Below are positions 1 through 64,000 of a stretch of 64,000 nt of DNA, in pieces. Source of the DNA: a virus. Taxonomy: Duplodnaviria; Caudoviricetes. The notes below the pieces were generated by a model. It was given only the letters and a program-made list of their open reading frames with translations, ran no database searches and was not told the origin of the DNA. The position numbers were made by a program, and so were the translations under genes. How positions within the stretch are numbered: the first letter of the stretch is position 1; each line of letters starts with the position of its first letter. The stretch is taken from the IMG/VR virus record IMGVR_UViG_3300013426_000018, positions 64,001 through 128,000 of that record; one strand, given 5' to 3'.

Positions 1-822
1 TTGTCCAAGAATCCCGTCTCCTCCTCCGGTGAAACTATCTACATCGGCGGTAACACCATTGTTACCTTTTTGGCCTCCTACAGCTGCCCAGCCAAAAGCA
101 CCAGTATCACCACCATCTGCCTTTACTCCACCAGCTCCTATTATTATTGGGTATTCTATTGAAGCAGAAAACTCACCATCTACATACGTTATCCCTCCAG
201 CTTGGCCTCCGCCACCACCATTACAATAAGTAGTATCTCCATAAGTTTTATTTACACCATTACCTCCAGCTCCTCCACCCCCAACTAGTATAGCTTCAAA
301 ATATTTATTATCATCATAAAATCTATTAAAGGTAAGAGTCTAGCTATCTTTAATAACAATATTCCAGTCAGGTTCTTCATCAATATTAGTTATTAAAGTT
401 TCTAAATCGTCTTTATAAGGGCCATAAATAATTCCAGTACTACTAATGTCTGGATAAGTTCTTCCATAAAAATTTATTGAAATTGTCATATCATCTTCTA
501 AAAAAATTTCTTTTTCTATTGTCTTAATTAAATTAGAAGAAGATATTGCTCCTTTATACTTACTGATTTTAATATAATATTTCCTTCCAGTTTCCAAAGA
601 AAACACTTTATCATCAAAAATAGTTACTTTTCCTGAATCATCTAAACGTTTAGTGGTATTAAAAGATTCAATACTTTTTTGATATATTGGTCCTCCTTCT
701 GAGTCAGGAGTATATATAAGACCCCAATAAGAATAAGTAATAGCACTTTCTGAATAGTAATCTTCTGAATTGATGATTAGTTTTTTAAAATTTAAATTAG
801 CATTTGTTCTTCCTATTGCCAT
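1..822 (-). CDS. Tail fibre-like protein with glycine-rich region (runs off window; TAG read-through at 340-342)
   Basis: ORF 340..822 continues past TAG into GGGGAGG-rich sequence; N-terminus MAIGRTNA resembles neighbouring paralogues. Confidence 0.55.
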
Positions 823-828
823 AATTAA

Positions 829-1812
829 TCACTCCACCCACATTTTATCAAATTCAACATAAAAAACATAACCATTAGTAGATGTTGCCTAAGTGGAAAC
901 TTGGATTGGATATGAGTCTGTGATATTAGAAAGGTCTAGGGCATATGATTTATCAGTTTTCTCTGTTGTAGTTGTATCTTTACATAATTCAGTAGAAACC
1001 GCAGTATCTGCTAAGACAGTTAATTTAGAAGTAGTTTTAGTGACATTATTATTTCTCTACTTTACTACATGTAGATATAGGCTGTTATAATTAGTTAAAT
1101 TTATAGAGCTATTTGTTTTTATGATATAAACATTTGAACTTCTATTAGTTGAAGTAGTACCTAAAGTAATACTTGTTGTTCCTTTAGTAACATTAGAAAC
1201 TGGTGTTTTAACTGCCCCACTTGCATTTGTCATGATAGGTTCCCAACCACCGGTAATAAAATTTTCTTCATTACCTTCATTATATAAATAACCAATATGC
1301 TAACTATAGCTGGCCCCACTCATATCAATATTAATACTAGCCCAATAACTTCCTTGATAATAGATATTCCAGATTCCCTTCTCACTTATAGTAAAATTAT
1401 TCGACCCAGTAGAATTATCATCTGGAGAATATGTTTTAAATCCATTTGTAATATAATAAGAAGTTCCAGGGGGATAAATAACTGTTAGGGTTGCTTCTGA
1501 GAAATCTAATGGGGAGACTATTTCCATATTATTTTTTAACTCAATAGTACGGGTTTTAGAAGTCCCATTATAAGAGTCAGAAATCTCATATGTTCCTTCT
1601 GGCAAGTTCTCGAAAACCCAAGCATAAGTTTGTAAAGCAGAATTTGCAGGGACATTCATATCTTTTGTCTAAGCATCTATATAATTATTAGCATCTTTAC
1701 TAAACAAAGTGCTTGATAAAGTCAAATCAGATGAGGTAGTATTACTAACTTTCAAAGATACAGTAAGATTATAGAAACCATTTAAATTTACGGCATTAGT
1801 CATTCCAATCAT
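829..1812 (-). CDS. Tail fibre/receptor-binding-like protein (code 15)
   Basis: GGAGG RBS, ATG 1812, open to TGA 829 if TAG=Gln; contains LYNEG...TGGW segment similar to 2520..3497. Confidence 0.55.
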
Positions 1813-2150
1813 GTTATTAAATTACCTCCTTTAGAAGAGTAACAAATGATTGTAGGAATGGTAATACTGGTTGCAGAAGGTCTACTTTTACTATATATAA
1901 TAACCCCTCCAGCAACTGTCTAAGCAATTGGAGCAATGGGGCAAGACTTTAAGGTAGATATATTAAAAATAACTTCAGGGATCATATCTTTAGTAATTTT
2001 AGAATTGGAAATTATTGCCTACCAAGGATAAATACGTGCAATATCAGAAAAAGAATCGTTTCCTGTCCATGTATTAGTCGGAACATTAATGTCCGTAAGA
2101 GTCAAATAAGCTAAATTTTTAATATCTTGATAAGTTTCATTCTGTGCCAT
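1809..2150 (-). CDS. Small tail-associated protein (code 15)
   Basis: GAGGAGG RBS, ATG 2150, ends IPTIICYSSKGGNLIT-TGA overlapping the next start. Confidence 0.5.
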
Positions 2151-2502
2151 TAGTAGCATCCTCCTCACCGATAGTAGCTAAATCTTCCTGATAAGTATCT
2201 TCTACCATTTGGGCAATTGTGGTGATTAATTCTTCGTTCTAAGAAGAAACAGCAGCTAACTGCTCTCTTTCATAAGCACTCTAAATTTCTCGTAAAGTAG
2301 AAGTATTTCTCCAAGGAACTACCATTTCTCCCTCAAACATACGTCCATCTCCACGGCTCCATGCTTTTCCTCTTGGAACAATACGATATCCTTCAATATA
2401 ATCATTACATTTACCGTCAAAAATATCTGTTTCATATTCTATATAATTTTCAGAGTCTTTTGAAATATGACATTTAAAATCTTTATCTAAATAAATTATC
2501 AT
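2137..2502 (-). CDS. Tail-associated hypothetical protein (code 15)
   Basis: ORF 2281..2502 extended through TAGs to TGA 2137. Confidence 0.5.
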
Positions 2503-2519
2503 TCTTTATTACCTCCTTT

Positions 2520-3497
2520 TTAAATTTCTACCCACATAGAATTAAATGTGCCTTGAGCAGAATATATAATAAAATATGGATATGCTTTATTTAATTCCAA
2601 TTTACTAATATCTGTTGCCATCTAATATACTCCAAGAGTTGTATTTGTTATTGGGGATACTGAAAAACCTGTTGAAGTAGAAGTAGTCGGGATGTTTGCG
2701 TTTGCTGGTTCTGTTTTACCTTCATTAAACCCTATATAAAAAGCCGCTGTTGACCTCATCGCTTTTGTAGCTACCCCTGTAGCACATAAAGTTTTAAATC
2801 CTATTAAATTAATAGCGTTTGTAGGAAATGCGTTACCCGCCAAATCACTAGAAGTAGAAGTTGAATTAATAGTAATACAATCATCTCCAACTGTTATCGT
2901 TGGGGATCCTTTTTTTTGAATTTTCCATCCACCAGTAAGATCAGAATACTGTTCACCATTTTTATATAGATACCATTTATCAATAAGATAAGTTTCTCCA
3001 TTACTAATAGTAAGTTTTTCATACAAGCCAGTGCTTAACTAAAAGGTCCATTCTCCACCCTCTTCTACTTTAATAGTCCATTTATCATAGTTAGAATCAC
3101 TTCGATTAATTGTTCCATTTGAATAAGAATATAAAATAGTGGTTCCAATAGAAGCAGTACAAACAGAATTCTTTGGGATATGAATCACTATAGAAGCATA
3201 AAAATAAGAAAGAGATGTTTCGTAATTTGATTTTATCTAAACTATTTTACGGTATCCTTTTGAAGAATAATTATGGATATTACTTTTAATATCTATATAC
3301 CAGTATCCCTAAGGAAGGTCTGGAAAAGTAATACTATTTCCAGAAACAGCTCGTTCATAATATTGTTGCCCGTTAGGGGGTCTATTACAACTCATCCTAA
3401 CGTATGTTCCTTCTTCTTCTGGCACAGTAATAGTTAATTTACAACTATTAGAATTTCCTATAGTAGTAACTCCACTAGTAGCATTTAAAATAGCCAT
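2520..3497 (-). CDS. Tail fibre-like protein (code 15)
   Basis: ORFs 3309..3497 and 2622..3026 are in one frame, separated only by TAGs; ends at TAA 2520. Confidence 0.6.
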
Positions 3498-3498
3498 A

Positions 3499-3921
3499 TT
3501 AGTTACCTCCTAAAATTAAAACATCTACTTTAAGAGCGACTGTCGGCTAGGTCTTTGCCCAAAAGGTTAAATAGCCTAAAGACTAACCACAACAAATAAC
3601 ATTATTATTATTATACGCCTAAACATTTGTGATTGGAGAAGCCGTTGGGGCAACAATAATATTATTATTGCTAGTAACCCCATCACAAGATACGAACTAA
3701 GCGATATATCCAGAAGTTTCATCAGCCACCCATTTGGAAATAGGTATTGTAATAGTCTATAAAGTATTCTGTATATTATCCATTTTCGTATTTAAAGAAT
3801 TTATATTTGTATTTATAGTAGAAATATTGTTTTCATTAACAATTATAGCGTCTTGCATTTCATTCAAATTAGTTGAAGTAATGACATCTCCAGAGGAATA
3901 TGTCTTTTTATTAAGAGACAT
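3499..3921 (-). CDS. Tail-associated protein with short coiled coil (code 15)
   Basis: AAGGAGAG RBS, ATG 3921, several in-frame TAGs, ends VDVLILGGN-TAA. Confidence 0.5.
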
Positions 3922-4294
3922 TTTAACTCTCCTTTCTTTGTTGTCTATCTATTCTAATTTATTTAAAAATAATCCTTAGTCTTTTTCTTCTTTTCCCCAA
4001 CTTGTCTTTTAAAAATTTTTATGATATAATATATATAGAAATAAGAGAAGGGGGACTAAATATGAAAGATGTATCTTGGAGAGCTACACATGTAAAGTTT
4101 AAAGATCTTGAAGAAGCAGCTGGACATCGACTTTCTCGTTTTGACGATATCCGCAATGGTATTTCTGGTATTACTTTGTCTATTGGAATTCCTTTTTATG
4201 AATGGGAAAAATATAGAATTACTAAAGCAGTAAAACGTCTGGGACTTTCTAATAAAAGTTGTATTTATATTAATTTTTAAGGAGTTGATACACA

Positions 4295-4744
4295 ATGCCT
4301 TATGTTGCGAAAAGTTATAAAGGACTTCCAGTAGTAGAAGAAGAATATACTAAGAATGGGCGAACCTATTGTAAAGTGCTCACTGCTAAGGGTATAGCTA
4401 AAGAAGTAAGAACTTATACTGAATCCGAATATAAAAAGATGTATGAAGTAGCTAAAACTAATTCCGTTGAAACAAAATTTGACCAGAAGAAAGCTCTTGG
4501 CTTTGACAAAGGATATATTACTATTTTTAAAGGCGCGATTGTCAAGAATGAGCACTTTTTTGAGCAGAGTTGTGCCAGATTCCATACCGCAATGGGATGG
4601 TATATTGTCTCCACAGAAGAAGTCCCTGAGTTGCCCGATGGAGTAATTGCGGTTAGGCTTAATTGGGAAGATGTCGGGGCAAATGACAAAACGCTTAAAC
4701 CTATTGAGGAAGTAAAAAAGATTGTGAAGGAGAAGACTAAATAA
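4295..4744 (+). CDS. Hypothetical early protein
   Basis: AAGGAG RBS, 149 aa ORF downstream of a sigmaA-type promoter. Confidence 0.6.
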   Translation: MPYVAKSYKGLPVVEEEYTKNGRTYCKVLTAKGIAKEVRTYTESEYKKMYEVAKTNSVETKFDQKKALGFDKGYITIFKGAIVKNEHFFEQSCARFHTAMGWYIVSTEEVPELPDGVIAVRLNWEDVGANDKTLKPIEEVKKIVKEKTK

Positions 4745-5151
4745 TGAGATTTACTAATAGACAAATGTATAAAGCTATTATTTTTCGTTTAAGCGAGGGG
4801 CCAATCACCTTTGATCTTCAGCCAACTAATGAAGAACTGTGTCAATTCTGTGCAGAACGTATTGCTTTACTTGATAAAAATAATGAAAAGGCTAAGGAAA
4901 AGCGTGCAGAAACCGCAGAAAATGATGAAATGCTTAACGCAATTTATGAATCAGTAAAGTCTGATGATTATAAGACTATTGATGATATCATATCGGATGT
5001 CTGTATGACCTATCCAGATGTCTCAGCCGCAAAGGCAATTAATCGCCTTACTAAGTTGATTTCTTCTGGGAAAGTAGAAAAAATGAATGGGTTTATTATT
5101 GATTCAGATGGAAAGAAAAGAAAAGCTATGATGTATAAAGCTATTGTTTGA
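4744..5151 (+). CDS. Putative winged-helix DNA-binding protein
   Basis: C-terminal TIDDI...SAAKAINRLTKLISSGKVEK pattern. Confidence 0.45.
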   Translation: MRFTNRQMYKAIIFRLSEGPITFDLQPTNEELCQFCAERIALLDKNNEKAKEKRAETAENDEMLNAIYESVKSDDYKTIDDIISDVCMTYPDVSAAKAINRLTKLISSGKVEKMNGFIIDSDGKKRKAMMYKAIV

Positions 5152-5161
5152 TTACATTTAT

Positions 5162-5190
5162 ATTATACCAAAAAAATTTTGTTTTGTCAA
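5162..5190 (-). promoter_or_regulatory. Consensus sigmaA/sigma70 promoter, antisense orientation
   Basis: Minus strand reads TTGACA-17 nt-TATAAT with TG extension. Confidence 0.7.
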
Positions 5191-5505
5191 TTTTTGGACT
5201 TTATAAAAAATTTTTAGTATAATATATTTGTAAAGTTTGAAAGGAGAAAACAAATATGAAATTTTATAAGGTAAAATTTAATGTAGTAAATGCTAATGAT
5301 ATTCTTAAACATACTGTCGCTTATCTGTTTTCACCTTTGAATAGTAAAAAAGAAATCTCTAAATATATGTTTAACGTATGGGCTAAGCGATATCCAAAAG
5401 GATTTATTCTTTTTGACATTGAGGAAATTTCTTTAGAGACTTTCATTAAAGAAAATAAAGAAAATCTTCATACGATGGTTCTTTCTATCATTGAGGAGGA
5501 TTAAT

Positions 5506-5808
5506 ATGCCTGCGTTTAGAAAAGCTAAATATACTATTGAACAAACTCAGGAATTAACTATGAGAGCGCTTGCGGTTCTTCAAGATTCTTCAACTCCTTT
5601 GACTATTCAAGAGATTTGCGGGAATGACATAAATCTGACAAATCAGACACCGCAGAAGATGGCAAGAGTACTTTCTAGTCTTTGTGAAATGGGCATGGTT
5701 AAGAAAACCAAAAGTAAGGGCAAAGGAAATAAAATGGTTTATGCGTCGGTAAGTTCCCTTGAAGATGCTGGATATGACATTAATAACTTTGTTTGTTAGG
5801 GGGCATAA
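5506..5808 (+). CDS. Winged-helix DNA-binding protein
   Basis: GAGGAGG RBS; LTIQEI...QKMARVLSSLCEMGMVKK; short TAG read-through to TAA. Confidence 0.55.
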
Positions 5809-5810
5809 TT

Positions 5811-6572
5811 ATGAATTGGCAAGATAGAGTAATTGAGCACTTGCGCGACCCTTTACTTGATGAGTATAGGGATAGGCTACTCTTTATCGGCGCACAGGGT
5901 AGTCAGAATCACGCCGAGTTAGCCACTACTAACTCGGACATGGATACTGTAGCGCTTGTTTTGCCTACTATGGAAGATGTTATTACTCTTGATACTTCTA
6001 ATTATGCTAAATGCCTTATTAGAGAAAATGGCGAACATATCAAAGTATATGATTTTCGTTATTGGATCAATCTTCTCTATAAGCAGAATATGAATGACGT
6101 AGAGCTTCTTTTTACGGATTACTATATGCCCTTGATGCATTCTACTGGTGCTTGTTGGAATGACCTTCTTCCTATGAGAGAACGAATCGCACGTTATAAC
6201 CCTGGCCGTACAGTTAGAACATCTCTTGGTATTATGGATTCCCGCATTAAAATTGCTAAAAACCATAGAGATGATTATGAAAATGTCTTTAAACAGTTTA
6301 AGAATTGTTATTTTCTTAATTGCTTTATTGGGGCATATACCAGCGGCCACAAATATAAAGATTGCCTTACTTTCTGTAATGGGGCAGATTTTGATGGCTA
6401 TAGAAATATGTCCGTAGAAGACTTCATTGAATGTATGGAACTTTATAAAGAAGCAAGTGAAGATAGATATCAACAGAATTATATTGGTAAGCTTGGAAAC
6501 GCTAATGATGAAAGTGTGCGGCAAGATCTTACTGAATGGGCGACTCGATTGATGAGGGAGAATATCGAATGA
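5811..6572 (+). CDS. Nucleotidyltransferase (pol-beta superfamily)
   Basis: GSQNH...SDMD signature. Confidence 0.7.
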   Translation: MNWQDRVIEHLRDPLLDEYRDRLLFIGAQGSQNHAELATTNSDMDTVALVLPTMEDVITLDTSNYAKCLIRENGEHIKVYDFRYWINLLYKQNMNDVELLFTDYYMPLMHSTGACWNDLLPMRERIARYNPGRTVRTSLGIMDSRIKIAKNHRDDYENVFKQFKNCYFLNCFIGAYTSGHKYKDCLTFCNGADFDGYRNMSVEDFIECMELYKEASEDRYQQNYIGKLGNANDESVRQDLTEWATRLMRENIE

Positions 6573-9349
6573 ATGGTATAACTGTTTTGTCTGTTGGAGA
6601 ATATACACAGACTATTGGTGGAGTTTGGACTATTGGAGCTGTTTTGCCACTAGTATTTGGCATTCTTGCTCTTATTCTTGGAGCTATGGCCTTTTTTGCT
6701 TCTGATACTGCTGGTTGTTTTGTTGGGCTATTTGCTTGTTTCATTGGTGGATGTATGATCGCTTTTTCTATACAAGAATATAAAAATAGTGGTCCGCAAA
6801 TTAGTATTCCACAATATAAAGTAATAGTATCAGATTCAGTGCCTTATAATGAATTTGTTGAAAAATATAATGTGTTAGATATAGAAGGCAAGATTTATAC
6901 CATTATCGATAAAGAAGAGTACGAAGCCGCAATAGCAGAGATTGAGGGGAGCTAAATGCTCTCCTTTTTTTGTTTTTATATAAAAATTTTGGTATAATAT
7001 ATTTAGGAAAAGAAAAGGAAAGATTGATTATGAATATTTCTAACTATGATGTATATACTCAGCGCATGAAGATTGGCAAAGAGAGAAAAGTGAATGCTAT
7101 CTTTGGGCTTGGCCGCATCATGTGCTTGCCGCAATGGAAGGTAGTATGAGAGTAGAAATTAATGAAGATTTCAGAATTGTGCCGCAAATTAGGCAAATTG
7201 AAAGAGATTTTTGTATTAAGTTGCTTGATGATTTATTTACTCATCACAAAATGCTACTTACGAGGGAGAAAAAATAATGAAAATTGAAGATAAGCGTCCT
7301 TATAATTATAAAAGATTTAGAGATATTGATATGGGAACTTGCTTTGAATGGGATCATAGTCCCTTCTTAAAGGTTAAAGATTATGCTAAAACACCTTATG
7401 GAGTTGCTCTCCATACGGGAGACTTGCTTTCTTTTGAAGGCGATGAAAAGGTAACTCCTCTGAAGAATGTTAAAGTAGTTATTGGGGAGTGATATAATGG
7501 ATATTAAAGTAAAAGATAATAGAATACTATCAGCAAGATTTCTTGATATTTGTTATGGAGATTTTTTTATTTATGATGGTAATGTCCATATAAAAACAGA
7601 GGGTTTTCATGTGGACAATGGTCCGATGGAAAAATTTTATAATAGCATTGATACTAATGGTAATTTTCGTTATTTTGTTCCTGCTGTTTTGATTAATCTT
7701 ATTAAGAAGATGACTCTTGCTATTGAGGGGTAATTATGGGAAAGAAAAAGAAATATTATAAGAAGCCAGAAGTAAAGGAAGAGCTTCCTGATACTCCTGA
7801 AAGACGTGCTCAGCTTATTAAATCTTATGAGGGGCAAATTGCGTATTGTTATAAACGCATCGCAAAAGCTCAAAAGAAAGTCAACTCGAATAAAAAGCAT
7901 CGTTGGTGGACCACAGAAAGCATGCTCAGTGAGCAGCGACATTTTTATAAGAACATAGTAGAATGGCAGAGACGCATTGACGCATGTAAGAATGGTTCCC
8001 CACTTGATTTTCTTGGTAGCAAGTTGAGTAAAGGGCAGAAAGAGGGGAAAAATAATGGGTAAAATTTCTAGTTCTCTTTTTTATCAGTTGGCTAAAGCCT
8101 TAGCAGAAGATAAAACAACGACTTACGATGATGTTGAGACTCTTATTGAGCAGACATTAGTATCTTGTAATGAAGAGTATCTTGATGGTTTGAAACTTTT
8201 ATGGATGCGTCGATTTGAAGTAAGACAAGATAAATTGAAAGAAAAGGATAATGATTATGGACGAGGAATCTATTCGTAATTTTTGGATAAGCCAGGAAAA
8301 GCCTAAAAACTTGCCTAAAAATTGGACTTGGGTAAATGATATGATAAATGTTTCAGAGCTTTTTAGTGCTTATAAAATTTTACATCCTGACAAAGAGCCT
8401 GCCATTCAACTTTTGCATTATATTTGTGCTCCATGGAAGATGAAAGAAGAAGTAGAATTTTGGTTTTCAAATTATATAACAGAAAATTTTATTTATATTT
8501 GGCGACCTATGTTTTGTGACCCTGATTATGAACCAGATATTGAAACAGATTTTTATCTTGATATTTTGGAGGACGATGAAGATTATGAAGAAGAAGAGGA
8601 CGAATAATATCACTTTTGGATTATTCAGTAGTAAGAATATTATTTAGAATATTAAAGATGTTCCTATTTATTTTAAACGTTTATGGTTTCTTTTAAATCA
8701 TGGCTATTCTTCTGTGGCTCAATGGGAGACTTATCAATGGTTTATACATGTTATGTAGGAAATTTTTATTAATTACAAGTATCATCGTGAAGGAGACATT
8801 CCTTTTGAGAATTGTCCAGAAGAAAAGTGGAGTGAAAAGAATAACGAACTTTATGAAGTTTTATTGAGTTATTTAGATAAAATGGATGAGGAAAAATATT
8901 CTTATTCTATGTGGACTAAAGAGAAGCAAGACAGAATTAAGGTAAAAAATAAATTCTTTCAAGTATTTGCGGAATACTTTTATGATTTTTGGGATTAAGT
9001 AGGTAAATTATTTTTTGCTTTTTCTTAAAATTTTTATTATAGTATTTATAGAAAAAGAAAGAGGTTAATGAGTATGGATAGAGCTCCTGGTATTATGACC
9101 GTTAAGGAAATGAAGGAAATTCTTAATGACTACTCCGACAATGATAAAGTTTATATTCTCTCTCTACATTACGATGACCACTCTGTGGCTATCCTGAACG
9201 TGCGGAATATTGATACGAATAATGGAGAAGAGATTCTCTACGATAATAGTGAGAATTGGTAATGACGCCAAAAAAATTCTCGGCGTCAGGACAATTTTAG
9301 AAAATAATGTCAATACATTTTTTATATCTTTATGAAAGGAGCTTAGAAG

Positions 9350-9490
9350 ATGAAAAAAGAAAGTAAAATTGAGTTGCGTATTGATAAAGAAACTAAACAA
9401 AAGTTTATTGAATATGCAAAAAAAATTAATAAAAATATTAGCTCTATTCTTAGAGATTTTATAGAGGAGTGCATTGATAAAAATGGGTAA
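9350..9490 (+). CDS. Ribbon-helix-helix protein
   Basis: MKKESKIELRIDKETKQKFIEYAKKINKNISSILRDFIEECI, RBS AAGGAG. Confidence 0.55.
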   Translation: MKKESKIELRIDKETKQKFIEYAKKINKNISSILRDFIEECIDKNG

Positions 9491-10230
9491 ATTGTATAGA
9501 TTTAACTGGTTAGCGTTTTGGTAAATTGACTGTAATTGAAAGAGATTTAAATTATGCGAAAGAGCATAATTTAAAATGTTAGACTGGGGTTTATTGGAAA
9601 TGTCAATGTGATTGTAGGAATTTTAAAACTGTTAGCACAACTAATTTAAATGCTGGTAAAAAAGTTAATAGAAATTTTAGTTGTGGAAAATGTCGAGCTT
9701 AGGTTAGAGATCTTACTGGAATGACTTTTGGAAAACTTACAGTATTAGGGTTAGATGAAACTTATTTATCTAAAAGAAAATATTGGGAATATAAATGGCT
9801 TTGTAAATGTGAATGTGGTAATATAGTTTCTGTTTATGGAAATAATTTAACAAGATTTACATACTACTTCTTGTGGTTGTATTAATTATTCAGTAGGAGA
9901 AAAAAATATTGAATAGCTTTTAAATAAGTATAATATTAAATTTATTCCTCAATATAGTTTTGAAGATTTAAAATCAGTAACAAAATTACGTTTTGATTTT
10001 GCTATATTTGATAAAAATAATCAATTATATGAATTAATTGAATTTGATGGTAGATAGCATATGAATAATTATATTCCGTGGAATTCTAAAGAAACTTTAG
10101 AAGAACGTTAGCGTCGAGATCAAATAAAAAATGATTATTGTAACAAGAATGGGATTAAATTAATTAGAATTCCTTATACTAAAAGAGATTCTATAACTTT
10201 ATCTTTATTAGAATTAGAGGAGGTAATATA
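9483..10230 (+). mobile_element. Free-standing homing-endonuclease-like gene (TAG-rich; apparent frameshift near start)
   Basis: DLTGQRFGKLTV...WKCQCDC repeats and LRFDFAI...LIEFDGRQH nuclease-like end when TAG=Gln. Confidence 0.65.
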
Positions 10231-10231
10231 A

Positions 10232-11029
10232 TTGAATTACTATCTTACGGGCGATTGTCACGGAGATTTTTCGCGTTTTTATGATTTTACTAAAGATATA
10301 GACCCGAAAAATTGTTGCTTTATTTGCTTGGGAGACTTCTGCGCAAATTATTATTTAAATAAGACTGACTATAAAAATAAAAAAAGATTAAATTCATTAG
10401 GAAGTCAATTTTATATAATCCGAGGCAATCATGAACAACGCCCGTCTCTTATCCCTACTATTCAATGGGCCTATGATGAACAAGTCAGTGGCATTGTAGG
10501 CACTGAACCAGAGTTTCCCAATATTCATTATTTTAAAGATGATGTAAATGAGTATATTATTAATGAGTATAAATGTTTAATTGTTCCTGGAGCATTTAGT
10601 GTCGATGGAGAATATAGACGTCAAAGAACACTTAGTAATGGTTGGTGCGGCTGGTGGGAAAATGAACAGCTTACGCAAGAAGAAATGGATGCAGGATTCG
10701 CACTTGCCGCAAATAAATCTTATGATTTTATTCTTAGCCATACTTGTCCAATTTCCATTGGGCCTACAGATTTATTTCTTTCTGTGGTGAATCAGAAAGA
10801 AGTTGACAAGACTATGGAAAATTATTTGGAAAAGATTAAGGAAAATACTTCTTTTAAGTGCCTTTGCTTTGGGCATTATCATTCTGATCGTCTTGAACGT
10901 CCAAACGCACAGATGTTCTTCCAAGAGGTAGAATCAATGGATGACATTTTTGCACGAGTGACACAGCCTGTGACCGCACCTGATTATAAGCATATTAAAT
11001 CACCTAATTATTATATGGAGGATAATTAA
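10232..11029 (+). CDS. Calcineurin-like metallophosphoesterase
   Basis: GDCHG, LGD, RGNHE, SHT, GHYH motifs. Confidence 0.85.
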   Translation: MNYYLTGDCHGDFSRFYDFTKDIDPKNCCFICLGDFCANYYLNKTDYKNKKRLNSLGSQFYIIRGNHEQRPSLIPTIQWAYDEQVSGIVGTEPEFPNIHYFKDDVNEYIINEYKCLIVPGAFSVDGEYRRQRTLSNGWCGWWENEQLTQEEMDAGFALAANKSYDFILSHTCPISIGPTDLFLSVVNQKEVDKTMENYLEKIKENTSFKCLCFGHYHSDRLERPNAQMFFQEVESMDDIFARVTQPVTAPDYKHIKSPNYYMEDN

Positions 11030-13217
11030 ATGGACGGAATCACTGTTGTAAATACTATTCAGGGCATTGTTGGTTATGGTAATGGTTGGAGCTTTTAGGT
11101 AATACCAAGCCAAGCCAATTTATGGCCCTCAACAAGTTGTTCTCATAGATGATGATGTTTCATTTAATGATTTTATGGATAGATATGTGATTGTTGCTCA
11201 TGAGGGTGAACTCTATACTATTTATGAAAAGTAAATTTTTGTAATAATTAAAAATTTTTAGTATAATATTTATAGAAAGATTAAGAAAGGGAGTTGTGAA
11301 ATATGTATTCTGTTTATTTTACTGCTACAGTTTATGAAGATAATGGCACTCATCGGGTTGAATGTGGGGCTATTACCAATATTAATAGCTATGTTGATGC
11401 TATGAAAAAGCTTGAAAATTTTTATGGAGATACTCTTGATAAAATCGAAATTAAGTTATTTGATACTGAGATGATGGTTTTTACTCCTGAAGATGGCATT
11501 CGCATTCAGGAAATTCTGGCAGGTAATGCCTTTTGAATTGTGATAGTTGCGTAATTGCCCATCTTGGAATTAATGGAAATTGCCCAATTTTTAATAGAGA
11601 TATGTAGGGAAATGATGGTTGTCCAATGTATGCTTCTAAATTAAACCCTTGTGGGATTTGTGGCGGCCATATTATGGGTGAATCTATTATTGATCGAGAT
11701 GAATAGGGTAATTTTCATCAAATTTGTGTCGGATGCTCAGCAAGGGAAGAATGTAATATTTGCGTAAATGCTGGGGCATGTCAATTTGATAATATGAATA
11801 TCCATCCTGAAATTCAGCCCTATATTATGAAAGTGGAGCGACAGGGGCCAATGACAATTCAAAGACAAGCTCCAAATGAAAAACGAATTGAAGTAATTTG
11901 TAAAGAATGCTTGTGCTATAATTCAGAAGATAAAGAAAAATATTGTTGTAAACAAATTGGCGGATGTAAGAATTACAAAGTGAATTGGAGAGATTAATAT
12001 GTATCATTGGCTTACTAGCAAGAACGTTAAAGTTCATCAACGTAGAATGAATAAGCGTATACGTGATTTTAACAATAATATCAAAAATGATAGCCTTTGG
12101 CGAGGACGCTTTTATGTTCATCAGGTTGGGAGACAGAGGCTCACTTATGAAGATGGTAGCGGTATGGAGTTGTGGGTAATTCTTGAACTTGTTGACCGCA
12201 AAACTGGACGCACTAAGCGGATTTCTGGCACTGTTAACCATTTGACGTTTACCGGAGACCTTTGGATGGCAATGAATTCTTTTATAGTGGATACAATTTC
12301 TGTTTGGTCAGAAGACCCTCGTCCGGGCACAAAAGAGTGGTTTGAGAATATTGATTGGGAGGAATAAATATGTTTTATATTAATTTAATTTTTCTATTTA
12401 TTTGGGTTTTTTCTTTGATAGTTGAAATTTCTAATAAGGGAAGTGAGGAGGATATTTTCCATAATGCAGTATGGATTTTTAATTTTGCTTATCTTGTTTT
12501 ATGGTCTTCTTCTTTGGCCCTCCCTATTGCCGTTTCTTATGGTATTGAGATTTTCCTTGCAACTATTTGGGGCATTGATACTTATAAGCTCTATAAAGTA
12601 GGCAACAGTGTCAAATCTATCTCTTTGATAATGATGGTCTTATGGATTGTAGCAATTATTATGAGAATTAAAGGAGCTATTTAATTAGTTCCTTTTTTGT
12701 TTTTTATTAAAAATTTTGTTATAATATTTATGTAAAAAAGATAAGGAATGAGGTATGAATTATGGATGACGTATTCGGTTGCATGTTTGTGCGGAAACAG
12801 ATGATTGACGATTTTATCGAAGTTCTTGGGGCTACAGATGATCCAAATGATTATAGTAATCAAGTGGATGCCGCACGATGTGTAGGTATTAATATGAATG
12901 ATTTGACCACTGACGAAATTGAGTACATTGAAAGGAAGCTTAGTAATGGAGATTACTAATAAAGAAGCTGTCTTTAATGCTTTAAAAACCTATGGATGTT
13001 CTACCTCTAAGCAAATTGCAAATCTTATTCATAAAGATTATAACATTAATATTACTCCCGCCCAAGTAGCTGGCTCGATTCGAACATTTATTAAAAGTGG
13101 TATGGCCGCAAGTTCTAAGGATGGGTATAACAATACTTACTATTGGCTTAATGATAACTGTTTTTGGGGCAATATCGCAGTTCTTGACGATATCTCTGGT
13201 ATTTGGAGGCTTAAAAA

Positions 13218-13796
13218 ATGAATTTGCCCGGAGTATATAAAATTTTTCTTGACAGATGGGATGAATATCAGTCTTGCTTCCTTGTCTCAGATACCCATTT
13301 TGGAGAAATGGATTTAGAAAAAGCATATCCTTTTCGCCCAAAAGCAGAAGAATTCGTTAAGTTAATTAATTCTAAAGTTGGGCGTAAAGATATTATTATT
13401 TGTTTGGGTGATTGCGGCAACCTTGAATACTGGAAGAAGATTCGTGGCTATAAGATACTTATAATGGGAAATCATGATACTAGTATTAAAAAGTGCCATA
13501 AGGTATTTAATGAAGTCTATCAGGGACCTGTTATTCTCGGTGAAAAGTTAATCTTATCCCATGAGCCCATTGCTGGCATCGATTGGGCATTAAATTTTCA
13601 CGGGCATACACATGATGGGCCCATTAAATCTGATCCTTATCATCTTAATATCAACTGCGATGCTAACAAGAGATATGAACCTTTTAACTTAAATAGTATG
13701 TTAAAGCATGGCCCAACTGCACATATTAAATCTCTTCATAGAGATATTATTGATAAAGCAACAACTCGAAAAAGTAAAAGAGGTGCCCGCAAATGA
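13218..13796 (+). CDS. Metallophosphoesterase
   Basis: SDTHFG, LGD, GNHD, SHEP, HGHTH motifs. Confidence 0.85.
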   Translation: MNLPGVYKIFLDRWDEYQSCFLVSDTHFGEMDLEKAYPFRPKAEEFVKLINSKVGRKDIIICLGDCGNLEYWKKIRGYKILIMGNHDTSIKKCHKVFNEVYQGPVILGEKLILSHEPIAGIDWALNFHGHTHDGPIKSDPYHLNINCDANKRYEPFNLNSMLKHGPTAHIKSLHRDIIDKATTRKSKRGARK

Positions 13797-15071
13797 AAGT
13801 TTATATTATTACAGATGATGAAGACGCTTATTTTGTTGAGGAATCTCCATTTGTTTGTTCTAATAGAGGTGACGCTGAAGAGATTCTACTTTCTCTTTTG
13901 GAAGAAGATATGCTAGATTCTTTTAATTATCTTTGTCAGGATGATGAAGAAGAGTTTTGCTGTGTTCCTTCTAGAGTTCTTCCTTGGGAAGATGAATTCT
14001 ATGTAAATTGTAAGCAATGTGATAGATTTATGTGTAAAAAATTAAAAGAAATTCTTAATTGTTATGATTTGATTAGCTTTAATCATTATAAAATTATTGA
14101 AACTGAATTGTTTTAAAGGAAAATATGTGGAGAAAAAATAAATATGAAAAGAATTGGTTACTTTTTGCTCGGTATTGTCTTTGCGTTCGTCCTATCTTTT
14201 GGCATTAATTCGGTTTCTGCTGCTGGTTTTACTGAGCCTTTGGAAATTTATTATCAAAATACTAATCAAGATATGAATACTTTTTGTATTATTGATCGTG
14301 ATACTGGCGTTAACTATGTTGTAGTCCAGTATAAAGCAGATATTTATAAAAGTAATTCTAATGGCTCAGTAGCTATTTGCCCCAGATATGATTCTGATGG
14401 GAGTTTATATATTGATTATGGGAACTAAAGAAATTTAGTTCCTTTTTTTGTTTTTTATTAAAATTTTTGGTATAATATATATAGAAAGAATTAAGGAATA
14501 AAGCTCCTTAAAGAATGAAGAAAGGGATTGATAAAATATGGAAACTAATAGAGTTTATTGTGAAATTTATAACTCTGAAGAAGAAGATTGGGACCTTTAT
14601 CTTATGCCCGCAGATTTGGCATTTAGTATCCAGTTGGTGCTCGGCGGAGAATTTTTTCATTATGTTGATGAATCTGCTATTGAATTTGTGGAAGAATAAA
14701 TTATGGAAAATTATAATACTATTTGGCATATTAAATTAAATGATAATGGTAGACACTTCGATGATGTATATTTCGTTAGAGAAGAAGCTGCTAGACGATA
14801 TATTGAAATTAATAAAGATATATGGCGACGGGAAGGTTTATTTTGGACTCTTGGCGGCGAAACTTTGTGGTTGTAAAGGAATGTGATACTATGGAAAAAA
14901 TGATTTATGTAAAAAACATTGACGTAAATGAAGTTAACAGTTACCTTAAAAAGGCTGGAAAGTTAAGCTTATCTCTTCTGTAGCACAAAGCATTGCTCTT
15001 GGTGGCAAAGATTATGGCCCAGGGAAAGGTTCATATGGTGCTTATGTTGTTCTTGAGAAGGAGGATGAATA

Positions 15072-15938
15072 ATGAAATTTTTTATTGATTTTGAAGCAAC
15101 TCAGTATAGCGAATATATTATTAGTATTGGCTGTGTTAGTGAGATGGGCGAAAAATTTTATACTCTAGTACATCCTGTTAAAAAGAAACTCACTCCTTTT
15201 ATTACTGAAATGACTGGTATTACTAATGAAATGCTTGAATCTGCTCCTGACCCTGATTCTGCTTTTACTCTTTTTGCTGATTTTGTAAAAGAAACCAGTA
15301 GAGGTGAAGTTCCTGAATACTATTGCTATGGAAGCGGAGATAAAAAGTTTATTAAACGGACTTTGAACAGAATGCATAATTTTTATGCTATTATTTTTGC
15401 TCAGAGTATTATGAGTAACCTTTCTGATTATTCAGTTGATGTACTAAATTATTTTAATAGCTTTAAGGAAAATGCTCCTTCTCTTTTTAAGGCCTATTTG
15501 TTTTTGGCTAATAGAGATGGCGAGAAACAGAACCATGATTCTTTGGAAGATGCTCAGATGCTGAAGTATATTTATGAGCATCTTGAGGAAGCCATTCCCG
15601 CAGATGCCGAAAGGGTTTATAATATTGAAGTTGTTCCTAAGCCCTATCCCAAGAAGAGTGAACTTCCTGAATACGTAGTAGATTGGACGCATCGTAAAAA
15701 GAAAAAGATTATTTGGAAAGTTTGCGGAAGCCAGAAGCCTACTACAAAGATTATTGCTTATAATAATGAACGTAATCTGTATTTTGATAGTATCGAAGAG
15801 GCTGTGTATTGGATTAATCATTTCTTTAGACAAGTTTCTTTGAGAAATAAGGGAATTTTTGAAAATACTAAGAGTAGAATTGAGAAAGTCCTTGATAACG
15901 GAAAAGCTTTTTATGGGTTCCAGTGGAGGGTTGTTTAA
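15072..15938 (+). CDS. DEDDh 3'-5' exonuclease
   Basis: IDFEAT, TEMTGIT, HDSLEDA motifs. Confidence 0.8.
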   Translation: MKFFIDFEATQYSEYIISIGCVSEMGEKFYTLVHPVKKKLTPFITEMTGITNEMLESAPDPDSAFTLFADFVKETSRGEVPEYYCYGSGDKKFIKRTLNRMHNFYAIIFAQSIMSNLSDYSVDVLNYFNSFKENAPSLFKAYLFLANRDGEKQNHDSLEDAQMLKYIYEHLEEAIPADAERVYNIEVVPKPYPKKSELPEYVVDWTHRKKKKIIWKVCGSQKPTTKIIAYNNERNLYFDSIEEAVYWINHFFRQVSLRNKGIFENTKSRIEKVLDNGKAFYGFQWRVV

Positions 15939-16259
15939 TGAAAAATGATTGTAAATATTCGGCTGTTAGAGATATTGTAGATGATTGCGAAATTTGTGTA
16001 GTAAATTCTGATTATCTTTATGTACTAGGACGTAAATGCTGTAATGGAAAATGCCCTTGCGATTACTTTTCCCCGGATAATGAAGTTACTTCTTACATTA
16101 AAAAGAGAAGTCCTTTTATTACTGTTAAGCAATATCAAGCAATTATTGCTTTGTTTGGTAGTTTTTTAAAAGATAGTCTTTCTAAGGAAGAGATTAAAAT
16201 TTTTAAAGCATTTTTTGAATTATGGTTTGGCGAAGATATGGCATAAGGAGGAATAGGAT

Positions 16260-17528
16260 ATGTTGAATAAAGACGGAATACGTGAGCTTGCCTACCTGGT
16301 TCGCATTGATGCTATTAAGCCCATCGTTGGCTCTGATAACTGCGAGTGTGCTGTTGTTAATGGATGGGAAGTAATGGTGCGAAAGAATACCTTCACTGCA
16401 AATGATATTGGTATTTATTTTGAAATTGATTCTAAGGTAAATACTACTAAACCCGAATTTGCTTTTCTTGCCTCTAAGGGCGGTAAGATTAAAACTCAAC
16501 GTTATACCTTTGGTGGCAAGGGCTTGATGATTTCTCAGGGTTTGCTGATGCACCCAAGCGATTTTGGATGGACCATTGTAGAAAGAGAAGATGATACTTG
16601 CTCTACTATGGTGGTAGAAAAGAATGGTACTGCCCATAGAGTTGATGATGAATCTCGTTTTCTTACTTTTACTCTTGGAGTAACTTATTCTACTGCGGAA
16701 GATAATGCGCGTAAGACTAATCCAGATGATAAGTATAAGAAGATGGCTCAGCGTCATGCAAAGCTATTTAAGAAGCCTTTTGTACATTGGATTATGAAGC
16801 ATAATTGGGGCCGCAAGGTAATGTTCTTTTTCTTTGGTAAGAAGAAGGATAAGAAAAATGAGTGGCCTGTAGGAAAGTTCCCCGGTGTATCAAAAACAGA
16901 TCAGGAACGTGCTGAAAATATGTCATGGATTTTGAATGATAAGACGCCTTTTATTATGACTCAAAAATGTGATGGCTCTTCTGGAACTTATATTCTTGAG
17001 AGATTAAAGCATAATAAGTTTGAGTTCTATGTATGTAGTAGAAATATTAGAATGATGAATCCTAATCAGGAATGTTTCTATAAGGATAAGAACTATTACT
17101 GGGAAGTAGCTATTAAATATGATATTGAAAATAAGATGCGGGACTACCTCAATAAACATCCCGATGTGTCGTTCGTATGTTGGCAGGGAGAAATTTGTGC
17201 TCCGCAAATTCAGTCGAATCCCCATCATTTGAAAGAGACTCATTTCTATTGCTTCCATATGACTGATAGCAAAACTGGACGTTTTGACATTCGGGATGCG
17301 GCAAAAATTTGGCATGAGTACGATATGGAAGTAGTCCCTATTGTGGATGAAAATTATATTATGCCTGATGAATTTGAAGAGTTCAAGTTGAGTGCAGATG
17401 GCCTGTATGATGCTTCTGTATGTGAGGGAAATCCTAATTGTGCACGAGAGGGATTCGTTTATTATAAGACTACTGACCCAACTTTCTCTTTTAAGAATGT
17501 CTCAAGATTGTATCTTTTAAAGCATTAA
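16260..17528 (+). CDS. ATP-dependent RNA ligase (Rnl2/DRB0094-like, N-terminal OB-type domain)
   Basis: TQKCDGSS, QGEI, REGFVY, FSFKNVS motifs; N-terminal LAYLVRIDAIKPIVGSDN. Confidence 0.85.
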   Translation: MLNKDGIRELAYLVRIDAIKPIVGSDNCECAVVNGWEVMVRKNTFTANDIGIYFEIDSKVNTTKPEFAFLASKGGKIKTQRYTFGGKGLMISQGLLMHPSDFGWTIVEREDDTCSTMVVEKNGTAHRVDDESRFLTFTLGVTYSTAEDNARKTNPDDKYKKMAQRHAKLFKKPFVHWIMKHNWGRKVMFFFFGKKKDKKNEWPVGKFPGVSKTDQERAENMSWILNDKTPFIMTQKCDGSSGTYILERLKHNKFEFYVCSRNIRMMNPNQECFYKDKNYYWEVAIKYDIENKMRDYLNKHPDVSFVCWQGEICAPQIQSNPHHLKETHFYCFHMTDSKTGRFDIRDAAKIWHEYDMEVVPIVDENYIMPDEFEEFKLSADGLYDASVCEGNPNCAREGFVYYKTTDPTFSFKNVSRLYLLKH

Positions 17529-17565
17529 TTTTTTGGTCAAAGTTTAAATATTTATAACTTTTATA

Positions 17566-17614
17566 TTACAGAAAATATTGATGGAAAAATTATATTCATC
17601 AATATTTTCTGTAA
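17566..17614. repeat. Long inverted repeat/hairpin upstream of endonuclease gene
   Basis: TTACAGAAAATATTGATG...CATCAATATTTTCTGTAA. Confidence 0.8.
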
Positions 17615-17629
17615 AAGGTAGGATGAAAA

Positions 17630-18394
17630 ATGGGTAAAGTTATAGATATGATAGGGCAAAGATTTGGAAGATTAATAGTCTTATCGAGAGCTTAGAATGA
17701 TCGTTTTGGAAAAGCTTAGTGGTTATGCCAATGTGATTGTGGAAACCAGAAGATAATTAATGGAGCTTCTCTTAGAAGAGGGCTAACCGTATCTTGTGGG
17801 TGTAATGCTTTAGAAAAAATGGCAGAACATAGATTAGAGTAGGTTAAAGATGAAAGCGGTAAAGTATATGGTTATTTAACTGTAATAGATAGAAATACAG
17901 ATCCTAAAAATGTAAAAGATGGCAGAGCGATGTGGAATTGTCTTTGCAAGTGTGGAAATACTTGTATTGTGTCAGGGAGACTTTTGCGAGAAGGGCATAC
18001 TACTTCTTGTGGATGCCGAAAATAGTCCAAAGGAGAAGAAAAAATTGAAAATATTTTATTAACTAATAGTATTGAATATGCCAAGGAATATATTGTAAAT
18101 GCGAGAAAAGATAATATTAAAGCCAGGGCAAGATTTGATTTTGCGATATTTAAAAATAGCTCTTTATAGTATTTTATTGAATATGATGGAAGTTAGCCTT
18201 TTGAAGAAAATGTCAAAGAATATGGCCATGGCTGGAATCGCAGAGAAAATTATGAAAAAACAAAAGAAAGAGATATGATAAAAAATCAATGGTGTAAAAA
18301 TAACAATATTCCTTTAATTCGTATTCCTTATACACATTTAGAAGATTTGAGATTAGAAGACTTATTATTAGAAACTTCTCAATTTATTATTTAA
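17630..18394 (+). mobile_element. Free-standing homing-endonuclease-like gene (code 15)
   Basis: MGKVIDMIGQRFGRL...WLCQCDCG repeats; FDFAI...IEYDG end; open only with TAG=Gln. Confidence 0.7.
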
Positions 18395-21300
18395 AAGAGG
18401 TTTAAAACATGGAAGAACTAAGACCTTTTCTGTATGAGTATGCTCATGAAAGAATTGGGCGAATGCTCAATTCTAATCCAGAGTATAGAGATATGTCTGA
18501 CGAAAAGCTTTATCAGATCGCTTCTCTTCTGGAAGAAGAATTTAAATCTTATCCTTATGAAGGGGATTTGAAATATTCTCCTAAAATGCCCAAGCACGAA
18601 GCGGCAGTGTGGATTTTTGAATATGTCTATGCACGCAATATGGCTAAACGTGCTAAGGAGGGGTAATTCCCTCCTTTTTTGTTTTTTATAAAATTTTTTG
18701 ATATAATATTTATAGAAAAATTGGGAAGCTATGTTTTCCTAAAAGGAGTTGTGTAATTTATGAATAATCGGATTCCTATTTATATGATTACTAGCTATGA
18801 AGTTCATAATGGAGAAATTCACAGCCAAGTTAATTGGGGTTTTTATTATTGTTTTAAGAATGCTGAAAAAGCAATCAAAGATTGTCCTGAAGATTTTTTT
18901 GAGCATTGTCACAATTACATTGTTATTGAGGAGCTCTTTCCTGGGCTTGCTAATTGTGGTAGAGCAAAATTCTATAAATATAATAGTGAAATTAAAAATT
19001 ATAATAAAATTGTTCGGCCTGAATTTTTTAATAATAAATGTGGTTTCTTTTGCTAAGGAGATATAAATTATGCTAATTAATATCCGACAAGGAATATTCG
19101 AGTCTAATTCATTTCTATATATACATAGTTTAACTATTGGGATGGAAGAGATGACTTCAAGAGGTAGAAAAAATAGAAAGGTCTTTTACCAAAAACTCAA
19201 TAGCTCCTGCGAATGAAAGATATTTTATTATGGATAATGTAGATAATATGTTTAATTATTTAAAGGAAAGGGAAAAAATGTAATGAACGAATGGACTTTG
19301 AGCGAAGTATGCTATAAGAATGGCTTCCGGGATGGGCAGGAGTCAGATGTCTATATTGTAACAAATCCTTACGGAGTTATTTATAGCGCCAGTCATGATT
19401 TAGATTCAGTTATAACTGAGATTGAAGCACTGGATGATTTTAAGACAATTACTCTTTCTATTTACTCCGTAAAGCCTGATGCTTGGGATATGGCCAATTT
19501 TATAACTTCTTATGATTGGAATTTTAAAAACAAGAGATATGAAAAGGTTCCTTAAATTGAAAAATTAAAAAATTTATGCTATAATATTATTATAAAAATG
19601 AAGGGAGCAAATAATTATGGAATATCAGTTTAGAGAAGAGTTTGATGAAGCCAGAAAGTATTGTACAAATGTTTATGGAGTAAATTCTAACTTTGTTAAT
19701 AATGATGATGAAGATGATTGGTTTGCTTGCCCTGAATGTGATGAACCTCTTTTGGCCGAGGATTGGGACAAGATTGAGGATTGGGAGCCTACAACTCCTT
19801 GGTCAGTATGTCCTATTTGTAATTATTCTTGGTATTCTGAAACTTATGGTGATTATGAAGAGGAAGATGATGAGCCTTATGCTGACTAAGTATGATAAAA
19901 TGTGTGTGGATATGAATGAAGCCTTGAAGGGTGGCGATAAGCTTGCACATAAAACTATTTCAGGCATCATTACAAAAAATATTAATGGTTTAGTCACAAA
20001 TTCTAATGAGGTAAGTTGGTAAGCGAGGGATAATTCCTTCGCTTTTGCCTTTTATAAAAAATTATGTTATAATATATATAGAAAGAAATGATAAATATAG
20101 GGAAAAGAAATTGTCCTAATTGTGCCGCACCTTATGATATTCAGTTAAATAAATGTCCATATTGCGGCACTAGTTATTTTGATTTATCTAGCCTTGATTT
20201 AACTAATAAAGAACCTTTTTATTTAAAAATTAAAGCTTCCATTGAAGGCAAAGATTGTTATATAACTCAATTAGTTCGTCCTAATTGTGAAATGGAAATT
20301 CTAGTAGAACGTAATGATATATATGCCACTGGTGGATTAGGGAATGCTAAGTTGGTTGCCTTCCAAGCGGCCTCCTCTCTTAAAACAAAGTTGAGCTTTG
20401 AAGCAACAAAAATGGTAAAAGAAGATTTTATGATTGTGGAGATAGAAGAATGAAATTAAAGACTGAAATAGAATGGTTGCTTTATAAGTGGTTTGGGATT
20501 AAAAGAAAATATCCTTGCGGACGAAAAAAAGGCGAGAGCTATCTTTGTTGTTGCCAGCCATGGATTGCGGAAAGACATTATTTAACAGAAGATAGGAAAG
20601 AATGGCACTGTAAAGTGTGTAATAGATGTGTAATTATGTCAAATCATAAAATGTCTGAAAATTTTGATGAAGTTTTATTTTGAAAAAGTTGGGGGATTTT
20701 TAAAAAAGAAATGAAGGATGTTAAAATTGTGATAGGGGCGTATTATATATGGGTGTTGTAAAAGACTTGACTGGTTAGCAATTTGGAAGATTGGGCAAAA
20801 GTAGAAGGAGATAATCGGTTCTTCAAAGCTCTTGTGGTAACTCATTGTAATGAATTTCCTAAGGGAGTTATTGAAAGTAAGTATTATAGTGACAACCCTT
20901 ATCAACTTAAAGAAAAAAAGTAAATTTGTATTTTTATAAAAATTTTGGTATAATATAAAAAAGGTAGAAAAATTGGTTATGCCATTGGGCTATTGATTGG
21001 TCTGGCTATTAATCTAGCTATTGGAGCATGGGTTGTTATGCTAATGTGGAACTTTGTAATTCCAAGCGTTTTCGGTCTTACTGTCATTAATTTTAAGCAG
21101 GCTTTTGCTTTGGAGCTATTATGTAATTGTCTTTTTGGCGGATTTAGTTATAGTGGATGAAATAATTTTCATCCCCTAATAGAAAGGATTTGGTATACAT
21201 GAGCAAAAGAGGAAAAGTGGAATATAATGATTTTTATTGTTTGAATTGCGGTCAACCCATTATGTTACCTCGTCGAACTGGGCATCAGTATCTCTCTGGG

Positions 21301-21412
21301 CACCGCAAAGTAATTTATTGTCCTTTTTGTAAAGAAACTGTAAATCATGTTCAGTGTAAGACCTATTGGGATGTTGTTGAGTTTAAAGAGGCCTTTCAGA
21401 GAGGTGAGTTCA

Positions 21413-21904
21413 TTGAAGAAGCAAAAGAAAGTATTAATTATGTCCGGAGTAATGGGTAGTGGCAAAACTACTTATTGTCAAAAGTGGATTGCCAAGCATA
21501 AAAATTCAATTTGGATTTCTAGAGATGAAATTAGATATTCACTTCTTGCTCCTGATGAAGAATATTTTTCAAGAGAAAAAGAAGTTTTAAAGGAGTTCCA
21601 CAAGCAAGCTCAAGAAGCAATTGATAATGATCAAGTTGATACTGTTCTTTTGGATGCTTCTCATTTAAGTGATAAAGCAATTTGGAAAACTCTGAAATAT
21701 TTGAATATATCAAGAGAAGTAAAGATTGTAAATGTGCGGTTAAACACTCCTTTAAATGTTTGTTTAGAGAGAAATGCGAGCAGAAAAGGTCGTGCCCGAA
21801 TATCTGATAATGTAATTAAGAATGCTTATAGTATTTTTTTAAATAGCGAGAAGTTTGATTGTGTGCGGAAACGCATCAATGAAGTCTGGGAGGTGACTGT
21901 ATGA
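21413..21904 (+). CDS. Polynucleotide-kinase-like P-loop kinase
   Basis: GVMGSGKTT Walker A, ISRDEIR, LDASH, CLERNASR; adjacent to a phosphoesterase. Confidence 0.75.
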   Translation: MKKQKKVLIMSGVMGSGKTTYCQKWIAKHKNSIWISRDEIRYSLLAPDEEYFSREKEVLKEFHKQAQEAIDNDQVDTVLLDASHLSDKAIWKTLKYLNISREVKIVNVRLNTPLNVCLERNASRKGRARISDNVIKNAYSIFLNSEKFDCVRKRINEVWEVTV

Positions 21905-22462
21905 GCCAGAATATCTTTTTTACTTCTGACTCTCATTGACTTTGGTCATGATAGAGACTTTATCTATAAACCTCGTGGGTTTGACAATATTTATGAGCAT
22001 GATGAAGTCATTATCCAGAATTGGAATAGTATAATTCAGCCTGATGATATTGTTTATCATTTGGGTGACGTGATGTTGGGTGATGATGATCATGGTATTA
22101 AATGTCTTCAAAGACTCAATGGCCATATCCATTTAGTTCGAGGCAATCATTGTACTGATAATAGACTAATTTTGTATGCTAGCTGTTGGAATGTAGAATC
22201 TGTTGGAGATTGGGCTATTATGATTAAAGATGGTAAACAAAGCATTTATCTTAGCCATTTCCCTACTATTACTTCTAATTATGATATTGAAAAACCTTTA
22301 AAGGCAAGGATTCTCAATTTGTGCGGGCATACCCATGGTAAAGATCCTTTCATGGATTGGAATAAAGGCCTTATCTATCATGTTGAATTAGATGCTCATA
22401 ATAATAAGCCTGTAGCATTAGAAGACGTTATGAAAGATATTAGAAAGAGGTTGGAAGAATGA
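21901..22462 (+). pseudogene. Metallophosphoesterase with 4-nt insertion near start (real or assembly artefact)
   Basis: FFTSDSH-[TGAC]-FGHD then LGDV, RGNH, GHTH motifs. Confidence 0.6.
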
Positions 22463-22732
22463 TTAGTATTTGGCATTTATTTTGGATTGTTCCACTAAGT
22501 TGTAGCATTGGGATGTTTGTTACAGCTCTTGTAAGTGTTAATAATCGTCATGGGGAGAATGATTAAGTTCATTCTCCTTTTTATTTTGGGATTGTAGATG
22601 CTCTGGGCGTTAAGGATAGTCATTCCCGCAAATTAAAACAAAAAAGCGATTTAGAAATTTTCAATTGGGTAATTAAAGATAATTAATTTTCTTTAATTTT
22701 AGTAAATAAAAAAGAGAAAAAGGAGAGTTTAT

Positions 22733-23389
22733 ATGGCAGATGTAGAGTATTGTAAATTAAATTTCACCGCAAGTGATATCAATAAAAGACTCGAAGATGT
22801 TGAAAATTTAAATCAAAATGTTAAGGCTATTGGAGAATATAACAAAGATAGAAATCAAAGCACTGGATATATACAGGAGCTTTAGGGAGAAATAAAGACA
22901 GTTGATGATAAAATTAGTGGTTTAAATATTACTTATGTTACGAGAGCAGACTTTTAGAGAATCGAAAGTACTGTTAATAGTCAGGGAGAAGATATTAGGG
23001 ATAATCTGTAGGATATTAAAACTTTACAAGCAAAAACCCTTGGTGTTAATTAGCCTATTGGATAGTCATCTTTACAGGATTAGATTTATAACTTATAGTC
23101 CAATAAAGTAAATATCTCAGATTTTGAAAATTTAAAGGCTAATACTGATAACCAAATAGCAAGTATAAAAAATAAAAATTCTGAATAGGATAGCACATTA
23201 ACCGCAATAGGAAGAATTGAGGATAAAGAAAATGGACAAAAAGGTAGCGGAGAATTAAGAAAATTGTAGCAGATTATAGAAAGTTATGGAGCGATTACAA
23301 CGCTTTAGAACGACATTAACACTTTAAAATCTAGTTTAGAAGCTTTACAGCTTGAAGTAAAAAATCTTAGAGATACAATTGGAGTTTAA
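22733..23389 (+). CDS. Coiled-coil protein, TAG-rich (probably structural)
   Basis: AAGGAG RBS; open to TAA only with multiple TAG=Gln. Confidence 0.6.
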
Positions 23390-23408
23390 AGCTTGAAAAT
23401 ATAAAAAA

Positions 23409-23446
23409 AATAAACCGGATTAACTTAATTGCTAATCCGGTTTATT
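23409..23446. terminator. Bidirectional intrinsic terminator
   Basis: AAACCGGATTA...TAATCCGGTTT hairpin between convergent genes. Confidence 0.7.
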
Positions 23447-23464
23447 ATTATTATTATTATATTA

Positions 23465-24814
23465 CTATTGAATAAGTTTTCTTAATTCTGAAAGTTTGGT
23501 ATCTACTTCTGCTTTTGTATAAAAATTAGAAGTATCATAAGAAATTGCTAAAGCTTTAGTGTTATTTAGTAAAGCTAAGAAAGTAAAAGTGTCTCCACTT
23601 TTAGCCGTCCAATTAGTTAATGAAATACTAGTAGAACTTACAGTATAATTAGTATCTTTTATTAGTAATAATCCATTATAATATACTAGTATATCATAAT
23701 TACCAGTATTACAAGGAGTTTGTATTTTTGTAGGAATTGTAACAGAAGTAGCATTTGCCGTTAATGTAGTTGAATCTGAATAAAATACTGGATAAGTAGT
23801 TTCAGTCTCTTCCGCAAAGAATAATTGTCCATCAAAACCTTCTGTGGGGACAGTAGTTCCATAATTTCCAGAGTTTTCATCAAATCCTAATGGGCCAGTT
23901 AGTTTATGCTCTTCTCCTGCCGTTAGAGGGAGATATTCATCTAAGAATCCTTCACACGCAACAGGTTTGCCATCTTTAAAGTATACAGGATTCTTTGAAC
24001 TACCTGCATTTACAGACCCTAAAGTATCTACTTCAATGCCGGGTAAATGTCCATCAGTTCTAAAATGGTAATTAGCTCCATCATAATAAACTATATACAT
24101 GCCCTCAGGAAGAGTGCAGTTACTGCTTGAGCTAATGATTCCATTAATATAGATCGGCTTGGCTCCTTTAGAATTTATATTTAAAGTTAAAGCTCCTTTA
24201 TAACTATTCGCTAAAGTAATCATTGCTAAAAAATAGCGGTTAGAATCTAAATTATAATAAGAACAATAGCCAGTTTTCGCAGCAGTAGCTCCTGAAGTTC
24301 CAATTTGAACATTCATTGTATAATAGAAATTATTATACCAAAAATCTCTCACCCAATTTGCCCCATCATAAGTGAATGGGACAATCGCTCCAGCCTACCA
24401 ACCATTAGACGTTTGTGAGTTGTTCATACTTTCAGCAGTTGTTGAATCAGTAGCTCCTCTCATCGTTAGGGGAATCGCGTCCCCTCCATTTATTTTTAAA
24501 CTAAGAGGCTTAGTAGTTGTGCTATAGTAAGTATTCGCATAAGTAAATTTGATTAGAACACGAGCTCCTGTAATAAGTTTAAAATTATCGATAGTAACTT
24601 CTTTTATCTATAAGTTGCCTGCTGTAGAGCACTCCCCATAATTAGTGGCATTAGAGATATCTGCTCGAGCTGCATTTAAACATATGCGTTTTGTATCTGT
24701 ATCGATATAAAATTTTCCATCATCTGTGGTAAAGTAGCAATATCCTTCGGTTATATTAGGTCTATTTTTTGTCAAATTATCTTTTAGACCTTTTTCAATC
24801 TTAAAAAGTGCCAA
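23465..24814 (-). CDS. Tail fibre protein (code 15, 2 TAG)
   Basis: ORFs 24608..24814 and 23465..24352 join in frame through two TAGs; WQAGAIVPFTYDGANW and LNINSKGAKPI segments. Confidence 0.7.
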
Positions 24815-24940
24815 TCTTCAGCACCTTCCTTTCTTCTATTTTTTCATCTATTTTGAACTTCTAAGTAAGAAGTTGTCTAAAATTTGCCCTAATAAAAAAT
24901 TTATGATATAATAATTATGAAAAAGATAGGAGGAATAGAT

Positions 24941-25732
24941 ATGAAAGTATGTTTAAACTCTCATTGCTCTCCTAAGTATCTCGAAAAAGCTGATGAAATT
25001 AAAATTAGTTACAAAGATAGAAATAAAATTATCGATTATGTTGAAAAATATCCAAAAGCAGTAATTGTTTTATCTCTAAGAAGCACATCAGAAGATATCG
25101 AAATTACTTGGGAAGAAATTAAACGATATCAAACTCTTTGTAAAGGAAATTTTTTATTTGCAGTAGTTAATGCGAATCAAGTAAAAGAATGTTCCTTTCA
25201 ATTAATTAATTTTTATCTTGATAGGCCAATTAAAACTTTTGAAGAAGTTTATTGGCTAAAAGCTTTTAATAGTAAATATATCTTAGCAGATTCTCCTTTG
25301 TTTTATAGACTAGCAGACTTGAAAGATTTAGGAGGTATTTCATTACGTATTGCCCCAAATGTAGCATATTACGCAAATGACATTCCTCGTTCTAATGGTA
25401 TTTATGGTTCATGGGTCCGTCCAGAAGACATTGAATTATATAGCGATTATATTGATATCATTGAATTTGAAGATTGTGATGTGAGAAAAGAAGAGGCTCT
25501 ATATAGAGTATATACAGAAACAAAGAAATGGCCAATGGATTTGAATAAATTAATTACTAATTTGGATACACCAATTAATAATTTCTATATTCCTGATACT
25601 TTTGGCTTAATGAGACTTACTTGCGGGCAAACTTGTATGTCTGGCGGAGCATGCCATTGGTGCGATAGAGTTATTGCTTTAGCTAATCATAAAGATTTTC
25701 AAGAAAGGCTGAAAATGACTAATGATAATTAA
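24941..25732 (+). CDS. Hypothetical protein with C-terminal Cys cluster (possibly U32-like)
   Basis: RLTCGQTCMSGGACHWC; AGGAGG RBS. Confidence 0.35.
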   Translation: MKVCLNSHCSPKYLEKADEIKISYKDRNKIIDYVEKYPKAVIVLSLRSTSEDIEITWEEIKRYQTLCKGNFLFAVVNANQVKECSFQLINFYLDRPIKTFEEVYWLKAFNSKYILADSPLFYRLADLKDLGGISLRIAPNVAYYANDIPRSNGIYGSWVRPEDIELYSDYIDIIEFEDCDVRKEEALYRVYTETKKWPMDLNKLITNLDTPINNFYIPDTFGLMRLTCGQTCMSGGACHWCDRVIALANHKDFQERLKMTNDN

Positions 25733-26624
25733 TAACTTTAAGGTTCTTGAATATATTTGCGGTATAACAGAAAAAGAATTGTTTAAGTTCATAAAAAAAT
25801 ATCTTCAGAATTTTGATTTTAACGCATTCTCGGGAGGTCCAAATCACTACGTTGCTTGGGGAAGCAGTATTATGTTAGTGGCTCATCTTGATACAGTTTT
25901 CCCATCTGTTCCTGATCAGCTCTTCTATGATAAGGAAAAGGATACCATTCTTGCTTTAGGCAATGGGGCAGGTTTTGATGATCGAGCAGGGGTTTACGCA
26001 ATTATTAAAATTCTAGAAAGAGTAACAGCATTAAATTTGCCCCTGCCCACAGTTATGTTTACTCTTGGTGAAGAAGATTTCGGTGTTGGGGCACGAGAAG
26101 CTGCAGAAGAGTATTATAATTTAGATAAGAATATTAAATATATGATTGAGCTTGATAGACAAGGAAAAGATGATTGCGTTTTTTATCAGTGTAGTAATAA
26201 ACAGTTTGAAAAATATATTAATTCTTTTGGATTTAAAACTCAAGCTGGCTCTTACTCAGATATCTCTTTTCTAATGGATAGTTTAAATGTCTGTGGCGTT
26301 AATCTATCTATTGGGTATTATAATGAACATAGTGACTATGAATACTTGCGGCCTAGTTATCTTGAAGATACAATTAATAAAGTTATTGAAATGCTGATTG
26401 ATGAAAAAAATGTTGTAGCTTTTAATTATTTGTCTAAAGGAAATAAAGCAGGAGCTTGTGCCAAATGTAAAAAGAATAGTAGAGAATTAATTAACGTTCA
26501 AGATAAGAAGTATTGCATTAATTGTGTATTAAAATTTTGTGAATACTGTCCTAATTGCGGAAATTTAATTGATATAGATAGAGTCCGTATTTGCCCAATT
26601 TGTCGAGAGGAGATTGTTTTTTAA
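25722..26624 (+). CDS. M28/M20-type zinc peptidase with C-terminal zinc finger
   Basis: VAHLDTV, GFDDRAG, GEE, ELDR, YYNEH motifs. Confidence 0.8.
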   Translation: MIINNFKVLEYICGITEKELFKFIKKYLQNFDFNAFSGGPNHYVAWGSSIMLVAHLDTVFPSVPDQLFYDKEKDTILALGNGAGFDDRAGVYAIIKILERVTALNLPLPTVMFTLGEEDFGVGAREAAEEYYNLDKNIKYMIELDRQGKDDCVFYQCSNKQFEKYINSFGFKTQAGSYSDISFLMDSLNVCGVNLSIGYYNEHSDYEYLRPSYLEDTINKVIEMLIDEKNVVAFNYLSKGNKAGACAKCKKNSRELINVQDKKYCINCVLKFCEYCPNCGNLIDIDRVRICPICREEIVF

Positions 26625-27186
26625 TGGCTATTAGAGGAACAGAAGCTAAAAATTATGTCACAAAAAAGATTCAAGAAGCTTTTGGGCCATCTTTTTTAGG
26701 AATTGTAGATAAAAAGTTATACGTTAGTGTAAAAGAAAATGGCGAGAATCTACAAGTGGCTATTTCTTTAACTTGTCCAAAAGAGAACTTGGAGTTTGCG
26801 GTTAATGATGCTACACAAAATGGCGGAGCAGTTTCCTCGCAAAATGGCGGAGCTGGATCCGCGCACTTTACCGCAAAAGAAATTGAAACTATTGAAGAAC
26901 TTATGAAACGAGTGGGCCTTTGAGTTAAAACTTAAAAAATGAAAATTCTTATATTATACAGAAATTGATAATATAAAAAATTTTTGGTATAATATCTTTG
27001 TAAGATAATATGAAATTACGGATTTAATATCCTCTTTTATATAAAAAAGTGTAATGGAGGAGCTTGTTATAGGCAAGTTTTACACTTTTTCTTTTCTTAC
27101 TTTTGAAATAAATAGACTATTTCCTATGACGAGTCTTTTGTTCTCGTTAGATTTTTTTCTACGTCATAGTTTACATATTTTTATAT

Positions 27187-27278
27187 GACAGTTTGAGTGA
27201 GTCAGGTTTAAACTAGTTGATTGCTAATCAACCGTGCCAGAAATAGCACCGCTGGTTCAAATCCAGCAACTGTCGCCA
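27187..27278 (+). tRNA. tRNA-Ser(GCT)
   Basis: Cloverleaf, GTTGA-TTGCTAA-TCAAC, long variable arm, GCCA end. Confidence 0.9.
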
Positions 27279-27458
27279 TATAGAAATTCTTACATGATTT
27301 AATTCTGTTTTAGCGGGCTATATGCCTGCTATTTTTGTAATGTAAAAATAACACTATATAAAAAAAATAAAAAATATAAGGGGAGCGTTGCTCTTTTTTG
27401 TTTTTATAAAAATTTTATGGTATAATATTTATATAAAAAAGTAAGGAGAATTACTTAA

Positions 27459-28268
27459 ATGGCTTCAAATATTAAGAAAAATAATCAATATTATGGAAAA
27501 TATAGAGAGTGCTGTGTTGTAGCTTGTTTAAATGATTCTCCTGTTGAATATTTTGAAAAATATATTTTCTCACAAGAAGAAAAAGATGATCTTTATCAAG
27601 ATGGTAAAATTATTGCTGACTATTTAGGGGATCATAAGGCTACTTATAGTGGCAATCACACTGCTACTGCGGCAGGAGATATCATTCTAGATAATGGTGA
27701 AACTATTGAATTAAAGTGCATTAGTGCGGGAACAGGGACATATTTTAATACAAGCATTTATTATTTTCAAAAATTTGGATTTAATTTTAAAGATTATATG
27801 GAAAAGTATGGTTTTTACCAGCTTTTGGAAAATAACTTTGGAAAGATCTTTAAAATTAATAGAAAAAATAATTCTCCTATATCACAGCCCAATTCTTCTG
27901 CTATTCGACATAATTACATTGATATTTATAATGAAATTATTGTTCCCGCAGATAAACGAATAAGAGAGTATTTCGTTAAAGACTTAGTAAAATACTTTAT
28001 GGCTCATACTGATAAAATGTATGAATTTATTAATGATATGTTAAATAAAAAAACTGATACTTGTGATAAAGGATCACCAGATAGATTAATTATTTATAAT
28101 TATTCTAAAAAGAAAATTAAAGAAATTAATCTAAGAGATTTTTTTAAAGATGGAGAGATTATTATAACAGATAAAGGATTCAAAATTGGTAATGTCCGTT
28201 TTGCTATTGGTTGGCAAAATGGTAATGGACTTAATAATCCTACTATTCGAGTATTTTTGGAGGACTAA
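27459..28268 (+). CDS. Putative restriction endonuclease (PD-(D/E)xK)
   Basis: AGDIILDNGETIELKC motif; directly upstream of a methyltransferase. Confidence 0.55.
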   Translation: MASNIKKNNQYYGKYRECCVVACLNDSPVEYFEKYIFSQEEKDDLYQDGKIIADYLGDHKATYSGNHTATAAGDIILDNGETIELKCISAGTGTYFNTSIYYFQKFGFNFKDYMEKYGFYQLLENNFGKIFKINRKNNSPISQPNSSAIRHNYIDIYNEIIVPADKRIREYFVKDLVKYFMAHTDKMYEFINDMLNKKTDTCDKGSPDRLIIYNYSKKKIKEINLRDFFKDGEIIITDKGFKIGNVRFAIGWQNGNGLNNPTIRVFLED

Positions 28269-29132
28269 ATGGGACTAGATAAATTTTATACTTAGAAAGA
28301 AGTAGCTAAACAGTGTATTAATTTCTTAAAAGAAAAAGTTAATCTTACAAAAAAAGCTTCCTTTTTAGAGCCAAGTGCTGGAAATGGTGCTTTTTTAGAT
28401 TATCTTGATAATTATTTGGCTATCGATATTAAACCAGAAGATGACAGAATAAAAGAACAAGATTTTTTTGATTTTTCTTCTGACAAAAAAGATTATATAA
28501 CAATAGGTAATCCTCCTTTTGGAAAACGTTCTAAGATGGCTATTGATTTCTTTAATAAAGCCAGTCAATTTTCTGAAATAATTGCTTTTATCGTCCCTGT
28601 TTCTTTTATGAAATGGAGTGTTCAAAAAGTCCTTGATAAAAATTTTGCTTTAATTGATTATTTTTATTTAAATCCATGTTCTTTTTTAGAGAATGGAAAA
28701 CCGTTTGAAGTAAGAACTGTTTTTCAAATTTGGGTAAAAAAAAGTGGTCAATTCTATAAAGGAAAAGATCTACAGTTAAAGAAATCTCCTCCAATTTCTC
28801 ACAAAGATTTTCTCATTTGGCAATATAATGCCACCCCAGAAGCCATAAAATATATAGATGAAGATTGGGAAATTGCCACTTATCGACAAGGATATCATGA
28901 TTATAACAATCTTTTTTATAGAAAAGATTATGATTATATAAAAGAGAAAATGACCGGGCAAAAAAAGCAACAATTCTTTTTTATAAAACCATTAACTGAT
29001 GCCGCAAGAGAGATCATTCTCAATATGGATTTTAATCTTCTTGCCGAAAGGAATACTTCTACTCCTGGCTTTGGTAAAGGCGATTTTGTTAGTTATTATG
29101 AAGAAATGTTTGAAAAAGCAAAAATTTTATGA
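28269..29132 (+). CDS. N6-adenine/N4-cytosine DNA methyltransferase (single TAG at codon 9)
   Basis: DKFYT(Q)KEVA, FLEPSAGNGAF, IGNPPFG motifs. Confidence 0.85.
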
Positions 29133-29420
29133 TATAATATTTATGTAAAAAGATAAGGAGATATGAAAATGCCTAACGGATTTACTAAATATTATAATAC
29201 GGCTCCAAAGCTCAATAGTAAAGCACAGCAGTCTAAAAAGGCCAATGAGAGAACTTATGAAAAAGTTGTTTGTGCTGGATGTGGTAAGTCTAATGTAACG
29301 CTTTATAAGACTGTTTTTGGCACTTATGAGTGTAAGGATTGTAAAAATTCTTGCGAACTTAGACGGGCTGATACAGAAGTTTGAAAAATTAAAAAATTTA
29401 TGTTATAATATATACATAAG

Positions 29421-29498
29421 TTAAGTGGGTAGTTTAAGGCAAAACATCTTCCTAGGTAAAGATATGCTTGGTTAGCGACCGGCGCAAGCCCCACTTGA
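29421..29498 (+). ncRNA. tRNA-like structured RNA (non-canonical)
   Basis: TTAAGTGGG/CCCACTTGA closing stem, D-like arm, ATCTT/AAGAT arm with 8-nt loop, enlarged T-like arm; first item after a promoter. Confidence 0.4.
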
Positions 29499-29503
29499 GA
29501 TAT

Positions 29504-29579
29504 CCGGGTGTAACTCAGTTGCTAGAGTGCGCGGTTTGGGTCCGCGATGCCGTGAGTTGAAGTCTCACCACTCGGACCA
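29504..29579 (+). tRNA. tRNA-Pro(TGG)
   Basis: CGCGG-TTTGGGT-CCGCG, CCA end. Confidence 0.9.
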
Positions 29580-29681
29580 GGTATTAAGGAGTTCTTTAGT
29601 GACTTTGTTATTAATTTGAAAAAATAAAAAATTTATGTTATAATATATTTACAAAAGCTAAGGGGCTGTGCTCCTTAAATA

Positions 29682-29756
29682 TAGCCGATTGGTGTAATAG
29701 TAGCACGAGAGCCTTTGAAGCTTAAGGAGAGGGAGCATAACCTTCATCGGCTGCCA
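29682..29756 (+). tRNA. tRNA-Gln(TTG)
   Basis: Anticodon loop CTTTGAA, CCA end. Confidence 0.8.
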
Positions 29757-29773
29757 TAAACATTTAAAAGCAC

Positions 29774-29860
29774 GCGGATATGACGTAATAGGTAGCCGTA
29801 GCAGCCTTAGAAGCTGCCGAGAGATATCTCGTGGGAGTCCGAGTCTCCCTATCCGCACCA
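29774..29860 (+). tRNA. tRNA-Leu(TAG)
   Basis: GCAGC-CTTAGAA-GCTGC, long variable arm, ACCA. Confidence 0.9.
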
Positions 29861-30064
29861 TAAAGATATCCAAAAGGAGAACTATTATGAATAATTTGGA
29901 AATTGAACTTTTGAAAAATCGTATTCATCTTCTTACTCAGCGTGATCCAGTAGGAAACGCAAAGATTATTAAGAAGTTGGAACGTAAGCTTCGGGCGTTT
30001 TGTGGTTGAAAATAAAAAAATTATGATATAATATATATAAATTGAAGGGCGAAGCCCTTCAAAA

Positions 30065-30139
30065 AAGGCACATACAGCAATAACTTTTTAAAGAAAAACA
30101 TTAATTTTGGGTATTAATAAGTTTAATTTAAGGTGCCTT
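30065..30139 (+). ncRNA. ACAGCAA stem RNA copy 1
   Basis: AAGGCAC/GTGCCTT stem, ACAGCAA, internal TTAAT-TTTGGGT-ATTAA anticodon-like arm. Confidence 0.7.
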
Positions 30140-30145
30140 GTATAT

Positions 30146-30220
30146 GCTGGTGTAGCTCAGAGACAGAGCAACACTCTTGTAAAGTGTAGGTCGAGATTTT
30201 GAAATTCTCCACCAGCTCCA
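30146..30220 (+). tRNA. tRNA-Thr(TGT)
   Basis: ACACT-CTTGTAA-AGTGT, CCA end. Confidence 0.85.
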
Positions 30221-30322
30221 TGAACCGACATGTTTTAAAACTGCTGCCTACATGGTCTATGCGAGGCTTAATTGAGAAGAGGACCGAGAGAACCTGGGCA
30301 TTGTTTGAAAAAGGCCCTATAT

Positions 30323-30397
30323 GCAGGTGTGATGTAATTGGCAACATTTCACTCTTCCAAAGTGACTTTGAGGAATCGTACTCCTTCACCTGCTCCA
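30323..30397 (+). tRNA. tRNA-Gly(TCC)
   Basis: TCACT-CTTCCAA-AGTGA, TCCA end. Confidence 0.85.
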
Positions 30398-30400
30398 TAT

Positions 30401-30478
30401 GGCGCTATAGTTTACGTTTGGTTAGAACTTCGGGCCTTCAACCCGAGGAACCCAGTCCGACTCTGGGTAGCGTCACCA
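30401..30478 (+). tRNA. tRNA-Glu(TTC)
   Basis: TCGGG-CCTTCAA-CCCGA, CCA end. Confidence 0.8.
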
Positions 30479-30557
30479 AGGAAAAAATTTGAAAAAATAA
30501 AAAATTTATGTTATAATATATTTACAAAAGATAAGAAAAGGAAAAGGTGTTAAAAAT

Positions 30558-30914
30558 ATGGCTCGTTATAAGTTTTATGATTATAATGATAAAGATTCTG
30601 ACTCTCATGTAGTTGTATGCGTGAGTTCTTATGCAGGCAAACCTGTTAAGGGTCGTGCAAAGTGTTCTCCTATGGACGAATTTGATTTTAATAAAGGCAA
30701 GGAGTTGGCACAAGCTCGTTGTGACGCAGTAATTGCGGAAAAGCGTAAGAAGAGAGCTATGTCTAAGGTAATTGATGCTTATAATGCTTATACTGAAGCT
30801 TCTTTTTATCTAGAAGATATGGATCGGTATGCTAAGGATTCTGTAGTTGCTTGCCGAGAAGCGAAGGAGTATTTGGAGGAATTGGAAAAGAATATGTTAT
30901 CCGGGGAAATTTAA
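30558..30914 (+). CDS. Hypothetical phage protein
   Basis: 118 aa ORF after a promoter; KGRAKCSPMDEFDFNKGKELA. Confidence 0.6.
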   Translation: MARYKFYDYNDKDSDSHVVVCVSSYAGKPVKGRAKCSPMDEFDFNKGKELAQARCDAVIAEKRKKRAMSKVIDAYNAYTEASFYLEDMDRYAKDSVVACREAKEYLEELEKNMLSGEI

Positions 30915-30929
30915 TTTTTCCCTCTGAAT

Positions 30930-31020
30930 CGATGGGTGGCCGAGCGGCTTAAGGCGATAGTCCTGAAAACTATTGACCGTGATGAGCGGTCCGTCAGTTC
31001 AAATCTGACCCCATCGGCCA
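30930..31020 (+). tRNA. tRNA-Ser(TGA)
   Basis: ATAGT-CCTGAAA-ACTAT, long variable arm, GCCA. Confidence 0.85.
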
Positions 31021-31025
31021 TCTAA

Positions 31026-31094
31026 AAGGCTCACACAGCAATCTTTAATGCTTGCAAAGCGATAGACTGGTAATCTATTTTTATTATGAGCCTT
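31026..31094 (+). ncRNA. ACAGCAA stem RNA copy 2
   Basis: AAGGCTCA/TGAGCCTT stem; internal ATAGA-CTGGTAA-TCTAT arm. Confidence 0.7.
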
Positions 31095-31124
31095 AAGGGT
31101 GATATTCTCAGTATCACCCAGTAT

Positions 31125-31214
31125 GCTCCTGTAGCTCAATAGGTAGAGCCCTCCCCTTATAAGAGAGACGCCCTCACAAGGTATATGATGGATCATACCC
31201 ATCCAGGAGCACCA
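31125..31214 (+). tRNA. tRNA-Ile(TAT) with unusually long variable region
   Basis: CTCCC-CTTATAA-GAGAG, GCTCCTG/CAGGAGC acceptor, ACCA. Confidence 0.75.
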
Positions 31215-31217
31215 TAA

Positions 31218-31277
31218 AAGACGCCTGCAGCAATACTTTGATGAAAAATTTGCAGAATAAGTTTTTTGAAGTGTCTT
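31218..31277 (+). ncRNA. ACAGCAA stem RNA copy 3 (GCAGCAA variant)
   Basis: AAGACGC/GTGTCTT stem; internal TTGCAGA loop. Confidence 0.65.
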
Positions 31278-31283
31278 GCTTAT

Positions 31284-31361
31284 GAGTTTGTCGTATAACT
31301 AATATGTTCAGCTATATAGAGGTGCTGAAAGATATAAGTTTAAATCTTATTAAACTCACCA
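31284..31361 (+). ncRNA. Degenerate tRNA-like element with enlarged anticodon loop
   Basis: GAGTTT/AAACTC-ACCA acceptor, TTCAGC/GCTGAA arm with 11-nt loop, ATAAG/CTTAT T-arm. Confidence 0.55.
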
Positions 31362-31396
31362 AAAGTAATACTACAAAGAAAGTGAGGTAAAAGACA

Positions 31397-31675
31397 ATGG
31401 TAATTAAGCAGTTTTAGAATGGCAAATATTCTTATAATTATAAGAAATATATTGCCGATACAAATGAAGATGTTGCAAAGATTCCTGTTGATATTAATGG
31501 CTCAATGATTGGCTGTGAAGCTTATGTAGTTACTACTGGAAAGACTTACGTTCTTGGTAGTGGAAAGATTTGGTATGCTTCAACGGGTGAGAAAATCGAA
31601 TGTGGGTGTAAGGATGTGGTTTCTGAATCGACTATTTGGGAGCCTGTTAGTTCACCTGATGAAAAGAATCCTTGA
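31397..31675 (+). CDS. Small hypothetical protein (1 TAG)
   Basis: GAGGT RBS, open to TGA with TAG=Gln. Confidence 0.55.
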
Positions 31676-31736
31676 AAAAATAAAAAATTTTTGGTATAAT
31701 ATTTATACAAGTTAAGTGAACGAAGTTTACTTTAAA

Positions 31737-31858
31737 AAGGCACTTACAGCAATCTTTTAATATAAAAAAGTTATATGTTATGGGTTTGATTTCCATTAAT
31801 TCCAATTGGGATTATAGCTCAACTGGTAGAGCGATAATTATTTTAATTTATGTGCCTT
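31737..31858 (+). ncRNA. ACAGCAA stem RNA copy 4
   Basis: AAGGCAC/GTGCCTT stem enclosing a T-arm-like hairpin followed by a tRNA 5' segment (TAGCTCAACTGGTAGAGCG). Confidence 0.7.
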
Positions 31859-31887
31859 GCGGGCATCGAAAGGTGCTCATTAGATAT

Positions 31888-32183
31888 TGGGGAGTAGCGC
31901 AATTGGCAGAGCGAAGGTCTCTTGGATACTTCTGGACATCAAGTCGGGAAACTACTTGATGAATGTCGGCTAACTCGGTGAAACTCTTTTTTAAGACAAC
32001 GCCGAACTAAGTTTAAGTCTTATTAGATTTAATAAATGCGTAGAGAGCATATACCGACCCCTAAGTCAGTAATGATATGGTGAAGACGTGCTCCGGACTA
32101 CAACGATATTTGATATCGGCTATAGTGATATAGAGTAGTGTGAAAACCTTAGGTTGTGGGATCGTACCCCACCTCCCCCGCCA
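31888..32183 (+). tRNA. Intron-containing tRNA, most likely amber suppressor tRNA-Gln(CTA); exons 31888-31922 and 32143-32183
   Basis: Spliced arm AAGGT-CTCT|AAA-ACCTT; 1:72 mismatch, G2-C71, G3-C70, G73, short variable loop. Confidence 0.75.
31923..32142 (+). mobile_element. Group I intron in suppressor tRNA
   Basis: Exon ends in U, intron ends in G; P3 GTCGG/CCGAC, P7 GAGCAT/GTGCTC; core similar to intron 32394-32645. Confidence 0.8.
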
Positions 32184-32227
32184 TTGGGTGTCTATTATGA
32201 CACTTATGGCGTTCCGCAGGAACGCAA

Positions 32228-32333
32228 TAGACGTTAACAGCAATTTTATAATATTAAAAAGAAAAGTTTTTCATATTTTTTATACACTCCTTTTCAACTG
32301 TGCCTCTCGCAGGTAAATTCATTAAAGCGTCTA
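32228..32333 (+). ncRNA. ACAGCAA stem RNA copy 5
   Basis: TAGACGTT/AGCGTCTA stem with ACAGCAA. Confidence 0.65.
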
Positions 32334-32358
32334 GTGATTTAAAATTGTAATTTAATAT

Positions 32359-32687
32359 GGCCCATTATCCCAATCGGTAGAGGAAGAGGACTTTGATGTG
32401 TTTCTTACTTTAAAGTAAGCTACTTTTTTAGTAGAGAGTGCCTAAGAGGAAACTCTTAGAGTAGAAGCTGGCTAAAACGGCGAAGGCAAACACAAAACGC
32501 CGTGCTAAGTTTAAATCTTATTAGATTTAATAAATGTGTAGAGAGTATATACCAGCTACCTAAACCAGAAATGGCATGGTAAAGACGTATTCCGGACTAC
32601 AACTTATTTTTATTAACAAGGCCATGGTAACATGGAGTAGTGTCGAAAATCCTTACAGTGTGGATTCGAATTCCACATGGGCTACCA
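32359..32687 (+). tRNA. Intron-containing tRNA-Leu(TAA); exons 32359-32393 and 32646-32687
   Basis: Spliced arm GAGGA-CTT|AAAA-TCCTT; canonical TTCGAAT T loop; ACCA. Confidence 0.8.
32394..32645 (+). mobile_element. Group I intron in tRNA-Leu(TAA)
   Basis: U/G boundaries, P3 AGCTGG/CCAGCT, GAG guide pairing with CUU. Confidence 0.8.
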
Positions 32688-32716
32688 GGAATACCCCCTC
32701 GATATGAGGGGATATT

Positions 32717-32810
32717 CAAGACATATACAGCAACTCTTTAATGAATAACAAAAAATTCTGATAAAATTTTTTTAAGTGGGTTCAAATCCCGCAAACTTAA
32801 ATGTGTCTTG
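32717..32810 (+). ncRNA. ACAGCAA stem RNA copy 6
   Basis: CAAGACATA/TGTGTCTTG stem; internal AATT-CTGATAA-AATT arm and GTGGG-TTCAAAT-CCCGC T-arm. Confidence 0.75.
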
Positions 32811-32839
32811 TCTTAAATTTGTAGTTTTGTTACAAACAT

Positions 32840-32985
32840 GCGAATGTAGCTCAGCGGCAGAGCATCGCCCTTTATCTGGTTCGATTAATGAAAGTCACTA
32901 AACTTATTTTAGTTATGTTAGTTCAAGTCTAACACCAGATTCCATAAGGCGAGGGTCGAGGGATCAGCACCCTCCATTCGCACCA
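32840..32985 (+). tRNA. Outer tRNA (predicted Lys TTT) interrupted by a nested tRNA-like insert
   Basis: GCGAATG/CATTCGC-ACCA acceptor, D arm, TCGCC/GGCGA anticodon stem flanking a 71-nt insert. Confidence 0.7.
32874..32944 (+). ncRNA. Inner tRNA-like element nested in the anticodon loop
   Basis: ATCTGGT/ACCAGAT-T-CCA acceptor, GATT/AGTC D arm, GTTAG-TTCAAGT-CTAAC T arm. Confidence 0.75.
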
Positions 32986-33006
32986 GCTTCCTTTCATGGC
33001 AATCAA

Positions 33007-33086
33007 AAGACAGCTACAGCAAATTTTTTATGAAAAAGTTTTAATATAGAAGATATTTGGGGATTCCTTTCAATTTATACTGTCTT
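33007..33086 (+). ncRNA. ACAGCAA stem RNA copy 7
   Basis: AAGACAG/CTGTCTT stem with ACAGCAA. Confidence 0.65.
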
Positions 33087-33507
33087 GTTCTTGAAAAATA
33101 AAAAAATTTATGCTATAATATATATAGAAAAATTGAGAAATTATATTTCTCAAAAAGGTAAAGTAAATCTATATATATTATAGCATATTTTTTATTTTAG
33201 GAGTTGTTAAAAATGGTTTTTGGATTATTGTTTTTTCTCTGATTTTACCCTTTTTGTTTATTTTAAAACTATTTTTGATAAAATTAAATATAGAATCTTT
33301 AAGAAGATTACTTATTGGAAAGAGAAAAAGTATGAGCAGCAAAAAAAAAGCAATCCATTCTATCTGCTAAAACTGCTGAAATGATGCGAGTATGGTCTGA
33401 AGATATTGAATCTTATAAACTTGAAAGTATTAAAGAACTACAGTCTATAATTGATGAAAATAATAAAAAGATTAATGAGTATAAAAAACGTGTGGAGGAA
33501 TTAAAAA

Positions 33508-33750
33508 ATGAAACTTAAGAACTCTAAGGAGATTGCAGCTTTTGAAAAGGCAATTGCCTCTTGCTCTGGTGAAGTATGGCTTGAAACCCCAAATGGGGAT
33601 AAGCTAAACCTAAAATCCCTTTATTGTAAATATATTGCTATCGATAAGATGCTAGAAGATAAGGGAGATGATCTTGAACTCTTCTGTCAGTATAAAGAAG
33701 ATGAAAGACTGTTCTTTGATTTCTTTAGCAATTATCCAGACGCACTTTAA
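33508..33750 (+). CDS. Small protein, possibly HPr-like fold
   Basis: CSGEVWLETPNGDKLNLKS resembles the HPr-like v.l....vnaKS segment. Confidence 0.4.
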   Translation: MKLKNSKEIAAFEKAIASCSGEVWLETPNGDKLNLKSLYCKYIAIDKMLEDKGDDLELFCQYKEDERLFFDFFSNYPDAL

Positions 33751-33805
33751 ATAAAAATATAAACCTACAGACTTGAAAAAGTCCAAGAGAAAAGGAGATA
33801 AAAAT

Positions 33806-35401
33806 ATGAACAATTTTATGAATGGTATGAAGCAGGCTACTAATTTTGGATATACCGCTAATGGCGGTCTTCAGCATAACCATCTTGCCGGTGCAGTATA
33901 TGAAATGTACGCTAAGTGCGGAGCTTATAGACAGCGTAGTGACGAAGATTGTATTTTTGCTTTCAAGCAGGCTTTTGATGAGGATGAGGAACTCGCCATG
34001 AAATGTCTGTTTTACCTTCGGGATGTATGTGAAGGGGCAGGGGAAAGACGCTTCTTTCGCGTATGCTATCATTGGTTGGCTACTAAGCATCCTGACGCAG
34101 CTCTCCGCAATCTAAAGTATATTCCTACCTATGGAAGATTCGATGATGTTTTTTCTGTCGTAGGCACTTCTCTAGAAGATAACGCTTTTGCCCTGATTAA
34201 GCATCAGTTGGCTATGGACGCAAAGGATGTTATGACTCCCAATGGGGCTATCTCTCTGTGCGCTAAGTGGGCTCCTAGTTGTAATACTAGCTCTCAGAAG
34301 ACTCGTGCGTTGGCTACTAAGCTGCGTAAGTATATGGGATTTAGCGAAAAACAGTATCGAAAGTTGCTAAGCACTTTGCGTAAGCGTATTAATGTTCTTG
34401 AGCGTCTTATGAGTGCTAATGAATGGGATAAGATCGATTTCTCAGCTATTCCTTCTCAGGCAGGTATTAAGTATCGCAAGGCATTTATCAGACACGATTT
34501 GGAACGTAAGAAGGCTGACCCCAAGGCAGTTACTTATGAAGAGTTCGTTAAGGACGATTCTACTAAAGTAAATGCTGGGGCAATGGCTCCTTACGAAGTT
34601 GTCCATAAGGCAGTTGATTATTTGCGTAAGAATTATACTTCTAAGTATGATTATAATACTAACACGCATACTTTTTATACTTCAAAGAGTATGGATGATA
34701 CTGAACGTCTTGCTATTAACAAGTATTGGGATAATTTGGCTGATTATTTCAAGGATGCTACTTTTAATGGCATTTGTGTTGTTGATACTTCTGGTTCTAT
34801 GACCTGTGGTCGTGGGGCTGCCACTCCTATTGATGTAGCTATCTCACTGGGTCTGTATTGTGCTGAACGCAATCATGGGCCTTTCGCTAATCACTATATC
34901 AGTTTTGCCTCTCGTCCTCAGATGATTGAGACTTCTGGCATTGATTTTGTTGATAAGGTTCTGCGTATTTACAAGACTAACCTTGTTGATAATACTAATC
35001 TTGAAGCTGTCTTTAATCTGATGCTACAAACTGCTATCGATAATAATTGTTCTCAGGACGAAATTCCTCAGACGGTTCTTGTTATTAGTGATATGCAAGT
35101 TGATTCAGCTGTAACTTTTGGTATGGGTTATGGCTGGGGTAGTTATGGTAATAAATCTGGTCAGATCCGCACTATGATGGAAAAGATGCGTGAACGATGG
35201 GCTGCTAGAGGATATCAGATGCCTAAAATCGTATATTGGAATGTTAATGCGAGCCAGGACACATTCCTTGACGATGGCCCTGATGTTACTTACGTTAGTG
35301 GAGCTTCCGCAACGGTCTTCAAGCAGGTTCTCACCGGGAAAAGTGGATATGATCTTATGATATCTACGCTGTCTAGTGACCGCTATAAGGATATCCATTA
35401 A
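33806..35401 (+). CDS. DUF2828-family protein with C-terminal vWA domain
   Basis: TANGG, FYLRD..G.GERR, YGRFDD, AKWAPS, VVDTSGSM (MIDAS), ISDMQ, IVYWNV motifs. Confidence 0.85.
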   Translation: MNNFMNGMKQATNFGYTANGGLQHNHLAGAVYEMYAKCGAYRQRSDEDCIFAFKQAFDEDEELAMKCLFYLRDVCEGAGERRFFRVCYHWLATKHPDAALRNLKYIPTYGRFDDVFSVVGTSLEDNAFALIKHQLAMDAKDVMTPNGAISLCAKWAPSCNTSSQKTRALATKLRKYMGFSEKQYRKLLSTLRKRINVLERLMSANEWDKIDFSAIPSQAGIKYRKAFIRHDLERKKADPKAVTYEEFVKDDSTKVNAGAMAPYEVVHKAVDYLRKNYTSKYDYNTNTHTFYTSKSMDDTERLAINKYWDNLADYFKDATFNGICVVDTSGSMTCGRGAATPIDVAISLGLYCAERNHGPFANHYISFASRPQMIETSGIDFVDKVLRIYKTNLVDNTNLEAVFNLMLQTAIDNNCSQDEIPQTVLVISDMQVDSAVTFGMGYGWGSYGNKSGQIRTMMEKMRERWAARGYQMPKIVYWNVNASQDTFLDDGPDVTYVSGASATVFKQVLTGKSGYDLMISTLSSDRYKDIH

Positions 35402-35761
35402 TAACTTTTAGGAGAAGGCTTTTGCTTTCTCCTAAAATTTTTGGTATAATAACAAAAAGGGCAAGATAAATAAAATAGTGCCCTTTCTTTTTTATTTTTT
35501 ATAAAGAGAGAAAGGAGAATAATTGTATTCTATACTATTTTATTGCGGGAATGCTCTTTATTTATTTTGTAATTCCCCTCTCTGAAAATATTTTATCTTT
35601 TTTAGGGGCTTGGTTAAAATACCAAGAAACTAGATTTAGCACAGAAACTTATAAAATTAGCAAAAGAGCCTAGAAAGAAGTAGAAGAAAGCTCTTCTATT
35701 CACGCAATTGGCTTTACTTATACCGATGAAGAAGAAACTCCAGAAGAAGAGGATGAAGAAG

Positions 35762-37003
35762 ATGACTCATAAATTTTATGATACTTGTAGTTTGTTATTA
35801 AAAGCTGGGCACGTTTTTGATGAAGAAGATACTACTTTAGTAATTTCTTCTATTACTTTAGAAGAACTCGAGAATATTAAAACATCCAGTAGAAAAGATA
35901 ATAATGTTAAATTTGCGGCCCGCAAATTAACACATGAATTAGATGAACATTTTGGTGAATTTGAAACTATTATTTATGTTCCTTCTCTTTTGGAAGAACC
36001 TAATTTTGATTAGTATGAACCTACTAATGATTTAAAAATTATTGCTTGTGCCAATGTAGCAAATGAGCTATGGGAAGATTTAATTTTTATAACTAATGAT
36101 TTATGCTGTAAAAATTTAGCTTTAATGCTTCTAAAGTGCCCAATAGAGAAATATGTACTAGACGCGCCAGATTATACTGGTTATAAAGTAGTATCTTTAA
36201 CAGAAGAACAATTATTAGAATTTTATGAGAATACTACAAAAAATTTCTATAATTTATATATTGGTCAATATTTAATTCTAAAAGATTTGGATGGTAATAC
36301 TTTGGATGTCCGATGTTGGACCGGAGAAAATCATCGTTATATAAATACTAAACCAATAGATTCAAAATGGTTTGGTAAAATTTCCCCTTATAATGGAGAT
36401 ATTCTTTAGAAATTAGCTATTGATAGCCTTTATAATAATCAATTAACTGTTTTACGAGGCCCCGCAGGCACAGGAAAGTCAATGCTTGGATTATCTTTTT
36501 TATTCTCTCAGTTGGAACGTCATATAATTGATAGAATTTATATTTTTTGTAATCCAGTAGCAACTAAAGATGCGGCCAAACTTGGATTTTATCCAGGAGA
36601 TAAGAATATGAAACTATTAGATTCTCAAGTAGGTAACTTTTTAGTTGGTAAGCTTGGTGATTATACTGCGGTAGAAAGACTTGTTACCGATGGGTAGATT
36701 GTTTTAATTCCTGCAGCCGATTGCCGAGGAATGGATATAACTAATAATAGTGGAGTTTATATTACAGAAGCTTAGAACTCTACTATTGATATGATGAAAT
36801 TAATGGTTTAGCGTATTGGCGAAAATACTAAATGTGTAATTGAGGGCGATGATAAAACTTAGGTAGATTTAATTTCTTATGAAGGAACTAATAATGGTCT
36901 ATCAAGATTATCAGAAGTTTTTAAGGGACAACCTTATTATGGAGAAATAACTCTATCTAATTGTTATCGTTCTAAATTAGCTAAACAAGCTGAATTAATG
37001 TAA
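35762..37003 (+). CDS. phoH: PIN-PhoH family ATPase (code 15)
   Basis: YDTCSL PIN start, GPAGTGKS, LGFYPG, TEA(Q)N, EGDDKT(Q)VD with TAG=Gln. Confidence 0.9.
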
Positions 37004-37056
37004 AAGGAGTAGTATTTTTACTACTCCTTTTTTAAAATATGTAAGGAGTACTTATA

Positions 37057-37840
37057 ATGGAAAAAGAATGGTGTGTTTATGTTCATATCTCTCCAAGTAA
37101 TAAATATTATGTTGGAATTACATGCTAGAAGCCAGAGCTTCGTTGGAGAAAAAATGGAACTGGATATTTTTATTAGGAAAATGAACATTTTGAAAGAGCA
37201 ATTACAAAATACGGATGGGATAATTTTTAGCATGAAATCATAGCAAGTCATTTAACTGAAGTTGAAGCTAAAAATTTTGAAAAACTATTGATAAAAAATT
37301 GAAATCAAATAATCCAAATTATGGATATAATAAAACTGCTGGGGAGATGGCTTCCTAGGAGTTCAACGTTTTGGTGAATCTAATTCTTTCTATGGAAAAC
37401 ACCATTCTGAAGCAACTAAAAAAATTATATCAGAAACTCTTGGAAAACTAGTGTGTCAATTTGATTTAAATTATAACTTTATTAAGAAATTTAATAGTAT
37501 AGCAGAAGCTTCTCGACAAACGAATATCCCAGCATCAGATATTTCATTTGTAATATCTGGGAGAAACAAAACCTCCCATGGATTCATTTGGATTACTCAA
37601 GAGGCAATTGATAATTTATCTTTAGAATAGATTATTGAAGAAAGAAAGAAAAAATTTCCTGAAAAAGTTAAAAAGCAAGTATATTAGTTTGATTTAAATA
37701 AAAATTTAATTAAAGTTTATGACAGTAGAGTTGATGCTGGAAAAGCTATAGGTGTTACTCCACAAGCAATAGGAAGTGCTTGCCAAAGCAAAAGTCATTA
37801 GTCCAAAGGATTTTTATGGTCATTTGAAAAGGAGATTTAA
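37057..37840 (+). mobile_element. GIY-YIG/NUMOD1 homing-endonuclease-like gene, frameshift near 37280
   Basis: WCVYVH...YYVGIT, KYGWDNF(Q)HE, GYNKTAGG, NUMOD1-like repeats. Confidence 0.65.
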
Positions 37841-37842
37841 AA

Positions 37843-39213
37843 ATGTCAGATATTGAAAATGAAGTATATAATTTTTTAAAAAATAAAAATTTTACATTAT
37901 CTGGTATCGCTGGGATTTTAGGTAATGCTAATGCTGAAAGTAACGTAAAATCAACTTGTTTAGAAGATATTGGAAAACAATAGCTAAAAATGACTGATTA
38001 GGAATATGCTTTTAAAGTTGATAATGGAACATATACTAATTTTATTTATGATGGATATGGATGGGGGATCTTCTAGTGGACTTGGTACGCGCGTAAAAAA
38101 GCATTGCTCAATTTTTGTAAACAAAAAAATAAGTCAATTGGAGACTTATCCACACAATTAGAATTTTTTGTGAAAGAGCTATAGTAGAGCTTCTCCAGTG
38201 TGTATAAAACATTAATCACATCCAATGATGTAAAAGAATGCTCTGACGCAATGCTTTTTAAATTTGAAGCACCTGCGGCCGCAAATTCCAAAAGCCAGCA
38301 AAGATATAATATGTCAATGGTTTATTATAATAGATTCACGAAAGGAGAGAAAACTATGGGAACAAATACTTATCCAAAAGGCATAAAAAAATAGTTGAGC
38401 AAATATTTTAACTCAACTGAATTTGATTGTCATGGTTCAGGTTGTTGTTCAATGACTTTAATTAATTCAAAATTAGTAGAATATCTAGATAAAATAAGGG
38501 AACATTTTAATGCTCCTGTTACTATTTCTAGTGGATATAGATGTGCTATTCATAATAAAAATGTAGGTGGAGCTACCGGGTCACGCCATAATAAGGGTGA
38601 CGCTGCTGACATTGTTGTAAAAGGACATAGCCCACGAGAAGTAGCACAATATGCAGAAAGTATTGGAATTAAAGGCATTGGCCTATATGAAACCGCAAAA
38701 GACGGCTATTTTGTCCATATTGATACCCGTAACTATAAATCTTTCTGGTATGGACAAGCTCAAGTTGCTAAAACTACTTTTGGCTCTAGCTCTAGCTCTT
38801 CTACAGGAATATCTACTACTAAAAGTTACTTATCAATAGGAGATACCGGGAGCCGAGTTAAAAGCTTATAGCAATCTTTAATTAAATTAGGTTATTTAGC
38901 TTCTGGAGAAGATGATGGCATTTATGGAAATAATACTGCTAATGCAGTTAAAACATTCCAAAAGAAGCAGAATCTTGTGGCAGATGGCTATGCTGGGCAA
39001 AATACCTTAAATGCTATTGCTAAGTTAGATAAAACCTCTGGGGCAAAAGCTGTTACAGTAACCGCAAATGTTTTAAATGTACGGACTGGCCCAGGAGCTC
39101 AATACCCAATTATAGACAGAATATCTAAAGGAGCCTCGTATTAGTTATTGGAAGAACAAAATGGATGGGGCCGGATTCCTAAGGGTTGGGTGAGCATGGA
39201 ATATGTCTCTTAA
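37843..39213 (+). CDS. Modular endolysin: tail-lysozyme-like + peptidase M15 + PG-binding + SH3 (8 TAG)
   Basis: GNANAES and GIF(Q)WT; SSGYRC..HN, SRH..G.AAD, FVHID; DGIYG.NTANAVKTFQ; LNVRTGPG; single frame with TAG=Gln. Confidence 0.85.
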
Positions 39214-39505
39214 AAGGAAAAAGAAAAAGAAAAATGAATTTTCCAAAAGTCTTTTAATTTAGGAAAGTATTCTAGTTTGGATAGTTACAATTAGTTGTTT
39301 ATCTTTTTGTTATATGTGTATAAGTCGAGGGAGCTTTATTGAATTGCCTTGGCTTTCCGTATTAATAGGTTCTGTTTGGGGTGCATATGGAGTATCTCAA
39401 GCATTCTATTATAAAAAGAGTGAAAAAGAAAATACTAAAGATGGTATTACTTATTTAAAAGCTCAAAAAGCTTTTCTCGCAGAAGATGAATCTGCTGTTG
39501 GATAA
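39203..39505 (+). CDS. Holin candidate (2 TM, 1 TAG)
   Basis: Basic N-terminus, two hydrophobic helices, overlaps the endolysin stop. Confidence 0.5.
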
Positions 39506-39709
39506 TTAATTTCCCTGATTATTTTTATTAATCAGGGAAATTTTTGTTTTTTATTAAAAATTATTATATAATATAACTATAAAGGAAAATTATATTCTAA
39601 TGACTACAAATAGATTATACCTTAAAATTTTTGGAAAGTCAAGAAATTTGAAATTAAAGAAAAATTTTGGTATAATATTAAAGAGTGAAAAAAAGGAGAT
39701 TTCAGTGTA

Positions 39710-40510
39710 TTGGGAAAATTTATAGATTTAACAGGTAAATAGTTTGGAAAATTAACTGTCATTGAACGAGATTATAACTATGCTAGTGAGCATAATTTAA
39801 AAAGTAATGGAGTCTTTTGGAAGTGCCAATGCATTTGTGGCGGTAAAAAAAAGACTTCTGCTAAATCTTTAAAAAGTGAAACAAAAATTTCTTGCGGTTG
39901 TGTTCCAAAAACAATGATAACTGAACTAGGGAAAAATGCACTCAAAGATTTAACTGGGAAAAAATTTGGTAAGTTAACAGTTGTAAATCGTAATCTATCA
40001 TATGCGGTTGAAAATAATATTGTTAGTAAACATACTTATTGGAATTGTGTTTGTGATTGCGGTGGAAAAATTACTGTTTTAGGAGCATCGTTAAAACAAG
40101 GATTAACTACATCTTGCGGATGCATATCTTCTTTGGGTGAGGAAAAAATAAGAAATATTTTAATAAATAATAATATTAATTTTGAAGCATAGAAAACTTT
40201 CCCAGATCTTCGGGCTAATAACATCTGGTTTTATCGTTATGATTTTTATTTGCCCGACTATAATCGACTTATTGAATTTGATGGAGAACAACACTATTCT
40301 TACTCTGGTAAAGGATGGAATACTGAAGAATATTTTAAAAAAGTTCAATATTCTGATTAGATAAAAAATGAATATGCTTTATCTAATCATATAGATTTAA
40401 TTCGTATACCATACTGGGAACGAAATAATATTACTTTAACGATGTTATTAGAAAATAAATATTTAATCAAAGAGGTTAATAATGAAGAGTAGTCAGAATT
40501 TATATACTAA
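39710..40510 (+). mobile_element. Free-standing homing-endonuclease-like gene (code 15)
   Basis: DLTGK.FGKLTV/WKCQC repeats; RYDFYL...LIEFDGEQH; paralogue of the genes at 9483 and 17630. Confidence 0.7.
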
Positions 40511-42596
40511 AGATTCTATTCAATCATTGAGTCCATTGGAATTTGTCAGGTTACGACCTTCTGTCTATTGCGGTAGTACAGAATATTCTACTCAATTATT
40601 GACTGAATTATTTGCCAATTCGACAGATGAATTTCAAATTGGAAATGCTCATACTATTATTATCAATTCCCTTCCTAATTACACCTATGAATTAAGTGAT
40701 GATGGACAAGGAATCTTACCTAATGTTTTACGAGAAGATGGAAAAACAATTTTTGAAGCAGTCCTAGGGCAGCTTAATACTAGTGGCAAATATAATGCCG
40801 ATGGAGTATACGAGGGGAGTTCTATTGGGGTCAATGGGATAGGGCTAAAGCTCGTCACTTTTTTAAGCCATTGGGTAGAAGGCCTTACATGGCGAGATGG
40901 AAAGTATGAGCGGGTTTGGTTCAAAGAAGGAGAGTTTGAAAAAAGAGAAACTGGTGAATGGACAGAAAAAAATAACCCTCATGGTACAAAAATTATTTGG
41001 CAGCCTAATGAAGAATTTTTTGTTCATCCAGAAGTTGAAGATAATAAAGTTAAAGAATTAATTCAATCAACTGTTTGCCTTTGTCAAGGTTTAACCGTTA
41101 AGTTTAATAATGAAACTTATTTTTCTTCTAATGGCATTGATGATTTAATTGATAGCAAAGATGAAATTCTAAAGAATCGTTTACGAATTAAATATCAAAA
41201 TGGTAAACACAAATTAGATTTAAGTTTAACTTATACTAGTTCGTATTCTTCTTCCATCATTTCATATGTAAATACTGGATTCACTACATCAGGTCCTCAT
41301 ATAACTCAAATAAAAACAATTCTTACTCGAGAAATGAATAAATTCTTTAGAGAAAAAAAATGGTTAAAAGATAAAGACGAGAATCTTTCTGGCGATGATT
41401 GTCAAGAGGGGTTGAGATTAGTTTTTCATTTAATCACAACTGATATTGGGTATGATGGACAGTTAAAAGATAGAATTGTCAAACTTGACATGACGCCTTT
41501 TACTGCTGTAATTTCAGAGGAATTACAAAATTGGCTAAATAACAATGAAAAAGCTGTCAAAGTAATTGCAGATAAAGCAATTAATGCTCGTAAGGCAAGA
41601 GAAGCTGCTAAAAAAGCTCGTGAAGCTGCTCGACAGCCAAAAGAAAAAGGCTTAAAGGCAAAATTAGCTTTAAGCACTAAGTTCACAGACTGTATTAGTA
41701 AGGATCCTAAAAAGAGAAACTTGCTGTTAGTTGAGGGAACTTCGGCCGCTAGCTCGGCGATAGAGGCTCGCAACACGCGCACAGATTGTATCTATCAGTT
41801 GCGAGGGAAGATCATTAGCCCGCTCAAAACGGATGTCTCAAAGATCCTACAGAATCAAGAAATGAGCGATATTATTCGAGTGATAGGTGCGGGATTTGGG
41901 AAAGATTTTGATGTCTCAAAGATGAATTTTAATAAGGTCGTGATCACAAGCGATCAAGACTCGGATGGCTTCGACATCGAGTTGCTCCTTTTGACATTCT
42001 TTTACACTTATATGCGTCCATTGGTGGAAGCTGGTAAGTTATATCGAGCAGTAACTCCTCTTTATATTATTCGCCAAAAGGATAAAGAATATTATTGTTA
42101 CAGTGATAGTGAATTAGAAGAATGGAAAAAATCTCATTCTGGTAAATATGATTTACTTAGAGCAAAAGGGTAAGAAAATGCGTCTGGCCCTTATCTTTTT
42201 AACCAGTTTATCGCTGGGGTTTGCTTAATAGCAAGCTAACGAGGTAGTCTTAAATAGATAATCTCGTGAGAACTTGTATAAAAATATGAGTTTTCGTATC
42301 GACTATCTCCTTTGTCGGAGAGTAAGATTGCTATTGATATGCAATTTGAAACATTAGATTGGTGAAAACCAAAAGAAATAGTCAGCTCTATTAGAAATAA
42401 TAGAATCAGTGTAGGCGAACTCAATGCAGAAGACCTTCAAAGAGTTTGTTTTATGAATGAACGATATAAACGAATTACTATTAGTGATATTGAAAAAACT
42501 ACTGAACTTTTAAATATTCTTCAAGGGCCTTCTGTTGAGCCTAGAAAGAAATATATTTATGAAAATGCTAAAGACCTTGGCTTTGAATTTGATTGA
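40482..42596 (+). CDS. gyrB: Type II topoisomerase B subunit; exons 40482-42171 and 42412-42596
   Basis: GHKL motifs, VEGTSA, LRGKI, DQDSDG; splicing restores AKGLGELN. Confidence 0.9.
42172..42411 (+). mobile_element. Group I intron in gyrB (no ORF)
   Basis: U|...G| boundaries restore KGLGE; GACTAT/ATAGTC P7. Confidence 0.85.
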
Positions 42597-42607
42597 GAGG
42601 AGAAAGT

Positions 42608-45600
42608 ATGGAACAAAAGTCTTATATTACAGAAGTGGATGCACTAGATGAAGCAAAAGAATGTTTCTTAACTTATAGTGCGGAAGTTCTTACTGATAGA
42701 GCAATTCCAGCTGCTGAGGATGGTTTGCTTAGCTCTCAAAGAAAAATTCTTTGGACAATGAGCGATTTTCTTGGAATGGATTCAAAAGGTAAAACTAAAA
42801 AGTGTAATGCTCTTATAGGATCAACCCTCGCTACCTCATACTATCACGGAGATCAAGCATGTTATGGTGTTCTTTGTAAAATGTCTCAAAAGTATCTTAT
42901 GAGATATCCTCTTATCCATGGCCAAGGATCCCTTGGAACCCAAGAAGATAATGATCTCGTCGCTAGTTCGAGATATTGTATGACTGGAGATACTTTAATT
43001 CCTACTTCACAAGGTACAATTCAGTTACAAGATATTATTCCAAACTCTAACCTATCAGAAGAATATGATATTAATTTGGATGTCTTAGGATTTGATGGAC
43101 AAATTCATCATGCTTCTAAATTATTTAATAGCGGAAAATGGCCAGTGTTAAAAATTACTCTTGCTAATGGAATGTTTATTACAGTAACTGAAAATCATCC
43201 ATTAATGGTTTTAAATGATGATTTAAATTTAGTATGGAAATTGGCAGGACAATTAACGACAGAAGATAAAGTTTTATTATTAGTGCCGGATAATAGTCCA
43301 GTTACAGGTCATCATAATGATTACCTTGAAGCCGCAATGTTGGGAGCTATGATCTCTGAAGGCTATGCCACTACTCAAAATAAGATTGGTATTAATAATA
43401 AAGACCTAGAAATGATTGAACCAGTTGTTGAATATGTCCTTCGAGAATTACCTACTTGTAAAGCTTCGATCTGTGAAAATAAAAAAAGAGGTTATTACGA
43501 ATTTTGTTTTACTGATAAATATTTTTATCCTCAATTTATTAAAGAATTTGAATTTGAGAAGTCATTAACAAAACATTTACCATTACAATACTTTAAAGGA
43601 AATCCATCTTACAAAGCTACTCTTTTAAGTTATTTATTTGAAGGAGATGGCTCAGTTGATTCAGAACGTGGTATCACTTATTCTTCTATTAGCGAAACTT
43701 TAATTCATCAATTGCAAGTATCTTTATTACAAGATTTTGGTATTGTATCTAATATCGTTAGAGCAAAAAAAAGGAATGAAATAAAATTACATATTAATAA
43801 TGTTTATGCTGAAACGTTTAAAAATAAAATAAATTTTGTATCAGAGAGAAAACAAAAAACATTAAATGATCTAGTTATTAAAATAAATAATCAAAATACT
43901 ATTGCTAATGGAAATTTTTGTAATATTTATAAGGTTACACAATATATTCGTAATCATTATAAAGGAAAATATTTTAGAAGTCATGGATTTAGTAATAAGA
44001 AGTCTTATAAACAAGCTAAAGACTATATTTCACAACAAGATTACGAAAAGATTAGTAATTTAATTGAAAATTATGTTGAAATTAAAGTAGCAAGTATCGA
44101 GCCACAATCTAATGAAGAAATAGTATATTCTTTAAAAATTGATGATGAAAGTCATGCTTATATTGGAAATGGTTTTATTAATCATAACACTGAAGCGAAG
44201 CCTTCTATTTACACAGACTTAATGATGCTTGATTATAAAAAGAAACCGGTTCCAACAAAGGAGACTTATAATGGTGAATATATGGAACCAGTTGTACTAC
44301 CTTCTCTTTTTCCAAATGCCATTTGTAATGGAAGACAAGCTATTGGTATTTCTATGTCTCATAATTCTGTACCTAATAATTTACGGGAAACTTGTGATGC
44401 TATTATTGCTTATATTAAGAATCCTGAATTAACGATTGATGATATAATGCAATATATGAAAGGTCCTGATTTTCCTCTTGGCAATGTAATTATTAATCAA
44501 AAGGACATTAAGCAGGCATATGCTACTGGTAAATCTCAAACTTCTTTAAAGGTAAGAGGAGATTATGAAATTGATGGTGATAAAATTATTTTTACCACTA
44601 TTCCATATAGGACTTATCGTAATAAAATCAAAGAGCAACTTGAAAAAAATGTTGATGCTTTTGAAAAAGTTCTTGACGATTTTAATGATGAATCTAACAT
44701 TGGTAATAACAGATTAGTATTTTTTGCTAAACCTGGCCAAACCAAGATTCTGTTAAATAAACTATTTACTTTAACAGACTTACAAACTTCAATTTCTTTT
44801 AATATGAATTACATTGTCAATGGCACTCCTAAGCTTTGTTCTATTAAAGACTTAATTAAAGCTTATGTAATTCACCAAAATAATGTAATGATTAATATCG
44901 CAAAGACAGACCTTTCTAAGGCCGAAACTCGTAAACATACCCTTGAGGGTCTTCTTATCGCAATTAAAGATATCGATACAGCTATCCAGCTTATTAAAAA
45001 TTCTTTAGATAAAAATGAAGCTTGTAAAAAGTTAATGGAGCATTTTAATATTACAGAAGCTCAAGCTAGTGCTATTCTTGATATGAAATTAGCTAAATTA
45101 ACTAAACTTGACAAAGACGATTTACTTAAAGAGTTAGAAGAATTGCGGCAAGCTATTCTTAAGTACCAAAAGGTTATTGATGATCAATCTTATAGAGATT
45201 CTCAGCTTATTGAAAAAGTGACTTGGTTGCGTGATAAATATGGTGATGATCGCCGTACCAAAATCATGCAAATTGAAGACACTCCAAAAGAAGAGAAAGA
45301 AATTGCTAATGTAGAACCTGAAAAGTGTGTTGTTATTTCTACTGTTTCTGGGAACATCAAACGCATTCCCACTACTTCTTTTAAAACCCAAAAAAGAAAT
45401 GGTAAAGGAGTAAAAACACAAGATGATATTACCGACACAATCATTAAAACTAATACCATTGATTCTCTCTTAATCTTTAGTAATAAGGGTAATGTCTATC
45501 GCTTACTCGTAAATGATATTCCAGAAGGAACAAATGCGAGTAAAGGCCAACCAATTACTTCTTTAATCGAGATGCTCCCCGGCGAGAAGCCCACTATTAT

Positions 45601-46189
45601 TTATTCTGCTTATAGAGATACTGATGCTGAGTATATTTTCTTTGTAACTAAAAACGGTCTAGCCAAAAAAACCTCTATCAAAGAATATACTTCTATTAAG
45701 AAGAAAAATGGCACAACCGCAATTAAACTCAAAGATGGCGATGAAATTGCAGCAGTTGCCCTTATTAAAAATGAATCAATTATTCTTACTACTTCTGGTG
45801 GTAATTGTATCCATTTCGATAGTAAAGAAATTGCAGCTTCGGGTAGAGTTACTCAAGGTATGAAAGCAGTGACTTTAAAAGATGATGAAGAAGTTACTGG
45901 AATGGCAATTGTTCGTGAACCCACTGATAATCTTGCTGTATTTATGCCTAATGGAGTGGCAAGGCAAATTCCTTTAAAGGATTTTCCTTTACAAAAGCGT
46001 GCGGGAAAGGGCATTAAAATTGGGGAAGTAGCTGATATGACTCTTGTCGCACCAAGTGATACTTTACTAGTCTCTGGGCAAAAGAAGAACATTTGTATTG
46101 CCGCAAGTGATATTCCTGTTTTAGGCCGATTGGCACAAGGTAATCAAATTATTAAAGGTGACAGAGTTATTTCTGTGAGTAAAATTTAA
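42608..46189 (+). CDS. gyrA: Type II topoisomerase A subunit with intein
   Basis: DGL...QRKIL, YHGD, SRY|TE, GPDFP, beta-pinwheel repeats. Confidence 0.92.
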   Translation: MEQKSYITEVDALDEAKECFLTYSAEVLTDRAIPAAEDGLLSSQRKILWTMSDFLGMDSKGKTKKCNALIGSTLATSYYHGDQACYGVLCKMSQKYLMRYPLIHGQGSLGTQEDNDLVASSRYCMTGDTLIPTSQGTIQLQDIIPNSNLSEEYDINLDVLGFDGQIHHASKLFNSGKWPVLKITLANGMFITVTENHPLMVLNDDLNLVWKLAGQLTTEDKVLLLVPDNSPVTGHHNDYLEAAMLGAMISEGYATTQNKIGINNKDLEMIEPVVEYVLRELPTCKASICENKKRGYYEFCFTDKYFYPQFIKEFEFEKSLTKHLPLQYFKGNPSYKATLLSYLFEGDGSVDSERGITYSSISETLIHQLQVSLLQDFGIVSNIVRAKKRNEIKLHINNVYAETFKNKINFVSERKQKTLNDLVIKINNQNTIANGNFCNIYKVTQYIRNHYKGKYFRSHGFSNKKSYKQAKDYISQQDYEKISNLIENYVEIKVASIEPQSNEEIVYSLKIDDESHAYIGNGFINHNTEAKPSIYTDLMMLDYKKKPVPTKETYNGEYMEPVVLPSLFPNAICNGRQAIGISMSHNSVPNNLRETCDAIIAYIKNPELTIDDIMQYMKGPDFPLGNVIINQKDIKQAYATGKSQTSLKVRGDYEIDGDKIIFTTIPYRTYRNKIKEQLEKNVDAFEKVLDDFNDESNIGNNRLVFFAKPGQTKILLNKLFTLTDLQTSISFNMNYIVNGTPKLCSIKDLIKAYVIHQNNVMINIAKTDLSKAETRKHTLEGLLIAIKDIDTAIQLIKNSLDKNEACKKLMEHFNITEAQASAILDMKLAKLTKLDKDDLLKELEELRQAILKYQKVIDDQSYRDSQLIEKVTWLRDKYGDDRRTKIMQIEDTPKEEKEIANVEPEKCVVISTVSGNIKRIPTTSFKTQKRNGKGVKTQDDITDTIIKTNTIDSLLIFSNKGNVYRLLVNDIPEGTNASKGQPITSLIEMLPGEKPTIIYSAYRDTDAEYIFFVTKNGLAKKTSIKEYTSIKKKNGTTAIKLKDGDEIAAVALIKNESIILTTSGGNCIHFDSKEIAASGRVTQGMKAVTLKDDEEVTGMAIVREPTDNLAVFMPNGVARQIPLKDFPLQKRAGKGIKIGEVADMTLVAPSDTLLVSGQKKNICIAASDIPVLGRLAQGNQIIKGDRVISVSKI
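42977..44188 (+). mobile_element. Intein with LAGLIDADG endonuclease (404 aa)
   Basis: Starts CMTGDT, TENHP, LGAMISEG and LSYLFEGDG, ends INHN before Thr; inserted right after the catalytic Tyr. Confidence 0.92.
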
Positions 46190-46221
46190 GGGGCTGAAAT
46201 GCCCCTTAAAAGGAGTTATAT

Positions 46222-48189
46222 ATGGTAAAAAATATTGACCTTTTAATTAAACAAAATGAAATCCGTAAAAGAATTGATATTTTAAAAAGATATTGTAAGC
46301 TTTATGAAGAAGGTAGGCCAGCAATTTCTGATAGTGCTTACGATAGACTTTATTTTGAGCTTAAACAAATTGAAGAAGACACTGGAATTATTTATCCTGA
46401 TTCCCCTACACAGTCTATCTCTTATGATATTGTAAATAGCTTAACTAAAGTCGAACATAATCATCCTATGCTCTCTCTTGATAAGACAAAAGATTTTGAA
46501 GAAGTAAAGAAATATTTTGGAGATTTTGTGGTTGTTGCCATGTGCAAAATGGATGGTCTTACTTGCTCTCTTACATATCAAGATGGAGAATTGATTCGTG
46601 CCGAAACTCGCGGCGATAGCAAAGTGGGAGAAGATATTACTCATAACGCACGAGTGATTCCTTCTATTCCCAAAAAGGTTCCTATTAAAGGGGAGCTTAT
46701 TGTAGATGGAGAGATAATTTCTACAAAAGAAAATTTTAAGAGATTTGAGGACACTTATAAAAATCCTCGCAACTTTGCTTCTGGAAGTATTCGTCTTTTA
46801 AATTCTAATGAGTGTGCTAATAGAGGTTTAACTTTCGTAGCTTGGGATGAAATTACTGCAAGATATGATGATAACCATGAATATTATTTCCATGAGAAAC
46901 TAGATCATCTTTCTTCTCTTGGATTCACAGTAGTTCCTAATTATGTGCGGCCAGACGTAAATGAAGATGTCATTGAACTTTTAAAGAAAAACGCAGAAGA
47001 ACTAAGTTATCCTATTGATGGCCTTGTTTTTAAATTTGATGATGTTGGATACGGCAACTCTTTGGGGGCAACAAGTCACCATTTGAATTCTGCTTATGCA
47101 TTTAAGTTTTACGATGAAGCTCTTCCTACGACACTACGAGATATTGAGTGGAGCCTGGGGAGGACTGGTCGGATTACCCCCATTGCCATTTTTGAGGATA
47201 TAGATTTTTCTGATTCTGTTGTTAATAGAGCGAGTCTTCATAATCTCAGTATTATCGAAAATCTTTTTGGTCCAGAAGGCCCACATAAAGGGCAAACTAT
47301 TTATATTTCAAAACGAAACATGATTATTCCAACAGTTGAAGAAGTCGATGAAGCTCCAGAAGAAGCAGAAAGATTAGAGATTCCTACTATTTGCCCTTGT
47401 TGTGGTAAGCCAGTAGTAAAGAAAACTGATTATGAATCTACTTTCTTAATGTGTAACAACCCTGATTGTCAAGGACAAGTTATTAATAAAATTGAACATT
47501 TTGCAAGTAAAAAAGGACTTGATATAAAGGGACTTTCTAAAGCAACTCTTGAGAAGCTAATTGATTGGGGCTGGGTAAATAATTGCGGTGACTTGTTTAC
47601 TTTACAAGGCCACAGAGATGAATGGACTAAGAAAAGCGGTTTTGGAGCTGCCTCGGTTGATAAAGTATTAAATGCAATTAATATTGGTGCAACTTGTGGA
47701 TTAGATAAATTTATTTGTGCTCTTGGAATTCCATTAATTGGATCAACTGCTTCTAAAGCATTGGCAAAAGAATTTCGCACTTGGAATAATTTTATTAATG
47801 CAGTTGAGAATAAATATAAATTTTATCAAATTAATGGATTTGGTAGAGAAATGTCTAACGCTATTAACACATTTGATTTTACTGAAGCAAAGTATATTGC
47901 TCATAATTTTATGACTTTTGGAGATGAAGAAGCGGTAGCGACCTCCACAAATAGTAATATCACAGGTAAGACTTTTGTTATTACGGGTAAGCTTCAAACT
48001 ATGAATAGAGATGCTTTAAAAGAAAAAATTGAAAAATTGGGTGGAAAAGTCACTAGTTCTGTTACCTCTAAAACAGATTATCTCATTAACAATGATAAAG
48101 AATCTACTAGTAGTAAAAATTTGAATGCCCAAAAGTTGGGTGTACCAATTCTGTCAGAAAAAGAATTTTTAAAATTTTTTGAGATTTAA
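46222..48189 (+). CDS. ligA: NAD-dependent DNA ligase
   Basis: HPMLSL, KMDG, TRGD, NPRN, IDGLV, zinc finger, BRCT. Confidence 0.95.
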   Translation: MVKNIDLLIKQNEIRKRIDILKRYCKLYEEGRPAISDSAYDRLYFELKQIEEDTGIIYPDSPTQSISYDIVNSLTKVEHNHPMLSLDKTKDFEEVKKYFGDFVVVAMCKMDGLTCSLTYQDGELIRAETRGDSKVGEDITHNARVIPSIPKKVPIKGELIVDGEIISTKENFKRFEDTYKNPRNFASGSIRLLNSNECANRGLTFVAWDEITARYDDNHEYYFHEKLDHLSSLGFTVVPNYVRPDVNEDVIELLKKNAEELSYPIDGLVFKFDDVGYGNSLGATSHHLNSAYAFKFYDEALPTTLRDIEWSLGRTGRITPIAIFEDIDFSDSVVNRASLHNLSIIENLFGPEGPHKGQTIYISKRNMIIPTVEEVDEAPEEAERLEIPTICPCCGKPVVKKTDYESTFLMCNNPDCQGQVINKIEHFASKKGLDIKGLSKATLEKLIDWGWVNNCGDLFTLQGHRDEWTKKSGFGAASVDKVLNAINIGATCGLDKFICALGIPLIGSTASKALAKEFRTWNNFINAVENKYKFYQINGFGREMSNAINTFDFTEAKYIAHNFMTFGDEEAVATSTNSNITGKTFVITGKLQTMNRDALKEKIEKLGGKVTSSVTSKTDYLINNDKESTSSKNLNAQKLGVPILSEKEFLKFFEI

Positions 48190-48529
48190 AAAAATTTTTG
48201 GTATAATAAGTATGTAATCAATGAGAAGGAAAAATTTCAAATGAAGAAAAAAGAAATTAAAAACTTAGCACAAAAAATTGCTAAGTATGAAAGAATTATT
48301 CAAACAAGCGATGACAAGAAAGCTATTGCTCAAGCCGAAGAAGAAATTATGAAAGTATCAAGCAGCGTACATAGTCTGGAAGATATGATGGCTATTGACG
48401 AGTTAGTTCTTGAATTACTTAATGAAGAAAATTCTTGAAAATGAGAAATTTTTTTGGTATAATCTTAGTGTAATTAATAAGAGATTACAAATTAAAAATT
48501 ATTTATGATTAAAAGGAGAAAAAATTATT

Positions 48530-48796
48530 ATGGCTATTTCTGTTAAGACTATTAATGTTCTGAATTTTCTAAAGGCTCACACTGGTGAGAATCTGACTGC
48601 GTAGGATGTTGCTGATGCTCTGAACATCGATGTGAAGGTTGTTAATGGTACTTTCACTTCCGGCATTCAGAAGAAGGGCTATGGCAAGCGTATTGAAGCC
48701 GAGGTTGAGCTGGATGATGGAACTCACCGTAAGGTGAAGTTTTTGACTCTGAGTCCCGAGGGCATTGCCTTTGACCCCACTGTGGATGCTGAGTAA
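48530..48796 (+). CDS. Small winged-helix DNA-binding protein (1 TAG)
   Basis: LTA(Q)DVADALNIDVKVVNG; strong RBS. Confidence 0.6.
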
Positions 48797-48865
48797 TTTA
48801 TATAGATAATTTATAAGGTAGAGAGAGTTAATTCTCTCTACCTTATTTTAATAATAGGAGGAATC

Positions 48866-49849
48866 ATGATTACATATATTCTTTTATCTTTGCCTATTAT
48901 TATTTTAATTGTTCTTACTTTTATTTAGTCAAAAGCAATAGTTAAATATAAAAAAATGGCTTCTGAAGAAGAACGAGAAATTCATCAACGTATTCAAGAA
49001 TAGTATAAAGATGAAATTGAATCTTACTAGTAGAGAATTAAAAATTTAAAAATCCAATAGAAGCAAGAAGTTGATTCATTAGATAATATTAATTAGCATA
49101 TAGAAGAATCAAGGGCAACCGCAAATCGAAATGCTGAACAATATTACAATTAGTGTCTAGCTACAGTAGAAGAATAGATTAAATTAAAGCATGAGCAATT
49201 ACTTCAAAATTATCAGAAAGTAAAAGAAATTCTTGATAAAGAATATGAGTAGAATAAAGTTCTAAAACAACAAGAATTAGAATAGTTTGTTCAGCAGTGT
49301 GATAATCAAATAAATATCGCTCAAGCTTCATTAGATGAAGTCCAAAAAAAAGTAGACAGTACTACTGAAGTCGCTAGAAGGGCAGAAGCTGAATAGAATC
49401 AAAAAGATTTTTATCGGATTCAATTAAGTGCGGAAGATATTGAAGAAATTCAAAAAATTCGTTCTATTGAACCTTTTTTGCGTAATAAAGAGCCTTTAAA
49501 TAAAATAATTTGGAAATATTATTATGAGAAGCCTGTTAATGAAATGATTGGCCGAGTTATTGGTCCAGGCATTCGTATTGGAATATATAAAATTACAAAT
49601 ATAGAAAATGGTAAATGCTATATAGGGCAAAGTACAAATCTATCAGACAGATGGAAGCAACATGTAAAAAAAGGCATCGGGGCAGATGGTTTAACAAGAA
49701 ACAAGCTCTATCCAGCTATGCTAGCTATTGGCCCTGAAAATTTTACATTTGAAATTATCGAAGAATGTAAAAAAGAACAACTAGACGAACGAGAAGACTA
49801 TTATCAACAATTTTTTCATGCCATTGATTATGGCTATAGTATAAAGTAA
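48866..49849 (+). CDS. Membrane-anchored coiled-coil protein with C-terminal GIY-YIG domain (TAG-rich)
   Basis: N-terminal hydrophobic helix, long E/Q/K coil, GIYKITN...YIGQS in the same frame. Confidence 0.7.
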
Positions 49850-49860
49850 AGGATGTTTAT

Positions 49861-50139
49861 ATGATTCAACAAATTATTGGGAAGCGCAGTAGCGGCAAAA
49901 CCTCTTAGCTTATGCTTTTGGCTAAAGAAAAGAATGCCAATTATGCTTGTATGAATCCTTATGCTATGAGAGAAAAAGCATTAGCATATGGTCTTACTGG
50001 AATTAATTTTATTAGTTTTAGTGATTTATTTACAGGTAACTATATAGATTAGCCAGTAGTAATTGATGAACTTGAGATGTTCGTTAAACGTTATACTGAT
50101 TGTAATTTAATTGGTTATACTCTGACCGAAGGGAATTAA
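49861..50139 (+). CDS. Small P-loop protein (code 15)
   Basis: GKRSSGKT and VVIDE. Confidence 0.5.
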
Positions 50140-50987
50140 ATGAGGACTGAAGCTGATTATTATTTATATGAAAATATTGATAAGATAGAAGAAAGCGGAT
50201 ATGTTGATGTTAATCCCCGTCCTAGATATGCAGATGGGACTCCTGCATATACCAAATCTATAAATCATCAGTATCGCACTTATGATTTATCTACTGGAGA
50301 TTTTCCAATTTCTACTTTGCGACCAATAGCATGGAAAACTGCAATTAAGGAAATTCTTTGGATTTATCAAGATGCTAGCAATAGTTTAGATTTGCTTCAT
50401 AATAAATATGGCGTTTACTATTGGGATGAATGGCCTAGTAAAGATGCGCCTGGAACTATTGGAGCCCGCTATGGCGAAGTTGTGCGACGGTATAATTTAA
50501 TGGGCAATTTACTTCAAGACATTAAAAAAGATCCCTATGGACGTCGGCACATTATAGATCTTTGGCAATACAAAGAATTAAATGAAACAGATGGTCTTTA
50601 TCCTTGTGCTTTTCTCACTGATTGGAATGTGCGAGGTGAGTACCTTGATATGCTTCTTTTTCAGCGTAGTGGAGATATGTTAATGGCTTCTGGAGCCGGA
50701 GGAGTTAATGAAGTTCAATATGCGGCTTTGTTAATGATGGTGGCTCGTCATTGTGGTTATAAACCTGGTAAATTTACTCATATTATTTGTAATGAATAGA
50801 TTTACGACAAACATTGGGAAGCAGCTCATGAACTTCAAAGGCGTTTTGAAGAAGCTGTGCCTAATAAAGGTTCTGTGCATTTGATTCTTAATCCAAAGAA
50901 AACTAATTTTTATGATTTTACAATTGATGATTTTGCTATTGAAAATTATAATCCTGTTAAGCCACAATTAAACTTGGAGATTGCTAT

Positions 50988-50991
<4 letters not shown>
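50140..50991 (+). CDS. thyA: Thymidylate synthase (1 TAG)
   Basis: LYPCAF, QRSGD, N..QY, NE(Q)IYDKH. Confidence 0.92.
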
Positions 50992-51467
<476 letters not shown>

Positions 51468-51530
51468 TTTTATAAAAATTTTATGGTATAATATTTATAT
51501 AAAGTAAGAAAGTGAGAAATAGTAAATAAA

Positions 51531-51896
51531 ATGAGAATGACTAAAAAGCAAGAATTTATCAATTTTGTTAGTTCTCTTATGGAAAAATGCCCAAATGAAA
51601 AAATGAACGAAGATGCTTCTCTTTATTGGGAAGGGTTTTGTAGTTCTAAAGATTCTAGCGATAAGCCTTTGCTAAGTGATAATGGAAAAATCATTCTTGA
51701 ATTTCTTCAGAATCAAACCGAAAAAAGGACTTGGACTAGTAAGGCTCTTGGTGAAGGAATTGGTATTTCTTCTCGTTCAGTTTCGGGTTCTATGCGGAAA
51801 CTTGTTGACGCAGGTTTTGTTGAGAAATGTGGGGCTGACCCTATTGCTTATGTAATTACGGATGAAGGAATTAATTTTAATTTAGAAACAATTTAA
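51531..51896 (+). CDS. Winged-helix DNA-binding protein
   Basis: TSKALGEGIGISSRSVSGSMRKLVDAGFVEK. Confidence 0.65.
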   Translation: MRMTKKQEFINFVSSLMEKCPNEKMNEDASLYWEGFCSSKDSSDKPLLSDNGKIILEFLQNQTEKRTWTSKALGEGIGISSRSVSGSMRKLVDAGFVEKCGADPIAYVITDEGINFNLETI

Positions 51897-51959
51897 AGAT
51901 TTTGGACAAAATTAGACATTTTCATCAAATGAAAGTTAATAAACATTGAGGTGATAAAA

Positions 51960-52841
51960 GTGTCTTGTGGTATTTATAAATTTGAAAATTTAATTAATCA
52001 TAAAATATATATAGGTTAGTCTGTTGAATTGGAAGAGCAGTATTATAGACATAGATACCATTATGAAAAGAAAGATATTGATAAACGTCTTTATCAAGCT
52101 TTTTGGAAATATGGGTGGGATAAATTTTCTTATGAAATAATTGAATATTGTTCTCCTGAAGAATTGGATGAAAAAGAAATTTATTACATTTAGCTCTATG
52201 ACAGTTATAATAATGGATATAATGCTACTAAGGGAGGTAAAGGCGGGGCTAATCACCCGTCTAAATCCGTACAGTAGTTTGATTTAGATGGAAACTTTAT
52301 AAAAGAATTCTCATCAATGTCCTTAGCTGCGGAAGAAGTTGGAATTAGTCCTAATATTTTAACAAAGTGTTGCCAAGGAAAAACAGACCATTGTGGATTA
52401 TATCAATGGAAATATAGCAATGATGATAGTCGTATCATAAAGTAGCTTTCTAATAAAGAAGTTTCTTTATATGAAAGAAAAATTCTATAGTATGATTTAA
52501 AAAAGAATTTATTAAATACTTATAATTCAATGGATGAAGCGGCTGAATAGACAAATGTTGCGAAATCCAGTATATGTAATGTTTGCAAAGGAAGAAAAAA
52601 TACTGCTGGGGGATATGTGTGGCGTTATTTTGATGACCCACTAACTGAGTAGGACCGTGTTAAAACAAAAGAAAAAAAGGTTTTACAATTTGACAAATTA
52701 GGGAACCTGATACAAGAGTTTCCTAGCTTATCTAATGCTTCAAAAGAAACTGGAGTATGCCTAGCTGCAATAGGACTTAATTGTCAGCAAAAAAGAAAAT
52801 CAGCTGGTGGATATGTATGGAAATATAGAGATAATATTTAA
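51960..52841 (+). mobile_element. Free-standing GIY-YIG endonuclease with NUMOD1 repeats (code 15)
   Basis: GIYKFENLINHKIYIG(Q)S, GYNATKGG, repeated .QFD..G..I..F.S units. Confidence 0.8.
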
Positions 52842-52867
52842 TATAATAACAAGGAGATAATTTTAAT

Positions 52868-53824
52868 ATGCAACGTATGAAGAACTCTATAGAGTTATTT
52901 GGAAGAATTTATGAACATGATTTAAAGAAGGCTGTTACGGGTCTGAATTCTAAGAATCCAGGCACTGAATATATTACAGGCACAGTTAGTATCGCAACTG
53001 ATGACGATTGTTTTAATGTAGTTCCTGTTCATTACACTTTTGTGACAGCGGCAACTAAAAGTGGTAAGCCTAATCCTACTTTTGCTGTCCTATCCAATAT
53101 CATTGATGGTGTTTATGGCACTGTAATGAAGACTAGTAAGGATGATGCGGCATTTGCTCGTATTGATACCCAAATTGGTCTGAATGAATTTTATACTGAT
53201 CGTTCTGGCGAAACTACTCTAGTAAGTGCCAAGCGAGCTGAAGGCGGTTTTATTCATATCCAGGGGAAGAATGAAGAGCCTCCTAAGATTACTAATAAAT
53301 TCACTTGCGACATGCTTATTACTAACGTGCGTCATATTGATGCAGATGAAGAGAGAGGTCTTCCTGAAAAGGCTATCGTTAAGGGGGCTATTTTTAATGA
53401 TTATAACAAGACTTTAATGCCTGTTGAATTTACTGCAGCTCACCCCGATGCTATTGGTTATTTTGAAGGCCTTGATGCTACTGGTAAAAATCCTACTTTC
53501 ACTCAAGTTTGGGGTAAGATTATTAATGAGACCATTGTCCGTACTATTACTGAAGAGAGTGCTTTTGGTGAAGCTTCCGTTCGTGAAATTAAGAGTAACC
53601 GCAGAGATTGGGTGTTGACTGGTGCTAAGCCTGAGCCTTATGATTTTAATACTGAAGGAACTCTTACTACAGAGGAAGTTAATGAAGCTATTAAGACTCG
53701 TGAGATCTATCTTGCAACTCTAAAGAGTCGTAGTGATGAATATAAGGCTTCTCGTGCGGCAGCTACTACATCCAAGCCTACTACCAAGACAACCACTGTG
53801 GCTCCTGGGGATTTTGATTTTTAA
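52868..53824 (+). CDS. Putative single-stranded DNA-binding protein
   Basis: OB-like start (IELFGRIYE), flexible tail ending DFDF, next to recombination ATPase. Confidence 0.5.
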   Translation: MQRMKNSIELFGRIYEHDLKKAVTGLNSKNPGTEYITGTVSIATDDDCFNVVPVHYTFVTAATKSGKPNPTFAVLSNIIDGVYGTVMKTSKDDAAFARIDTQIGLNEFYTDRSGETTLVSAKRAEGGFIHIQGKNEEPPKITNKFTCDMLITNVRHIDADEERGLPEKAIVKGAIFNDYNKTLMPVEFTAAHPDAIGYFEGLDATGKNPTFTQVWGKIINETIVRTITEESAFGEASVREIKSNRRDWVLTGAKPEPYDFNTEGTLTTEEVNEAIKTREIYLATLKSRSDEYKASRAAATTSKPTTKTTTVAPGDFDF

Positions 53825-53879
53825 GAAAATTTAATTTTAATATAATATGATTTAATTTAATAAGGAGAAAAAGATTTAT

Positions 53880-56800
53880 ATGGCATTTGATTTATTAAAT
53901 ATTTAGCCCAATGTTGTTTCACGAGATCTCTCCGGATATATTACACTTTTATATGGCCCTCCTAAAATTGGTAAAACTACTTTTGGTAGTAAGATGCCTA
54001 AACCTCTTCTTTTGGCTGCAGAACGTGGATATTCGGCTATACCTGGTATTATGGCTGTTGACGTAACTTCTTGGGGTGAATAATATTGCCCTCTTTTTTG
54101 GAAACAAAAAAGTAATAAATAGAGTAAAAAACTGGAACCCTGAGATGGGAATCAGAGCGGAAGTCTTGATTTAAAAGTCAAGACACGCACAACGCATAGA
54201 ATAAATAAACTTTAAAAGTATTAGGAGGTTCAGTAAGATGCCTAAACTAAATTATCAAATGAAGAATTAAATAATATTTTAATAGATTATAATAATGGAA
54301 TGTCTATGAGCGGTATTACTAAGAAATATCATCATGATAAAAATACTTTAAAAAAATATTTTATAGAACACAATATAAATATACATATTCGTAATAAATC
54401 TGAATCATTATCTTGTTCTCAAGAAAAGAAGAAATCTGATCTATTAAAGCGGTCTTATATGGTTAATGATAATTATTTTTCTTCTCAAAATAATAAAATG
54501 GCTTATTTTTTAGGATTTATAATGGCAGATGGAAATGTCGCCAAAAATAGTAATAGAATACAAATTTGTTTAGCTGAAAAAGATTCTGAATTTTTAGAGC
54601 TATTTTATAAAGAAATTGGCGGCACCCCTGTTGCTCATTATTTTGCTAGAAAAGGTACTCAACCAATTTGTCGATGGGAATGCCTTAGCAGTAAAATTAA
54701 AAAAGATTTAAGTATTTATGGAATAATTCCTCATAAAACGGGATTTGCTAAAATTCCTAATACACTAAAAAAAGAATTTTATTCAGATTTTATACGAGGT
54801 TATTTTGATGGGGACGGTAGTATTTGGATTGAGGAAAATGGCGCCGCAGGTTTTGGTATCACAAGTCATAATCCAGAAATATTACAACAAATTATTGATT
54901 ATTTTGAAGAAAGAGATATTCCACCTGTTAAAATTAATATAGATAATAGAAGTAATATAAATTATAGTTTTAAATATAGAAAACAAGCTATTAAAAAGAT
55001 TTATAAAATTTTATATTATGATAAAGAAATTTTTTATTTAAAACGAAAATTTGATAAATTTAATGAAATCCTTTTAAAGAAATAAAATTCCACGAGACTC
55101 TACACCTAAAAAAATGGTGAAAAGATATGCTGAACTTATACAAAAAAGAAGTATAAGAAATAAGGATAAAAAGCCTTATGATAACACATTGGATATGAAG
55201 CAAATTATGCGTGAACTTAAAAAACCAGAAGTAAAAGAAATGTATAAAAGTATTATTATTGATACAGCAGATATACTTAGTGATTACTGTCAGAAATATA
55301 TCTGTAATCAATTAGGTATTGAAAATATTGGAGACGGTGGCTGGACCATCAATGGCTGGGCAAAATATAAGAAAGAATTTGAAGATGTTTTTCGCACTCT
55401 TTCTCAGCTTGGGTAAATAAAATATAGAGGAGATTAGAAATGGACTTATTTCAGTTAGAAAGAATTACTTCTAATCGTATCAATTGGAAACCAGGACAAA
55501 AAGAAAAAATAGTAAAGCTTTATTCACAAGGAACTTCAATTAATCAATTAGGAAAAATGTTTAATGGATTACATTATAATACAATTAAAAAAATTTTAAT
55601 AGAATATAATATACCATTAAGAACTCGAGTGCAAAGTCATTATACAGACCATAGAAAAGAAGACATATTTAAAAAAATAAACAGCGAAGAAAAAGCTTAT
55701 TGGTTAGGATTTTTAGCTGCTGATGGCTGTGTAGCTGGTAATTATATTAAAATTGGACTACAGGAAAAAGATGTGACTCACTTAGAAAAATTCAAACATT
55801 TTCTTCAAGCTGATTCTATTAAAATTTTAACTTTTACTAAACAAAATAAATATGAAATAGGAACTTATTGTTCTTTTTCTATTGGTTGCAAAGAAATGGC
55901 AAATGATTTAAAGGCTTTAGGTGTAGTAGAAAATAAATCATTAATTTTAAAGCCTCCTATCGGTTTAATCCCAGAAAAATTTTATTTAGATTGGATTAGG
56001 GGTTATTTTGATGGAGATGGAGGTCTTTCATATTCTGAAAAAGATAATCGATGGCAAAGTTATGCTAACTCTACCAAAGAAGTCTTGGAATGGATTGTTC
56101 AAATGCTAGAATTGAATACTAAGCCTTTTAATCAACAACATTATGGAAAAAAAGATAATGTTTGGAGAATTCATTTTAATGGAAGAATTAATGTTTATAA
56201 AGCTTGGAATAAAATGTACCATAATGATACTGCTACTATTTTTTTAGATCGTAAACATGATAAATACTTACAGCTTTGCTCAAGCTTTAAATAAAATGCG
56301 GTTAACTACTAGATGGTAGGTGTGACTTTAAGTTGCTAACGATGAAAATCTCTTAGAAGAGAAAACATCGTGCCAAGTCTGTTTTGTGAAAGACAGAAAG
56401 GTGTAACGACTAGAATATACGGTCTTTATAAAAATAAAGATTATGAAATTCGTAATTTATAAGCGAAATTCTTATAGATGAAATGCCGCACCCTTTATAA
56501 TAAAATATAAAGGTGAAGAGATAGTCTAAACTATATAGTGATATATAGAATAATTGATGCTATTGTATTTATCAGCCATGATAAGGAAAAAACTATTAAG
56601 CCTCAGAACGGTGCTGAATATCAGCAGATTGGTTCTTCAATGCAATCTTCAGCTCTTGCTATTCTTGAAAATATGAGCGATATTATTGCTTATGCCCACA
56701 CTAAAGTTGATTCCGATGGCAACTCTGATAGAGTTTTAACTCTTCGTTCTCTTGATAATAGTGTACGTTGTGGGGGCCGTTTTAAATATATTAAGCCGGA

Positions 56801-57125
56801 AATTCCTTTTAGTTATGAAGCTCTTACTCAGGCTTTAAATGATGCTATTGACAAGGAAGCCGCCGAAACTAATAATAAATTTGTTACCGATGAACGTATT
56901 GAAACTGCCACCCTTAAAACTTATGACTTTGATGCTCTTGCCGCAGAGTTCCAGGAGTTAGTTGGAAAGATTATGACTAAGAATCAGTCTAACGCTCCTA
57001 AGATTAGTGCTATTGTAAGTAAATATCTTGGTAAGGGTAAGAAAGTTTCTGATGCTACTCCCGAGCAAGCAGAATTTATTTATCTTATCAATACTGAGCT
57101 TAAAGAAGATCTTTTAGATAAGTAA
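53880..57125 (+). CDS. AAA_24/Sak4-like ATPase; exons 53880-54077, 55192-55414, 56557-57125
   Basis: YGPPKIGKTT, IIIDTAD; splicing restores SWG|DMKQ and LG-Y-AIVFISH. Confidence 0.8.
54078..55191 (+). mobile_element. Group I intron with LAGLIDADG ORF (54300-55085)
   Basis: U/G boundaries restore frame; LGFIMADG and IRGYFDGDG. Confidence 0.85.
55415..56556 (+). mobile_element. Group I intron with LAGLIDADG ORF (55440-56294)
   Basis: U/G boundaries; LGFLAADG, IRGYFDGDG; GACTA/TAGTC P7. Confidence 0.85.
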
Positions 57126-57221
57126 GATATACAACCCCAAGATGAAATATTCTTGGGGTTGATTTTTTTAAAATTTTATGGTATAATATAAAAAAGAATA
57201 CTTTTAAGAAAGGAGCTTAAT

Positions 57222-57746
57222 GTGGCACATTATGTAATTTGCCCAATATGTAATAAAAGATTTGATCGTGATAAAGTTGAATTTATTAAAGAAGGTCGAA
57301 GATATTTACATGTTGAATGTGCTCAAACCGCAGAAGAACGATTAAGTAAAGAAGAAAGAGATAAGATTGCTCTTAATCAATATATAACGCAGCTTTTTGG
57401 TACTGAATATGTTAATCCAAAAGTTCAAGCACAGATTAAAGATTACGTTACAAATAAAGGATTCACTTATAATGGAATTTTAATGTCTTTAAAGTATTTC
57501 TATGAAATAAAGCATGGAGACATTGAAAAGGCTCATGGGCGAATCAGTATTGTTGAATATATTTATTAGGATGCTAAAAATTATTATTATGATATTTGGC
57601 AAGCTCAACAAGTAAATAAAGAAAAACAAATAGATTTATATATTCCCGCAAATAATGTAAAAGAGATAACAATTAAAGCTCCTGTTAAGAAGCCTTTTTT
57701 AAAAAGAATTTTTTCTTTTTTAGATGAAGAAAAGGAGGATAATTAA
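57222..57746 (+). CDS. Zinc-finger protein upstream of helicase (1 TAG)
   Basis: CPIC...HVEC; extends through TAG to TAA overlapping the helicase start. Confidence 0.6.
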
Positions 57747-60700
57747 TGCCTTCAAAGTATAATGATCCAGCTGCAGTTGTGTAGGTAATTGGTTGTGTTT
57801 ACAATAATCCCTCTCTATTGGATATTGAAGATAAATATACAATTACAGAAGATGATTTCCAAGATAAATTTCATCAAATTGTTTTTGGTTCTATATTTAA
57901 GCTTCATGAATTAGGAGCTTAGGAGATTACTTTAAAAAATATCGCTGATTTCCTAGCAGATAGGCCTAAAAGTGAAGCGATATATAAACAAAATAAAGGC
58001 GATGAATGGTTAGCTAAAATTGCGAAAAATGCTACGCCACTTACTTTTGATTATTACTATGGACGATTGAAAAAGTTTTCTTTATTACGGGCATATGATA
58101 ATTTTGGGGTAGATGTCAGTGATGTTTATGACACAGATAATATTCTTGACATAAAAAAGAAGCAATTACAAGAAGAGTTCCTTGATAATTCATCACTTGA
58201 AAAAATTGCGGATATGATTGATAGTAAACTAGAATCTATTCGTATTAAATATGTTACCGGAGAGAATGGCGTTTGCCATTAGGCAGGAGAAGGTATTAAA
58301 GAACTTCTTGAAAGCTTAAAAAAATCACCTGATGCCGGTGTTCCACTTTATGGTCCTCTTATTAACACAGTAACAAGAGGAGCTCGGCTTGGAAAGCTAT
58401 ATTTGCGCAGCGCAATGACAGGTGTTGGTAATTTATTTGCCGTCTTTAAAAGGAATTTTAAAGATGATTACAGAGGAAAAAATCTGGAAGCCTAAGTCTT
58501 ATTAGATAAGGTAATCAGAGGTGAAGGCTATATTAAATATAGCCAGCCGCAACGCATAGGGAGTGAAAAGATATAATCTCCCCACGAGGCCTCTGCTCTT
58601 AGCACATAATGGTGAAGATGAAAAGATATGCTGAGCTTATAGGAAACTATAAGAACTATTGGATAAAAAGCCAATAGGATAACAAAACTGAAAACACGCT
58701 CCATGGTCGCCGACTTTTGCTTTATAGGAACCGACTGGATATATGATGAAACTTTTGGATGGATAAGAACTACTTTGGCCCAACCATGTTTATTTATTGC
58801 TACAGAATAGAATTTAGGCGAAGTCTAGACTATGATGTTAGCTTTTCTTTCTAACGTAAATGAAGAGCATATTAGAAGTGGTCTTTATGTAGATGATGAA
58901 TGGGAAAGAGTAATAAGAGCCGCAGAAATCATCGAACAGAGTCCTCTTTATATCGAAGAGATTCCTGATTTCTCTCTACAAGATATCGAAAATATCATAA
59001 AGAAGAACATTCGGGAAAAGGACATATCGTATGTGTTCAAAGTAAAAAAATAGGACTGTGTAATATTTTACTGATTAATTATCAGGGTTTAGTTTTTTTA
59101 ACTAAGCTAACGGGGAAACCTTAACAAGTAAAGTTGAAGGTAATCCCGTGGGAAAATTTTTGGACAAATATAATCAAATAGTATTCGATGATATTTATAT
59201 TTTTTATATAAAAAGGAATGGAGTTGAATACTATTATGGCTATTGTATATAGTTATACTAACTTAATAAATGGAAAAAAGTACATTGGACAAACTGTTAA
59301 TCCAGAACAACGAAAATGTACTCATAAAAGTTCATATCAAAATGAAAAAGATAAGGAATATGATTCTTTATTTCATCGAGCGTTAAGAAAATATGGTTGG
59401 GATAATTTTGAATATGAAATTCTTGCAGAAAACGATAATTTAGAACTTATTAATGAATTAGAAATCTTTTATATTGATTTTTATAATACAAAAACGCCAA
59501 ACGGATATAATATCTTAGATGGTGGAAAAAATGCTAAAAAACCTATGAAAGAATCTACTAAAGAGAAGCTAATGTGGTCCCATGGAAAAATGACTCAAGA
59601 AGAAGTTATTTATCTTCGTATGGCATACGCTAATAAAGAAAGTCCAAAAGCTATCTATGATAAATATTTTAAAGAACGGTTAACTTATTCAAGTTTCTTA
59701 AATATTTGGGATGGCCATCGATACGCTAAAGTTATGCCAGAAGTTATTCAAAAAGGGCGTAGAAAAAAATTGACAGATGATCAAGTTCGAGAAATAAAAA
59801 TAGCTTTATCATAGGGAGAAAAACAAACTAGTATAGCGAAAAGATATAATGTTGATAAAAGTATAATAAGTTTAATATATCGTAATAAAAGTTATAAAAA
59901 TATTGTCTAAAAATTGCCCGTATCGACTATCCTAGAATCGTAGGAGTAAGATTATTATTAATACATAATTTGAAATGGTATCCTATAACTTATAAAAGTT
60001 ATAGTAAGAGATAGTCAGTGCTATTAGGAATAATAGACAATCATGTTACGATTACATTTTTACGAGCATGAAGATATTAGAAGAGATCACACGAAGATCC
60101 GGTGGAGTAAAATTGAGAGAAGATAATGCTCTTTTTATGTTATCAAATAAATTAAAAGATATCTGTAACAAATATGGGGTTTTTATTATGACTGCTACAC
60201 AGCTCAATGGAGACGCGAAGGAAGCTAAAATCCCCGACCAGAATGTCCTTAGAGGTGCCAAATCGATAGCAGATGTCCTCCAGTGGATATCCAATGGAGA
60301 TTACGTCGTCCTTAATAGAAATATTAAGGATAATAAAATCGTGAATTGCTGGGAACTCCTGAAAAGGACAATCAGCATCTTAAATAATTTTTAATTAAAA
60401 AGTTCAACGACTATCCAGACATGGAGTAAATTTTTTATTGAAGTGCGATTTATCTAAAGTATATAACTATGATAAAGATATAGTCTATTCCTTGTAGTAA
60501 TATAAGGTAAAAAAGAAAATTGATTATGGCTCAATCCTTATGAATGTTACAGATGAAGATTTAGTTTCTTTAAATGAAATTTTAGCAACAGGAGCGTTTG
60601 CGACTCCTAACGTAAAATTATCAATTTATAAAAATCGTGGTGGACGTTATAAAAGTTTGTATCTCTGGTGTGCTGCTGATTTAGGCACCTGCCGGATAAA

Positions 60701-60788
60701 GCCTATGTTTGCTACTGCTTATAATTATGAATTAATCCCAATGGATGATATAAAAATTAATGTGGAAGAACCTCCTTCCGCTTTTTAA
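57746..60788 (+). CDS. dnaB: Replicative DnaB-like helicase; exons 57746-58429, 58691-59037, 60046-60274, 60516-60788
   Basis: Splicing restores TGVG|KT, YVF|YDY, SIAD|KID; ATQLN and KNRGG motifs; several TAG=Gln. Confidence 0.85.
58430..58690 (+). mobile_element. Group I intron 1 in dnaB (no ORF)
   Basis: U/G boundaries within Walker A; core similar to intron 54078-55191. Confidence 0.85.
59038..60045 (+). mobile_element. Group I intron 2 in dnaB with GIY-YIG ORF (about 59218-59910)
   Basis: IVYSYTN...YIGQT; GACTAT/ATAGTC P7; core similar to the gyrB intron. Confidence 0.85.
60275..60515 (+). mobile_element. Group I intron 3 in dnaB (no ORF)
   Basis: AATTGCTGGGAA, AATCAGCA, TTCAACGACTA, ATATAGTCT core elements. 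Confidence 0.85.
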
Positions 60789-61045
60789 ATAAAGGAGAAT
60801 TATAATGGCAAGAGTAAAAGATTTTGGAAGTAAAAAGGATACCCAGATTAAGGCCCCTGAAGTAAATGCGGGACTTGTAGAATATAAAATGTCTCGAGCT
60901 ATGGCTGAAGATATTGTTAAAACCGCAAAGGGTAATAAAAGTGACCCACAAACAGTTTTATGTAATTTTGTAAATAATTTTATGGGCCTAAAAGGTTATT
61001 GTGTAAAGGTTCTTGTCGATTTGTAAAATAAAAAGGAGAATACTG

Positions 61046-62146
61046 ATGCTTAGCTATGATAAAGATTATGTGAAAGAACAATTAACAATCGAGGATGTTT
61101 TTTAGCTTCTTGATGAATTTGGGGCAGAGCCACAGTATTCTCCTTTTGGCATTTTAAGCTCAACAATTTGTCATAACCCTGTAGGATGTGGATCAAAAAA
61201 ATTGTATTATTATTCTAATAGTCAGTTATTTCAATGTTATTCCAATTGCCAAAGTATTGATATATTTCAATTAGTTATTAACGTAGCAGAAATACAATGG
61301 GATAAAAAATATGATTTAAATGATGCTATTAGATGGGTAGCTAATCACTTTGGAATTTCAGGAGCAATCATTGAGGAAGATGATTTAAAAACTCTTGAAG
61401 ATTGGAAAATTTTAGAAGAATATGAGCGAGTTGAAGAAGTGCGACCATCTTCTAAAGAAGTTGTTTTACAAGAGTATGATTCAAGTATTTTAAATAATTT
61501 TGATTATAATATAAAAATAGCTCCTTGGCTCAATGAGGGTATTAATGCAGAAAGCCTTCAAAAAGCACAGATTGGATATTATCCAGGAGGAGATCAAATA
61601 ACTATTCCACATTTTGATGTTAATGGAAGATTTATAGGATTGCGTGGACGCTCACTTTGCAAAGAAGAATGTGAACTTTATGGTAAATATAGACCTCTTA
61701 AAGTAAATCAAATTCTTTATAACCATCCTCTTGGAATGAATCTTTACGGATTAAATTGGAATAAGAAAACTATTGCCGCACTTAAAAAAGCTATTATATT
61801 AGAATCTGAGAAATCAGTACTTATGTTAGGTTCTGCTCTTGGATGGGAAAATAACTGTTCAGTAGCTTGTTGCGGTAGCAACATTTCTCTTTATCAAGTA
61901 GAACAATTGCTTAAGTTAGGTATCGAAGAAATGATAATAGCTTTTGATAGGCAATTTCAAACTATTGGGGACGATGAATTTCAGAAGCTGAAAAATAATT
62001 TATTAAAGCTAAAAAAACGGTATAAGAATGATGTAAATATTTCTTTTATCTTTGATAAGAATATGATTACTGATTATAAAGCTAGTCCAATAGATGAAGG
62101 AATCGATAAGTTCATGAAACTATTTAAAGAAAGGATAATAATATGA
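61046..62146 (+). CDS. DNA primase (single TAG at codon 20)
   Basis: TICHN...CYSNC zinc domain, IPHFD..G.FIGLRGR, NLYGL, ESEKS, AFD TOPRIM. Confidence 0.8.
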
Positions 62147-62433
62147 TTGGAATTGTTTGGGGAAGTACTCAAGGAAGAGCTATTAAGAAATTAGAGGAGA
62201 TCAGAAAAAACTATCTTAGTTATCATATTAGTATTACACGAGTTGGTAGAGATTTCTTTGAATCTGAAAATGGAGATATATGGCGTGCTGTTGTGGCAGA
62301 TAATTCTGCAAGAGGGTATAGATGTAATATTTCCTATATTGATGAGCTAATTCCAAATGAAGTAAAGAATGGTCTTATAGCTCATGCTACATCAGCTTAT
62401 CCTTACCAAGCAACCCATTATTACGAATAATAT

Positions 62434-64000
62434 ATGGAATATGAATTAATAAATAAAACAGCAAAAGATTCTAATGTTTTAAATTAGATTTTATTAAATC
62501 GAGGATTTAAAACAGTTTCTGAAATTTAGCATTATCTAAATACAACTAATGATGATATTCTAGACCCTTTGCTTTTGGACAATATGCGGGAAGGGGCTTA
62601 GATGTTAATACGACATGTATCAAACAACGATAAGACACTACTCTGGTTCGACTGTGATTAACTGAAAATGGTCTCAGTCATAAAATAAAATCTTGTAAAT
62701 TGCGGGAAGTTCCTTAATGCTTTAATAACCAAACTAATGCAGAAATGTATTAGTGGCGAAGGTAATGACTAAGGTATGGTAAAATCATTAAAGTTGGATA
62801 ATCCGCAGCGAAATCTCAATAATTTGAGAAACGTTCAACGACTATAATCAGGAGGTATAATTATTAATGTATAGTCTAAACCCTTTATTTAGTTCAAGAA
62901 AAGCAAATGCTCCTTTTTCTTAGGAGCAGTTAGACCAAATTAAAAAATACTTAGAAGATGGTTTTTCTAAAAAAGATATACAAGAATTAACGGGAATTAG
63001 TGCTAAAGCATTAAATAGAAGAATTAAAGAAAACGATTGGTCTTCTTCTCGTAAAAGACATAGTGGATTAACTTAGAAAGAACTTACTGAAATTAAAGAA
63101 AAATATGAAAAAAAAGAAAAAACTCTAGAAGAGTTGTCTAAAGAGTACAATATTTCTTTAAGTAATTTAGCCGATCGAGTTAGTAATAATAAATGGAAGC
63201 GGACCAAGAAAAAAACTCAATATAATTGTAATGAAAATTATTTTGATAATATTAATGATGAGCATAAAGCTTATTGGCTAGGTTTTTTATTTGCCGATGG
63301 TTACATTCTTTCAAAAAGAGAACGAGGATTAAATGAAAGTCAAAGTTTTGGGTTTTCAATTAGCGTTCAAGATATTGAACTTTTTGAAAAATTTAAACAA
63401 GATTTAAGTAGTAATTATCCAGTTAATATTTATGATGTAAAATCAGGCTTTAAAACAGATAAAAGTTATGGAAGAATTCTTATTACTTCTCAACACATGG
63501 TAAATCGTCTTAAAGAATTAGGTATGACAGAAAACAAAACTTATACTATAAAGATACCTAATATCGCGTTAGAGCTAATACCTCATTTTATTAGAGGCTA
63601 TAGTGATGGAGATGGAAGTATCATTATTTCTCGTTTAAAGTCAGGAGAAATTAAATATGAATGGACTGTAACTTCTACTAAAGAAATGTGCCAATCAATT
63701 TTAAATTATATAGAAAAACCTGAACTAAAATTATCTCAACGATGGCCTGAAAGGAATGTAAATAATTGGACTTTAAGGATATCTGGGAATAAACAAGTCC
63801 CTTTAATTTTGTCCAAAATATACGATAATGCGACGATATTTCTTGAACGAAAATATAAAAAATATGCAGAAATGCAGGGTAAAGATGCTTGATGGTTACA
63901 CAAGCGGAGCCGCATTCCTTAACTATTTTCATTATTTATTCCCTACTTTCATAGAAAATAGTGTTAGCTATTAGACTAATGAAGGTAAAAAGCATGGGCT
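62434..64000 (+). CDS. RecJ-like DHH exonuclease, partial; exons 62434-62658 and 63888->64000
   Basis: DPLLLDNMREGA(Q); splicing restores DCD|LDGYTS; EGKKHG. Confidence 0.8.
62659..63887 (+). mobile_element. Group I intron with LAGLIDADG ORF (62867-63892)
   Basis: AATTGCGGGAA, AATCCGCAGC, TTCAACGACTATA/TATAGTCT; LGFLFADG, IRGYSDGDG. Confidence 0.85.

Follow-up and report, generated by a model that had tools for sequence, protein, structure and literature searches.

The only tRNA(CUA) gene found in a TAG-recoded gut-type phage is split within its anticodon by a probable group I intron

How does a phage decode its TAG codons when the only tRNA(CUA) gene that can be found in its genome is interrupted within the anticodon? 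The question is raised by a 296-nt locus at 31888 to 32183 on the plus strand of a 64,000-nt stretch of DNA (the window), taken from the IMG/VR record IMGVR_UViG_3300013426_000018. The genome is that of a gut-type phage with a low GC content and has 173,969 bp. An earlier reading of the window (the original prediction) had proposed that the locus encodes an amber suppressor tRNA-Gln(CUA) hidden by a group I intron, and that self-splicing acts as a timer for the translation of TAG-containing genes. From the analysis described here, the locus is very probably a Gln-type tRNA(CUA) gene that is split between positions 35 and 36 by an ORF-less group I intron of 220 nt, an optional mobile passenger.

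The phage reads TAG as glutamine. When TAG was translated as a sense codon, the coverage by long ORFs rose from about 0.5 up to 0.77. In-frame TAG was counted 507 times, in 74 of the 105 long ORFs, compared to 1073 CAA and CAG codons, and the richest single ORF has 73 TAGs in 2465 residues. Reading through TAG gave full-length multi-domain Pfam matches for the lysin (8 TAGs), PhoH (6 TAGs), DnaB and GIY-YIG homing endonucleases. Four of the six TAG columns in PhoH, including those in the DEAQN and TQVDL motifs, are occupied by glutamine in 56 of 56 homologs, one of which was confirmed as a table 11 translation. The alignment with PDB 3b85 agrees with glutamine at TAG in PhoH. The lysin and the large structural ORFs are rich in TAG, whereas the tRNA region, the gyrase and the ligase are free of it.

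The locus is composed of a 76-nt tRNA gene and a 220-nt insert, arranged as follows.

31888 to 31922, plus strand: 5' exon of tRNA(CUA), positions 1 to 35, ending AAGGT-CTCT (C32, U33, C34, U35)
31923 to 32142, plus strand: probable group I intron of 220 nt without an ORF, with the boundaries taken from an intronless allele and the fold from covariation; the omega-G is G32142
32143 to 32183, plus strand: 3' exon of tRNA(CUA), starting AAA-ACCTT (A36, A37, A38) and ending with an encoded CCA

Once the insert is removed, the exons form a cloverleaf with a 7-nt anticodon loop that bears CUA. In the acceptor stem (UGGGGAG/CUCCCCC), U1 and C72 are unpaired and followed by G2-C71 and G3-C70. The 3' exon contributes the 3' strand of the anticodon stem, a 5-nt variable loop, the T arm GUGGG-AUCGUAC-CCCAC, the 3' strand of the acceptor stem and G73. 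The coordinates, the exon ends, the terminal G and the guide GGA had all been predicted correctly to the base, and the predicted features of the tRNA body (unpaired 1:72, G2-C71, G3-C70, G73, short variable loop) were confirmed. The 5' exon is identical at 35 of 35 positions to that of an intron-bearing ortholog on a metagenome contig (L042) and to the intronless gene of a phage relative (L070). Since the identical 296-nt locus was present in 7 independent assemblies, with a coverage of up to 777x, an assembly artefact was ruled out.

The split gene was missed by default ARAGORN and by the Rfam tRNA model, and ARAGORN -i reported it as tRNA-Ser(tga) i(34,220), which bears out the expectation that scanners overlook such genes. 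A second CUA tRNA was not found in the whole 173,969-bp genome by ARAGORN or RF00005, so that the earlier statement that none is visible in the window holds genome-wide. Neither a Glu/Gln-tRNA synthetase nor a release factor was found to be encoded by the phage genome. Removal of the insert by a protein route was rejected, as neither RtcB nor an RNA ligase was found in the phage genome; the only RNA_ligase-like match was below the cut-off and lies inside the gene of the NAD-dependent DNA ligase.

The spliced tRNA was compared with the tRNA-Gln(UUG) genes of other phages, with which it shares 58 of 76 positions. The 5' strand of the acceptor stem and the whole unusual T arm are identical, and the differences are mostly in the anticodon arm. 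The identity set recognised by the E. coli GlnRS consists of a weak 1:72 pair, G2-C71, G3-C70, G10, U35 and G73. The tRNA-Gln-related body of the focal tRNA bears these elements; its 1:72 position is U-C, and that of the E. coli tRNA-Gln is U-A. The split gene therefore presumably encodes a Gln-type amber suppressor tRNA(CUA), for which glutamine is the predicted amino acid. The Gln-like body in the original prediction thus agrees with the identity to tRNA-Gln(UUG) and with the TAGs at invariant Gln positions of PhoH. In the phages with the closest tRNA-Gln(UUG) (L035-L039), inserts of 47-62 nt were seen in the anticodon loops of other tRNAs, which ARAGORN calls Arg(cct), Leu(caa) and Ser(aga).

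The fold of the insert was assigned from the sequence and from an alignment of family members.

31920 to 31936, plus strand: P1, exon U33-C34-U35 (31920-22) with the guide GGA (31934-36), the guide covarying with the exon
31937 to 31961, plus strand: P2 hairpin CAUCAAGU/ACUUGAUG with a GAAA-containing loop, from the sequence, the alignment and the L042 fold
31965 to 31969, plus strand: 5' strand of P3, GUCGG, pairing with CCGAC at 32054-32058
31975 to 32005, plus strand: P4 (31975-80 with 32000-05), 100% paired, around a very short P5 (31985-96)
32012 to 32032, plus strand: P6 hairpin, the place of large inserts and HNH ORFs in other family members
32045 to 32093, plus strand: P7 (GAGCA at 32045-49 with UGCUC at 32089-93), a pseudoknot across P3
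32097 to 32139, plus strand: P9 (ACUAC/GUAGU) around P9a (32104-18) and P9b (32120-33, GUGA loop), from covariation

At the 5' splice site, U35 forms a wobble pair with G31934, and the P1 hairpin is extended by the intron bases GGA/UUC (31924-26 / 31930-32). This P1 is contained in the RNAfold minimum-energy fold of L042; in that of the focal intron, the pairing in the P1 region is slightly shifted. P5 is read from the sequence only, and P10 is weak. P7 encloses the 3' strand of P3 (32054-58) and P8 (32065-76, GUAA loop). P9 is followed by G-U-G, of which the last G is the omega-G.

Covariation was analysed with an alignment of 15 members for the helices P3, P4, P7, P8, P9 and P9b, with P7 as a pseudoknot over P3. 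Among the 30 pairs tested, 98.2% of the cells were paired, compared to 90.0% in shuffles, and 13 pairs were changed on both sides, compared to 5.8 in shuffles (0 of 500 reached 13). When the partner was slid by 1-3 columns, at most 3 pairs were changed on both sides. P3 was 100% paired with compensatory changes in 4 of its 5 pairs, P8 had them in 3 of 4 pairs, and P7 showed a change from C-G to U-A. The insert has the core helices with the P3/P7 pseudoknot, a U at the 5' splice site in a U-G wobble with the P1 guide, and a terminal guanosine, and in 15 of 15 members a G precedes the 3' exon. In all the members scored, the guide G preceded the P2 loop by 11-13 nt. In the family, guide and exon read GAG(U)/(A)CUU, and in the focal gene and L042 they read GGA/UCU. 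These features argue for a true group I architecture of small size, which lacks P5abc and has a guide that appears to be retargeted to the focal anticodon loop.

A search of the focal insert with the Rfam group I model RF00028 gave no hit at E<=10. Neither this insert nor that of the neighbouring split tRNA gene was matched, although the same genome search found 13 other group I introns. We take the miss to mean that the model detects this small subtype poorly; the outcome of this search is nevertheless negative. Since RF00028 is silent, the group I membership rests on our own alignment and on the resemblance to IC3 introns. The covariance-model check that had been suggested with the original prediction gave no match to RF00028, and support for group I came from our own 15-member covariation. 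A weak match of RAGATH-32 over P2 (E = 0.21) was taken as chance. Of the 13 further introns, 7 are over the cut-off, and most lie upstream of the window, among the structural genes. Those within the window (60292-60507, 62646-62899 and 56293-56548) are not listed by cmscan at the gathering threshold.

Relatives of the insert were sought by patterns of its core. The exact 30-nt core pattern had no match in IMG/VR, and with looser patterns about 25 related inserts were detected in IMG/VR and 9 more in bacterial MAGs of gut Clostridia. Nearly all of them are in tRNA(UAA) genes, between U34 and A35 in the context CUU/...G/AAAA (slashes mark the splice sites), and several family members have an HNH endonuclease ORF in P6. 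The region was unmatched in the GenBank phage collection, and four large IMG/VR genomes that bear family introns gave no match to the locus by BLAST. In its 5' domain the focal intron is nearer to the L012/L013 subtype, and in its 3' domain nearer to the main subtype, which hints at a recombinant origin. In the Clostridia MAGs (L059-L067; Acutalibacteraceae, Ruminococcaceae and Ca. Limimonas), the family intron was observed in long-arm tRNA-Leu(UAA) genes followed by terminators. These genes look chromosomal, and ARAGORN -i misnames them as tRNA-Phe(gaa). The occurrence in these MAGs suggests gut Clostridia as the host range of the intron family.

A second split gene of this family is located about 180 nt downstream of the focal gene, and a promoter about 190 nt upstream.

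31672 to 31700, plus strand: host-type promoter (TTGAAA, 17 nt, TG-n-TATAAT), the nearest upstream of the split tRNA
32359 to 32687, plus strand: sister split gene, a tRNA(UAA) with a short variable arm and a 252-nt intron (32394-32645) at the 34/35 site CUU/...G/AAAA

The two introns are 78% identical over the core. The sister tRNA has the anticodon UAA and A73; among other phages, a similar class I tRNA(UAA) was seen with the intron in L020 and L023 and without it in L030 and L035, and at the sister position L070, L080 (another phage relative) and L042 have an ordinary intronless tRNA-Leu(UAA) with a long arm. Near-identical copies of the promoter gave 8 matches in the window, compared to 0 expected. 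These 8 promoters (TTGAAAAAATAAAAAATTTATGTTATAAT type, extended -10) occur from 19557 to 33119 and are clustered in and around the tRNA array.

Other elements of the array were also recorded. The tRNA-Lys(UUU) gene at 32840-32988 contains an insert of 71 nt (32874-32944) that is itself shaped like a tRNA, complete with acceptor stem and CCA, and is located between CUUU and UAA of the anticodon loop; the Lys tRNA of L080 is uninterrupted (CUUUUAA). No RtcB or RNA ligase that would rejoin the halves was found in the genome. Nearly every tRNA is followed by a module of a stem plus ACAGCAA (31759-31857, and near 30065, 31026, 31218, 32228, 32717 and 33007). One module gave a sub-threshold match to YrlA (Y RNA-like; 32.7 bits, E = 2e-4), and the same module was seen behind a tRNA of L005, an unrelated locus. 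A tRNA-like gene at 31284-31358 scored 39 bits, with 6 bp in the anticodon stem and 11 nt in the loop, and the tRNA-Ile(UAU) at 31125-31214 has an unusual variable arm of 17 nt. At the position of the 542-aa ORF (33773-35401), the gene of the relatives matches DUF2828/DUF7788.

The anticodon depends on the splice register. Taken by itself, the focal copy allows a 7-nt loop in two registers, CUCUAAA with U35 and G32142 and CUUGAAA with U33 and G32140, and P1 and P10 are compatible with both. The second would make the tRNA a Ser(UGA), as called by ARAGORN -i. In this register, (G30)U31-C32-U33 is another possible partner of the guide GGA(C), and P10, as read from the sequence, is slightly better. 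However, L070, a 176-kb relative with the same gene order and a PhoH that is 94% identical, has an uninterrupted tRNA with the anticodon CUA. It is identical to the joined focal exons at 76 of 76 positions in the CUA register and at 74 of 76 in the UGA register. L080 (PhoH 91%) likewise has an uninterrupted CUA tRNA, of which the loop CUCUAAA is unaltered and both the anticodon stem and the T stem show compensatory changes. At the level of the DNA, the insert has only one possible pair of boundaries, and these fall on a U/...G/ junction. Both contiguous genes were found by ARAGORN. In the intron-bearing ortholog of L042, the intron ends ...GUAGUAUG/AAAA, so the G needed for the UGA register is missing, and in all 15 members the omega-G is the third or fourth base after the P9 strand GUAGU and never the first. 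In addition, a long variable arm is missing from the tRNA, and the window has a true Ser(UGA) gene at 30930, as had been noted in the original prediction. ARAGORN also misreads the Leu(UAA) genes of the Clostridia as Phe(gaa). A pattern search of IMG/VR for the intronless allele returned only unrelated tRNA-Phe(GAA) genes with the same anticodon stem. We conclude that the register is CUA, because the intronless L070 gene equals the joined exons at 76 of 76 positions, which is decisive. The predicted split between 35 and 36 and the preference for CUA over Ser(UGA) are thereby upheld. At the level of the DNA comparison the Ser(UGA) register is refuted, and we regard it as extremely improbable.

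With the CUA register settled, it may be asked what the insertion does to the gene. It could have killed the suppressor, with TAG being decoded by a host factor or by an undetected tRNA. Splicing of the focal tRNA is a prediction from the sequence, RF00028 does not recognise the intron, and there is the odd tRNA-like element at 31284-31358, all of which would fit an inactivated gene. Yet between the focal locus and L042 the exons are identical at 76 of 76 positions and the introns at 86%, whereas the flanks, at 35-46%, are not alignable. Conservation extends to the intron core, which shows compensatory changes, and the guide fits the exon. The phage is abundant, has 507 in-frame TAGs and is fixed for this allele, and the searches gave no second CUA tRNA. 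An inactivated gene is therefore highly improbable. The original prediction itself had GTP/Mg-dependent self-splicing as a timer. In a fuller form of this reading, the intron would serve as timer or sensor, and its splicing rate, determined by GTP, Mg2+ and folding, would set when enough suppressor is at hand to translate the TAG-containing late and lysis genes. All TAG decoding in this genome does pass through splicing, the TAG-rich lysin and structural genes versus the TAG-free tRNA region, gyrase and ligase fit the early/late model of Borges et al., and theta ribozymes beside phage suppressor tRNAs were earlier proposed as a component of such a switch. Against this, the same recoding works in L070 and L080, where the intron is absent and the PhoH genes translate only with TAG as Q. 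The same intron family occurs in the neighbouring tRNA(UAA) gene and in ordinary Leu(UAA) tRNA genes of phages and Clostridia, the gene is behind a consensus host-type promoter, and the intron lacks an additional domain with which a signal might be sensed. No sign of regulated splicing was seen in the sequence. We consider a splicing-gated switch unlikely. There is an equally small chance that a passenger intron was later co-opted in this lineage for a ribozyme-set delay in the genetic-code switch; if so, the suppressor supply and the translation of the TAG-rich late and lysis genes would track the GTP/Mg2+ state or the folding kinetics. The PhoH relatives L082-L086, which are more distant, differ in their gene neighbourhood, and no tRNAs are present there within 10 kb.

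Since the identical tRNA is present uninterrupted in close recoded relatives, the intron appears to be an optional mobile passenger that is tolerated, and not a timing switch. The most economical explanation is that its source was a tRNA(UAA) gene, from which it reached a loop of similar context (GGACUU/AAAAUCC compared to GGUCUCU/AAAACCU), where it would be tolerated because it is predicted to splice itself. Of the two claims that had been made for the function, the dependence of TAG decoding on splicing stands with the sole suppressor, and the role of splicing as a timer or gate does not, given the intronless recoded relatives. The code change of this phage depends on splicing, as no other suppressor is available for TAG decoding, and nothing indicates a regulation by the intron.

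The following pathway is proposed for the passenger intron. The gene would be transcribed from the host-type promoter together with the neighbouring genes, and the intron would fold into P1-P9 with the P3/P7 pseudoknot. The guide GGA would pair with U33-C34-U35, and a free guanosine would attack after U35, opposite G31934. The terminal G32142 would then dock, and ligation of the exons would generate the loop CUCUAAA. The mature tRNA would be charged, presumably with glutamine, and would read the about 500 in-frame TAGs. Since the phage has no Glu/Gln-tRNA synthetase, we infer that the charging enzyme is that of the host.

Group I introns in the anticodon loop of tRNAs are classical in cyanobacteria, plastids and some proteobacteria. 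From the insertion context and the missing P5abc, we take the focal family to resemble the cyanobacterial and plastid IC3 intron of tRNA-Leu(UAA) and the related Azoarcus intron of tRNA-Ile(CAU). The site CUU/...G/AAAA between U34 and A35 is the classical site of the cyanobacterial and plastid tRNA-Leu intron. Like the IC3 introns of tRNA-Leu, the focal intron is small, ORF-less and located in a tRNA anticodon loop, with a 3-bp P1 formed by loop bases and a U-G wobble, a guide directly before a P2 with a GAAA loop, a P3/P7 pseudoknot, no P5abc and a terminal G. Unlike them, it resides in a Gln-type tRNA(CUA) gene of a phage, one base further 3' (35/36), with the guide changed from GAG to GGA and P5 nearly absent, and it is not scored by RF00028. 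An intron of the tRNA-Leu(UAA) family can thus probably move to a different tRNA once its 3-nt guide is retargeted.

According to Hausner et al. 2014, every group I intron then known from phages was in a protein gene, despite the many tRNA genes of phages. The focal intron resembles those of T4 td/nrdB, Twort and SPO1 as a mobile group I intron in a phage rich in homing endonucleases, but it interrupts a tRNA gene, as do about 25 relatives from IMG/VR. Group I introns therefore do appear to colonise phage tRNA genes, which was unobserved in the 2014 review. Theta (HDV-like) ribozymes have been described beside phage tRNAs, one fifth of them suppressors, and were discussed in the context of a code switch (Kienbeck et al. 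2024). Both are self-processing RNAs needed for the maturation of a phage suppressor tRNA, with splicing being predicted in our case. Theta ribozymes cut the 3' trailer outside of the tRNA, whereas the focal splicing ribozyme is inside the anticodon, and the ligation would create the anticodon. Literature searches found no published description of an intron-split phage suppressor tRNA; the subject of PMC11915505 is tmRNA, with nothing on introns in tRNA anticodon loops.

Among TAG-recoded phages, just 40% had a TAG suppressor in the study of Borges et al., who suspected non-canonical tRNAs. As in their code 15 phages, a single Gln-type CUA tRNA is present here in a low-GC phage without its own synthetase or release factor, and the structural and lysis genes are rich and the early genes poor in TAG. 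Unlike the suppressors described there, the focal gene is split by a ribozyme and is therefore not reported by tRNA finders. The tRNAscan-SE 2.0 paper states that the program was not designed for detecting group I introns, and an intron-aware finder assigns the wrong anticodon to the split suppressor. Pairs of phages with and without the intron exist in nature and offer a direct way to test splicing against the timing of late genes. The locus provides one resolved reason for missing suppressors, where the tRNA is present and its anticodon is split by a probable ribozyme, and pipelines that infer the genetic codes and tRNA sets of phages should look for split tRNAs.

Follow-up and report, generated by a model that had tools for sequence, protein, structure and literature searches.

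Can a tRNA gene that holds a second tRNA in its anticodon loop still yield a usable tRNA and, if so, by what means would the inner element be removed? The question is raised by a 64,000-nt stretch of phage DNA (hereafter the window), which spans bases 64001–128000 of a 173,969-bp (174-kb) virus record (32.7% G+C; rated complete). With introns allowed, ARAGORN calls a tRNA-Lys(ttt) gene at 32840–32985 with a 71-nt intervening sequence exactly at 32874–32944, placed between anticodon nucleotides U35 and U36; in its default mode, with introns off, it calls neither the outer gene nor the inner element. The Rfam tRNA model matches the insert at 32874–32941 with 41 bits (gathering threshold 29; E = 2.9e-5 over the whole window); in its alignment the acceptor has 7 bp, the D stem 4 bp and the middle stem 5 bp with a 5-nt loop, and the T arm is standard. 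The MFE fold of the 146-nt locus is a double cloverleaf (−43.3 kcal/mol, z = −3.53; equalled by 0 of 200 dinucleotide shuffles), in which all 71 nt of the insert are folded as a cloverleaf with 4/4 inner arms formed, together with the outer stems except part of the D stem. When the 78-nt loop-plus-insert was shuffled, 175 of 200,000 shuffles had at least 6/7 pairs of the terminal stem, an adjacent 5-bp T stem and a restored 7-nt loop, a criterion much weaker than the observed structure.

An initial annotation, made from the sequence, had described this locus as a tRNA nested in tRNA-Lys(UUU), and the intron-permitting call, the Rfam score of the insert and the double-cloverleaf fold all bear that description out. 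Its proposal that removal of the insert from nucleotide 1 through CCA restores tRNA-Lys(UUU) with A73 also stands: the joined exons are called by ARAGORN as a 75-nt tRNA-Lys(UUU), with A73 and an encoded CCA. Two of its descriptions can be refined. The inner anticodon arm, termed degenerate, has an intact stem of 5 perfect base pairs, but its loop is only 5 nt; the insert thus lacks the 7-nt anticodon loop with U33 of a decoding tRNA, and cannot decode. The outer cloverleaf, termed complete, is indeed called as tRNA-Lys, but its T loop is unusual, T54 and A58 both being absent, and the NTCAGCA form of the loop occurs in only two other tRNAs among ~740 in related loci; the window copy could therefore be impaired. 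The ordinary tRNA nearest to the insert is a phage tRNA-Ile(UAU) (72% identity). A group I core, which the annotation had also denied, was not found: no Intron_gpI match overlaps 32874–32944, even at E up to 10. The parts of the locus, together with the other features discussed below, are collected in Table 1.

Table 1. Positions of the nested tRNA-Lys locus, the candidate enzymes and the Ro60-like gene in the window, followed by the nested tRNAs of the family sorted by host tRNA.
Feature	Position	Strand	Basis or remark
5′ exon of tRNA-Lys(UUU)	32840–32873	+	ARAGORN with introns
Acceptor, 5′ strand	32840–46		
D arm	32849–63		
Anticodon stem, 5′ strand	32865–69		
C32–U35	32870–73		
71-nt tRNA-shaped intervening sequence	32874–32944	+	Rfam tRNA and MFE cloverleaf
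Insert acceptor	32874–80 with 32934–40		7/7 pairs
Insert D arm	32883–96		
Insert middle hairpin	32898–912		
Insert T arm	32917–33		Loop TTCAAGT
Insert discriminator U	32941		
Insert CCA	32942–44		
3′ exon of tRNA-Lys(UUU)	32945–32985	+	
U36, A37, A38	32945–47		
Anticodon stem, 3′ strand	32948–52		Followed by the variable loop
T arm	32958–74		Loop ATCAGCA
Acceptor, 3′ strand	32975–81		Followed by A73
CCA	32983–85		
Phosphoesterase	13218–13796	+	phrog_547, E = 1.5e-25; end-healing candidate
ATP-dependent RNA ligase, Rnl5 family (Naegleria gruberi/Deinococcus type)	16260–17528	+	Candidate exon sealer
Polynucleotide-kinase-like P-loop protein	21347–21904	+	phrog_505, E = 4.2e-19
Ro60-like gene	33773–35401		DUF2828, DUF7788 and vWA (Pfam); 788 nt downstream of the nested tRNA
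Nested tRNAs, host Lys(UUU) (n = 7)	Window, L021:17439, L104, L114, L098, L010, L032		
Nested tRNAs, host amber suppressor CUA (n = 4)	L065:14115, L056, L020, L028		
Nested tRNA, host Ile(UAU) (n = 1)	L065:4146		
Nested tRNA, host Asn(GUU) (n = 1)	L021:7325		

Around 190 loci, with extra stretches, were fetched from related phages through the Ro60-like protein and scanned with ARAGORN -i and a script of our own, which gave 13 nested tRNAs in 12 contigs, the window genome included. Ten of these were recognized by the outer tRNA alone, and three came from a scan that required the tabulated stems. In a MAFFT alignment of ten inserts the 5′ ends were misplaced throughout, and the stems were tabulated by distance from the ends instead; a covariance model of the inserts was not used, since it would match every tRNA. 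The scan of L119–L193 gave no further nested tRNA, and one candidate, at L044:5620, proved to be a false positive of our own script.

A single boundary rule describes all 13 cases: excision from inner nucleotide +1 through the CCA (n = 11), or through the discriminator where the insert is CCA-less (n = 2), leaves a loop of 7 nt, with U33, that presents a sensible anticodon. The joined products are called by ARAGORN as canonical tRNAs of 75–78 nt in 11/13 cases, those of L010 (cut by the contig end) and L020 (odd outer T loop) having been read by eye. Insertion occurs at 34/35, 35/36 or 36/37, always within or beside the anticodon, and nucleotide −1 is U in 12 of the 13. Specifically, the outer stems are intact throughout (13/13), while the inserts, which range from 47-nt minihelices to 112 nt and up to a complete tRNA-Asn, have a 7/7 terminal stem in 11/13 and both a 5/5 adjacent T stem and the G53–C61 pair in 13/13. 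The middle of the insert may be absent altogether or comprise as much as a complete D arm and anticodon arm, and insert sequences differ freely despite retention of the stems. CCA-ending and CCA-less inserts occur together in one phage (G008). In seven loci an Rfam match to the outer gene spans the insert. Three inserts are matched in their own right, those of the window, L065 (31 bits) and L032 (73.5 bits), the last being a complete tRNA-Asn(GUU). Outside the 13, tRNA-shaped inserts of 118–121 nt (L098:1642–1838, L102:4115–4311, L105:1428–1624 and L112:2003–2199) have a CCA-less 3′ junction and give no 7-nt loop under the simple rule. Junctions yielding CAU or UAU, which the initial annotation had considered formally possible, are disfavoured for the window, where the family rule gives UUU and the exons are 76–79% identical to the uninterrupted tRNA-Lys(UUU) genes of relatives.

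The choice of host tRNA is strongly non-random. Lys(UUU) accounts for 7/13 nested hosts, compared with 4.5% of 730 distinct ordinary tRNAs, corresponding to a binomial P of ~5e-7 on the assumption of independence, which the events do not all satisfy because the inserts of L104, L114 and L098 are mutually homologous.

Alleles with and without the insert can be compared directly in several of these phages. Once joined, the L098 exons show 100% identity to the uninterrupted tRNA-Lys genes of L102 and L105, and blastn between these loci reveals flanks of 93–95% identity around a single clean gap of 112 nt, which is the insert from +1 to CCA. Three other phages have uninterrupted genes with 96% identity to the exons of L114, and one syntenic site holds a plain tRNA-Lys in G006 and a tRNA-Lys carrying tRNA-Asn in G005. 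Presence/absence polymorphism is therefore seen for L098, L114 and G005; at the window's own locus no empty allele was found. Exact-pattern scans of viral and metagenome contigs with the window's 5′ exon, and blastn against deposited phage genomes, returned no match, and the closest relatives by metagenome Ro60-like protein (L119–L121, 83–85% identity) differ upstream and are without the tRNA region. Because no close relative has the window's locus, conservation of the window insert is argued from distant family members. The comparison with related phages that the annotation had called for thus supplied both the nested structure, in 12 further tRNAs, and the uninterrupted tRNA-Lys of sister phages, and its view of the tRNA-shaped element as an intervening sequence bounded by the inner mature ends is upheld by the rule and by the empty alleles. 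To judge from their sequences, the nested tRNAs are a recurrent, insertion-polymorphic family in a group of Ro60-encoding phages with genomes of ~120–200 kb. The exact +1-to-CCA boundaries raise a possible origin, in that a repair ligase could have inserted a mature tRNA at a break in an anticodon loop, the product then being copied into DNA.

Whether the inserts must leave the RNA can be judged from phages in which a nested gene is the only one of its kind. Two complete genomes with terminal repeats, G017 and G010, have a clear TAG-recoding signal, and in each the nested gene is the only tRNA found with a CUA anticodon; since the sole CUA tRNA of two complete TAG-recoded genomes is nested, the inserts would have to leave the RNA. 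Besides the nested gene the window genome has no tRNA-Lys, and only one codon is used more often than AAA (58.8 per 1000). The window's phage is probably TAG-recoded as well, because reading TAG as sense roughly doubles the long open frames: in G000, the complete genome, the count of stop-to-stop frames of 200 aa or longer goes from 49 to 88. TAG is present in late-looking genes, such as 35708–37003 and 37843–39213, and absent from the ligase and kinase genes.

The nested locus lies at the end of a tRNA array (27187–31214). The 2.3 kb of non-coding DNA around it include a permuted, YrlA-like tRNA mimic and a pair of tRNA genes that are each split by a group I intron. The first of the latter (31888–32183) is split by an intron of ~220 nt with a weak Rfam group I match (18.6 bits) and clear homology to the intron of the second; its exons, CTCT / AAA, would give a spliced anticodon of CUA, making this tRNA the only candidate amber suppressor in the probably TAG-recoded window genome. 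The second (32358–32697; Rfam Intron_gpI 34.1 bits, E = 2e-6, below gathering) probably has the junction CTT / AAAA and the anticodon UAA, and is not a normal tRNA-Leu because its variable loop is short. Within the array, the 90-nt tRNA-Ile(UAU) call at 31125–31214 has an unpaired 'variable region' of 20 nt, its T loop (ATCATAC) is non-canonical, and it may carry an insertion outside the anticodon loop; at 29683–29753 there is an Rfam tRNA match (44.4 bits) with no ARAGORN call. After each tRNA a spacer design recurs, consisting of a closing stem and then (A)CAGCAA (31218–31290, 31737–31860, 32228–32335, 32717–32810 and 33005–33090). In relatives, hairpin + CAGCA inserts of 31–49 nt are found in the anticodon region of tRNA-like genes (e.g. 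L031:14131, L027:7829 and L021:17682), and several mini-inserts (L010, L020 and L028) have a GGCAGCA loop in place of the T loop. Near-consensus sigma-70-type promoters lie at 31660–31700 and 33090–33120 (TTGAAA, 17 nt, TATAAT; one with an extended −10), which suggest a host with standard rather than Bacteroidota-type promoters. Other structured RNAs of related phages include a phage-encoded tmRNA within a tRNA array (L028:10571–10916, G009; Rfam 114 bits) and a RAGATH-33 RNA (L114:5471–5599; 126.8 bits).

On balance, we consider it probable, if by no means assured, that the window's sole tRNA-Lys gene is interrupted by a tRNA-shaped insert that is excised by tRNA end-processing enzymes and whose flanks are sealed by an RNA ligase. 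RNase P and RNase Z recognize the acceptor/T-arm stack with discriminator and CCA and leave 3′-OH and 5′-phosphate ends, and bacterial RNase P prefers U at nucleotide −1. The enzymatic steps, all of which we infer, would begin with a precursor transcript folded as a double cloverleaf, in which the insert, its usable anticodon loop lost, would keep the unit read by the processing enzymes: a 7-bp acceptor on a 5-bp T arm, discriminator and CCA. From this precursor, (i) host RNase P would cut at inner nucleotide +1, leaving the 5′ exon with a 3′-OH; (ii) an RNase Z-type endonuclease would cut directly after the inner CCA, leaving the 3′ exon with a 5′-phosphate; (iii) the exons would be held together by pairing of the outer acceptor and anticodon stems; and (iv) an ATP-dependent RNA ligase, most simply the Rnl5-type enzyme of the phage, would seal U35 to U36 to give tRNA-Lys(UUU). 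The 3′ cut is the weakest step, because CCA inhibits many bacterial RNase Z enzymes. The shift of the boundary from CCA to discriminator in CCA-less inserts is what would be expected of a CCA-tolerant RNase Z-type enzyme, and the tRNase Z of Thermotoga maritima cuts directly after CCA (PMC3161902).

The phage enzymes named by the initial annotation, an RNA ligase, a kinase and phosphoesterases, were all located. The ligase matches NgrRnl (5cot) in a phmmer search of the PDB (E = 5.6e-21) and phrog_968 RNA ligase (E = 1.6e-49), has the Pfam PHA02142 OB-fold domain and contains no in-frame TAG. ATP-dependent ligases of the Rnl5 family join 3′-OH and 5′-phosphate ends, and have been characterized on nicked duplexes as opposed to anticodon-loop breaks (PMC7261155). 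The kinase is an end-healing candidate that would be required only if the cuts left a 5′-OH, and the phage encodes two phosphoesterases. A search of the genome found no gene for RtcB, splicing endonuclease (PF01974), RNase Z-like protein, CCA-adding enzyme or RNase P RNA. RtcB joins the end chemistry opposite to 3′-OH/5′-phosphate. A search for the T4 Rnl1 family likewise gave no match in the genome, but none in positive-control genomes either. Across the genomes compared, the Rnl5 gene and the inserts do not co-vary: G005 and G014–G016 have nested tRNAs, yet only other or weak PF09414 matches, and in G007, which has the ligase, the stretches read contain no nested tRNA.

Stated more broadly, and here we are more tentative, bacteria–phage systems may possess a third route of tRNA splicing, in which RNase P and an RNase Z-type nuclease release a tRNA-shaped intron at its mature ends and an ATP-dependent RNA ligase of the phage reseals the exons; among TAG-recoded relatives, where the sole amber suppressor bears the intron and the ligase gene is TAG-free, splicing would gate the code switch. 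If true, this would represent a new splicing logic, with an intron whose tRNA shape leads the cell's resident tRNA-trimming enzymes to cut it out, and the widespread phage sets of RNA ligase and kinase would gain a role beyond damage repair. The phage group is well suited to testing, given its short substrates (47–112-nt inserts), its occupied and empty alleles, and suppressors readable as amber read-through.

The main rival retains the intron and changes the enzymes. A dedicated anticodon-nuclease-like nuclease, of phage or host, would cut both junctions to leave 2′,3′-cyclic phosphate and 5′-OH ends, which the kinase and phosphoesterase would heal before the ligase seals, as in T4 Pnk/Rnl1. 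We regard this as rather unlikely, even though a polynucleotide-kinase-like protein and two phosphoesterases are encoded besides the ligase and cutting after CCA poses a difficulty for many RNase Z enzymes. Left unexplained would be the retention of exactly the RNase P/RNase Z unit (the 12-bp acceptor–T stack, discriminator and CCA) while the middle decays, the insert that is a complete tRNA-Asn, and the position of the boundary at the discriminator in CCA-less inserts.

Alternatively, a selfish or accidental tRNA-like insertion may have destroyed this copy of tRNA-Lys, in which case no splicing would occur and at most the inner element would be released. Intact outer stems in every member of the family, together with a residual loop of exactly 7 nt each time, are not expected of dead genes; nor are the nesting of the sole CUA suppressor in two complete TAG-recoded genomes, that of the window's sole tRNA-Lys despite heavy AAA use, and a non-random host tRNA (Lys(UUU) in 7/13 versus 4.5%). 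The aberrant outer T loop and the gain and loss of inserts between sister phages would fit such decay, which we nevertheless judge improbable. Insofar as it rests on intact outer stems and sole-tRNA cases, this judgement applies to the family, and is less certain for the window copy given its odd T loop.

The unspliced 146-nt RNA might itself be the product, a Y-RNA-like tRNA mimic working with the Ro60-like protein encoded downstream. The product of that gene is predicted to be Ro60/TROVE-like by its modelled fold (pLDDT only 66): the best 12 PDB matches consist entirely of Ro60, Rsr and TROVE proteins, led in Foldseek by Deinococcus radiodurans Rsr (2nvo, E = 2.6e-7), Thermus phage phiLo Ro60 and human Ro60, and a sequence-profile search of the protein against the PDB gave no Ro60 match. 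In L017, L018 and L020 the homologue of this gene is split by an insert of ~650–700 nt. A YrlA-like element (31759–31857; Rfam YrlA 32.7 bits, E = 1e-4, below gathering), in which a T arm, a closed acceptor hairpin and a D arm, arranged in permuted order, are enclosed by a terminal stem, lies ~1 kb upstream of the nested locus, and the nested tRNA-Lys of G008 is also ~950 nt upstream of a Ro60-like gene. This proximity does not extend to the family, since the nested tRNAs of other phages are 3–8 kb away within ordinary tRNA arrays, and the tRNA-Lys at the corresponding site of sister phages is uninterrupted. The Rfam YrlA model, which describes a Ro-binding terminal helix with a permuted tRNA-like domain and whose sole match in the region is the upstream element, does not match 32840–32985, and a rule restoring 7-nt loops would be purposeless in such an RNA, so that we give this explanation very little weight. 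An assembly artefact joining two tRNA genes is scarcely credible, as 11 more contigs, drawn from different metagenomes and unrelated in sequence, share the architecture.

Excision of a tRNA-shaped intron at its mature ends, the reading we prefer, can be set against several known systems. Precedent for the element itself is brief: Devoto et al. (2019; PMC6784885, Fig. 4) described 'enigmatic' introns in the tRNAs of Lak megaphages, one of which 'may encode a tRNA', and tRNA alleles with and without the intron, and a 2026 survey of jumbo phages (PMC13037316) repeats the remark on tRNA introns in one sentence. Our full-text literature search found no mechanism, boundary rule or experiment for tRNA-shaped phage tRNA inserts. 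In the window locus, likewise, the flanks form a canonical tRNA after excision and the insert is tRNA-like and lies in the anticodon loop; by this resemblance, the locus is a member of a barely described class of tRNA-shaped phage tRNA inserts. The Lak introns share with other members of the present family the presence/absence alleles among related phages, and their phages likewise use alternative coding, whereas their reports comprise a few sentences, without mechanism, boundary rule or enzymes, and the present family belongs to a different phage group (~120–200 kb, with the Ro60-like protein) and, in the window, a different host tRNA, Lys(UUU).

Textbook bacterial and phage tRNA introns are self-splicing group I RNAs, marked by a conserved core (P3–P9), a terminal G and an internal guide sequence. 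Those of cyanobacterial and plastid tRNA-Leu(UAA) and of phage tRNAs resemble the present inserts in lying in or beside the anticodon, in a 5′ exon that ends in U and in a sporadic distribution among relatives. Two group I introns lie 200–900 nt upstream of the nested locus, and the CUA-suppressor site that exon reading assigns to a group I intron in the window is occupied by a tRNA-shaped insert in relatives. The 71-nt insert differs in having neither a catalytic core nor an Rfam group I match; without such a core it would not self-splice, and protein enzymes would be needed. Archaeal and eukaryal tRNA introns are removed from a bulge-helix-bulge, two 3-nt bulges separated by a 4-bp helix, by the EndA/Sen endonuclease family, with RtcB or Trl1 as ligase. 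Protein-dependent cutting and ligation around an anticodon-loop insert would be common to both systems, but the window junction is, in the MFE fold, a 4-nt/7-nt asymmetric internal loop between 5-bp and 7-bp helices, the genome has no PF01974 match, and the ends expected here (3′-OH and 5′-phosphate) are opposite. The repair of PrrC-cleaved tRNA-Lys(UUU) by T4 Pnk/Rnl1 shares the tRNA species, the set of kinase, phosphoesterase and RNA ligase, and a break in the anticodon loop; T4, however, repairs a damaged host tRNA, whereas the break in the present case would be built into a gene of the phage, and the window ligase is of the Rnl5 type. Relative to these systems, what is new here is the occurrence of the class in Ro60-encoding, TAG-recoded phages, a boundary rule that holds in 13/13 cases, exact empty-site alleles, a full tRNA within a tRNA, and sole-suppressor cases that would make maturation obligatory.
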